NCBI GenBank assembly: GCA_950097015.1
Contig: CATNEN010000002.1
Location: 7,192,001 to 7,256,000 of the forward strand
DNA from: Macrostomum hystrix
Lineage: Eukaryota; Animalia; Platyhelminthes
Direction: 5' to 3'
DNA: 64,000 bases
Part shown: positions 1 through 64,000 of the stretch, piece by piece
How the letters are laid out: each line of letters opens with the position of its first letter
Numbering within the stretch: the first letter of the stretch is position 1
Position numbers and translations under genes: made by a program
The notes under the pieces: generated by a model
Database searches by the model: none
What the model was told of the DNA's origin: nothing
Seen by the model: only the letters and a program-made list of their open reading frames with translations

Positions 1-805
1 ATTAAGCTTAATAAAATTACGTGTACCGATTCCGGCCCAATTGTGATATTTTGGCGAAGGAATTGTGAAAATCGGTTAAGCCGTTCGGGAGCTAGTCGAT
101 TGCAAACAAGCAAGCAAGATTTTCATTTTTAGTATATTAGACTAGCTGCCTTCGCTACCCTCTGGGTAGCCTCCCTGTGAGTTCTTATCAGTACGCGCGT
201 GCGTTATCAAAACTGGCTCTGATGCAATCATTAAAATTGGCACTGGAGGCCTCACTGTGCACAAGCTGAAAACAAGAATGCATTAGAAAAGCCTATTTAA
301 AACTGTTTTTCGAATATTTAATCCCCTTGCCAATGGAATTAAGCTTAATAAAATTACGTGTACCGATTCCGGCCCATTTGTGATCTTTTGGCGAAGGAAT
401 TGCGAAAATCGGTTGAGCCGTTCGGGAGCTAGTCGATTGCAAACAAGCAAGCAAGATTTTCATTTTTAGTATATTAGACTAGCTGCCTTCGCTACCCTCT
501 GGGTAGCCTCACTGGAGTTCTTATCAGTTCGTTATCAAAACTGGCTCTGATGCAATCATTAAAGTTGGCACTGGAGCCTCACTGTGCACAAGCTGAAAAC
601 AAGAATGCATTAGAAAAGCCTATTTAAAACTGTTTTTCGAATATTTAATCCCCTTGGCAATGGAATTAACCTTAATAAAAATACGTGTACCGATTCCGGC
701 CCATTTGTGATCTTTTGGCGAAGGAATTGCGAAAATCGGTTGAGCCGTTCGGGAGCTAGTCGATTGCAAACAAGCAAGCAAGATTTTCATTTTTAGTATA
801 TTAGA
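1..805 (-). mobile_element. Tandem ~330-bp non-autonomous Helitron-like units (family A); complete units 142-478 and 479-805, first unit cut by window edge
   Basis: On the minus strand each unit starts TCTAATATACTAAAAATG, has a (CTTG)n microsatellite, and ends GCTACCC-AGA-GGGTAGC hairpin + GAAGGCAG + CTAG; junctions read CTAG|TC. Confidence 0.85.
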
Positions 806-899
806 CTAGCATGTTTTGCCCCCCTTCGGGGAGCAGAAATACTTTTAATTCGTCTAGTATATACTTTTTAGCAGCTGAATTTACAGCTTTTTATAGCTA

Positions 900-1770
900 C
901 AATGAACCCCCAGTTGACAATGATCCCCCAGCCCCAGTTGATGATGATCCCCAAGTTGATGATGATCCCCTAGTTGACAATTCTCCCAGTTGACAATGAT
1001 CCCCCAGTTGACAATGAACCCCCAGTTGACAATGAACCCCCAGTTAACAAAGATCCCCCAGTTGACAATGATCCCCCAGTTGACAATGATCCCCCAGTTG
1101 ACAATGATCCCACAGTTGACAATGATCCCCCAGTTGACAAAGATCCCCAGTTCACAATGATCCCCCAGTTGTCAATGATCCCACAGTTGAAAATGATCCC
1201 CCAGTTGACAATGATCCCCCAGTTGACAATGATCCCCCAGTTAACAATGATCCCCAAGTTAACAAAGATCCCCCAGTTCACAATGATCCCCCAGTTGATG
1301 ATGACTCCCCATTGATGATGATCCCCAGTTAACAATGTTCCTCCAGTTGACAATGTTCCCCCAGTTGACAATGATCCCCCAGTTGATGATGATCACCCAG
1401 TTGACAATGATCCCCCAGTTGACAATGATCCCCCAGTTGACAATGATCCCCCTGTTGACAATGATCCCCCAGTTGATAATGATCCCGCGCGTTGACAATG
1501 ATCCCACAGTTGACAATGATCCCCCAGTTGACAATGATCCCCCAGTTGACAAAGATCCCCAGTTCACAATGATCCCCCAGTTGATGATGATCCCCCAGTT
1601 GAAAATGATCCCCCATGCAGTTGACAATGATCCCCCAGTTGAAAATGATCCCCCAGTTGACAATGATCCCCCAGTTGACAATGATCCCCCAGTTGACAAT
1701 GATCCCCCAGTTTACCATGATCCCCCAGTTCACCATGATCCCCATTTTGATGATGACTCCCCAGTTGACG
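900..1770. repeat. 18-bp minisatellite (GTTGACAATGATCCCCCA)n
   Basis: Directly visible tandem monomers with point variants; further blocks at 15345-16076, 17356-18087, 19780-20511 and 36172-37772. Confidence 0.97.
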
Positions 1771-1784
1771 TTGATTTTTCAAAC

Positions 1785-2785
1785 GCTGGGTTAGCCAAGA
1801 TTCAAACTCAGGTTTCGCCATGTTTTAAACCCTGGTGGGCTATGATTCAAACTCTCGTTTTGCCATGATTCAAACTCTGGTTTAGCCATGATTCAAACGC
1901 TGGGTTAGCCATGATTGAAACTCGGTTTTTGCCATGATTCAAACTCTGGTTTAGCCATGATTCAGACTCTAGTTTAGCCATGATTCAGACTCTGGTTTAG
2001 CCATGATTCAGACTCTGGTTTAGCCATGATTCAGACTCTGGTTTAGCCATGATTCAGACTCTGGTTTAGCCATGATTCAGACTCTGGTGTAGCCATGATT
2101 CAAGATCTGGTTTAGCCATGATTCAGACTCTAGTTTAGCCATGATTCAAGATCTGGTTTAGCCATGATTCAGACTCTAGTTTAGCCATGATTCAGACTCT
2201 GGTTTAGCCATGATTCAGACTCTATTTTAGCCATGATTCAGACTCTGGTTTAGCCATGATTCAGACTCTAGTTTAGCCATGATTCAGACTCTAGTTTAGC
2301 CATGATTCAGACTCTGGTTTAGCCATGATTCAGACTCTATTTTAGCCATGATTCAGACTATGGTTTAGCCATGATTCAGACTCTATTTTAGCCATGATTC
2401 AGACTATGGTTTAGCCATGATTCAGACTCTGGTTTAGCCATGATTCAGACTCTGGTTTAGCCATGATTCAGACTCTGGTTTAGCCATGATTTAAACGATG
2501 GTTTAGCCATGATTCAAACTCTGGTTCGCTATGATTCAAACGATGCTTTAGCCATGATTCAAACAATGGTTTAGCCATGATTTAAACAATGGTTTAGCCA
2601 TGATTCAAACAATGGTTTAGCCATGATTCAAACAATGGTTTAGCCATGATTTAAACGATGGTTTAGCCATGATTCAAACAATGGTTTAGCCATGATTCAA
2701 ACGATGGTTTAGCCATGATTCAAACTCTGGTTTAGCCATGATTCAAACTCTGGTTTAGCCATGATTCAGACTCTGGTTTAGCTAT
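1785..2785. repeat. 23-bp satellite I (GCCATGATTCAGACTCTGGTTTA)n, left part, interrupted by the CACTA element
   Basis: Tandem monomers; array resumes at 14551 after the AT TSD. Confidence 0.97.
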
Positions 2786-3378
2786 CCCAGTGGGAAAAAA
2801 CGTTCCGCCTGACGTTCCGGCGACCGTCCGTTTTTGGTCGGGCGACCGGATTTTAGGCGGTATTAATGTCCGCACGCCTGGCGCGCCGGGCGGGCCCGCC
2901 CCGGGCGACTGTTATATATATTTTTAGCTTAAAATCCTTTCAATCTACTGTTAGTAGCATGTGATGAAACTCCATGAGTCTGATTTCTAGCTAGCTGCTT
3001 CCCATTCCCGCTTTCCGCTCGCTACCCGCTTATTGCTCCCGCTCCTCGCTACCCGCTCCTGTCCCACTCATTCCCGTGTTACTACGCGTTGAATCGATTA
3101 TTCCAGTACGTCACATCAGCAAGATAATGGAACTAGTATACCCTGCATGAGAGGCGTAAATATTTTATTTAAGCTAGCATTTTCGATTGTATTTACGAGC
3201 GTATAATTTAAGTAGTAAAAAATTACATTTAATAATATGGAACATGCAACATAAAGTTATGACACGCAAGACATGGCATAAATTAAAGTAAAAAGTGCGA
3301 AGCTCAAATGTAAAATTAAGTTAAGTAATGCATTTTTCAGTTCAGGGGATTTCTGTTTCAGCATAATAAATAAAGTTT

Positions 3379-5625
3379 TCAGCTGGACGGATCTTCGTCC
3401 GAAGAATCCGAAATAAGTGCCACCATTGTTCGGCGCCTCTTGGCTTGCGGTTGCAGCTCGCTGCGTGGCTGCTGCACGTCTGCTAAAGCAGCTGGCGAAG
3501 CTACCAGACTGAGGCGCTGACGCGGCTCGGGTCTCGGCGTCAGGTGCAGTCTGCAGCCCGTTGCTGCCGGCGACTCTGCGAGACCGATTGATGAAGCTGC
3601 AGCCGCCTGCTCAGGCGTGCCGGTGTGAAGACGAGCCGGATGGCCATCAGTTCGACGCCTGTGCACTCTCGGCGTTGATCGATCGCTGGCATGCTTTAGA
3701 ACGGCCTTAATGGCCTCCTTGACATCATGCTTCAGCGTCTGCGGCGGCTTCTCCGGTGGCTTGTAGAAGCCTTTAGCAGTGTCTGATGTGTTAAATGAAG
3801 TAAGGTAATACCTTATAAACAAATTTACGTTTTTTGCATGCGTAAAAACTCAGCTACTTGCTAGTAGTTTGGTTTAAAAATACAGTAGCGGCATGAAATT
3901 TGAATTTTGGTACTCTTTAATTCTTCAAAGTTGTTTAAGGGTTGCTACTTGCAGTAGGATATAAAGAATAGTAGATGATGTGAAATATGTTATTCGTATA
4001 CGGCACTTCTTATCTGAATTTTCCCGAAGGCAATACTGATTCTTACCAAAAAAAATGTCCAAGAAATTCTGCCGAACGCTGAGCTGTTTCTCACTGAGCT
4101 CGGTCGGAACTTCTCGCAAAGCCCTAGCAGGCATTCCAAGTCCCGTCAGGTTAACCCCGCACTGGAAGGCTGGCGTCATTGCGGTGTCCAACATCATCCG
4201 CACGGAGGAGCGTAAATCTGCACCCTGGCAGCAGTGCAGCAACGCCACCTGTTCGGGTGAAACAGGTGGGAGAGCAAATTACTACGATTATGTGTGCTCC
4301 TATTGTACCTGAGAACAATCTGAGTACCTCAGCGTCAAATCTGTTCGACACACCCTATTGCACCACATATAATGAGCTCACCAATTCGCGAATGTTCTCC
4401 AAGGGAGATATCGCAAAGTGGACATAATCCTGCCAACTTGAAATTGGCCAGAATCTTGTCTGCGGCTCGCCTGCCGTGTCCGGCTCGCCTACCGAAGCGG
4501 CAGCTGAAGCAGGCGACGGCGCAACTGAGGCAGCGGATAATCTGGCGTAAGCCGCTCGCAAGCCAGCCATTTCCTGACGCAGAGCCGACTGCTCCCTTTC
4601 CCTGGTGGCGTGCTCGTCTGTCAGTTTACGCAGCAGGCAGAGCAACAGAAAGCTGTGGCCCTCTGAACTCGTCAGGCTGCAGTTCATCGCAGCCTGGGCT
4701 TTCTCTCCTAGCCGACGGATGACCTCGTTACCCGGCCAATTCAGGAAAGCCAGATCGGCTCGGGGTTCGAACTCCATCGCGTCGCCCGCTGCAGTTGCTG
4801 CTGCTGCTGCTGCCGCCGCATTCGGGGACTTCGGCCGGCAAGACGCGTCGGCGTCGCTGTCCGCCGCAGCTGCAGCCCCTGTCGGCGACTCCGGCCGACA
4901 AGACGCATCAGCGCCACTGTCCGCTGCAGCCACGGATACAGCCACCGTCCGAGCATCCTCATCGTCCGATGACTGCAACTCGTCGTCGTCCTCAGGGGCA
5001 AGTTGCGCCTCCGTAGTTGCGCGGCCTCGCTGAAAATTGATGAGCGACTTGGTCCGACAGGTCTCTTGAACGTCGGAGTCCTCGACCGCTGCCGTCGCTT
5101 TGGTGGCGCGCCCGTTTACAAAGGCATCGCTGTCGAGATCGGACTGCTCAGACTTCTCACCCTGCGCAATCGAGAAAGCAATTTGCAAATACTTTAGGAT
5201 CGTATATAGATAGATAGATAGATAAATGCAGGAATTTATTTTCCGTTTATTATATAACGAACCTGTGCCTGATACAGACGGCGGGCTAGCTTGGCATCCG
5301 AGGGCTCAAAGACTCGCGGCCTCAGCTTAATGAGAATGTCTGGTATGCTCATTCTCTTCTGCAGCAGTTTCCGGACGTAGCGGATACTGACCTCCGTGTC
5401 CGTCGGCACCAACTGGTTTGGATCTTCCAGGTGCACCTGGATGATGATCGCGTTGTACGCTACGCCTTCGTAGGTCGCGTCGCACATCCAGGCTTCCTGG
5501 GCGTCTTTTTTCTCCAACCACTTCTCCCGCGACCATCCCTCCATTTCGCTGGGAAGGAAGACGTTGGTCTCAGGAACTTCCACAACCTGTCTGTCCTTTT
5601 TGAAAATTACGATGAATTTCATCAT
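3379..5625 (-). CDS. Spliced accessory gene of the CACTA element, DUF4806-like; exons 5625-5263, 5191-4382, 4248-4047, 3782-3379 (592 aa predicted)
   Basis: All three introns are GT-AG with matching phases (CAG|GTTCGT, TTG|GTGAGC, TTG|GTAAGA); total 1779 nt, open; joined protein has IRELVALLHCCQGADLRSSVRMML...NLTG...EAIKAVLKHASDR resembling DUF4806 proteins (family call from recalled motif only). Confidence 0.75.
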
Positions 5626-5944
5626 GTCGTAGACTCTCAGTTGAGTTTGGCTTCTGAATAGTTAGGACACTATATTCATATACCTGAGCTCAACTCAACT
5701 CAACGATCTATTACTCAGCCCCCCCCCGATGCAGGTTGCTCATTGGCTGCCTGGGATTCACGTTTGGGATCACTTCCTCAGCCGCTCCCTGCACATTCCC
5801 CAACTCCGTCTCCCTCTCCGTCAACCCTCTTTCTTTTTTAATTTTTCGTTATCACATTTTCTTACTACAGAATGTAATGCTATAATGCTATTATTTCTAC
5901 TATAATACTGGTACAATGACTATTCCTTTAATAGAAAAATCATA

Positions 5945-7945
5945 TTGACCCCTATAGATAGAATGTATACAAGCAGGCAAAAGCGGCGGCGTGTTGAGCA
6001 GCTGACTGATCTTCTGTTTAGTACCGACCGCAGGGCTAATACAAATGCAAAGTGCACTGTGAATGCTGTGAGCCAGGTAGAGTCGCAAGAGGCTGAAGAC
6101 GTGCTGCAGGAAGTGGCTACTGAATCACTCCACCACCCTGTTTGCGTTGACGAGCTGCCAGAGGAGCCTCTGACAAGCGGCTTAGAGCAAGAAGAGGCCA
6201 TTTTCGACTCCGAACTCCGCGTGGAAGATCAGCGGAGCATGGAAACGAAGCTGCTCGACCTTCTCGTTGTCTTCTTCGTTCTCTACAATGTCCCTCGGGA
6301 GGGCATTGACTTCCTTTGCCAAGGACTCAACAAGCTTGGAGTACCGGCCCCGAAGTCTGCTTACGTGATTCGGAGTCGTCTGGAGGAAAGCAAGTCCGGA
6401 GGAAAGGAGCAGAAGATGTCCATGGTGAAAGTTGGTGAGGGGTACTTCAGGTACATTTCTATAGTCTCTAATCTCAAATGGCTATTCTCGAAAGGTCTCT
6501 TAAGACTCACAACACCAGATCCCTTGAGTTCAACGGACGAATATAAAGTCTACAGCTTGAATGCTTTTGTGAACTCTGACGGCCTCCCAACTTTTAAGTC
6601 GTCCAACTTTGGTCTATGGCCTCTTCTGATGAGGATTCCCGAGGTCTTCGCCAGGCCCTTTGCTATTGGACTTTATGCTGGCAAAGGCAAAGCCCCACTT
6701 GACGACTATCTTCGCGAATTCTGCAAGGAGGCCACAGAACTGTCAAGACAGCCGGTGAAAATATGCGACTCGATTGGCATAATGTTTAAAAGCTTTTGCT
6801 TCGTTGTGGACACCCCCGCTCGATCGTACCTGTGTAGAATCGCAGGACACACTGCTTACGATGGGTGCAGCTATTGCCGAGCCCATGGGCTTTATGTTCA
6901 GGGCAGAGTGACTTTTCCTACGAAGGTCGAAGCACCTAGAAGTGCAAAAGAATACCGCGCAGGACAGGAAACCAATCAGGCGAATAGAAGACTGTCGCCA
7001 TTGCTGAATGTTCCGAATGTCGACTTTGTCAAGTCCTTTCCGGTCGAGGTTCAGCATGCAGTTTTTTTGGGAACCGTTCGCCGACTGTTTACTTATCTGT
7101 TTGACAAGGATGAGGGCCGGAACTGCAAGATTAAGCCAAAAAAGATTAGTCTTCTGTCTGACAGGATAGAGTCGATCGCCAGCTGGACTCCTTCAGAATT
7201 TCAGCGGAGACCCAGGAGATTGGACAAGGACCTCAAGTTTCTGAAGGCCAGTGAATACAGGCAATGGGTTCTGTACCTAGCACCTGTACTTTTTAAGGGC
7301 GTTCTGCCTGACTACCTGTTCGACAATTTCATGCTGCTGCACTACGCACTCTTCGTGTACTCCTCACCTCGCCACTCAAAGCGCTTCATTCAGGCAAAGA
7401 CTTCAATTGAGGTTTTCGTGCAGCAATGTGCCACTTACTTCGGGCAGGTGTCCATTAGCTATAATATGCATGCACTTCTGCACCTGGATGACTTCGTCCG
7501 GCACTATGGAGGACTGGCAGACATCACGACATTTCCCTTCGAAAATTACCTAGGCGGACTCAAACGGCGCATCAAAGTTACGCGACACATGGCTGCCCAT
7601 TCAGTGAAACAGATTCTGCTGCTTCGAGAACTAACTACAGACGATGCAGTACGCCGGATCCAGTTTTCCAACAAGAAGCGGGACAACTGCTGCTATATTA
7701 GCAAGAAAGTCGTTTTAATCGACAACATCAGTGGAGCTGTGGCGGAGGGGAGAGTCCTGCAACCTGTGGAGAACGTGTACACGTATCCCTACAAATCTTT
7801 GACTTTGGGCATTGGTGTCTACCGCCTGACTGAAGAGTCTGCAACTGGTAGTCCGACCCACAAGTGCTGGCTTCTGCCGCATGTCGACTGTGCGAGGTCT
7901 GATCTCTTCTTCGTGATTCCGCTGGCTGGAGAAGATGGATATTAG
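5945..7945 (+). CDS. EnSpm/CACTA-family DDE transposase, 666 aa, uninterrupted
   Basis: Motifs SDGLPTFKSS..LWP, VDTPAR...GHTAYDGCSYC, HAVFLGTVRRL, KASEYRQWVLY, NMHALLHL, FPFENY characteristic of EnSpm-like transposases. Confidence 0.92.
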   Translation: MTPIDRMYTSRQKRRRVEQLTDLLFSTDRRANTNAKCTVNAVSQVESQEAEDVLQEVATESLHHPVCVDELPEEPLTSGLEQEEAIFDSELRVEDQRSMETKLLDLLVVFFVLYNVPREGIDFLCQGLNKLGVPAPKSAYVIRSRLEESKSGGKEQKMSMVKVGEGYFRYISIVSNLKWLFSKGLLRLTTPDPLSSTDEYKVYSLNAFVNSDGLPTFKSSNFGLWPLLMRIPEVFARPFAIGLYAGKGKAPLDDYLREFCKEATELSRQPVKICDSIGIMFKSFCFVVDTPARSYLCRIAGHTAYDGCSYCRAHGLYVQGRVTFPTKVEAPRSAKEYRAGQETNQANRRLSPLLNVPNVDFVKSFPVEVQHAVFLGTVRRLFTYLFDKDEGRNCKIKPKKISLLSDRIESIASWTPSEFQRRPRRLDKDLKFLKASEYRQWVLYLAPVLFKGVLPDYLFDNFMLLHYALFVYSSPRHSKRFIQAKTSIEVFVQQCATYFGQVSISYNMHALLHLDDFVRHYGGLADITTFPFENYLGGLKRRIKVTRHMAAHSVKQILLLRELTTDDAVRRIQFSNKKRDNCCYISKKVVLIDNISGAVAEGRVLQPVENVYTYPYKSLTLGIGVYRLTEESATGSPTHKCWLLPHVDCARSDLFFVIPLAGEDGY

Positions 7946-9094
7946 GTGAGATTTCGAAGCAGTTATTTCGAAAATATAATAGACTGAGAGTGATAAGTTG
8001 ATACGTTGCAGTAGACAGAGAAGTAGAGGGAGAGTAATGTACTCGTATATTTATATCCAATTTTCTGAGAGTGAGATTATGTAGAGAAAGCTAGGGGGAA
8101 GAGGCGATGAAGATGGAGAGAGGAATAGACTAGCAGATTAAGTAGATCTGCTGATTCGGGGGAATCGAATGTCAAGGTACCCTAAATAAAATAAATGAAG
8201 TAGATTGAGCAAGTAAGGTTACAATCCTCTCGCAACTCCTTATCTTCAATGCAGGAAGTGTTCCGACTCCTCTGCTCTTACTGCCGAATCTGCAGCTGTC
8301 TGGTGCTCGGGAATTGTTTGGGAACATTCAGTCATTGATAAACCGATTTGTGTCTGATGCCATGCCGTGTCTTGTACGGTGACATTATAATGACATACAA
8401 TACCCACGTGCTTTTGCACATTTTGCACATTGTCTTAGCTGAATGCGATGGAAATTTGTTTGCTAGGAATACCCGTTTAGCGCAATAGGTATTTCGATTA
8501 TTTATATTTGAATGTTTCTTCTTTTATGCTTGCTACGGAATATCTCATGAAGTGAAATATATTTGTATATGTATATTTTTAGGAGAGAGTTAGCGTTTTC
8601 AATTCTGCATTTTTTCGAGCTTGAACGACCTGAGTCTGGGTTATGAATAATTCATTTCTCTGTTGTTCGTAAAACAAATACAAGACTATTAATACCAGCT
8701 ATTTCATTTTCGAAGCCTTTCATTTGCACGAAGTGTCAGTTGTTTGTTGCCACCTGCATTCAGTATTTAGAATCAAAAGCAAGATATATATGGAAACCTA
8801 AAGACGAACTAACTCTACATCTGTTCATGGGGCTATGGGATGGCATACGGGCATACAGATAAGATATGGGCTGTGCTCCGCTACCTCAGACACTCAATCA
8901 TCCTGTCATATACAGTTTTATGACAGGAAGACTGTTTTAACCGCAGGCCCTTATCGAAGAATATATGGTCTGTTGCGCGGAACTCGTGAGTAAGTAAGCA
9001 ACTGGACACGGGGGGACAATGCTTCTCCCTCCGTCTTTCCCCCCCCCAGTTGGGGGTATTAATAGTCTTGTTCATTTATTATTCATATAACCCC

Positions 9095-9763
9095 TGGGGC
9101 TTGGGGGTCTTTGTACTCCCGGGGGTCCGCAGTCTGTGGTTGCAAACAAAGGCCAATATTTTTATCTGCTTTTGCCAGGGAAGATTATTCGCTTGCTTTG
9201 TTTATCGATGGAGCTCTGAGTGTAGAAACTGGTGAGACAACTCCCCGCGAAACCCCCATTTTCCGGGCCACAGACCAAAGACCAAGGAATAGAATTAGAC
9301 TGCGCATGTAGCATGGCCTGCCTGTGCGTGTTTTGGGACAAAAAACCAATGCAAAAGATGGTCCCCGCTCTTCCCCTCAACTGGTCAATAGTGTGTGTGT
9401 TAGTGGAGTTCCTTATTGTAAATGTATCTAAAAAGGCGCATTTCCAACTAATTGGGTTGATCACTTCCAAACCTGATTATCAGAAACGAAACTGCATTTT
9501 TATTCCTTGGTCTGTTAGGGCTGACTGGGAAATTGAAAATTTTTCGATAGGAAAAAAGGCAAATTGGCGCTAAAACCAAAAAACAATAGCTCTGTGAACT
9601 TTTTATGCAAAGGCTTGCGATGGTATGAATGTCTCTCTCTTTCCCTTCTCTTTGTTCTGTCACGAAAATATTTACCGGAGAGACACAAGCCACATTTTAA
9701 ATACATGGCCTAAAGGTGTTGAAAAAAGTCTAAAAAATATGCTAGGATCTACGATAACTATTA
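9095..9763. repeat. 669-bp direct repeat, left copy (apparent target duplication of the LINE)
   Basis: Matches 12061-12729 (offset 2966) with no difference found by eye; four ORF-track peptides are identical in both copies. Confidence 0.95.
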
Positions 9764-12060
9764 TTATTATTATTATTATTATTAAAACGCGCACGCCATC
9801 TATGGGTGCTGATTTTTTTATATATATATTTTTTAACAACACATTTAAATGAACAACGAAAAGCAACATAAAAAGCGAAGTTAAGTAGGAATCAAATATC
9901 GAGCTGGGAAGGGAAAGCAAAGGTATTAAAAATAAGAGCAGTAAAAACACAAGGGACGCCAGGGATAAAACAAATTATGAAATATCTATTGTTGAATGCT
10001 AGTAAAATCTCGTAGTCTCAGGGCAGCTGTTCCCTTATTTTAGATATTTCTATGATGTATTTTGCTAAAGCTTCAGCGGTTTCCCTATCGTCTTGAGCCA
10101 TTATGTAGTTAGATTTTTCTTCTGCTGTTAAGGATATGAAATTGGGGGTTTTCCCAGAAACTTCCGTCTCAAATTTCGAACGTACTGCGCTATACTTATT
10201 CCAAGTGCACTTAAAAAGGAAGTGGACCTCGTTTTCAACTTCTGTTTTGCACTTACTACATAATCTATTTGCATACGGAATTTTCGGTCTCGCAGTTCGC
10301 AATGTTTCGCAAGCTAGCTTATGGTTTCCTAGTCTAAACGAGGCTATGGTACGTCTCCACTCCGGGTTGTATATTTGTTGTAAATATTTTTCGGCTGAAT
10401 AATATTGCTTGAAGGAGTAATAGAAGTGACTTAGCTTGCTTGAGTTCTGTGTCCTTTGTCTCCAATGGGTATCGAACTGAGAAACGAAATTTTTCCTGTG
10501 GTTTCCAATTGCTTTTGCAGGACTAATGCCTCTGCAGTTCAGCATAACCTCATTGTTGGTCTTTGCTTTGATTCCAACATCACTGTATGTTTGGTCCGCC
10601 AATAACTTGGAAATTATGGAGTCCGGCCGGCTTGTTATGGAGGCCCAGTACGAAATGCTTCTTTTCTGGATGTTGTATAATAAAGGCAATCTGCCTAACT
10701 CCGAGCGGGCCCCGTTGCCATCCGTATTTTGGCTGACTTGTAGTATGGCTTTACAGCACCTGATGTTTACTCTTTCAAAAAGACAGCGGTCCCAAGGACC
10801 CAGGTTCCACGAGACAAAAGCCCCCCAGGCCTCAGAGGCGTACAGAGCTATGCTTTCTATCATTGCTGTGCAGTACAGCATGAGCTGATTGTATCTGACC
10901 GCCCCATGGCTGGCTAATTTCCTTAAGAGAAGAATAGGATATCCACATTTTTTGTTAATCTCTGTGGCATGGGAATCCACGGTTCCTTTAGCATTGATGT
11001 GAAAGCCAAGATATTTCCATTCTTTGACGCTATCTAACAGTTGTCCCTGCAGAAATAGTTTGTTAGCCGTCTTTGATGGGTCAGGGCAACAGCTAATAAC
11101 CTTAGTTTTTTGCATATTGATTTCTAGCTTGTGGCTCTGACAAAATTCTGACACTTTATCGAGGCCCTTCTGCAACTCTCGAGGATTCTCTCCAAAGATC
11201 ACTAAATCATCGCAGTATAGCAAGTTGTTGATTTGTTCATCTTTAATGAAGGTGTCGCTGCGAAATGAATCCCTTAGCATTGTGCTCAAAGGATCTATAT
11301 AGAGTGAGAAGAGTAGAGGGGATAGGGGACAGCCTTGTCTTACTCCATTTGTTATGCTCCTTGCCTTAGTTGCTTGGCCATCTGAGATCTTCAGTTGGAA
11401 TTTAGCTCCTGAGTACATGCTTTGTATTGCTTCGATTATTTCTGGGCTGACCTTTAACTCCCTAAGTCGTTGGAAAAGTGTTGGATGGTGGACCATGTCA
11501 AATGCGCTTTTTAAGTCAAAGAACACTAAGTGAAATGGCCTTTTGCGACGCTTTTTGTTGTGGATCAACGTCAAGAGAGTGGCAATGTGGTCTGAAGTTC
11601 GGTAGCCCTTTCTATTTCCTATTTGACTGGCTGAAAGCAAGTCGAGGGTGCGAATATGAGTTTCTAGCTTTTCATAGATAAGTGAGGCAAACAGGCGAGC
11701 CAGGGCAGGCAGCACGCTTATGGGTCTGTAGTTTTTGGGGTCACTACGGGAACCCTTTTTATAAATCGGTTTGATTAGGGCATTTGACCACTGTGCAGGA
11801 GTCTGGCCGAGTCTTACGCTTGCGTTAAAAAGCTTCAGAAGTACGGGTTTTAGCTTCTCTTGTCCGTAGATAATGTGCTCATTTGTTATACCATCTATTC
11901 CTGCAGCCTTTCTTCTCTTTAGCTTTTTAACTGCTCTATCGAGATCTACGCAGCTAATTAAATCTTCGGGACTAACTGCTTCATCTGTGCGATGCGGCTG
12001 GGTTCCCGAAGAAGGATGTGCGTTAAACACTTTGGTTAGGTTGTCCGCGATGTCAGCGAT
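9761..12060 (-). mobile_element. 5'-truncated non-LTR retrotransposon (RTEX-like or CR1/L2-group) with (TAA)8 tail
   Basis: (TTA)8 at 9761-9784 on plus; ~230-bp 3' UTR; RT ORF truncated at 12060; clade assignment tentative. Confidence 0.88.
10018..12060 (-). CDS. LINE ORF2 fragment: reverse transcriptase plus C-terminal Cys/His motif; endonuclease lost by truncation
   Basis: KAAGIDGI, YRPISVL, FFDLKSAFD, GVRQGCPLSPLLF, YCDD, WKYLG, CSKC...EVHFLFKC; the first 17 codons of the track ORF (12061-12111) come from the duplicated flank. Confidence 0.92.
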   Translation of the reverse strand: MADIADNLTKVFNAHPSSGTQPHRTDEAVSPEDLISCVDLDRAVKKLKRRKAAGIDGITNEHIIYGQEKLKPVLLKLFNASVRLGQTPAQWSNALIKPIYKKGSRSDPKNYRPISVLPALARLFASLIYEKLETHIRTLDLLSASQIGNRKGYRTSDHIATLLTLIHNKKRRKRPFHLVFFDLKSAFDMVHHPTLFQRLRELKVSPEIIEAIQSMYSGAKFQLKISDGQATKARSITNGVRQGCPLSPLLFSLYIDPLSTMLRDSFRSDTFIKDEQINNLLYCDDLVIFGENPRELQKGLDKVSEFCQSHKLEINMQKTKVISCCPDPSKTANKLFLQGQLLDSVKEWKYLGFHINAKGTVDSHATEINKKCGYPILLLRKLASHGAVRYNQLMLYCTAMIESIALYASEAWGAFVSWNLGPWDRCLFERVNIRCCKAILQVSQNTDGNGARSELGRLPLLYNIQKRSISYWASITSRPDSIISKLLADQTYSDVGIKAKTNNEVMLNCRGISPAKAIGNHRKNFVSQFDTHWRQRTQNSSKLSHFYYSFKQYYSAEKYLQQIYNPEWRRTIASFRLGNHKLACETLRTARPKIPYANRLCSKCKTEVENEVHFLFKCTWNKYSAVRSKFETEVSGKTPNFISLTAEEKSNYIMAQDDRETAEALAKYIIEISKIREQLP

Positions 12061-12729
12061 TGGGGCTTGGGGGTCTTTGTACTCCCGGGGGTCCGCAGTC
12101 TGTGGTTGCAAACAAAGGCCAATATTTTTATCTGCTTTTGCCAGGGAAGATTATTCGCTTGCTTTGTTTATCGATGGAGCTCTGAGTGTAGAAACTGGTG
12201 AGACAACTCCCCGCGAAACCCCCATTTTCCGGGCCACAGACCAAAGACCAAGGAATAGAATTAGACTGCGCATGTAGCATGGCCTGCCTGTGCGTGTTTT
12301 GGGACAAAAAACCAATGCAAAAGATGGTCCCCGCTCTTCCCCTCAACTGGTCAATAGTGTGTGTGTTAGTGGAGTTCCTTATTGTAAATGTATCTAAAAA
12401 GGCGCATTTCCAACTAATTGGGTTGATCACTTCCAAACCTGATTATCAGAAACGAAACTGCATTTTTATTCCTTGGTCTGTTAGGGCTGACTGGGAAATT
12501 GAAAATTTTTCGATAGGAAAAAAGGCAAATTGGCGCTAAAACCAAAAAACAATAGCTCTGTGAACTTTTTATGCAAAGGCTTGCGATGGTATGAATGTCT
12601 CTCTCTTTCCCTTCTCTTTGTTCTGTCACGAAAATATTTACCGGAGAGACACAAGCCACATTTTAAATACATGGCCTAAAGGTGTTGAAAAAAGTCTAAA
12701 AAATATGCTAGGATCTACGATAACTATTA
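12061..12729. repeat. 669-bp direct repeat, right copy
   Basis: Begins exactly at the LINE truncation point (TGGGGCTTGGGGGTC) and ends ...ACGATAACTATTA. Confidence 0.95.
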
Positions 12730-14550
12730 AGTCCATATCCATGTCTCATTCCCTTACCAAACCCAGACATGACTATCACTGGAACCGCGTACAGTTAAGA
12801 AAACAAGTCTTGGTTTCTCTCTTACTCGTTCTGAGCGCTTGTGATAAGAATCATATCCATGACTCTACGGCTCGTAGATAACATTTGACATGAATTTCTA
12901 ACTCAGTGTGTGTGTACGCTCTCGAAATGCACAAGCATACAGTGGAGCGAGTGGACTCACTCTGACTCACTGCCCAGTGCCCCACTCAAAAGTTTTTGCC
13001 CTTGCTCCTACCCTCTGCTCTGATTCCGTATCCTCTCAAAAACAACGAGAACAATTTCATACCACATGTTTGTTTTCCTCTCAGCGGCTAAATAAGAGAG
13101 AGAGAGAGATACTAATATTTTTGGACCCCCATGCACATAGATTTTTATACTTTGAGCTGTAGTGGCAAACTAGCTCTACAATTAGGTAAGGCGAACTGGC
13201 GTACAGATAAAACATGTCTGTGTTCCGATCCCAGACACTCACTCATATATCAATATCCGTGCCGTCCTGGAAGTCAGCACCGCACAGATCGGATCAGTAC
13301 ATACCCCGACAATTTATCCCAGGAAGTCAGGATCAGAATTAGGAACGCATCTAAACTCTAAACAATAAAGAAAAGAAAATTATATGCTAGCTAAATTTTA
13401 TCCATGTTAAGTTGCTTAAATTTCTCACTATGGATGTTTGCAAAAGGGCACTTGGGGTACTAGTATATCATTTGGTTCCGAAGCTAGTCACAGGTAATTC
13501 AGCCCATTCCACGGACTCGTGCACAAACACACACAGATACGTAGCTTGTACGCAGGCAGGCAGGCACCAACTCAATAAGTGTGTACATCTGCCCCTAATT
13601 TTTTGAGTCAGGCATTATATATCATTATTAAATAGGTTCTTTCAACGGCAAGAGAATGAGGGAGAGAGAATCAAGAAGAGATAATCTGGGAAAAATAATC
13701 ACGAAAAGAGACTCAGGGAGAGAGAATCAAGAAGCTAGAATTAGAAGCAATTACGTAGAATCCGGATATTTAGGCATTTTTTCGTGTACTCGACTTGTTC
13801 CAGCAGTTGAAACAAAAAATGCAGCAGATGTCTTAGCATTTCTATAAACTATACACTCTACTTATCAGTAGCGAGTTTCTCTATATGTTCCTTTCAATTT
13901 ATTCAGCAGAAAGTTAAGTTTGCGAAGGTATACGCTTTATACGCAGCTAGGAACACGCATTCGCGCAGCAATTTTATTAATTCATGTAAAAACATTGGAG
14001 GAAGCTAAAAGCAAGAGGGGAATAATCGTACTGTACTTGCTTCCTATTACTTAGTCACGTGTAAATTCACTTACATGCTTTCACGCCTAATCCACACCCG
14101 GCCGACCCCTCCGAGGTTTTACTCACTACTTTTAGTAGAGTATCAAGACATACGGCCAAAAATGTCCGGGTTAAAGATTTAGGACGCCCCTGGCAACCAA
14201 ATGGCGACCGTGACGCGACCGCTTCAAAGTGCACAGAATCTTCAGTTGAAGCTGATCTAGGCCTTGAATATTTTTTTTAGGGTCAATGATGAACTCCAGA
14301 CGGTTTTCAAAACAAGAAATCCATTTTTTTATCATGACAAGTCAGCCGCCCCGAGCGACCTTAAGGCGACCGTGAGGCGACCGAATGAAAGTGCATAAGA
14401 GCTTGGGAAAAACATCCAAAGTACCATTTTTTTTACTGAAAATGCTCTTTAGATTGCACTTAAAGTACTCTGAGAACAAACTCCAAAAATATTTGGGCGA
14501 CCGTTTGGGCGGCGCCGCCCGCAGTCGCCCCCAGTTTTTTTCCCACTGGG

Positions 14551-17500
14551 ATGATTCAAACTCTGGTTTAGCCATGATTGAGACTCTGGTTTAGCCATGA
14601 TTGAGACTCTGGTTTAGCTATGATTCAGACTCTTGTTTAACCATGATTAAAACTCAGTTTTAGCAATGATTCGAACTCTGGTTTAGCAATGATTCAGAAT
14701 CTGGTTTAGCCATGATTCAGACTCTGGTTTAGCCATGATTCAAACAATGGTTTAGCCATGATTTAAACGATGGTTTAGCCATGATTCAAACTCTGGTTCG
14801 CTATGATTCAAACGATGCTTTAGCCATGATTCAAACAATGGTTTAGCCATGATTTAAACAATGGTTTAGCCATGATTCAAACAATGGTTTAGCCATGATT
14901 CAAACAATGGTTTAGCCATGATTTAAACGATGGTTTAGCCATGATTCAAACAATGGTTTAGCCATGATTCAAACGATGGTTTAGCCATGATTCAAACTCT
15001 GGTTTAGCCATGATTCAAACTCTGGTTTAGCCATGATTCAAACATTGGTTTAGCCATGATTTAAACTCTGGTTTAGCCATGATTCAAACTCTGGTTTAGC
15101 CATGATTCAAACTCTGGTTTAGCCATGATTCAAACGATGGTTTAGCCATGATTCACACTCTGGTTTAGCCATGATTCAAACTCTGGTTTAGCAATGATTC
15201 AAACTCTGGTTTAGCCATGATTGAGACTCTGGTTTAGCCATGATTCAGACTCTGGTTTAGCTATGATTCAAACTCTGGTTTAGTCATGATTCAGACTCTG
15301 GTTTAGCCATGATTCAGACTCTGGTTTAGCTATTTAGCTATTTGCCCAGTTAACAAAGATCCCCCAGTTGACAATGATCCCCCAGTTGACAATGATCCCC
15401 CAGTTGACAATGATCCCACAGTTGACAATGATCCCCCAGTTGACAAAGATCCCCAGTTCACAATGATCCCCCAGTTGTCAATGATCCCACAGTTGAAAAT
15501 GATCCCCCAGTTGACAATGATCCCCCAGTTAACAATGATCCCCCAGTTAACAATGATCCCCAAGTTAACAAAGATCCCCCAGTTCACAATGATCCCCCAG
15601 TTGATGATGACTCCCCATTGATGATGATCCCCAGTTAACAATGTTCCTCCAGTTGACAATGTTCCCCCAGTTGACAATGATCCCCCAGTTGATGATGATC
15701 ACCCAGTTGACAATGATCCCCCAGTTGACAATGATCCCCCAGTTGACAATGATCCCCCTGTTGACAATGATCCCCCAGTTGATAATGATCCCGCGCGTTG
15801 ACAATGATCCCACAGTTGACAATGATCCCCCAGTTGACAATGATCCCCCAGTTGACAAAGATCCCCAGTTCACAATGATCCCCCAGTTGATGATGATCCC
15901 CCAGTTGAAAATGATCCCCCATGCAGTTGACAATGATCCCCCAGTTGAAAATGATCCCCCAGTTGACAATGATCCCCCAGTTGACAATGATCCCCCAGTT
16001 GACAATGATCCCCCAGTTTACCATGATCCCCCAGTTCACCATGATCCCCATTTTGATGATGACTCCCCAGTTGACGTTGATTTTTCAAACGCTGGGTTAG
16101 CCAAGATTCAAACTCAGGTTTCGCCATGTTTTAAACCCTGGTGGGCTATGATTCAAACTCTCGTTTTGCCATGATTCAAACTCTGGTTTAGCCATGATTC
16201 AAACGCTGGGTTAGCCATGATTGAAACTCGGTTTTTGCCATGATTCAAACTCTGGTTTAGCCATGATTCAGACTCTAGTTTAGCCATGATTCAGACTCTG
16301 GTTTAGCCATGATTCAGACTCTGGTTTAGCCATGATTCAGACTCTGGTTTAGCCATGATTCAGACTCTGGTTTAGCCATGATTCAGACTCTGGTGTAGCC
16401 ATGATTCAAGATCTGGTTTAGCCATGATTCAGACTCTAGTTTAGCCATGATTCAAGATCTGGTTTAGCCATGATTCAGACTCTAGTTTAGCCATGATTCA
16501 GACTCTGGTTTAGCCATGATTCAGACTCTAGTTTAGCCATGATTCAGACTCTGGTTTAGCCATGATTCAGACTCTAGTTTAGCCATGATTCAGACTCTAG
16601 TTTAGCCATGATTGAGACTCTGGTTTAGCTATGATTCAGACTCTTGTTTAACCATGATTAAAACTCAGTTTTAGCAATGATTCGAACTCTGGTTTAGCAA
16701 TGATTCAGAATCTGGTTTAGCCATGATTCAGACTCTGGTTTAGCCATGATTCAAACAATGGTTTAGCCATGATTTAAACGATGGTTTAGCCATGATTCAA
16801 ACTCTGGTTCGCTATGATTCAAACGATGCTTTAGCCATGATTCAAACAATGGTTTAGCCATGATTTAAACAATGGTTTAGCCATGATTCAAACAATGGTT
16901 TAGCCATGATTCAAACAATGGTTTAGCCATGATTTAAACGATGGTTTAGCCATGATTCAAACAATGGTTTAGCCATGATTCAAACGATGGTTTAGCCATG
17001 ATTCAAACTCTGGTTTAGCCATGATTCAAACTCTGGTTTAGCCATGATTCAAACATTGGTTTAGCCATGATTTAAACGATGGTTTAGCCATGATTCAAAC
17101 TCTGGTTTAGCCATGATTCAAACTCTGGTTTAGCCATGATTCAAACGATGGTTTAGCCATGATTCACACTCTGGTTTAGCCATGATTCAAACTCTGGTTT
17201 AGCAATGATTCAAACTCTGGTTTAGCCATGATTGAGACTCTGGTTTAGCCATGATTCAGACTCTGGTTTAGCTATGATTCAAACTCTGGTTTAGTCATGA
17301 TTCAGACTCTGGTTTAGCCATGATTCAGACTCTGGTTTAGCTATTTAGCTATTTGCCCAGTTAACAAAGATCCCCCAGTTGACAATGATCCCCCAGTTGA
17401 CAATGATCCCCCAGTTGACAATGATCCCACAGTTGACAATGATCCCCCAGTTGACAAAGATCCCCAGTTCACAATGATCCCCCAGTTGTCAATGATCCCA

Positions 17501-20500
17501 CAGTTGAAAATGATCCCCCAGTTGACAATGATCCCCCAGTTAACAATGATCCCCCAGTTAACAATGATCCCCAAGTTAACAAAGATCCCCCAGTTCACAA
17601 TGATCCCCCAGTTGATGATGACTCCCCATTGATGATGATCCCCAGTTAACAATGTTCCTCCAGTTGACAATGTTCCCCCAGTTGACAATGATCCCCCAGT
17701 TGATGATGATCACCCAGTTGACAATGATCCCCCAGTTGACAATGATCCCCCAGTTGACAATGATCCCCCTGTTGACAATGATCCCCCAGTTGATAATGAT
17801 CCCGCGCGTTGACAATGATCCCACAGTTGACAATGATCCCCCAGTTGACAATGATCCCCCAGTTGACAAAGATCCCCAGTTCACAATGATCCCCCAGTTG
17901 ATGATGATCCCCCAGTTGAAAATGATCCCCCATGCAGTTGACAATGATCCCCCAGTTGAAAATGATCCCCCAGTTGACAATGATCCCCCAGTTGACAATG
18001 ATCCCCCAGTTGACAATGATCCCCCAGTTTACCATGATCCCCCAGTTCACCATGATCCCCATTTTGATGATGACTCCCCAGTTGACGTTGATTTTTCAAA
18101 CGCTGGGTTAGCCAAGATTCAAACTCAGGTTTCGCCATGTTTTAAACCCTGGTGGGCTATGATTCAAACTCTCGTTTTGCCATGATTCAAACTCTGGTTT
18201 AGCCATGATTCAAACGCTGGGTTAGCCATGATTGAAACTCGGTTTTTGCCATGATTCAAACTCTGGTTTAGCCATGATTCAAACGCTGGGTTAGCCATGA
18301 TTGAAACTCTGGTTTAGCCATGTTTCAAACTCTGGTTTAGCCATGATTTAGACGCTGGTTTAGCCATGATTTAGACTCTGGTTTAGCCATGATTCAAACT
18401 CTAGTTTAGCCATGATTCAGACTCTATTTTAGCCATGATTCAGACTCTAGTTTTGCGATGATTCAGACTCTAGTTTAGCCATGATTCAGACTCTGGTTTA
18501 GCCATGATTCAGACTCTGGTTTAGCCATGATTCAGACTCTGGTTTAGCCATGATTCAGACTCTGGTTTAGCCATGATTCAGACTCTGGTGTAGCCATGAT
18601 TCAAGATCTGGTTTAGCCATGATTCAGACTCTAGTTTAGCCATGATTCAAGATCTGGTTTAGCCATGATTCAGACTCTAGTTTAGCCATGATTCAGACTC
18701 TGGTTTAGCCATGATTCAGACTCTATTTTAGCCATGATTCAGACTCTGGTTTAGCCATGATTCAGACTCTAGTTTAGCCATGATTCAGACTCTAGTTTAG
18801 CCATGATTCAGACTCTGGTTTAGCCATGATTCAGACTCTATTTTAGCCATGATTCAGACTATGGTTTAGCCATGATTCAGACTCTATTTTAGCCATGATT
18901 CAGACTATGGTTTAGCCATGATTCAGACTCTGGTTTAGCCATGATTCAGACTCTGGTTTAGCCATGATTCAGACTCTGGTTTAGCCATGATTTAAACGAT
19001 GGTTTAGCCATGATTCAAACTCTGGTTCGCTATGATTCAAACGATGCTTTAGCCATGATTCAAACAATGGTTTAGCCATGATTTAAACAATGGTTTAGCC
19101 ATGATTCAAACAATGGTTTAGCCATGATTCAAACAATGGTTTAGCCATGATTTAAACGATGGTTTAGCCATGATTCAAACAATGGTTTAGCCATGATTCA
19201 AACGATGGTTTAGCCATGATTCAAACTCTGGTTTAGCCATGATTCAAACTCTGGTTTAGCCATGATTCAGACTCTGGTTTAGCTATGATTCAAACTCTGG
19301 TTTAGCCATGATTGAGACTCTGGTTTAGCCATGATTGAGACTCTGGTTTAGCTATGATTCAGACTCTTGTTTAACCATGATTAAAACTCAGTTTTAGCAA
19401 TGATTCGAACTCTGGTTTAGCAATGATTCAGAATCTGGTTTAGCCATGATTCAGACTCTGGTTTAGCCATGATTCAAACAATGGTTTAGCCATGATTTAA
19501 ACGATGGTTTAGCCATGATTCAAACTCTGGTTCGCTATGATTCAAACGATGCTTTAGCCATGATTCAAACAATGGTTTAGCCATGATTTAAACAATGGTT
19601 TAGCCATGATTCAAACAATGGTTTAGCCATGATTCAAACAATGGTTTAGCCATGATTTAAACGATGGTTTAGCCATGATTCAAACAATGGTTTAGCCATG
19701 ATTCAAACGATGGTTTAGCCATGATTCAGACTCTGGTTTAGCCATGATTCAGACTCTGGTTTAGCTATTTAGCTATTTGCCCAGTTAACAAAGATCCCCC
19801 AGTTGACAATGATCCCCCAGTTGACAATGATCCCCCAGTTGACAATGATCCCACAGTTGACAATGATCCCCCAGTTGACAAAGATCCCCAGTTCACAATG
19901 ATCCCCCAGTTGTCAATGATCCCACAGTTGAAAATGATCCCCCAGTTGACAATGATCCCCCAGTTAACAATGATCCCCCAGTTAACAATGATCCCCAAGT
20001 TAACAAAGATCCCCCAGTTCACAATGATCCCCCAGTTGATGATGACTCCCCATTGATGATGATCCCCAGTTAACAATGTTCCTCCAGTTGACAATGTTCC
20101 CCCAGTTGACAATGATCCCCCAGTTGATGATGATCACCCAGTTGACAATGATCCCCCAGTTGACAATGATCCCCCAGTTGACAATGATCCCCCTGTTGAC
20201 AATGATCCCCCAGTTGATAATGATCCCGCGCGTTGACAATGATCCCACAGTTGACAATGATCCCCCAGTTGACAATGATCCCCCAGTTGACAAAGATCCC
20301 CAGTTCACAATGATCCCCCAGTTGATGATGATCCCCCAGTTGAAAATGATCCCCCATGCAGTTGACAATGATCCCCCAGTTGAAAATGATCCCCCAGTTG
20401 ACAATGATCCCCCAGTTGACAATGATCCCCCAGTTGACAATGATCCCCCAGTTTACCATGATCCCCCAGTTCACCATGATCCCCATTTTGATGATGACTC

Positions 20501-22720
20501 CCCAGTTGACGTTGATTTTTCAAACGCTGGGTTAGCCAAGATTCAAACTCAGGTTTCGCCATGTTTTAAACCCTGGTGGGCTATGATTCAAACTCTCGTT
20601 TTGCCATGATTCAAACTCTGGTTTAGCCATGATTCAAACGCTGGGTTAGCCATGATTGAAACTCGGTTTTTGCCATGATTCAAACTCTGGTTTAGCCATG
20701 ATTCAAACGCTGGGTTAGCCATGATTGAAACTCTGGTTTAGCCATGTTTCAAACTCTGGTTTAGCCATGATTTAGACGCTGGTTTAGCCATGATTTAGAC
20801 TCTGGTTTAGCCATGATTCAAACTCTAGTTTAGCCATGATTCAGACTCTATTTTAGCCATGATTCAGACTCTAGTTTTGCGATGATTCAGACTCTAGTTT
20901 AGCCATGATTCAGACTCTGGTTTAGCCATGATTCAGACTCTGGTTTAGCCATGATTCAGACTCTGGTTTAGCCATGATTCAGACTCTGGTTTAGCCATGA
21001 TTCAGACTCTGGTGTAGCCATGATTCAAGATCTGGTTTAGCCATGATTCAGACTCTAGTTTAGCCATGATTCAAGATCTGGTTTAGCCATGATTCAGACT
21101 CTAGTTTAGCCATGATTCAGACTCTGGTTTAGCCATGATTCAGACTCTATTTTAGCCATGATTCAGACTCTGGTTTAGCCATGATTCAGACTCTAGTTTA
21201 GCCATGATTCAGACTCTAGTTTAGCCATGATTCAGACTCTGGTTTAGCCATGATTCAGACTCTATTTTAGCCATGATTCAGACTATGGTTTAGCCATGAT
21301 TCAGACTCTATTTTAGCCATGATTCAGACTATGGTTTAGCCATGATTCAGACTCTGGTTTAGCCATGATTCAGACTCTGGTTTAGCCATGATTCAGACTC
21401 TGGTTTAGCCATGATTTAAACGATGGTTTAGCCATGATTCAAACTCTGGTTCGCTATGATTCAAACGATGCTTTAGCCATGATTCAAACAATGGTTTAGC
21501 CATGATTTAAACAATGGTTTAGCCATGATTCAAACAATGGTTTAGCCATGATTCAAACAATGGTTTAGCCATGATTTAAACGATGGTTTAGCCATGATTC
21601 AAACAATGGTTTAGCCATGATTCAAACGATGGTTTAGCCATGATTCAAACTCTGGTTTAGCCATGATTCAAACTCTGGTTTAGCCATGATTCAGACTCTG
21701 GTTTAGCCATGATTGAGACTCTGGTTTAGCTATGATTCAGACTCTTGTTTAACCATGATTAAAACTCAGTTTTAGCAATGATTCGAACTCTGGTTTAGCA
21801 ATGATTCAGAATCTGGTTTAGCCATGATTCAGACTCTGGTTTAGCCATGATTCAAACAATGGTTTAGCCATGATTTAAACGATGGTTTAGCCATGATTCA
21901 AACTCTGGTTCGCTATGATTCAAACGATGCTTTAGCCATGATTCAAACAATGGTTTAGCCATGATTTAAACAATGGTTTAGCCATGATTCAAACAATGGT
22001 TTAGCCATGATTCAAACAATGGTTTAGCCATGATTTAAACGATGGTTTAGCCATGATTCAAACAATGGTTTAGCCATGATTCAAACGATGGTTTAGCCAT
22101 GATTCAAACTCTGGTTTAGCCATGATTCAAACTCTGGTTTAGCCATGATTCAAACATTGGTTTAGCCATGATTTAAACGATGGTTTAGCCATGATTCAAA
22201 CTCTGGTTTAGCCATGATTCAAACTCTGGTTTAGCCATGATTCAAACGATGGTTTAGCCATGATTCACACTCTGGTTTAGCCATGATTCAAACTCTGGTT
22301 TAGCAATGATTCAAACTCTGGTTTAGCCATGATTGAGACTCTGGTTTAGCCATGATTCAGACTCTGGTTTAGCTATGATTCAAACTCTGGTTTAGTCATG
22401 ATTCAGACTCTGGTTTAGCCATGATTCAGACTCTGGTTTAGCTATGATTCAGACTCTGGTTTAGCCATGATTCAGACTCTGGTTTAGCTATGATTCAAAC
22501 TCTGGTTTAGCCATGATTGAGACTCTGGTTTAGCCATGATTGAGACTCTGGTTTAGCTATGATTCAGACTCTTGTTTAACCATGATTAAAACTCAGTTTT
22601 AGCAATGATTCGAACTCTGGTTTAGCAATGATTCAGAATCTGGTTTAGCCATGATTCAGACTCTGGTTTAGCCATGATTCAAACTCTATTTTTGCATTAT
22701 TCAAACTCAGATTTGCAATG
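14551..22720. repeat. Composite satellite: 23-bp satellite I alternating with three 18-bp blocks (periods 2011 and 2424 bp)
   Basis: Identical junction CTATTTAGCTATTTG at 15330, 17341 and 19765; shared variant monomer order between blocks. Confidence 0.95.
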
Positions 22721-22805
22721 ATGTATGATATTTTATTTACGAAATGAAAAAAATAAATTAAAATAATCTTCAATCACTACTGGCTAAAAATTAGTTTAAA
22801 TGATT

Positions 22806-22876
22806 TGACGCAGTGCAGAATCGAACCCTAGCCTAGACTTACTTATTCCTAGTGCCTACACATCGGCTATTCCGAC
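22806..22876 (-). other. Degenerate tRNA-like / Pol III promoter-like segment inside Helitron B (also at 41836-41906)
   Basis: A-box-like TAGCCGATGTG and B-box GGTTCGATTC at tRNA-like spacing; acceptor and T stems do not pair, so not a functional tRNA. Confidence 0.4.
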
Positions 22877-23304
22877 TGTTGGTTAGTGGGTGCGGAATTC
22901 AGCCTTATAAAATGAATTCTCAAAGTTCTGGCTTTGTACAATGAAGTAAGAAAATAGAGTACACTCAGTTGTGTACATTTATTTCCAATTTGTCTCCAGA
23001 GTGCAGGCTTCAAATTCAATCAGCTAGGGGTTGTTGCGCAATTTGACGATGCAATTCTAATTCAGTGGCAGTGAGTTAAAATTCTCAATAGGCCAAGATG
23101 GTTTGACCTTTGACAAAATCATGTTTTTCGAATATTTAATCCCCTTAGCAATGGAGTTAAGCTTAATAAAAATACGTGTAAAATTCTGCCCATATTTCGC
23201 ATATTTTGGTGAAGAAATGGTGAATATCGGTTGAGCCGTTCGGGAGAAAATCAATTACAACCAAGTAAGTAAACAAGTAAACAGTTCATTTTTAGTATAT
23301 TAGA

Positions 23305-26300
23305 CTAGCAATTTAGGCCCCCCTTTGGGGACCTCAGCTTGAAGGCATTTTTACAATAATAAATCAGTATTTAGTAAGTCAATAGATATCAACTCTGAAC
23401 TAAGATATCTATTGATTCTGAGCTTAATTTTCTATCGATTTTGAGCCTAAATATCTATCAACACTGAGCCTAGATATCTACCCGTGCTGAGCCAAGATTT
23501 CTATCAATTCTGAGCTTAGAATTCTATCAATTCAGACCTTAGATTTCTATAAATTCTGAGCTTCAATATCTATCGATTCTAAGCTTAAATTTCTATAGAT
23601 TTTTTACCAATGAAGTTATCTAGATATCTATCAAATCTAAAGTACGATATCTATCCATTCTGAGCCTAGATATCTACCAGTGCTGAGCCGAGATATCAAT
23701 AAAAATTTTGAGCCTAGGAATCTATCAATTCTGAGCCTAGATAAATAACAATGCTGTGCCTAGTTATCTATAAATATTTTGAGCCTAGATAACTATCAAT
23801 GCTGAGCCTAAATTTTTATCGATTCTGATCCTTGGAATCTATCAATTCTGATCTTGGATATCAATCAATCCTGAGCCTAGGTAACTATCAATTCTGAGCC
23901 AAGATATCTATAAAAATGTTGAGCCTAAATATCTATCAATGCTGAGCCTAGATAACTATCAATGCTGTGCCTAGATAACTATCAATGCTGTGCCTAGATA
24001 ACTATCAATGCTGAGCCTAGATAACTATCAATGCTGAGCCTAGGTAACTATCAATGCTGAGCCTAGATAACTATCAATTCTGAGCCTAGGTAACTATCAA
24101 TGCTGAGCCTAGGTAACTATCAATGCTGAGCCTAGATAACTATCAATGCTGAGCCTAGGTAACTATCAATGCTGAGCCTAGATAACTATCAATGCTGAGC
24201 CAAGGTAACTATCAATGCTGAGCCTAGGTAACTATCAATGCTGAGCCGAGATAACTATCAATGCTGAGCCGAGATAACTATCAATGCTGAGCCGAGATAA
24301 CTATCAATGCCGTGCCTAGATAACTATCAATGCTGAGCCTAGATAACTATCAATGCTGAGCTTAGTTATCTACAAAAATGTTGAGCCTAGATAACTTTCA
24401 ATGCTGAGCCGAGATAACTATCAATGCTGAGCCTAGATAACTATCAATGCTGAGCCTAGATAACTATCAATGCTGAGCCTAGATAACTATCAATGCTGAG
24501 CCTAGATAACAATCAATGCTGAGCCTAGATAACTATCAATTCTGAGCCTAGATAACTATCAATGCTGAGCCAAGATAACTATCAATGCTGAGCCTAGATA
24601 ACTATCAATGCCATGCCTAGATAACTATCAAAGCTGAGCCGAGATAACTGTCAATGCTGAGCCTAGATAACTATCAATGCTGAGCCTAGATAACTATCAA
24701 TGCTGAGCCTAGATAACTATCAATGCCGTGCCTAGATAACTATCAATGCTGAGCTTAGTTATCTACAAAAATGTTGAGCCTAGATAACTTTCAATGCTGA
24801 GCCGAGATAACTATCAATGCTGAGCCTAGATAACTATCAATTCTGAGCCTAGATAACTATCAATGCCGTGCCTAGATGACTATCAAAGCTGAGCCGAGAT
24901 AACTATCAAAGCTGAGCCTAGATAACTATCAATGCTGAGCCTAGATAACTATCAATGCTGAGCCTAGATAACTATCAATGCTGAGCCTAGATAACTATCA
25001 AATCTGAGCCTAGATAACTATCAATGCCGTGCCTAGATAACTATCAAAGCTGAGCCGAGATAACTATCAAAGCTGAGCCTAGATAACTATCAATGCTGAG
25101 CCTAGATAACTATCAATGCTGAGCCTAGATAACTATCAATGCTGAGCCTAGATAACTATCAATGCTGAGCCTAGATAACTATCAAAGCTGAGCCTAGATA
25201 ACTATCAATGCTGAGCCTAGAAATCTATAAGAATGTTGAGCCTAGATAACTATCAATGCTGAGCCTAGATAACTATCAATGCTGAGCCTAGATAACTATC
25301 AATGCTGAGCCTAGATAACTATCAAAGCTGAGCCTAGATAACTATCAATTCTGAGCCTAGATAACTATCAATGCCGTGCCTAGATAACTATCAATGCCGT
25401 GCCTAGATAACTATCAAAGCTGAGCCTAGATAACTATCAATGCTGAGCCTAGATAACTATCAATGCTGAGCCTAGATAACTATCAATGCTGAGCCTAGAT
25501 AACTATCAAAGCTGAGCCTAGATAACTATCAATGCTGAGCCTAGATAACTATCAATGCTGAGCCTAGATAACTATCAATGCTGAGCCTAGATAACTATCA
25601 ATGCTGAGCCGAGATAACTATCAATGCCGTGCCTAGATAACTATCAATGCTGAGCCTAGATAACTATCAATGCTGATCCTAGATAACTATCAATGCTGAG
25701 CCTAGATAACTATCAATGCTGAGCCTAGATAACTATCAATTCTGAGCCTAGATAACTATCAATGCTGAGCCTAGATAACTATCAATGCTGAGCCTAGATA
25801 ACTATCAATGCCGTGCCTAGATAACTATCAAAGCTGAGCCGAGATAACTGTCAATGCTGAGCCTAGATAACTATCAATGCTGAGCCTAGATAACTATCAA
25901 TGCTGAGCCTAGATAACTATCAATGCTGAGCCTAGATAACTATCAATGCTGAGCCTAGATAACAATCAATGCTGAGCCTAGATAACTATCAATTCTGAGC
26001 CTAGATAACTATCAATGCTGAGCCAAGATAACTATCAATACTGAGCCTAGATAACTATCAATGCCATGCCTAGATAACTATCAAAGCTGAGCCGAGATAA
26101 CTGTCAATGCTGAGCCTAGATAACTATCAATGCTGAGCCTAGATAACTATCAATGCTGAGCCTAGATAACTATCAATGCCGTGCCTAGATAACTATCAAT
26201 GCTGAGCTTAGTTATCTACAAAAATGTTGAGCCTAGATAACTTTCAATGCTGAGCCGAGATAACTATCAATGCTGAGCCTAGATAACTATCAATTCTGAG

Positions 26301-29300
26301 CCTAGATAACTATCAATGCCGTGCCTAGATGACTATCAAAGCTGAGCCGAGATAACTATCAAAGCTGAGCCTAGATAACTATCAATGCTGAGCCTAGATA
26401 ACTATCAATGCTGAGCCTAGATAACTATCAATGCTGAGCCTAGATAACTATCAAATCTGAGCCTAGATAACTATCAATGCCGTGCCTAGATAACTATCAA
26501 AGCTGAGCCGAGATAACTATCAAAGCTGAGCCTAGATAACTATCAATGCTGAGCCTAGATAACTATCAATGCTGAGCCTAGATAACTATCAATGCTGAGC
26601 CTAGATAACTATCAATGCTGAGCCTAGATAACTATCAAAGCTGAGCCTAGATAACTATCAATTCTGAGCCTAGATAACTATCAATGCCGTGCCTAGATAA
26701 CTATCAATGCCGTGCCTAGATAACTATCAATGCCGTGCCTAGATAACTATCAAAGCTGAGCCTAGATAACTATCAATGCTGAGCCTAGATAACTATCAAT
26801 GCTGAGCCTAGAAATCTATAAGAATGTTGAGCCTAGATAACTATCAATGCTGAGCCTAGATAACTATCAATGCTGAGCCTAGATAACTATCAATGCTGAG
26901 CCTAGATAACTATCAAAGCTGAGCCTAGATAACTATCAATTCTGAGCCTAGATAACTATCAATGCCGTGCCTAGATAACTATCAATGCCGTGCCTAGATA
27001 ACTATCAAAGCTGAGCCTAGATAACTATCAATGCTGAGCCTAGATAACTATCAATGCTGAGCCTAGATAACTATCAATGCTGAGCCTAGATAACTATCAA
27101 AGCTGAGCCTAGATAACTATCAATGCTGAGCCTAGATAACTATCAATGCTGAGCCTAGATAACTATCAATGCTGAGCCTAGATAACTATCAATGCTGAGC
27201 CGAGATAACTATCAATGCCGTGCCTAGATAACTATCAATGCTGAGCCTAGATAACTATCAATGCTGATCCTAGATAACTATCAATGCTGAGCCTAGATAA
27301 CTATCAATGCTGAGCCTAGATAACTATCAATTCTGAGCCTAGATAACTATCAATGCTGAGCCTAGATAACTATCAATGCTGAGCCTAGATAACTATCAAT
27401 GCCGTGCCTAGATAACTATCAAAGCTGAGCCGAGATAACTGTCAATGCTGAGCCTAGATAACTATCAATGCTGAGCCTAGATAACTATCAATGCTGAGCC
27501 TAGATAACTATCAATGCTGAGCCTAGATAACTATCAAAGCTGAGCCTAGATAACTATCAAAGCTGAGCCTAGATAACTATCAATGCTGAGCCTGGATAAC
27601 TATCAATGCTGAGCCTAGATAACTATCAATGCTGAGCCTAGATAACTATCAATGCTGAGCCTAGATAACTATCAATGCTGAGCCTAGATAACTATCAATG
27701 CTGAGCCTAGATAACTATCAATGCTGAGCCTAGATAACTATCAATGCTGTGTCTAGATAACTATCGATGCTGTGCCTAGATAACTATCAATGCTGAGCCT
27801 AGATAACTATCAATTCTGAGCCTAGATAACTATCAATGCTGAGCCTAGATAACTATCAATGCTGAGCCTAGATAACTATCAATGCCGTGCCTAGATAACT
27901 ATCAAAGCTGAGCCGAGATAACTGTCAATGCTGAGCCTAGATAACTATCAATGCTGAGCCTAGATAACTATCAATGCTGAGCCTAGATAACTATCAAAGC
28001 TGAGCCTAGATAACTATCAATGCTGAGCCTAGATAACTATCAATGCTGAGCCTAGATAACTATCAATGCTGAGCCTAGATAACTATCAATGCTGAGCCGA
28101 GATAACTATCAATGCTGAGCCTAGATAACTATCAATGCTGAGCCTAGGTAACTATCAATGCTGAGCCTAGATAACTATCAATTCTGAGCCTAGGTAACTA
28201 TCAATGCTGAGCCTAGGTAACTATCAATGCTGAGCCTAGATAACTATCAATGCTGAGCCTAGGTAACTATCAATGCTGAGCCTAGATAACTATCAATGCT
28301 GAGCCTAGGTAACTATCAATGCTGAGCCTAGGTAACTATCAATGCTGAGCCGAGATAACTATCAATGCTGAGCCGAGATAACTATCAATGCTGAGCCGAG
28401 ATAACTATCAATGCCGTGCCTAGATAACTATCAATGCTGAGCCTAGATAACTATCAATGCTGAGCTTAGTTATCTACAAAAATGTTGAGCCTAGATAACT
28501 TTCAATGCTGAGCCGAGATAACTATCAATGCTGAGCCTAGATAACTATCAATGCTGAGCCTAGATAACTATCAATGCTGAGCCTAGATAACTATCAATGC
28601 TGAGCCTAGATAACTATCAATGCTGAGCCTAGGTAACTATCAATGCTGAGCCTAGATAACTATCAATTCTGAGCCTAGGTAACTATCAATGCTGAGCCTA
28701 GATAACTATCAATGCTGAGCCTAGATAACTATCAATGCTGAGCCTAGATAACTATCAATGCTGAGCCTAGATAACTATCAATTCTGAGCCTAGATAACTA
28801 TCAATGCTGAGCCTAGATAACTATCAATGCTGAGCCTAGATAACTATCAATGCCGTGCCTAGATAACTATCAAAGCTGAGCCGAGATAACTGTCAATGCT
28901 GAGCCTAGATAACTATCAATGCTGAGCCTAGATAACTATCAATGCTGAGCCTAGATAACTATCAATGCTGAGCCTAGATAACTATCAAAGCTGAGCCTAG
29001 ATAACTATCAAAGCTGAGCCTAGATAACTATCAATGCTGAGCCTGGATAACTATCAATGCTGAGCCTAGATAACTATCAATGCTGAGCCTAGATAACTAT
29101 CAATGCTGAGCCTAGATAACTATCAATGCTGAGCCTAGATAACTATCAATGCTGAGCCTAGATAACTATCAATGCTGAGCCTAGATAACTATCAATGCTG
29201 TGTCTAGATAACTATCGATGCTGTGCCTAGATAACTATCAATGCTGAGCCTAGATAACTATCAATTCTGAGCCTAGATAACTATCAATGCTGAGCCTAGA

Positions 29301-32300
29301 TAACTATCAATGCTGAGCCTAGATAACTATCAATGCCGTGCCTAGATAACTATCAAAGCTGAGCCGAGATAACTGTCAATGCTGAGCCTAGATAACTATC
29401 AATGCTGAGCCTAGATAACTATCAATGCTGAGCCTAGATAACTATCAAAGCTGAGCCTAGATAACTATCAATGCTGAGCCTAGATAACTATCAATGCTGA
29501 GCCTAGATAACTATCAATGCTGAGCCTAGATAACTATCAATGCTGAGCCGAGATAACTATCAATGCTGAGCCTAGATAACTATCAATGCTGAGCCTAGGT
29601 AACTATCAATGCTGAGCCTAGATAACTATCAATTCTGAGCCTAGGTAACTATCAATGCTGAGCCTAGGTAACTATCAATGCTGAGCCTAGATAACTATCA
29701 ATGCTGAGCCTAGGTAACTATCAATGCTGAGCCTAGATAACTATCAATGCTGAGCCTAGGTAACTATCAATGCTGAGCCTAGGTAACTATCAATGCTGAG
29801 CCGAGATAACTATCAATGCTGAGCCGAGATAACTATCAATGCTGAGCCGAGATAACTATCAATGCCGTGCCTAGATAACTATCAATGCTGAGCCTAGATA
29901 ACTATCAATGCTGAGCTTAGTTATCTACAAAAATGTTGAGCCTAGATAACTTTCAATGCTGAGCCGAGATAACTATCAATGCTGAGCCTAGATAACTATC
30001 AATGCTGAGCCTAGATAACTATCAATGCTGAGCCTAGATAACTATCAATGCTGAGCCTAGATAACTATCAATGCTGAGCCTAGGTAACTATCAATGCTGA
30101 GCCTAGATAACTATCAATTCTGAGCCTAGGTAACTATCAATGCTGAGCCTAGGTAACTATCAATGCTGAGCCTAGATAACTATCAATGCTGAGCCTAGGT
30201 AACTATCAATGCTGAGCCTAGATAACTATCAATGCTGAGCCTAGGTAACTATCAATGCTGAGCCTAGGTAACTATCAATGCTGAGCCGAGATAACTATCA
30301 ATGCTGAGCCGAGATAACTATCAATGCTGAGCCGAGATAACTATCAATGCCGTGCCTAGATAACTATCAATGCTGAGCCTAGATAACTATCAATGCTGAG
30401 CTTAGTTATCTACAAAAATGTTGAGCCTAGATAACTTTCAATGCTGAGCCGAGATAACTATCAATGCTGAGCCTAGATAACTATCAATGCTGAGCCTAGA
30501 TAACTATCAATGCTGAGCCTAGATAACTATCAATGCTGAGCCTAGATAACAATCAATGCTGAGCCTAGATAACTATCAATTCTGAGCCTAGATAACTATC
30601 AATGCTGAGCCAAGATAACTATCAATACTGAGCCTAGACAACTATCAATGCCATGCCTAGATAACTATCAAAGCTGAGCCGAGATAACTGTCAATGCTGA
30701 GCCTAGATAACTATCAATGCTGAGCCTAGATAACTATCAATGCTGAGCCTAGATAACTATCAATGCCGTGCCTAGATAACTATCAATGCTGAGCTTAGTT
30801 ATCTACAAAAATGTTGAGCCTAGATAACTTTCAATGCTGAGCCGAGATAACTATCAATGCTGAGCCTAGATAACTATCAATTCTGAGCCTAGATAACTAT
30901 CAATGCCGTGCCTAGATGACTATCAAAGCTGAGCCGAGATAACTATCAAAGCTGAGCCTAGATAACTATCAATGCTGAGCCTAGATAACTATCAATGCTG
31001 AGCCTAGATAACTATCAATGCTGAGCCTAGATAACTATCAAATCTGAGCCTAGATAACTATCAATGCCGTGCCTAGATAACTATCAAAGCTGAGCCGAGA
31101 TAACTATCAAAGCTGAGCCTAGATAACTATCAATGCTGAGCCTAGATAACTATCAATGCTGAGCCTAGATAACTATCAATGCTGAGCCTAGATAACTATC
31201 AATGCTGAGCCTAGATAACTATCAAAGCTGAGCCTAGATAACTATCAATGCTGAGCCTAGAAATCTATAAGAATGTTGAGCCTAGATAACTATCAATGCT
31301 GAGCCTAGATAACTATCAATGCTGAGCCTAGATAACTATCAATGCTGAGCCTAGATAACTATCAAAGCTGAGCCTAGATAACTATCAATTCTGAGCCTAG
31401 ATAACTATCAATGCCGTGCCTAGATAACTATCAATGCCGTGCCTAGATAACTATCAAAGCTGAGCCTAGATAACTATCAATGCTGAGCCTAGATAACTAT
31501 CAATGCTGAGCCTAGATAACTATCAATGCTGAGCCTAGATAACTATCAAAGCTGAGCCTAGATAACTATCAATGCTGAGCCTAGATAACTATCAATGCTG
31601 AGCCTAGATAACTATCAATGCTGAGCCTAGATAACTATCAATGCTGAGCCGAGATAACTATCAATGCCGTGCCTAGATAACTATCAATGCTGAGCCTAGA
31701 TAACTATCAATGCTGATCCTAGATAACTATCAATGCTGAGCCTAGATAACTATCAATGCTGAGCCTAGATAACTATCAATTCTGAGCCTAGATAACTATC
31801 AATGCTGAGCCTAGATAACTATCAATGCTGAGCCTAGATAACTATCAATGCCGTGCCTAGATAACTATCAAAGCTGAGCCGAGATAACTGTCAATGCTGA
31901 GCCTAGATAACTATCAATGCTGAGCCTAGATAACTATCAATGCTGAGCCTAGATAACTATCAATGCTGAGCCTAGATAACTATCAAAGCTGAGCCTAGAT
32001 AACTATCAAAGCTGAGCCTAGATAACTATCAATGCTGAGCCTGGATAACTATCAATGCTGAGCCTAGATAACTATCAATGCTGAGCCTAGATAACTATCA
32101 ATGCTGAGCCTAGATAACTATCAATGCTGAGCCTAGATAACTATCAATGCTGAGCCTAGATAACTATCAATGCTGAGCCTAGATAACTATCAATGCTGTG
32201 CCTAGATAACTATCGATGCTGTGCCTAGATAACTATCAATGCTGAGCCTAGATAACTATCAATTCTGAGCCTAGATAACTATCAATGCTGAGCCTAGATA

Positions 32301-34163
32301 ACTATCAATGCTGAGCCTAGATAACTATCAATGCCGTGCCTAGATAACTATCAAAGCTGAGCCGAGATAACTGTCAATGCTGAGCCTAGATAACTATCAA
32401 TGCTGAGCCTAGATAACTATCAATGCTGAGCCTAGATAACTATCAAAGCTGAGCCTAGATAACTATCAATGCTGAGCCTAGATAACTATCAATGCTGAGC
32501 CTAGATAACTATCAATGCTGAGCCTAGATAACTATCAATGCTGAGCCGAGATAACTATCAATGCCGTGCCTAGATAACTATCAATGCTGAGCCTAGATAA
32601 CTATCAATGCTGATCCTAGATAACTATCAATGCTGAGCCTAGATAACTATCAATGCTGAGCCTAGATAACTATCAATTCTGAGCCTAGATAACTATCAAT
32701 GCTGAGCCTAGATAACTATCAATGCTGAGCCTAGATAACTATCAATGCCGTGCCTAGATAACTATCAAAGCTGAGCCGAGATAACTGTCAATGCTGAGCC
32801 TAGATAACTATCAATGCTGAGCCTAGATAACTATCAATGCTGAGCCTAGATAACTATCAATGCTGAGCCTAGATAACTATCAAAGCTGAGCCTAGATAAC
32901 TATCAAAGCTGAGCCTAGATAACTATCAATGCTGAGCCTGGATAACTATCAATGCTGAGCCTAGATAACTATCAATGCTGAGCCTAGATAACTATCAATG
33001 CTGTGCCTAGATAACTATCGATGCTGTGCCTAGATATCTATAAAAATGTTGAGCCTAGATAACTATCAACGCTGAGCCTAGATAACTATCGATGCTGTGC
33101 CTAGATATCTATAAAAATGTTGAGCCTAGATAACTATCGATGCTGTGCCTAGATATCTATAAAAATGTTGAGCCTAGATAACTATCGATGCTGTGCCTAG
33201 ATCTCTATAAAAATGTTGAGCCTAGATAACTATCAACGCTGAGCCTAGATAACTATCGATGCTGTGCCTAGATATCTATAAAAATGTTGAGCCTAGATAA
33301 CTATCGATGCTGTGCCTAGATCTCTATAAAAATGTTGAGCCTAGATAACTATCAACGCTGAGCCTAGATAACTATCGATGCTGTGCCTAGATATCTATAA
33401 AAATGTTGAGCCTAGATAACTATCGATGCTGTGCCTAGATCTCTATAAAAATGTTGAGCCTAGTAATCTATAAGAATGTTGAGCCTAGATATGGATCGAT
33501 TCTGAGCCTAGGAATCTATTAATTCTAAGCCTAGATATCTATCAATGCTTTTGCAAGTAAGTAAGCAAGTAAGCAAGTAAGTAAGCAAGTATAATCAAGA
33601 AATGCTACTTGCTGCCAAGAAAGGCCGATCACTTGAATCAATTCAGTTCTCAGCTGTTGCCTTTGGAGTATGCTGTGATGTGAAGGAATCTGCTATAATT
33701 GAAATCTGCTATATCTGCAAAATGAGTTTGAATAAAACTCAATAAATAAAAATAAAAAAATATCTCAGTGCCGAACAGATAACAGAAGCCAGCTCAGCCT
33801 GTGCACATTGGGCAGTAATTATCTCGCCAGTGGGGTTGACACAGCTATGCACATTTGGGTGAGAAATTCCTTATCAGTACGCTCGCCTAACAAAACTGGC
33901 TCTGATGCAATCATTAAAATTGGCACTGGAGCCTCACTGCGCACAAGCTGAAAACAAGAATGCATTAGAAAAGCCTATTTAAAACAGTTTTTCGAATATT
34001 TAATCCCCTTGGCAATGAAATTAAGCTTAATAAAAATACGTGTACCGATTCCGGCCCATTTGTGATCTTTTGGCGAAGGTATTGCGAAAATCGGTTGAGC
34101 CGTTCGAGAGCTAGTCGATTGCAAACATACAAGCAAGATTTTCATTTTTAGTATATTAGAAGA
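23305..34163 (-). mobile_element. Chimeric Helitron-like element C (A-type 5' part, captured segment, 23-bp satellite II, own 3' terminator)
   Basis: 3' end GGTCCCC-AAA-GGGGGCC + TAAATTG + CTAG at 23305-23332; partial A unit at about 33868-34163 lacks its own hairpin/CTAG; 5' boundary is inferred. Confidence 0.65.
23380..33548. repeat. 23-bp satellite II (GAGCCTAGATAACTATCAATGCT)n, ~10 kb, homogeneous core with degenerate edges
   Basis: Directly visible; 25-bp variant monomers mark higher-order periods. Confidence 0.97.
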
Positions 34164-36080
34164 CTAGCTGCCTTCGCTACCCTCTGGGTAGCCTCCCTGT
34201 GAGTTCTTATCAGTACGTCAGTACGCGCGTGCGTTATCAAAACTGGCTCTGATGCAATCATTAAAATTGGCACTGGAGGCCTCACTGTGCACAAGCTGAA
34301 AACAAGAATGCATTAGAAAAGCCTATTTAAAACTGTTTTTCGAATATTTAATCCCCTTGCCAATGGAATTAAGCTTAATAAAATTACGTGTACCGATTCC
34401 GGCCCATTTGTGATCTTTTGGCGAAGGAATTGCGAAAATCGGTTGAGCCGTTCGGGAGCTAGTCGATTGCAAACATACAAACATACAAACATACAAGATT
34501 TTCATTTTTAGTATATTAACTAGCTGCCTTCGCTACCCTCTGGGTAGCCTCCCTTGAGTTCTTATCAGTGCCTTATCAAAATTGGCTCTGATGCAATCAT
34601 TAAAATTGGCACTGGAGCCTCACTGTGCACAAGCTGAAAACAAGAATGCATTAGAAAAGCCTATTTAAAACAGTTTTTCGAATATTTAATCCCCTTGGCA
34701 ATGAAATTAAGCTTAATAAAAATACGTGTACCGATTCCGGCCCATTTGTGATCTTTTGGCGAAGGAATTTTGAAAATCGGTTGAGCCGTTCGGGAGCTAG
34801 TCGATTGCAAACATACAAACATACAAGATTTTCATTTTTAGTATATTAGACTAGCTGCCTTCGCTACCCTCTGGGTAGCCTGCCTGTGAGTTCTTATCAG
34901 TACGCGTGCGTTATCAAAACTGCAGGCTCTGATGCAATCATTAAATTTGTCACTGGAGGCCTCACTGTGCACAAGCTGAAAACAAGAATGCATTAGAAAA
35001 GCCTATTTAAAACTGTTTTTCGAATATTTAATCCCCTTGGCAATGAAATTAAGCTTAATAAAATTACGTGTACCGATTCCGGCCCAATTGTGATCTTTTG
35101 GCGAAGGAATTGTGAAAATCGGTTGAGCCGTTCGGGAGCTAGTCGATTGCAAACATACAAGCAAGCAAGCAAGATTTTCATTTTTAGTATATAAGAAAGA
35201 AGACTAGCTGCCTTCGCTACCCTCTGGGTAGCCTCCCTGTGAGTTCTTATCAGTACGCGCGTGCGTTATCAAAACTGGCTCTGATGCAATCATTAAAATT
35301 GGCACTGGAGGCCTCACTGTGCACAAGCTGAAAACAAGAATGCATTAGAAAAGCCTATTTAAAGCAGTTTTTCGAATATTTAATCCCCTTGGCAATGAAA
35401 TTAAGCTTAATAAAATTACGTGTACCGATTCGGGCCCATTTGTGATCTTTTGGCGAAGGAATTTTGAAAATCGGTTGAGCCGTTCGGGAGCTAGTCGATT
35501 GCAAACATACAAGCAAGCAAGCAAGCAAGATTTTCATTTTTAGTATATTAGACTAGCTGCCTTCGCTACCCTCTGGGTAGCCTCCCTTGAGTTCTTATCA
35601 GTGCCTTATCAAAACTGGCTCTGATGCAATCATTAAAATTGGCACTGGAGCCTCACTGTGCACAAGCTGAAAACAAGAATGCATTAGTTTAGTATATTAC
35701 TAGCTGCCTTCGCTACCCTCTGGGTAGCCTCCCTTGAGTTCTTATCAGTGCCTTATCAAAACTGGCTCTGATGCAATCATTAAAATTGGCACTGGAGCCT
35801 CACTGTGCACAAGCTGAAAACAAGAATGCATTAGAAAAGCCTATTTAAAACAGTTTTTCGAATATTTAATCCCCTTGGCAATGGAATTAAGCTTAATAAA
35901 AATACGTGTACCGATTCCGGCCCATTTGTGATCTTTTGGTGAAGGAATTGTGAAAATCGGTTGAGCCGTTCGGGAGCTAGTCGATTGCAAACAAGCAAGC
36001 AAGCAAGCAAGCAAGCAAGATTTTCATTTTTAGTATATTAGAAAGCAAGCAAGCAAGATTTTCATTTTTAGTATATTAGA
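34164..36080 (-). mobile_element. Tandem Helitron A units (six, one internally deleted at 35553-35699)
   Basis: CTAG junctions at 34164, 34520, 34851, 35204, 35553, 35700. Confidence 0.85.
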
Positions 36081-36171
36081 CTAGCAAGTTTTGCCCCCCT
36101 TCGGGGAGCAGAAATACTTTCAATTCGTCTAGTATATACTTTTTAGCAGCTGAATTTACAGCTTTTTAAAG

Positions 36172-37772
36172 CTACAATGAACCCCCAGTTGACAATGATC
36201 CCCCAGTTGACAATGATCCCCCAGTTGACAATGAACCCCCAGTTGACAATGAACCCCCAGTTGACAACGATCCCACAGTTGACAATGATCCCCCATTTGA
36301 CAATGATCCCCCAGTTGACAATGATCCCACAGTTAACAATGATCCCCCAGTTGACAAAGATCCCCCAGTTCACAATGATCACCCAGTTGATGATGATCCC
36401 CCAGTTGATGATGATCCCCCAGTTGACAATGAACCCCCAGTTGACAATGAACCCCCAGTTGACAACGATCCCACAGTTGACAATGATCCCCCATTTGACA
36501 ATGATCCCCCAGTTGACAATGATCCCACAGTTGACAATGATCCCCCAGTTGACAAAGATCCCCCAGTTCACAATGATCACCCAGTTGATGATGATCCCCC
36601 AGTTGATGATGATCCCCCAGTTGAAAATGATCCCCCAGTTGACAATGATCCCCCAGTTGACAATGATCCCCCAGTTGACAATGATCCCCCAGTTAACAAA
36701 GATCCCCCAGTTCACAATGATCCCCCAGTTGATGAAGTCTCCCCATTGATGATGATCCCCAGTTAACAATGTTCCTCCATTTGACAATGTTCGCCCAGTT
36801 GACAATGATCCCCCAGTTGATGATGATCACCCAGTTGACAATAATCCCCCAGTTAATGATGATGCCCCAGTTGACAATGAACCCCCAGTTGACAATGAAC
36901 CCCCAGTTGACAACGATCCCACAGTTGACAATGATCCCCCATTTGACAATGATCCCCCAGTTGACAATGATCCCACAGTTGACAATGATCCCCCAGTTGA
37001 CAAAGATCCCCCAGTTCACAATGATCACCCAGTTGATGATGATCCCCCAGTTGATGATGATCCCCCAGTTGAAAATGATCCCCCAGTTGACAATGATCCC
37101 CCATTTGACAATGATCCCCCAGTTGACAATGATCCCCCAGTTAACAAAGATCCCCCAGTTCACAATGATCCCCCAGTTGATGAAGTCTCCCCATTGATGA
37201 TGATCCCCAGTTAACAATGTTCCTCCATTTGACAATGTTCCCCCAGTTAACAATGATCCCCCAGTTGATGATGATCACCCAGTTGACAATGATCCCCCAG
37301 TTGACAATGATCCCCCAGTTGACAATGATCCCCCAGTTGAAAATGATCCCCCAGTTGACAATGATCCCCCAGTTAATGATGATCCCCCAGTTGAAAATGA
37401 TCCCCCAGTTGACAATGATCCCCCAGTTGAGAATGATCCCCCAGTTGACAATGATCCCCCAGTTAACAAAGATCCCCCAGTTCACAATGATCCCCCAGTT
37501 GATGAAGTCTCCCCATTGATGATGATCCCTAGTTAACAATGTTCCTCCAGTTGACAATGTTCCCCCAGTTGACAATGATCCCCCAGTTGATGATGATCCC
37601 CCAGTTGACAATGATCCCCCATTTGACAATGATCCCCCAGTTGACAATGATCCCCCAGTTGACAATGATCCCCCGGTTGACATTGATCCCCCAGTCGACA
37701 ATTATCCCCCAGTTTACCATGATCCCCCAGTTCACCATGATCCCCATTTTGATGATGACTCCCCAGTTGACG
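36172..37772. repeat. 18-bp minisatellite block of B2
   Basis: Same monomer as 900-1770, longer array. Confidence 0.96.
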
Positions 37773-37789
37773 TTGATTTTTCAAGCAGG

Positions 37790-40700
37790 TTAGCCAAGAT
37801 TCAAACTCAGGTTTCGCCATGTTTTAAACCCTGGTGGGCTATGATTCAAACTCTCGTTTTGCCATGATTCAAACTCTGGTTTAGCCATGATTCAGACGCT
37901 GGTTTAGCCATGATTCAGACGCTGGTTTAGCCATGATTCAGACTCTGGTTTAGCCATGATACAGACTCTGGTTTAGCCATGATTCAAACTCTGGTTTAGC
38001 CATGATTCAAACTCTGGTTTAGCCATGATTCAGACGCTGGTTTAGCCATGATTCAGACTCTGGTTAAGCCATGATTCAGACTCTGGTTTAGCCATGATTC
38101 AAACTCTGGTTTAGCCATGATTCAGACTCTGGTTTAGCCATGATTCAGACGCTGGTTTAGCCATGATTCAGACTCTGGTTTAGCCATGATTCAGACTCTG
38201 GTTTAGCCATGATTCAGATTCTGGTTTAGCCATGATTCAAACTCTGGTTTAGCCATGATTCAGACTCTGGTTTAGCCATGATTCAGACTATGGTTTAGCC
38301 ATGATTCAGACTCCAGTTTTGCCATGATTCAGACTCTGGTTTAGCCATGATTCAGACTATGGTTTAGCCATGATTCAGACTCCAGTTTTGCCATGATTCA
38401 GACTCTGGTTTAGCCATGATTCAGACTCTGGTTTAGCCATGATTCAGACTCTGGTTAAGCCATGATTCAGACTCTGGTTTAGCCATGATTTAAATTCTGG
38501 TTTAGCCATGATTCAGACTCTGGTTTAGCCATGATTCAAACTCTGGTTTAGCCATGATTCAAACTCTGGTTTAGCCATGATTCAGACGCTGGTTTAGCCA
38601 TGATTCAGACTCTGGTTAAGCCATGATTCAGACTCTGGTTTAGCCATGATTCAGACTCTGGTTTAGCCATGATTCAAACTCTGGTTTAGCCATGATTCAA
38701 ACTCTGGTTTAGCCATGATTCAGACGCTGGTTTAGCCATGATTCAGACTCTAGTTTAGCCATGATTCAGACTATGGTTTAGCCATGATTCAGACTCCAGT
38801 TTTGCCATGATTCAGACTCTGGTTTAGCCATGATTCAGACTCTGGTTTAGCCATGATTCAGACTCTGGTTAAGCCATGATTCAGACTCTGGTTTAGCCAT
38901 GATTCAAACTCTGGTTTAGCCATGATTCAAACTCTGGTTTAGCCATGATTCAAACTCTGGTTTAGCCATGATTCAAACTCTGGTTTAGCCATGATTCAGA
39001 CGCTGGTTTAGCCATGATTCAGACTCTAGTTTAGCCATGATTCAGACTATGGTTTAGCCATGATTCAGACTCCAGTTTTGCCATGATTCAGACTCTGGTT
39101 TAGCCATGATTCAGACTCTGGTTTAGCCATGATTCAGACTCTGGTTAAGCCATGATTCAGACTCTGGTTTAGCCATGATTTAAATTCTGGTTTAGCAATG
39201 ATTCAGACTCTGGTTTAGCCATGATTCAAACTCTGGTTAAGCCATGATTCAAACTCTGGTTTAGCCATGATTCAAACTCTGGTTTAGCCATGATTCAGAC
39301 GCTGGTTTAGCCATGATTCAGACTCTGGTTTAGCCATGATTCAGACTCTGGTTTAGCCATGATTCAGACTCTGGTTTAGCCATGATTCAAACTCTGGTTA
39401 AGCCATGATTCAAACTCTGGTTTAGCCATGATTCAGACGCTGGTTTAGCCATGATTCAGACTCTAGTTTAGCCATGATTCAGACTCTGGTTTAGCCATGA
39501 TTCAGACTCTAGTTTAGCCATGATTCAGACTCTGGTTTAGCCATGATTCAGACTCTAGTTTAGCCATGATTCAGACTCTGGTTTAGCCATGATTCAGACT
39601 CTAGTTTAGCCATGATTCAGACTCTGGTTTAGCCATGATTCAGACTCTGGTTTAGCCATGATTCAGACTCTGGTTTAGCCATGATTCAGACTCTGGTTTA
39701 GCCATGATTCAAACTCTGGTTTAGCCATGATTCAAACTCTGGTTTAGCCATGATTCAGACGCTGGTTTAGCCATGATTCAGACTCTAGTTTAGCCATGAT
39801 TCAGACTATGGTTTAGCCATGATTCAGACTCCAGTTTTGCCATGATTCAGACTCTGGTTTAGCCATGATTCAGACTCTGGTTTAGCCATGATTCAGACTC
39901 TGGTTAAGCCATGATTCAGACTCTGGTTTAGCCATGATTCAAACTCTGGTTAAGCCATGATTCAAACTCTGGTTTAGCCATGATTCAAACTCTGGTTAAG
40001 CCATGATTCAAACTCTGGTTTAGCCATGATTCAGACGCTGGTTTAGCCATGATTCAGACTCTAGTTTAGCCATGATTCAGACTATGGTTTAGCCATGATT
40101 CAGACTCCAGTTTTGCCATGATTCAGACTCTGGTTTAGCCATGATTCAGACTCTGGTTTAGCCATGATTCAGACTCTGGTTAAGCCATGATTCAGACTCT
40201 GGTTTAGCCATGATTTAAATTCTGGTTTAGCAATGATTCAGACTCTGGTTTAGCCATGATTCAAACTCTGGTTAAGCCATGATTCAAACTCTGGTTTAGC
40301 CATGATTCAAACTCTGGTTTAGCCATGATTCAGACGCTGGTTTAGCCATGATTCAGACTCTGGTTTAGCCATGATTCAGACTCTGGTTTAGCCATGATTC
40401 AGACTCTGGTTTAGCCATGATTCAAACTCTGGTTAAGCCATGATTCAAACTCTGGTTTAGCCATGATTCAGACGCTGGTTTAGCCATGATTCAGACTCTA
40501 GTTTAGCCATGATTCAGACTCTGGTTTAGCCATGATTCAGACTCTAGTTTAGCCATGATTCAGACTCTGGTTTAGCCATGATTCAGACTCTAGTTTAGCC
40601 ATGATTCAGACTCTGGTTTAGCCATGATTCAGACTCTAGTTTAGCCATGATTCAGACTCTGGTTTAGCCATGATTCAGACTCTGGTTTAGCCATGATTCA

Positions 40701-41755
40701 GACTCTGGTTTAGCCATGATTCAGACTCTGGTTTAGCCATGATTCAAACTCTGGTTTAGCCATGATTCAAACTCTGGTTTAGCCATGATTCAGACGCTGG
40801 TTTAGCCATGATTCAGACTCTAGTTTAGCCATGATTCAGACTATGGTTTAGCCATGATTCAGACTCCAGTTTTGCCATGATTCAGACTCTGGTTTAGCCA
40901 TGATTCAGACTCTGGTTTAGCCATGATTCAGACTCTGGTTAAGCCATGATTCAGACTCTGGTTTAGCCATGATTCAAACTCTGGTTAAGCCATGATTCAA
41001 ACTCTGGTTTAGCCATGATTCAAACTCTGGTTTGCCATGATTCAAACTCTGGTTTAGCCATGATTCAGACGCTGGTTTAGCCATGATTCAGACTCTAGTT
41101 TAGCCATGATTCAGACTATGGTTTAGCCATGATTCAGACTCCAGTTTTGCCATGATTCAGACTCTGGTTTAGCCATGATTCAGACTCTGGTTTAGCCATG
41201 ATTCAGACTCTGGTTAAGCCATGATTCAGACTCTGGTTTAGCCATGATTTAAATTCTGGTTTAGCAATGATTCAGACTCTGGTTTAGCCATGATTCAAAC
41301 TCTGGTTAAGCCATGATTCAAACTCTGGTTTAGCCATGATTCAAACTCTGGTTTAGCCATGATTCAGACGCTGGTTTAGCCATGATTCAGACTCTGGTTT
41401 AGCCATGATTCAGACTCTGGTTTAGCCATGATTCAGACTCTGGTTTAGCCATGATTCAAACTCTGGTTAAGCCATGATTCAAACTCTGGTTTAGCCATGA
41501 TTCAGACGCTGGTTTAGCCATGATTCAGACTCTAGTTTAGCCATGATTCAGACTCTGGTTTAGCCATGATTCAGACTCTAGTTTAGCCATGATTCAGACT
41601 CTGGTTTAGCCATGATTCAGACTCTAGTTTAGCCATGATTCAGACTCTGGTTTAGCCATGATTCAGACTCCAGTTTAGCCATGATTCAGACGCTGGTTTA
41701 GCCATGATTCAAGCTCTATTTTTGCCATGATTCAAATTCAGGTTTGCTATGATTT
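37790..41755. repeat. 23-bp satellite I block of B2 with ~1035-bp (45-monomer) higher-order repeat
   Basis: Marker TAAATTCTGG at 39181, 40216, 41250. Confidence 0.95.
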
Positions 41756-42337
41756 ATGATATTTTATTTACGAAATGAAAAAATAAATTAAAATAATCTT
41801 CAATCACTACTGGCTGAAAATTAGTCTAAATGATTTGACGCAGTGCAGAATCGAACCCTAGCCTAGCCTAACCTATTCCTAGTGCCTACACATCGGCTAT
41901 TCCGACTGTTGGTTAGTGGGTGCAAAAATCAGCCTTATAAAATGAATTCTCAAAGTTCTGGCTTTGTACAATGAAGTAAGAAAATAGAGTACACTCAGTC
42001 TCGCGGTTGGTTGTGTACATTTATTTCCAATTTGTCTCCAGAGTGCAGGCTTCAAATTCAATCAGCTAGGGGTTGTTGCGCAATTTGACGATGCAATTCT
42101 AATTCAGTGGCTGTCAATGAAATTCTCAATAGGCCAAGATGGTTTGACCTTTGAAAAAATCATGTTTTTCGAATATTTAATCCCTTTAGCAATAAAGTTA
42201 AGCTTAATAAAAATACGTGTAAAATTCTGCCCATATTTGGCATATTTTGGTAAAGAAATGGTGAAAATCGGTTGAGCCGTTTGGGAGAAAATCAATTACA
42301 AGCAACCAAGCAAGCATTTCATTTTTAGTATATTAGA

Positions 42338-45300
42338 AGCAAGCAAGATTTTCATTTTTAGTATATTAGATATAGACTAGCTGCCTTCGCTACCCTCTGG
42401 GTAGCCTCCCTGTGAGTTCTTATCAGTACGTCAGTACGCGCGTGCGTTATCAAAACTGGCTCTGATGCAATCATTAAAATTGGCACTGGAGGCCTCACTG
42501 TGCACAAGCTGTAAACAAGAATGCATTAGAAAAGCCTATTTAAAGCTGTTTTTCGAATATTTAATCCCCTTGCCAATGGAATTAAGCTTAATAAAAATAC
42601 GTGTACCGATTCCGGCCCATTTGTGATCTTTTGGCGAAGGAATTGCGAAAATCGGTTGAGCCGTTCGGGAGCTAGTCGATTGCAAACATACAAGCAAGCA
42701 AGATTTTCATTTTTAGTATATTAGATTCATTTTTAGTATATAGATCATTTTTAGTATATAGAAGACTAGCTGCCTTCGCTACCCTCTGGGTAGCCTCCCT
42801 GTGAGTTCTTATCAGTTCGTTATCAAAACTGGCTCTGATGCAATCATTAAAATTGGCACTGGAGCCTCACTGTGCACAAGCTGAAAACAAGAATGCATTA
42901 GAAAAGCCTATTTAAAACAGTTTTTCGAATATTTAATCCCCTTGGCAATGGAATTAAGCTTAATAAAAATACGTGTACCGATTCCAGCCCAATTGCGATC
43001 TTTTAGTGAAGGAATTTTGAAAATCGGTTGAGCCGTTCGGGAGCTAGTCGATTGCAAACAAACATACAAACATACAAACATACAAGATTTTCATTTTTAG
43101 TATATTAGAAGACTAGCTGCCTTCGCTACCCTCTGGGTAGCCTCACTGGAGTTCTTATCAGTGCGTTATCAAAATTGGCTCCGATGCAATCATTAAAATT
43201 GGCACTGGAGGCCTCACTGTGCACAAGCTGAAAACAAGAATGCATTAGAAAAGCCTATTTAAAACTGTTTTTCGAATATTTAATCCCCTTGCCAATGGAA
43301 TTAAGCTTAATAAAAATACGTGTACCGATTCCGGCCCATTTGTGATCTTTTGGCGAAGGAATTTTGAAAATCGGTTGAGCCGTTCGGGAGCTAGTCGATT
43401 GCAAACAAACATACAAGATTTTCATTTTTAGTATATTAGACTAGCTGCCTTCGCTACCCTCTGGGTAGCCTCCCTGTGAGTTCTTATCAGTACGCGCGTG
43501 CGTTATCAAAACTGGCTCTGATGCAATCATTAAAATTGGCACTGGAGGCCTCACTGTGCACAAGCTGAAAACAAGAATGCATTAGAAAAGCCTATTTAAA
43601 ACAGTTTTTCGAATATTTAATCCCCTTGGCAATGGAATTAAGCTTAATAAAAATACGTGTACCGATTCCGGCCCATTTGTGATCTTTTGGCGAAGGAATT
43701 GCGAAAATCGGTTGAGCCGTTCGGGAGCTAGTCGATTGCAAACATACAAACATACAAACATACAAACAAGATTTTCATTTTTAGTATATTAGAAGATAGA
43801 CTAGCTGCCTTCGCTACCCTCTGGGTAGCCTCGCTTGAGTTCTTATCAGTTCGTTATCAAAACTGGCTCTGATGCAATCATTAAAATTGGCACTGGAGCC
43901 TCACTGTGCACAAGCTGAAAACAAGAATGCATTAGAAAAGCCTATTTAAAACAGTTTTTCGAATATTTAATCCCCTTGGCAATGAAATTAAGCTTAATAA
44001 AAATACGTGTACCGATTCCGGCCCATTTGTGATCTTTTGGCGAAGGAATTGTGAAAATCGGTTGAGCCGTTCGGGAGCTAGTCGATTGCAAACATACAAG
44101 ATTTTCATTTTTAGTATAATAGATATAGACTAGCTGCCTTCGCTACCCTCTGGGTAGCCTCCCTGTGAGTTCTTATCAGTACGTCAGTACGCGCGTGCGT
44201 TATCAAAACTGGCTCTGATGCAATCATTAAAATTGGCACTGGAGGCCTCACTGTGCACAAGCTGTAAACAAGAATGCATTAGAAAAGCCTATTTAAAGCT
44301 GTTTTTCGAATATTTAATCCCCTTGCCAATGGAATTAAGCTTAATAAAAATACGTGTACCGATTCCGGCCCATTTGTGATCTTTTGGCGAAGGAATTGCG
44401 AAAATCGGTTGAGCCGTTCGGGAGCTAGTCGATTGCAAACATACAAGCAAGCAAGATTTTCATTTTTAGTATATTAAGAAAGACTAGCTGCCTTCGCTAC
44501 CCTCTGGGTAGCCTCCCTGTGAGTTCTTATCAGTGCGTTATCAAAACTGGCTCTGATGCAATCATTAAATTTGGCACTGGAGGCCTCACTGTGCACAAGC
44601 TGAAAACAAGAATGCATTAGAAAAGCCTATTTAAAACTGTTTTTCGAATATTTAATCCCCTTGCCAATGGAATTAAGCTTAATAAAATTACGTGTACCGA
44701 TTCCGGCCCATTTGCGATCTTTTAGTGAAAGAATTTTGAAAATCGGTTGAGCCGTTCGGGAGCTAGTCGATTGCAAACAAGCAAGCAAGATTTTCATTTT
44801 TAGTATATTAGAAGATATAGACTAGCTGCCTTCGCTACCCTCTGGGTAGCCTCCCTGTGAGTTCTTATCAGTACGTCAGTACGCGCGTGCGTTATCAAAA
44901 CTGGCTCTGATGCAATCATTAAAATTGGCACTGGAGGCCTCACTGTGCACAAGCTGTAAACAAGAATGCATTAGAAAAGCCTATTTAAAGCTGTTTTTCG
45001 AATATTTAATCCCCTTGCCAATGGAATTAAGCTTAATAAAAATACGTGTACCGATTCCGGCCCATTTGTGATCTTTTGGCGAAGGAATTGCGAAAATCGG
45101 TTGAGCCGTTCGGGAGCTAGTCGATTGCAAACATACAAGCAAGCAAGATTTTCATTTTTAGTATATTAAGAAAGACTAGCTGCCTTCGCTACCCTCTGGG
45201 TAGCCTCCCTGTGAGTTCTTATCAGTGCGTTATCAAAACTGGCTCTGATGCAATCATTAAATTTGGCACTGGAGGCCTCACTGTGCACAAGCTGAAAACA

Positions 45301-46165
45301 AGAATGCATTAGAAAAGCCTATTTAAAACTGTTTTTCGAATATTTAATCCCCTTGCCAATGGAATTAAGCTTAATAAAATTACGTGTACCGATTCCGGCC
45401 CATTTGCGATCTTTTAGTGAAAGAATTTTGAAAATCGGTTGAGCCGTTCGGGAGCTAGTCGATTGCAAACAAGCAAGCAAGATTTTCATTTTTAGTATAT
45501 TAGACTAGCTGCCTTCGCTACCCTCTGGGTAGCCTCACTGGAGTTCTTATCAGTGCGTTATCAAAATTGGCTCCGATGCAATCATTAAAATTGGCACTGG
45601 AGGCCTCACTGTGCACAAGCTGAAAACAAGAATGCATTAGAAAAGCCTATTTAAAACTGTTTTTTCGAATATTTAATCCCCTTGCCAATGGAATTAAGCT
45701 TAATAAAAATACGTGTACCGATTCCGGCCCATTTGTGATCTTTTGGCGAAGGAATTTTGAAAATCGGTTGAGCCGTTCGGGAGCTAGTCGATTGCAAACA
45801 AACATACAAGATTTTCATTTTTAGTATATTAGACTAGCTGCCTTCGCTACCCTCTGGGTAGCCTCGCTTGAGTTCTTATCAGTTCGTTATCAAAACTGGC
45901 TCTGATGCAATCATTAAAATTGGCACTGGAGCCTCACTGTGCACAAGCTGAAAACAAGAATGCATTAGAAAAGCCTATTTAAAACAGTTTTTCGAATATT
46001 TAATCCCCTTGGCAATGAAATTAAGCTTAATAAAAATACGTGTACCGATTCCGGCCCATTTGTGATCTTTTGGCGAAGGAATTGTGAAAATCGGTTGAGC
46101 CGTTCGGGAGCTAGTCGATTGCAAACAAACATACAAGATTTTCATTTTTAGTATATTAGATTAGA
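42338..46165 (-). mobile_element. Tandem Helitron A units (eleven), ending the concatemer at an A|TC target junction
   Basis: CTAG junctions every ~330-390 bp; outermost end reads GAGCAA|TCTAATCTAATATAC on the minus strand. Confidence 0.85.
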
Positions 46166-46180
46166 TTGCTCCAGGTTCGC

Positions 46181-48077
46181 TCACTGTCCACTCAGCTTCA
46201 GTATTTTTCTATCGTGCGCTTTATCAGGCGAAGGAGCGCTCTTTGTTCCTCGTTGAACATAACCCTTGAAGAAACAGTTGGTGAGGCGCACGCAGCATCC
46301 CAGAACATCTGCTTCAGGGAAGTAAAACTCGCCAACGGCAGCAAACAATTTCCGCACTCGCAAAGCACATGACGGTGATCGCAGCGAAATGAAGCATCCG
46401 AAACAGAGGCAAGCAAAATTGAACAGCCACTTTGGCGGGTGCTTCAACTTTCCCCGGGAAATCATTTCAGTGAATTCACAGAGTGAGGTGTTTAAATTAT
46501 CGGCAGGATCTTCACCGGCAATTTTCTCCTTAAACGTTATGTAGCCTGAAATGTTATTATTATGCCTCAGTTTTCACCTCAGCAATCGTTATTTCCATCC
46601 AAGTTTAAGTAACACAAAGGCAGCAACGTTGTCGCAGAAAACTTGAAGAGCTAAATTGACTTTAGTCTTTTGGACATTTGTTGGGAAACACGCTTCGTAT
46701 GTAATGCCTGTACGCTTAACAATGTGATACGCTTCAGATTTATACAGCTCTACAATGTCTAACCACTTAGCCGTGACGACCGTTGTAGACTCAGGCAAAC
46801 GAATGGTTAGCATTCCATCAGACTCAGACTGCCAATTGTTCCGAATTGACTTTACAAGGTGCACAACATCATGGAGCAAAAAGAAAGTAGAATCCTGTGA
46901 TTCAGATTTGCCGATCCAAGGTTTCGTCTGTTGAGCAGAAAACATCGAGAAGCACTTTCTGTTTGTGGGATGGTTGTCACACACAAGCGCCACAACGAGG
47001 CCTCCATGTTGATTGACGAGTTGAATGCATTTTCGAAGCTGGTGGTACAAATAGTCGGCAGAAAGAAGAAAAATCGGTAGCAGCCTTAGAACAAATGGCT
47101 TACCGCCGAACAATGGCTTCAACATTATTGCGAGCACTGTTCGAGCAGTTTTGTTATGATTGTCTGACGCTTGGCCGAGCAGATGTTGGCACCGATAGCG
47201 AATTGATGGCTGGACATACATTTAATCGAAAATCAACACACAATACTTCTGCTGTGGTTTCAGTTTAGCAAATGTGACCTTTACGATCTCGTTTGCATCA
47301 TTTTCAGTGCCAATCTCTCCTAGACCAGCCAACTGAGTGCGTAATGTGCGTTGGTGGGGCAAAGGAAGGAGCGTCTGTGCATGTGCGTATGCAGAACTGC
47401 TAATCAGGTAAAGCAAAGCAGATTGGCGCATAGTGGCAATGTCGTATCGTCGATTGTTTGGGTGCGTTGTGGCGAACTCGAGTAGCTTCAGGATAAATGT
47501 AACCGATGTGTCCGGTACAACTCCACCGTGGTTAAAGGCAATAGAAACGTTCTTAGATAATGCCCTCACCTCACTTTCGACGTCCACTGTAGAGTTTTTA
47601 CAACGATTTATGATAGCTTCAAGTTGCGACCAATACTTTAATGTTGGTTGAAATCCAAGCAGATCTCGAACCGCAACTGGTGAATGTAACCGAAAGCATC
47701 GTACGGAATAGTTTGGTGAAACGAAAACTCGCAGAACCATTTCGGCATTGGCGCTTAACGAGAAGATAAACACCTCCTCTTGAACAATGGTAACAATAAG
47801 CTGATGTGCTTTGATGACGTCTGAACAGTGAATGGATGCTCGGAATTCAGTCCACGATGGCAGCGTGTCACGCTCTCGAAATTCTACTAGTTCATCTTGG
47901 AAAAGGCATCGTTCGGACAACAGCACGCCTCTTCCCTCAGCCTGTCGACTGGCACGCACTGCAATATCCAAGCGCGCATCTTAGTGGTTCGTTTCGACCC
48001 TTTTCGACTGTAACATTCCGATCACGGTTACTATTGTAGTTTGAACAACAGAAAATAACGCTGCATTTTCTCGGCAT
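46181..48077 (-). pseudogene. P-element/THAP9-like transposase pseudogene
   Basis: THAP start MPRKCSVIFCCSNY at 48077; LPLPHQRTL; YCVLIFD*MYV (E codon to TAA at 47222-47224); VCDNHPTN; HDVVHLVKSIRNNW; QKTKVNLALQVF; C-terminal ISGYI...SRGKLKHP...NCFFKGY; internal deletions. Confidence 0.85.
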
Positions 48078-48970
48078 GATATTTAGTTTCAGCTAGCAAG
48101 AATAAAAGTTCTCTCTCTCAATTGCAAGTGCATGCGAAGAACTCAATTTTCAGCTCAGATTTCTTCGCTTTCGTAGCTTTGGATGGGCCATAGAACAATG
48201 CTTTTAAACGAGCCTCATACTTTTTTCGCCATGAATTGGCTCGTTTCCGGTCCTGAGTTATTAAGTTGTCCTTGTCTACAGCGCTTCTCTGGAAGCCAGG
48301 ACAAGTAAAATTTTTTAACGAGATATTTGTCTATGGTACAAAGTGGGGGCTTCGCCCCAACACCCCTTCTTATGTGGGCATCGCCCCACACCCAGATTTC
48401 ACCCACGCTCCTTGCTTTTTGTCTATGGTAAACAGCGTCTATAATACAACATGGAGTCCGGAATTTTCGACATTGATGCCCAGAATATTTCTTCACCATG
48501 ACAATGATATAAACATTGCTTTTTGCAGGCATCGATGTAGAATTTTGAGGGCGCGTAAAACGAGGCGCATATCGCGCCTCGTATAATTCGCGTCAAATTT
48601 GTTTTTCTACTTTCTGCTCAGTAGCAATGAGTGAAACATTTCATTATACTCGCGAAAAAGTCAATTCGAGTTGCGACAGACGCAACTGTGGGCTGTACAA
48701 AATTGATTTAAGACAGTTTATTCAGACAGCCATTAAAAGAGGCCAAGTATATAATTTTATAACTATTCATTTGAACATGATTACACCATTCATTCATCAC
48801 ACCAAAACCAGTTATTCGATGGCTTTGTGAACTTTAATGAACTTTAGACTTAAGGGAGTCTAATCAGTAGTCAATACATTGGCCAGCAAAGCGAGACCAA
48901 ATAGTGAGTTGAAAATTTCAATACACTTGCGCGAGCTCTGCGCTGTCGCCATCCAAGGATGGAAATCCAG

Positions 48971-49165
48971 CACAGGTTTCCTAGAGACGACACCGTGGCG
49001 AAGGGCTGACAGCAGCTACTGGATCTTGATGTGGACATGCAGTTTACAATCCGATCACGAGGCCTGCGTGTGTGTAACCAACACTTTACGGACGAGGCCT
49101 ACAACTGCCCTTTAAGCGCCACGAAGAAGGCACTATTCTTCGGTGGGACGCAATGCCCCACAGAG
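48971..49165 (+). pseudogene. THAP zinc-finger domain remnant
   Basis: Hand translation HRFPRDDTVAKG*QQLL...GLRVCNQHFTDEAY, then LRWDAMP (AVPT-like) in a shifted frame; the conserved Trp position is TGA at 49007-49009. Confidence 0.75.
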
Positions 49166-49598
49166 AACTGATCGCATGCTGGAGCTGATCGTCTTGATCG
49201 CATAGATAAGCTGCCCTCTGTGCAAAGGACAGATGAGGAGGCGGACAACCCGGTTCTGGAGCCGATTAGCGACCTGCCTGCTGCTGAACCAACCGCAGAG
49301 CACAGTTTTAGCCGCTGAAAACTCACCTCTTACCTCTCAGCCGGTCTGCAGCAGCGATCCCGAAAACGACAAGCCAAGATCACGAGGTTGCAGTAAAAAG
49401 TTTTGAGCATCAAATCGACTGCGAGGCCGTCGTGCATCCATTTAGAGGAGCATGAGCCTGTGAATGAGCTAGACTCAGTCTGCATGTGGCATGATATTAA
49501 GTATATGGATTTTCCAGAGGAGAAAAATCGCTGGGATAAAGAAATGCTCAGAATGCTAGATAATATAGGGGCTTCAAGTGGGTGGAAGGAGTCGCTCG

Positions 49599-50941
49599 CG
49601 CGGAAGCTAGTTAAATCTGTTATAATCACGGAAGCTAGTTAAATCTGTTATAATCGCGGAAGCTAGTTAAATCTGTTATAATCACGGAAGCTAGTTAAAT
49701 CTGTTATAATCACGGAAGCTAGTTAAATCTGTTATAATCACGGAAGCTAGTTAAATCTGTTATAATCACGGAAGCTAGTTAAATCTGTTATAATCACGGA
49801 AGCTAGTTAAATCTGTTATAATCACGGAAGCTAGTTAAATCTGTTATAATCACGGAAGCTAGTTAAATCTGTTATAATCACGGAAGCTAGTTAAATCTGT
49901 TATAATCACGGAAGCTAGTTAAATCTGTTATAATCACGGAAGCTAGTTAAATCTGTTATAATCACGGAAGCTAGTTAAATCTGTTATAATCACGGAAGCT
50001 AGTTAAATCTGTTATAATCACGGAAGCTAGTTAAATCTGTTATAATCACGGAAGCTAGTTAAATCTGTTATAATCACGGAAGCTAGTTAAATCTGTTATA
50101 ATCACGGAAGCTAGTTAAATCTGTTATAATCGCGGAAGCTAGTTAAATCTGTTATAATCACGGAAGCTAGTTAAATCTGTTATAATCACGGAAGCTAGTT
50201 AAATCTGTTATAATCACGGAAGCTAGTTAAATCTGTTATAATCACGGAAGCTAGTTAAATCTGTTATAATCGCGGAAGCTAGTTAAATCTGTTATAATCA
50301 CGGAAGCTAGTTAAATCTGTTATAATCACGGAAGCTAGTTAAATCTGTTATAATCACGGAAGCTAGTTAAATCTGTTATAATCACGGAAGCTAGTTAAAT
50401 CTGTTATAATCACGGAAGCTAGTTAAATCTGTTATAATCACGGAAGCTAGTTAAATCTGTTATAATCGCGGAAGCTAGTTAAATCTGTTATAATCACGGA
50501 AGCTAGTTAAATCTGTTATAATCACGGAAGCTAGTTAAATCTGTTATAATCACGGAAGCTAGTTAAATCTGTTATAATCACGGAAGCTAGTTAAATCTGT
50601 TATAATCACGGAAGCTAGTTAAATCTGTTATAATCACGGAAGCTAGTTAAATCTGTTATAATCACGGAAGCTAGTTAAATCTGTTATAATCACGGAAGCT
50701 AGTTAAATCTGTTATAATCACGGAAGCTAGTTAAATCTGTTATAATCACGGAAGCTAGTTAAATCTGTTATAATCACGGAAGCTAGTTAAATCTGTTATA
50801 ATCACGGAAGCTAGTTAAATCTGTTATAATCGCGGAAGCTAGTTAAAGCTGTTATAATCACGGAAGCTAGTTAAATCTGTTATAATCACGGAAGCTAGTT
50901 AAATCTGTTATAATCGCGGAAGCTAGTTAAAGCTGTTATAT
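49599..50941. repeat. 28-bp satellite (CGGAAGCTAGTTAAATCTGTTATAATCA)n, ~48 near-identical copies
   Basis: Directly visible; variation essentially limited to CAC/CGC and two TCT/GCT changes at the right end. Confidence 0.97.
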
Positions 50942-51674
50942 TCGTATTTAGTAAGTTGGGGTTGGGGATTGGTGGCTGTTGTGGAGATGGGGCGGGCTTT
51001 GTATTGCACGCGCCAAATATCCCCAGCTCTTTCAGTTAAGAAGATAAGAGAAGTACTGCATTATTAATCCTGGAATGATCACGGAAGAAGGCAACGTCGA
51101 CTACGTTTTCTTACGGTAGGGTGGGCTTGAGAAATGAGAATCGGGAGTGGGCTTTTGACGGTTTAAGATGGGAGGAGGGTTTAGCCGACGTTGCGCACAC
51201 GTGGCGCTGACGTTGCACCAGCGTTGAGCTGACGGTGCACTATTGATTGCTTTTAGTATAATAGATCTGCTGCGCTCCACTCTTCTCTTCCTATTCGCTG
51301 GTGAACAGCCTGCTGGTGGCCACACGCGTGTTAAGAAATCGCTGAAATAAGTCTATATTACTACCTAGACATACCATCAAAGATATACGATCAAACCAAG
51401 CTCATACTGAGTTTCTGTATTTCTAATTCACTTTCAAACTAAGAGCCAACTTAAATTTTAGAAATGGAGCAAGTTTGGACGGTAATTTTACACGATGTAC
51501 AGTAGGCGTAACTCTTGAGTCTGCTCAATGTTGCAATCGAAGCTATCGAAAGTCCTGCGGAGAAAGAGCAGCAAATAACAAAATTTGCGGAATTCTTGAA
51601 CTTAGATCGGGAAGATTTTAAGCGCTGAAGTATTTAATTAATTGAGGGAGAAATTTAGCTCAAGAATCAGATGA

Positions 51675-53001
51675 CTACGAAAGGTAACTTTGAGGCTGGG
51701 AATAGTTTTGAGGTGTTGGTGGTGCCTGCGGCCTGTAATGCTGCGTCATCTGCCCGGGAGCAAACCTGGGTTGCTGCAGCCAGTAATCTAGCTGGGGCTG
51801 ATGAGGATAACAAGACCATACAGCAGCTCAGCTGGCTGCTGGCCCTGTCTCACAGTCGCTGCTGACTGCGGAAATGACTGCTCTTCTAATCTTATAGTTG
51901 GCCAGGCCGGCTTCGAATCTCTCTGATATCCTCTCTCTTGCTTGGGCCTCTAGTCCGGCCTTCCTGACTAGTTCAACTAAAGCGTCATAGAATTCTTCCA
52001 TAGACTCGCCTTCCTTCTGTTTTCTGTTCGTCAATTCTAACTTGGCCTCTTCTTTTTGGCAGATAGGTTTAAACTTTTAAACTTTTTATTCAGTTCTTTT
52101 ATAGTTTCTGCCAAGGACGCAGCACTAGGTAGACTCAAATTCATAAATACTTTGTAAGTGTCGTCTTCTAGTAACTGGAAAGTCTTAGTAGAATCGTCGA
52201 TGCAATTTCCTTGGCAATAATTTTTGAATTTCCTAAGGAATGGCTGTATTGTTCTAGACTGAAAGATTACTTTAGGCTCTGGGGCCTCAGTTACCATTCT
52301 TCTAATTCTTTCTTGCAGCTCAGTGATAACTGTCCCAAGATCATGGATGAATGAATAGAATGGATTGCTATTCTGGCTCTGGCTATTTTCGTTTTTGACT
52401 CTTTTGCATCCGGTTCCCCCTGTGCCTTTTCATTGGTTGATGATTGCCATAGACAATTTTCGGCCTTCGCCCCTTTCTTTCGATGCACAAGCGCAAAGAA
52501 CAGATTTTATTGTAGACGAATCGACTCTCGTAGTAAAATTCTACAACTCCAATAGTAAAATTCAGATAAAGCATCGCCAGTAATCCATTATTGTAGCATT
52601 GTCATCGCACCCTCATCATCACCCTCGAGATGAAAATCTGAAATCATTACTGTTGTAATTTGCAGGGGATTTGTTATCATTCCTCTGCTTCAATTAACAA
52701 CTTCAATTGACAAACAAGTAACCAGAGAATAACGAGCGCTCGATAATCTCTGCAAGTAACCGACATTCTCAGTTCTTTGCGCTTGTGCATTGAAAGAAAG
52801 GGGCGAAGGCCGAAAATTGTCTATGGCAATCATCAACCAATGAAAAGGCACGGGGGGAACCGGATGCAAAAGAGTCAAAAACGAATATAGCCAGAGCCAG
52901 AATAGCAATCCATTCTATTCATTCATCCATGCCTAAGATGCTCTTTCTCATCGTCTACAAGTGCGTGTCCAGCGGTGTCCAGCTCTTGGGTCTTGGGACA
53001 T
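51675..53001 (-). pseudogene. Ty3/gypsy-like gag pseudogene interrupted by a MITE
   Basis: RKQKEGESMEEFYDALVELVRKAG resembles the retrotransposon gag motif; frameshifts; removing MITE+TSD restores VDDEKEHLGTVITELQERIRRMVTEAPE; no pol downstream. Confidence 0.7.
52342..52931. mobile_element. 590-bp MITE/foldback element, P- or hAT-like
   Basis: 160-bp TIRs (52342-52501, 52772-52931; 3 mismatches seen) starting CATGGATGAATG; 8-bp TSD CCCAAGAT/CCTAAGAT. Confidence 0.9.
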
Positions 53002-53203
53002 ACTAAAGGTCAACAATAAATGTACACTAATATTAACAGCAGGCTCTCTAGCTATAAATAATTCAGGTTAGAAAGGCTAAATGAATGTGCACTCTCTCCC
53101 TAGCTGATTCCTATTTTATCCTTCTGCTCCTTCTGCCTGACGGTGGAATCTCCGAAGAGAGCAAGTACTGACTTCGACCACAAGCGTCTATCTAGACCAC
53201 CAT

Positions 53204-53558
53204 TGTCAGCGGCGCATTCTCAAGACGCGTAGCGCCGAAAGCTACCTAACTGAACAAGCGGAGTGTGGTCTGCAGAATGCAGAAACAGGCTTTCTTTTAT
53301 AGGGTTATTTTAACCCCAAACTAGATCGATCGGCGAGGTGGATGCACGGCTGTGGCTTAAGGCAAGGTGACAAATCATAATAGACTCGCGGCCGCCTGTC
53401 TGAGTCGCTCAGTCGGGTCGCTCACTGATTGGCCGAGACTATAGCCCAGGGGTAGAGCTCGTGGGGTGGTGGCGTCCGCTCCCCCGCCTGGTCCGGCCCG
53501 GCTCGGCGTGAGTGACTATTAGCAAAAAAATACGCGTCTAAAAATAATTTACGTGACA
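53204..53558 (-). mobile_element. Putative 5' LTR (355 bp) of the gag element
   Basis: TGT...ACA termini, CCAAT and TATAAAA motifs, TGG (PBS-like) 1 nt downstream, ~200 bp before the gag ATG; no matching second LTR in the window. Confidence 0.55.
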
Positions 53559-54208
53559 ACTGAGAAAAACAAGCTGACACTACACTTGAGTCAAATAAAG
53601 CGGGATGAGACTTTCGCCAAGCTGCTAGCCGATTCCAGTTTGAGTAATAGTGCTCTAATTCAACCGCCTAGAAGAAGAAGAAGGGGCGGGTACCATTGTT
53701 TCTCATCTAGTCCGAATGATGAGAATGCTGGTTTGCGGATTGAAAATAAAGAGTTGTAGAAGGGGCGGGTACCAAATTTTCTCATTTAGTATGGAATAAT
53801 AAGAATGCTGGTTTGCGGATTATGGAGACTGCGTAAAATGTTCCCTCATATCCATACTCGAGGGATGTCCAAAAAGTCGTGGGAATTTTCAACGTAGCTC
53901 ATAATCGGATTCAGACACATTAAATTACTATACGTTTTATGAAAGCGGATTTATGTATCTCTGTATTACTTTTTAAACTTTGCTTTTATCTTCAGGCATT
54001 CAAAAGTTATGAACAATTTAGTGCAGTTCCCCAGGGTACAACTTACAGAAACCTTAACAAGTAATAATTAAGAGGAAACATGACAACAAACCATCCTTTG
54101 ACTTAGCGGCAGGGAGCCTCCATGACGGACGCAGCGAGGAGGCGGCCGATGCTGCCCATATATCGCTAACCCCTGGCAGCCAGACGGCTTCCAGCGAGGC
54201 GGTGCCGC

Positions 54209-57130
54209 TCAGGGTGGTCCGTCGGTCGATTCCGCCGCGCGATCTTCCTCGCCATAGGCTGGGAACAAATCAGCTCGGCCGGTATCCCGGAGGAAGTGGG
54301 CGAGCTGTGGGATGTTCTCGGGCGAGCAGGCTTCGGCAAGAGTCGGTGCCGGCCCGAGATGTTTTAGCCTAGCCCGGGTGAAGGGCGGGCAGTGGCAGAT
54401 GAAATGCTCGGCGTTTTCACGTCCGGAGCAGCAGAAGGGACACGTTTCCTCAGGCACGTGGCCTTGGAGGTAGCGGTGTCTGGTGAAGCAGCCATGTCCC
54501 GAAAGGGCCATAGTGACTGCTCTCAGGTCTCTGCGGTTAAGCCTGAGTAAGGCCTTACGCAGGTTACTAGAGGGGGTTGGCACCGCAGCCCTGGACTGGC
54601 GACAGTTCCGGGTGCTGGACCACCTCCTCCGGTGCTGTGTCTCCATCCAGCGGTTGATGCTGGAGTTGACAACAGAGGCGGGGATCGGGGACTCCGGGCC
54701 CGGGCCCATCAGGGAGCTGGCTGCTCCAGCCTTAGCAAGCTGGTCCGCCATCTCATTCCCTGTGAACCCGGCATGCCCAGGGATCCACAACAGCTCCACC
54801 CTGTTAGACTGTGCCAACCCGTTTAACTGGGTGTTGCAGTCCAAGGTGGTTCTGGAGCGAGAGGTGCAGCGACTGAGGGCCTTGAGGGCTGCTTGACTGT
54901 CGGAGTGAAAAAAGATCCTCCGACCAGCCAGCTGCCTCTGGCGCAGCTCAGCCGCACAGAAACTGATGGCGAGCACTTCGTTTTGGAAAACGCTAGAGCT
55001 CTTGCCACAGTATTGGGAGTGTGTCCAGAGGACCTCACCACCCGAGGCGACGCACACTCCGAATCCTGATTTACCGTTCATCAGAGAGCCGTCAGTGTAA
55101 CAGTGGACTGCCGGGTCATCCCAGCAGTCCTTTACCTCTTTACGAGGGAAGATGCTGACTTTGTACCTGTGGCTCCGGAGTAAAGTGGCCGGGGCCCCGT
55201 CCGAAAGGATGGTGAGCCCTCCGCACTCGCCCAGAGTTTTCAGGCAGAGGTCAGAGTGAGGCAGAAGGGAGCGCTTCGAGAAGGCTCGCGAATTCTGGAA
55301 GGAGACACCCGCATCAAGGAGACGACGGGTGGACTTTGCTGCTTCCCCCTTGACGAAAATGTCAATGGGTGTAGCGTTGAGGAAAGCATTCATGCCTTCG
55401 AAGGGAGTGGAGGGTGGGGCGCCCAGCGTCATACGACAGGCTCTGCCCTGCACCCTATATGGCGCCTCCAGGTTTTTCTGGATGCCCATGGCACTGGCCT
55501 AGATGAGGCCAGCGTATGCGACGGACGGTCTAATGATCGCCGTGTAAATCCACCAAAGGTTCTTGGGGGTTAGCCCCCAAGTGGTGCCCACGGCACGCCT
55601 GACTTGCTCCAGTATGGCCAGGGCCCTCTTGGCCTTTGTGGTGATGTGCGGGGTCCAGTTAAGCCTATGGTCTAGCACGAGACCAAGGCACCGGACCTGC
55701 TTTTCCATGGCAATATTCTTGCCATAGAGAGTCAGAGGCTTAATGGTCCAGAGCAGTTTGCTGGTAAACATAACCGCAACAGTCTTGGACTCAGAGAGTC
55801 GGAGCCCGCATTGGTCCGTCCAGCGCACCGCCCTGTTGATAAAGCCCTGGATGAGGTCTCTGGTGGTTTCCGCCGAGGGGCCCGCGCAGATGGCGGTCAC
55901 ATCGTCGGCATATCCCACCTTCAGGACTGGGTCAGGACGAGTGCTTTTCAGCAGCTCATCCATGACGAGATTCCACAGCAGTGGGGTGAGGACGCCGCCT
56001 TGGGGCCCTCCTTTTAGAACAGGTGCCGAGAGCAGCCTGCCTTCGAGGTGGGCCACCACGTGGCGATGCCGGATCATGTACATGACCCAGCGAACGAGGT
56101 GGGGGTGAGTGGCCCTGGAAACCAGGGCCTCCTCAAAAGCTTCGAAAACAACGTTATCGAAGGCCCCCTCAATGTCTAGGAAGACAGCCAGGGCAAAACC
56201 GCTGCCCAGCACTGCCTTCTCGAGAGTCTCCACGATGCAGTGGAGGGCGCTCTCCGTGGACCGGCCCGCCCGAAAGGCGTGCTGGTTTGGGGAGAGCGGG
56301 GCCCGCCCTAGCTCTACAGTAAGAAGGCGCCAGAGCACCAGTCTTTCCATGAGCTTGAGGCAGGTGGAAGTCAAGCTTATCGGGCGATAGGACTTGACCG
56401 AGCGATAGTCGCCTTTGGAGGGCTTCGGGATGAAGACGACCCGGGCTTCGTGCCACAGCGCTGGTACATAGCCCAGCACGATGCAGGCCCGTAGAAGTCT
56501 GCAGAGGAGATGGAGGAAGCGGCCATTTTTGACCGCTTCATGCAAAAAGGCCGGATAAATACCATCTGGCCCAGGTGCTTTGAAAGGGTTGAATGACTTT
56601 GCCGCGCGAACGATGCGGTCATTCGTGACGAGTGACTGAGCCAGGCCCTGACCTCCACGTGAGTGGTCGTCTGGGCCAAAGTGCGCCGGTACACTCGGGA
56701 AGAAATGCCCTAGCATAAGCTCGAGCGTTTCCTCCGGGCGCTCCGTGATCGAGCCGTCTGGCTTTTTGATCGATGAGAGCTTGGAGAAGCGGTCGTTGGT
56801 GAGCGCCTTTACCACGCGGGCCGTGGGCCGCGAGCCCTCAAGCCCTTCGCAGTATTGTTGCCACTTGTCCGCTTCTGCCCTTCTGACCCGGCCCTTAAAC
56901 TCATGGATGGCGCGAGTATAGGCCTCTTTGTCATCAGGGTCGTGCGAGGTTTTCAGCTTCCTCTGGAGAGCCTTAGCTCGGCGTCTCAGGACTCCTAGCT
57001 CGGGGTTCCACCAGGGGGCCGATTTTTTGCCTTTGTAGGCTTTGAGCGGGCAAGCCATTTCGTAGGCCTCTGTGATGGCGCCGCCCAGCAGGGCAGCCAC
57101 TCCATCTAGGTCCTGCGTGGTTGCCATGGC
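54209..57130 (-). pseudogene. LINE ORF2 distal part: RT, RNase H and C-terminal Cys/His motif; one in-frame TAG at 55499-55501
   Basis: KAPGPDGI, YRPISLTS, FLDIEGAFD, GPQGGVLTPLLWN, YADD; [33 protein letters not shown]; CPFC...EHFICHC; the two track ORFs are in the same frame. Confidence 0.92.
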
Positions 57131-59170
57131 CATGGAGGGGTTGAAATGGTTGGGTCTTTTGCAAGCCAATGACCTGCCCTCGTGAAGGATAGGAGTGTGG
57201 GGAACGGCGATAGAGTCGAAGGTCGATCGCATAGCTGCTCGCGAGTTGTCGCGGAAAGAGGGATGCGATGAAGGGAGGGATGAAGGGAGGGATAAGGAGG
57301 TACAGTGGATGCAGGGAGTGGTCCTATTGGCCTCAGGCTGGCCAGTCTCACTCGTCCCATAGGCTACAGGCATGACTGCCGTGCCTACCCCAAGCAATGC
57401 TCGAAACCGGCGAAGGGTCTAAAAGGGATTTGGATTATCCGGAATCGGACAAGACAGGGCTTGACAGCCTACTGTCGTCAGTAGTGCGATACGCGACTGA
57501 CTCCTAGCTTTGGTAGCGGTGGTCGATTCGGTCTAGGCTCTTGCCACAGAACTGCGGAAAGGCTATCGGCAAAGCGGAAAGATGATCTAGGGTAGCGCCA
57601 CCACCCAATGCGCCTACGTTGCTACCGCAGACATTTGGGAACTTGGGTCCCCGGAGCTCGCAGCTCCTAGTTTGTCACACAGATCTAGGCAAGCCGAAAA
57701 ATGGGCAAACTGCAACTTCCGTTTTAGACTGGGTTGGGAGCCCCAGAATGGATCGAGTCACGCCTCAAAAGGGGATTCCTGAATTCGCGCTACAGGGGTC
57801 TAGAAAGGTGGTACTAAGAACTTGAATGAGAATCCATAGCCAGAATCCTACTCATGAGACATCAGACACATTCTTTACATTAGACTGCAGCCTACACATT
57901 AAGTAACTAACAAATCCGAATCAAGTTGAGGAAATCAGAGGCTGGAGAGATTAAGCAGAACACTGGCTGAGTGATTACGCAAGCGAAAGATTATTAGATC
58001 ATCACACCCGCTCCCGTGGCCGCAGTTGCGAAAGGGGGATAGGGGAAACTCCATTAGAAAGGGAGTTCGACACGTACACTTTGAGCCCGCCCAAGAGGGA
58101 GAAGGAAAGCCGGCCAAGGATTCCCCCAACCCCCTAGAACGAAATGCACATGCTACCTCCGCGTTTTACTCGCAAATCCCTAGCTCCTTATTACTCTCGT
58201 GCGCGCTTACAGTTGCCTTCCTGCCGCAGCCTTCAGCTCGGCCTCACCAGAGCCCACCCCCTAGTAAGTTAGCCACTCATAGCTGAGGGCTGTCTACTGA
58301 GAAAATAATAATGGGAAAGCGAAATAGAGGAAAGATTTAAGTTGTTAAGTAAATTACGCCCAATAGTTTAATAACGGCTGTAGACAGATGATTTATTAGG
58401 CTTGAACAAATCACCAACCCGTGCCCGTTAATTCCCGCCTACTTACTTACTTACTTTGCAGGGGGGCCTGGGGCACTTGACGCACAAACACAGGAACGGC
58501 ATGCCCCCAGGCCGGCGAACTAGGCGAGAGCCGCCCATCGCGCCGCGTCCCCTGAGCAGGCACCTCACACACACACAGCAGCAAGCCAAGCGGGGAAGGG
58601 GGCGGCAGCCGGAGTGCCTCTCACCCCAGGCCCGCACACGCACAGAGCAGACCAAGCCGGGGCGGAAGGCTGATAGAAATCAGTCCTCAGGGGGGGCCGG
58701 GTGACGAGTGTACACTTTATCCAATCGCGCTGACGGAAATCCAGATGAGCGCGCGGCGGTGTACACCCGCCCCCCAGCCACCCCCCGCAAGGTCTAACGC
58801 CCCAGCGCCAACGCACACAACTCACACAACGCAGAACAGGCACACAGAAAGGTAGGAGCGAAGCTATTTTTCAAGCTTTGATTGCACGAAATATGGTGCA
58901 CCTCCGCCGGTCGCTACTGTCCAAACCCCCCCAACAAGTACCGAAATTAATCGTGACCTGAAGGGTGAATCGAACTAGCGTCCTTTGGAGTGCGAGGCAG
59001 CGACGTTAGCCGCTGACCCCCCTCGCCCCTAATTCCCGCCTAACTAATAGACAAATCCCTTAAGGATAGCAATTAAACGACCGCTGCGCGGGTTACTTAT
59101 CTGAATGCTAAGTGAACCGGCTGCAGGCTGTTGCTCTCGCGGGGAGGGGAAAATCAATGAAAGACCGAGC
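57130..59170. other. Unclassified non-coding insert in LINE ORF2 (contains the SINE); boundaries approximate
   Basis: LINE homology stops after WEVWETES and resumes at ATTQDLD; the expected SDH motif is absent on both sides. Confidence 0.6.
58441..59029 (-). mobile_element. tRNA-derived SINE, 589 bp
   Basis: Head with A-box GGTCAGCGGCTAA and B-box GTTCGATTC, (AAGT)4 tail, perfect 12-bp TSD TAATTCCCGCCT (58429-58440, 59030-59041). Confidence 0.88.
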
Positions 59171-59801
59171 TTTCGGTCTCCCACACCTCCCACCCCAGCA
59201 CCCTTGGGAGCATGCCGGGTGAGGCCAGGGTGACGTCAAGCACCTCAGCCCACCGCCCATTGTCGAAAGTAGGCGTGTTGCCCACATTGCAGAAGTTAAG
59301 AGGCGTGCCGCTAACGAAGGCCAGGAGCTCTTCGCCGCGGTCATTGATTTTTGAGCTACCCCAGTGGGTGTGATGCGAGTTTGCATCTCCCGCGAGGAGC
59401 AGCTCAAAGTTTCGTGCCCTGGCGAAATCACAGAGGGCGACGATGGTATCGCTGACCACGGGGGCGTCGCCTGCCAGGTAGGCGGATGCCACGAGGGTCA
59501 ACTTGTTGGGCACAATGTGTGCAGATTGGATGACCCAGATGTCCCCGCTAGAGAGATCGGGTCTCATCCACGCATTTAAGGCTTTTGCAGCATAGATCAG
59601 TGATCCAGGGCGGACAGAGTCTGCCATGCAGAAGCAGTCATAGCCAGCAGGAATGTTGCTTGGCTTGTTTTTTGATAACCAGGGCTCCTGCACAAGTACA
59701 AGGCCCGGCATCATGCGCTCTGTCGTGCGCATCAGATTGACTGATGCTGCCACGCAGTGCTGGGTGTTAAATTGCAGACATGATATCCCGGGGATCATCA
59801 T
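59170..59801 (-). pseudogene. LINE ORF2 N-terminal apurinic-type endonuclease domain
   Basis: LQFNTQH, LVQEPW, VASAY, GDANSHH..WGS, NDRGE, TPTF, LDVTL; cut before the SDH motif. Confidence 0.92.
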
Positions 59802-59813
59802 GCAGGCAGAGGT

Positions 59814-60483
59814 CTACTTGGAGGGGGACTCAGCCAGAAGGCGGTCCTCCTCCTCCGGGTCGATGTCGGTAGCCATGGGCTCCTCCGTGCCCCGGCCCCG
59901 AGCCAGAGGCGGGAACTCGACGGGGTCAGCCGCCCAGTCCCCACCCCCGGCCCTGAGCCCGGGCCCAGAGTCGCCCTCAACCGGTGCCGACACCGCACCC
60001 TGGGCCGTGGGAGGGGCGCTCGAAGGGCCCTGCTCGATGGAGCTGGGCACCTTAGAGGCCTCCCCCGTAGCCCTTGGTTGCGGCGCCTGCCCCGGTGGGC
60101 CACCGCGCATCTCAGCGCGCAGCTGGGCCATCCTGGCGGTTCGCACCACCTCGGAGGCCCGCTGGCGAAGGCCCCGGCGCTTTGTGATGCGCGCGGGGCG
60201 ACGCTCAGAGCTGCCAGCGATGGCACGCTCTGGCCTTTTTTGGCGAGACGACTGGGCCCTGCCCCCAGTCCCAGCCTCGGGGTCCGAGGACCCTTCAGTG
60301 GCCGGTACGGTGGTGGGCCCGGTCTGACCTCGAGTTTTATCTGCCTCGAAGGCGAAGATTTTGGTCTTCCACAGACCAATGCAGATGTTGGCGCCATCTG
60401 GGTAGCGGCGTGTCCATTGCTCGGACAGGCCCAGAATGGCGGTGAAGCCGGTGCCGTCGTGGCGCAGGATCGTGCGGTGCACG
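59814..60483 (-). pseudogene. C-terminal part of LINE ORF1 (5'-truncated)
   Basis: GC-rich open frame ending 12 bp before the ORF2 ATG; the first ~40 residues of the track ORF derive from AT-rich flank. Confidence 0.7.
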
Positions 60484-61276
60484 GACAACAAAGGACAACA
60501 AACTATCAGTCGTAATCCGATTAAGATTACTTCAGAGACGAGACGTAGCGCTCCGCATTGACAGTTGTGTTTGTCTCTAGGAAATCGATTGTCAAGGGGC
60601 CGTGACAATCGAAAAAGGCAGCAACATCAGCTTCTGGCAATGAGCCCTTCGGCGAGCCTTGATTGGAGGATCAGAGCCCTTTATCGCCCAGACTTATAAC
60701 TCTTCTTTTGTTGGGGGTCGAAGTGAGGCTGCCACCTGTGACAATGAGCTGTCAAAAGGCCTCCCATCCACCTCGATCTTCAACAAGCCTGAAGCTGCTC
60801 TTACTTTGCTCTGCAAAAGCCTCGTTGGCGAACCCATATTGGATTCAATGATTATCAATTTAAAATAGACAGCAATCATAGCCGACATGGTTGCATCATG
60901 ACATTTTGCGAGCAGAAAACTTTTGCGTAAATTTGTTATTTTTGCCACCAAACATCCCGACGAGAATCGTTGAATATGTCGACAATGCCTATTTTGTGAT
61001 TTTGGAAGTTGTGGCATCGGATTGAGCGGAAAACTTTAGTTGATGTTCTGGATTATCATGGCGATTGGTTGAATATTTTAGGAGATACAGAAATAAGAAA
61101 AATGTGCTGCTTGTATTTGAAATACCCTACCGTATTTTTGCTGTTAATATGGGAGGAACTTGAAAATCATTTATCTAACAATGATAAAACTTAACTTATT
61201 TGTAACTTAGTAACTCATTATGTTAAAAACAAAAAATTATAATAATATTTCTTAGTTCATATTAATGCGTTAATGC

Positions 61277-62710
61277 GTCTGAGGGGAAGAAGTGTCTGAG
61301 GGGTAGAAGTGTCTATGGGGTAGAAGTGTCTGAGGGGTAGAAGTGTCTGAGGGTTAAAAGTGTCTGAGGGGTAGAAGTGTCTGAGGGGTAGAAGTGTCTG
61401 AGGGGTAGAAGTGTCTGAGGGGCAGAAGTGTCTGAGGGGTAGAAGTGTCTGAGGGGTAAAAGTGTCTGAGGGGTAGAAGTGTCTGGATGGTAGAAGTGTC
61501 TGAGGGGTAGAAGTGTCTGAAGGGTAGAAGTTCTAAGGGGTAGAAGTGTCTGGGGGGTAGAAGTTTCTGAGGGGTAGAAGTGTCTGAGGGGTAGAAGTGT
61601 CTGGGGGGTAGAAGTGTCTGAGGGGTAGAAGTGTCTGAAGGGTAGAAGTTCTAAGGGGTAGAAGTGTCTGGGGGGTAGAAGTTTCTGAGGGGTAGAAGTG
61701 TCTGAGGGGTAGAAGTGTCTGAGGGGTAAAAGTGTCTGAGGGGTAGAAGTGTCTGGATGGTAGAAGTGTCTGAGGGGTAGAAGTGTCTGAAGGGTAGAAG
61801 TTCTAAGGGGTAGAAGTGTCTGGGGGGTAGAAGTTTCTGAGGGGTAGAAGTGTCTGAGGGGTAGAAGTGTCTGGGGGGTAGAAGTGTCTGAGGGGTAGAA
61901 GTGTCTGAAGGGTAGAAGTTCTAAGGGGTAGAAGTGTCTGGGGGGTAGAAGTTTCTGAGGGGTAGAAGTGTCTGAGGGGTAGAAGTGTCTGAGGGGCAGA
62001 AGTGTCTGAGGGGTAGAAGTGTCTGGATGGTAGAAGTGTCTGAGGGGTAGAAGTGCCTGAGGGGCAGAAGTGTCTGAGGGGTAGAAGTGTCTGAGGGGTA
62101 GAAGTGTCTGAGTGGCAGAAGTGTCTGAGTGGTAGAAGTGTCTGGGGGGGTAGAAGTGTCTGGGGGGTAGAAGTGTCTGGGGGGTAGAAGTGTCTGAGGG
62201 TAGAAGTTTCTGAGGGGTAGAAGTGTCTGAGGGGTAGAAGTGTCTGAGGGGCAGAAGTGTCTGAGGGGTAGAAGTGTCTGGGGGGTAGAAGTGTCTGGGG
62301 GGTAGAAGTGTCTGGGGGGCAGAAGTGTCTGGGGGGTAGAAGTGTCTGGGGGGTAGAAGTGTCTGGGGGGCAGAAGTGTCTGAGGGGTAGAAGTGTCTGA
62401 GGGGTAGAAGTGTCTGAGGGGCAGAAGTGTCTGAGGGGCAGAAGTGTCTGAGGGGTAGAAGTGTCTGGGGGGTAGAAGTGTCTGGGGGGCAGAAGTGTCT
62501 GAGGGGCAGAAGTGTCTGAGGGGCAGAAGTGTCTGAGGGGCAGAAGTGTCTGAGGGGTAGAAGTGTCTGAGGGGTAGAAGTGTCTGAGGGGTAGAAGTGT
62601 CTGGGGGGCAGAAGTGTCTGAGGGGCAGAAGTGTCTGAGGGGTAGAAGTGTCTGGGGGGCAGAAGTGTCTGAGGGGCAGAAGTGTCTGAGGGGTAGAAGT
62701 GTCTGGGGGG
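61277..62710. repeat. 17-bp G-rich minisatellite (GTCTGAGGGGTAGAAGT)n
   Basis: Directly visible; G4-G7 runs on the plus strand. Confidence 0.96.
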
Positions 62711-63138
62711 CTGGTGGTCCGATCCGAAGATCGTGGCTCTCCCGCTCTCCTATGCGTACAATTTCACAGTGCGAGAGGCTAAAGTCGCTAATAAGAAAAA
62801 GTTTTGATCCAAGGCAAGTTAGTTTATGTCTATGGGTGTACTAGAGTTAGATTTACGCCCATACTTAATTTGATGCGCATTAAAAAATCTTTAATTGCTT
62901 GCCACTCTTACTCACTTTTATCACTTTAAAGCTTCGATTCTGAGTTAAAATGGCAACCTTGCTTACTCTGCTGAGTCTGGGTTTCGTCTGTGCCCTTTTG
63001 GCCTGCATTACGAAACGTTGGAATGGCGGCGGACTGTTTGACTTGCAGGGTACGATATTGCTGAGTTGCTGCGATAACAAATCAACTTTTACACTCAGAA
63101 TATAGTAGCCCGTTAAACTTTTACGTTTCCCTTTGCAG

Positions 63139-63297
63139 AATACGGCTATTACGTATTTCGTGTCAGAGACATGACCCTCGTCGGCACCGTTGTTTTGGGG
63201 ATTGGCATGCTACTCGAGTTATTCGCGACTATGGTCAAGAAGCTCAAGACGAGCACTGCTCTCAACGTAGTGATCCTGATTTGCTGCATTATCAGCG
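63139..63297 (+). CDS. Internal exon of a host multi-pass membrane protein, probably claudin/PMP22 superfamily
   Basis: Acceptor TTTCCCTTTGCAG|, donor G|GTGAGT, 159 nt, phase 1-1, stop-free: YGYYVFRVRDMTLVGTVVLGIGMLLELFATMVKKLKTSTALNVVILICCIIS (two hydrophobic segments). Confidence 0.75.
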
Positions 63298-63387
63298 GTG
63301 AGTACAAATCCTTGTTCCGCTAAATTTGCCCCTGAGTTAAAGCCACAGCGTGAACCTTTCTCTCCCAGATTTTACAGCTCGCTCACA

Positions 63388-63795
63388 CTACCCCAACTCA
63401 ACAGCCCGCACCCACAACCCCAACTCTACGGCCCGCACCCACAACCCCAACTCTACGGCCCGCACCCACTACCCCAACTCTACAGCCCGCACCCACTACC
63501 CCAACTCTACGGCCCGCACCCACTACCCCAACTCTGTGGCCCGCACCCACAACCCCAACTCTACGGCCCGGACCCACTAACCCAACTCTACGGCCCGCAC
63601 CCACAACCCCAACTCTACAGCCCGCACCCACTACCCCAACTCTGTGGCCCGCACCCGCTACCCCAACTCTGTGGCCCGCACCCACTACCCCAACTCTGTG
63701 GCCCGCACCCACTACAACTATACCCCAACTCTACAGCCCGCACCTACCACCCCAATACTACCGCCCGCACCTACCACCCTAACTCTACAGCCCGC
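63388..63795. repeat. 27-bp C-rich intronic minisatellite (CCCCAACTCTACGGCCCGCACCCACTA)n
   Basis: Directly visible; lies within predicted intron 63298-63919. Confidence 0.93.
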
Positions 63796-63919
63796 ACCCA
63801 CCATCTAAATTCTAAGGCCAGTGCCGACGACCCCGAAGTCTATTTGAAAGTGCTCTTTTTATGTCAACAAGCCTCGAATTTTTTGTTTTAAGCGCTCTCC
63901 TTGTATGTGCACCCCGCAG

Positions 63920-64000
63920 TTCTAGAGCTGTCATCTGGCCTTTTCTTCTACCTCTGGAGGTACTCATATAGCGGCTACAGCCTCTGTCTGCTGACTGCCA
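63920..64000 (+). CDS. Next exon of the same membrane-protein gene (runs off the window)
   Basis: Acceptor CACCCCGCAG|, phase-compatible, gives ...IISVLELSSGLFFYLWRYSYSGYSLCLLTA. Confidence 0.65.

Follow-up and report, generated by a model that had tools for sequence, protein, structure and literature searches.

Long duplications of target DNA are known from insertions of the human L1 element. In HeLa cells duplications of more than 100 bp make up ≤10% of the recovered inserts, and in NER-deficient cells they form the majority, with a median length of 1.5 kb and the longest at 5.3 kb (PMC5223499). L1 target duplications of up to 1.6 kb were found in NER-proficient (XPD-complemented) cells, and the authors proposed that the large duplications result from a distant, unrelated second nick, or from ends arising in replication or repair (PMC5223499). 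At the junctions of L1 in clones and in cancers, tandem duplications of 1-10 kb have been 'regarded as large TSDs' (bioRxiv 10.1101/2024.12.14.628481), and extremely long duplications have been tied specifically to 5′-truncated L1 insertions (PMC2912911).

The locus analyzed here has the same general organization, i.e. a 5′-truncated LINE lying between direct target duplications longer than 100 bp. It differs from the human L1 cases in being a natural, germline-fixed insertion in a flatworm, and in that a paralogue retains the sequence exactly as it was before the insertion. The element itself is also unlike human L1; the flatworm family has a (TAA)n tail where L1 has poly(A), and normally duplicates 0-8 bp of target, as opposed to 5-30 bp.

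The window, which is the whole stretch of 64,000 nucleotides that was analyzed (G000:C2:7192001-7256000), was compared with itself. It contains a repeat of 669 bp with 0 mismatches (9095-9763 = 12061-12729, an offset of 2966 bp). Similarity is lost at once outside both ends of this block, and the outer flanks are unrelated. An exact repeat of this length is far beyond chance. The 2297 bp between the two blocks comprise a (TAA)n tail and a 5′-truncated non-LTR retrotransposon on the minus strand. This confirms the layout put forward in the initial annotation, of one block, TTA repeats with a minus-strand LINE, and the same block again, with no difference between its copies. The features of the locus are as follows.

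2786-14550, plus strand: host TIR DNA transposon, 99.97-100% identical to G000:C1:19314694-19323492
5945-7945, plus strand: ORF of 666 aa in the host element, candidate transposase of the CACTA/Mirage/Chapaev type from its ESM-Atlas neighbours
9095-9763, no strand assigned: target-site duplication, copy at the 3′ tail of the LINE, an exact 669-bp match to 12061-12729
9761-9763, no strand assigned: TTA microhomology between the target end and the (TAA)n tail of the LINE, from comparison with the empty site
9764-9784, minus strand: (TAA)7 tail of the LINE (TTA on the plus strand), read in the sequence
9785-12060, minus strand: body of the 5′-truncated non-LTR retrotransposon, 100% identical to several other copies
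9785-10017, minus strand: 3′ UTR of the LINE, 233 bp between tail and ORF
10018-12060, minus strand: LINE ORF, 680 aa, uninterrupted, with its stop codon at 10018-10020
10996-11760, minus strand: reverse-transcriptase domain, residues 101-355 of the truncated ORF (Pfam RVT_1, E 7e-43)
12061-12069, no strand assigned: 9-nt microhomology (TGGGGCTTG) between the LINE at its truncated end and the beginning of the target block, from other LINE copies
12061-12729, no strand assigned: target-site duplication, copy at the 5′ end of the LINE, an exact match to 9095-9763

The LINE lies within a larger element, a second copy of which is found at C1:19314694-19323492. This is collinear with window positions 2786-9763 plus 12061-14550, with just 2 substitutions in 9,468 aligned bp (2 in the 6978 bp on the left and 0 in the 2490 bp on the right). 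The sole difference in length between the two copies is 2966 bp, corresponding to the LINE (2297 bp) plus one block (669 bp). The C1 copy contains one block and no LINE, and in view of its near-identity with the window copy it therefore serves as the empty site. The single block is what had been predicted for a copy of the host element free of the LINE.

The homology extends on both sides precisely to 15-bp terminal inverted repeats (CCCAGTGGGAAAAAA) and no further; the flanks beyond the window and C1 copies are unrelated to each other. These are therefore two paralogous copies of an 8.8-kb TIR DNA transposon, which has a length of 8,799 bp when free of the insertion and of 11,765 bp in the window, and is embedded in a 23-bp satellite. 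The unrelated outer flanks also rule out that the C1 copy is an allelic haplotig. Both outer flanks of the insertion are collinear with the empty-site copy, which rules out a 3′ or 5′ transduction. With 2 substitutions between the copies and intact TIRs, the host transposon is young and probably still mobile.

The block occurs three times in the 220-Mb genome (42 contigs), as the two window copies and at C1:19321003-19321671, and all three are 100% identical. In a whole-genome search none of these 3 occurrences was found beside any other LINE copy, and a genome search with the junction between the LINE 5′ end and the block matched the window locus only. This excludes the block as a terminal repeat of the LINE itself, a possibility that the initial annotation had raised against its own reading. 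The block abuts both ends of the LINE directly and is single at the empty site, and this is a feature of a TPRT target-site duplication.

Fixed natural LINE insertions with duplications of hundreds of base pairs are seldom documented alongside the exact pre-insertion sequence. Here the near-identical paralogue provides that sequence, so that both junctions, i.e. the TTA primer overlap and the 9-nt annealing point, are resolved to the single base. The sequence of the empty site around the 3′ junction is ...CTATTA|AGTCC, while the window has ...CTATTA followed by seven more TTA units. The TTA units thus number 8 with the shared unit at 9761-9763 included, or 7 (9764-9784) without it. The TTA overlap that had been noted at the tail junction is therefore real, and the suggestion that first-strand synthesis was primed at this TTA/TAA microhomology fits the sequence.

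The 5′ junction requires a small revision. The second block had been described as starting exactly at the truncation point of the LINE, but the match to the LINE runs 9 nt further. When the reverse complement of 11861-12100 was used as the query, other LINE copies were 100% identical from query position 32, which is 9 nt into the block, and some copies aligned from position 29, i.e. 12 nt beyond 12060. Since at least 25 other LINE copies match into 12061-12069, the LINE and the target share a 9-nt microhomology at this junction. The bases that are ambiguous at the two junctions place the length of the duplicated target at 657-669 bp, compared with the usual length of a target-site duplication of less than ~30 bp.

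A microhomology of 9 nt at a random junction has a probability of ~4e-6. Within the 700 bp to the left of the nick there are 8 9-mers shared by LINE and target. The site used cannot have been the first available to the growing cDNA, because 7 other shared 9-mers lie nearer the tail. This abundance of shared 9-mers, together with the use of one that was not the earliest, points to opportunistic annealing of the end of the cDNA to exposed target. The far junction looks to have been set by annealing of the cDNA, and not necessarily by a precise second cut. Two routes had been offered in the initial annotation, namely cleavage of the second strand 669 bp away, or template switching or strand displacement, and it is the latter that gains weight from the 9-nt microhomology.

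We think it likely that the locus results from a very recent TPRT insertion of a 5′-truncated LINE into the DNA transposon, in which 657-669 bp were duplicated by a one-off aberrant resolution. The state before insertion, with one block and no LINE, is seen directly in the C1 copy, and the microhomologies at both junctions are likewise seen in the sequences. In the mechanism that we propose the plus strand of the original site would be nicked after position 9763, and we infer that this nick was endonuclease dependent. At the nick, base pairing between the TTA end and the (UAA)n at the tail of the LINE RNA could then prime the synthesis of ~2.3 kb of cDNA. The 3′ end of the cDNA (...TGGGGCTTG) would anneal to its complement in the minus strand where the block begins, and its extension would copy the block once more as far as the nick. 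As for the minus strand, the product is compatible with a cut or an existing interruption ~669 bp away, and also with no cut at all. If the minus strand were never cut a 3-kb loop would be formed, to be fixed at the next round of replication, while the separation of two nicks 669 bp apart would need active unwinding or replication.

Microhomology-mediated attachment of the 5′ end of truncated L1 elements has reportedly been described by Zingler et al. and by Gilbert et al. in 2005, the latter as cited in PMC2912911. The window insertion is similar in that the junction between the LINE 5′ end and the target falls on bases common to both. It is unlike these in the extent of the microhomology, which is 9 nt where that of L1 is said to be 1-4 nt, and in having its annealing point 669 bp from the primer nick.

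The Drosophila I factor ends in TAA repeats. The window LINE resembles this and other LINEs with simple-repeat tails in its (TAA)n tail and in priming on a matching target end, a likeness that does not amount to a clade assignment. No RNase H domain was found in the LINE ORF using Pfam, and we note this as a difference from the Drosophila I factor group. The median target duplication of I elements in flies is ~12 bp (PMC8090852).

The reading frame of the window LINE is open to 12060, and then by chance on to 12111. Residues 35-355 align with residues 453-773 of human L1 ORF2p (E 4e-31), so that ~420 N-terminal residues, including any endonuclease, are missing from this copy. The best solved relatives of the reverse transcriptase are L1 ORF2p and R2 proteins. 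The ORF ends ~65 residues past a CCHC motif, which is too short for a C-terminal restriction-like endonuclease; because there is no room for such a domain, the family is likely to be APE-type, by elimination. Genome scans with PF03372 and PF14529 (150 scored matches each) gave matches in other LINE families only, and none beside the long copies of this one. We also observed that the genome holds thousands of young LINE copies.

A search with the 3′ 516 bp of the element found more than 200 candidate copies of the family in the genome, many of them 100% identical. All of the family copies that were retrieved (30/30) end in GCGCGTTT(TAA)n, and are 5′ truncated at differing lengths. The simple-repeat tail placed right at the junction and the variable 5′ truncation among copies are both features of a LINE. 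Judged by its sequence, the window insert belongs to a young and abundant family, of which it is an ordinary copy. Both junctions could be read in 12 other copies, with lengths of 542 to 1462 nt. Longer copies are also present; one (L062) is 2011 nt in length, 17 exceed 2037 nt, and at least 25 reach further 5′ than the window copy.

In the 12 short copies, read directly, the two flanks share no direct repeat over 0.6-1.5 kb; the sole apparent exception sits in satellite, where flank matches that are 80-92% identical are uninformative. Leaving out the satellite copy, the best shared words adjacent to the junctions are 5-8 nt in the remaining 11. The mean length of such words is 6.2 nt for true pairs of flanks, compared with 5.1 nt for mismatched pairs. 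The normal insertions of the family are thus accompanied by tiny duplications or by none at all, i.e. target-site duplications of 0-8 bp.

That the ordinary copies carry little or no duplication may also speak for a process in which the endonuclease played no part at the window locus. The LINE cDNA could have been captured during repair, through synthesis-dependent strand annealing, of a break or gap such as might be left by excision of the host transposon, where it would bridge two repair ends that overlapped by 669 bp within that transposon. A free 3′ end at the TTA would have served as the primer of the cDNA, which would have been joined through the 9-nt microhomology. A stagger of 669 bp would then not be required, microhomology is present at both junctions, and the DNA transposon that was hit is very young, probably mobile and equipped with intact TIRs. 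Yet L1 insertions made independently of the endonuclease usually have no tail junction, and are accompanied by deletions rather than duplications, whereas the full tail is present in the window copy, and we regard this origin as unlikely.

TPRT at an endonuclease-dependent nick remains our preferred explanation. The 100% identity of the two blocks might be expected if a false local duplication had been introduced by assembly around a heterozygous LINE insertion. But this would have to invent one of the junctions, and each of them bears a signature of retrotransposition, the tail lying on TTA and the truncation on the 9-nt microhomology. Moreover a 669-bp repeat with its copies 3 kb apart falls well inside single long reads, and the assembly of the genome into 42 contigs is taken to indicate that long reads were used. 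Because an artefact would have to create a junction with the hallmarks of retrotransposition, we consider this very improbable.

The duplication in the window could also be a property of the LINE family, and this was examined further using six of its long copies (L039, L040, L042, L043, L044 and L046). A genome search with their 1.47-kb downstream flanks revealed no second copy of the flank nearby, with a detection limit of ~30 bp for L039, L040 and L042 and of ~70 bp for L043, L044 and L046. Taken with the 12 copies read directly, a long target duplication is present in 0/18 other members of the family. Likewise no further long duplication flanking a LINE emerged when the window, and 70 kb of C1, were each compared with themselves. 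The event in the window is thus an outlier for its family and not a habit. The idea that the LINE regularly makes duplications of hundreds of base pairs, which had been put forward earlier in conditional form as a retrotransposon that routinely duplicates host DNA, is scarcely credible given that 0/18.

The outcome observed at this locus is rare, and is already known from human L1; the flatworm insertion adds a clean, naturally occurring case from another LINE lineage and another phylum. Knowledge of LINE mechanisms is not changed by it. The junction data do support annealing of the cDNA, rather than the endonuclease of the element, as setting the position of the far junction. We think it rather doubtful that long target duplications by LINEs are unusually frequent in this flatworm. 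If they were, one possible cause would be that the LINEs, or the repair system, often finish by microhomology annealing far from the primer nick. In that event the LINEs would be a regular source of short tandem duplications, exons included, and the situation in the flatworm would resemble that of L1 in NER-deficient human cells.

Lastly we consider the nature of the host transposon. Its 666-aa ORF gave no Pfam match even at E 10. The nearest ESM-Atlas clusters, with scores of 0.92-0.98, carry Transposase_21, DUF1258 or Plavaka. The identification of the host element as CACTA is at this stage only a lead. Termini of the CACTA type are CACTA/CACTG, and the TIR of the host element (CCCAGTGGGAAAAAA) contains CAGTG but does not begin with CACT. 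The target duplication made by CACTA-type elements is 2-4 bp in length. Only AT is common to both outer flanks of the host copy in the window, and at the C1 copy the duplication of the host element itself is CATC (4 bp), as proven by an uninterrupted paralogous site.

The DNA transposon with terminal inverted repeats (TIRs) that carries the LINE is present in two copies, one in the window and one, free of the LINE, on contig C1. The two differ by 2 substitutions, and their surroundings are as follows.

Window 2786-14550 and G000:C1:19314694-19323492 (loci L032/L036): host TIR DNA transposon, 8.8 kb, two copies.
Window 1-2782 and 14551-20000: arrays built from units of 23 bp and 18 bp, on both sides of the host transposon.
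G000:C1:19307511-19314694 (loci L035/L032): direct repeats measuring 3,029 bp and 1,585 bp; their period is 4,155 bp and their identity 99.6%.
Window 5945-7945, plus strand: 666-aa ORF of the host element.
Window 54209-57397, minus strand: second non-LTR element, unrelated to the LINE studied here, in sequence with a high GC content of about 58%.

On C1 the transposon lies within the second unit of the direct repeat. It is flanked by a 4-bp duplication, CATC, and this is proven by the uninterrupted paralogous site located 4.2 kb upstream. The window copy is bordered by the arrays on both sides and was therefore inserted in the 23-bp array; within this satellite its two flanks have AT alone in common.

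The 666-aa ORF gave no match in a Pfam search, even at an E value of 10. Its neighbours according to a protein language model are arthropod proteins, some of which carry Transposase_21, DUF1258 or Plavaka, and the ORF may encode a divergent animal transposase of the CMC type, for which it is a candidate.

Ordinary insertions of the LINE family, of which 30 copies (L038-L067) were retrieved, are flanked by duplications of 0-8 bp. These barely exceed the chance level of 5 nt that was obtained with mismatched flanks as a control, so second-strand processing in this family may be imprecise in general. The genome contains four copies, 100% identical, of the 1.47-kb downstream flank of one long copy, L043 (G000:C11:4469479, C1:15658611, C1:23300961 and C12:1278171); this flank is part of another very young repeat family.

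In the second non-LTR element of the window, neighbouring ORFs contain an RVT_1 domain (E = 3.5e-29) and an RNase_H domain (E = 1.3e-13), and the reverse transcriptase of this element shares 25% identity with that of the studied LINE. Dozens of genomic loci contain uninterrupted reading frames of 1238, 1245, 1273 or 1287 aa, with identical scores for the endonuclease domain. The Macrostomum hystrix genome appears to harbour several LINE families that are active at present.
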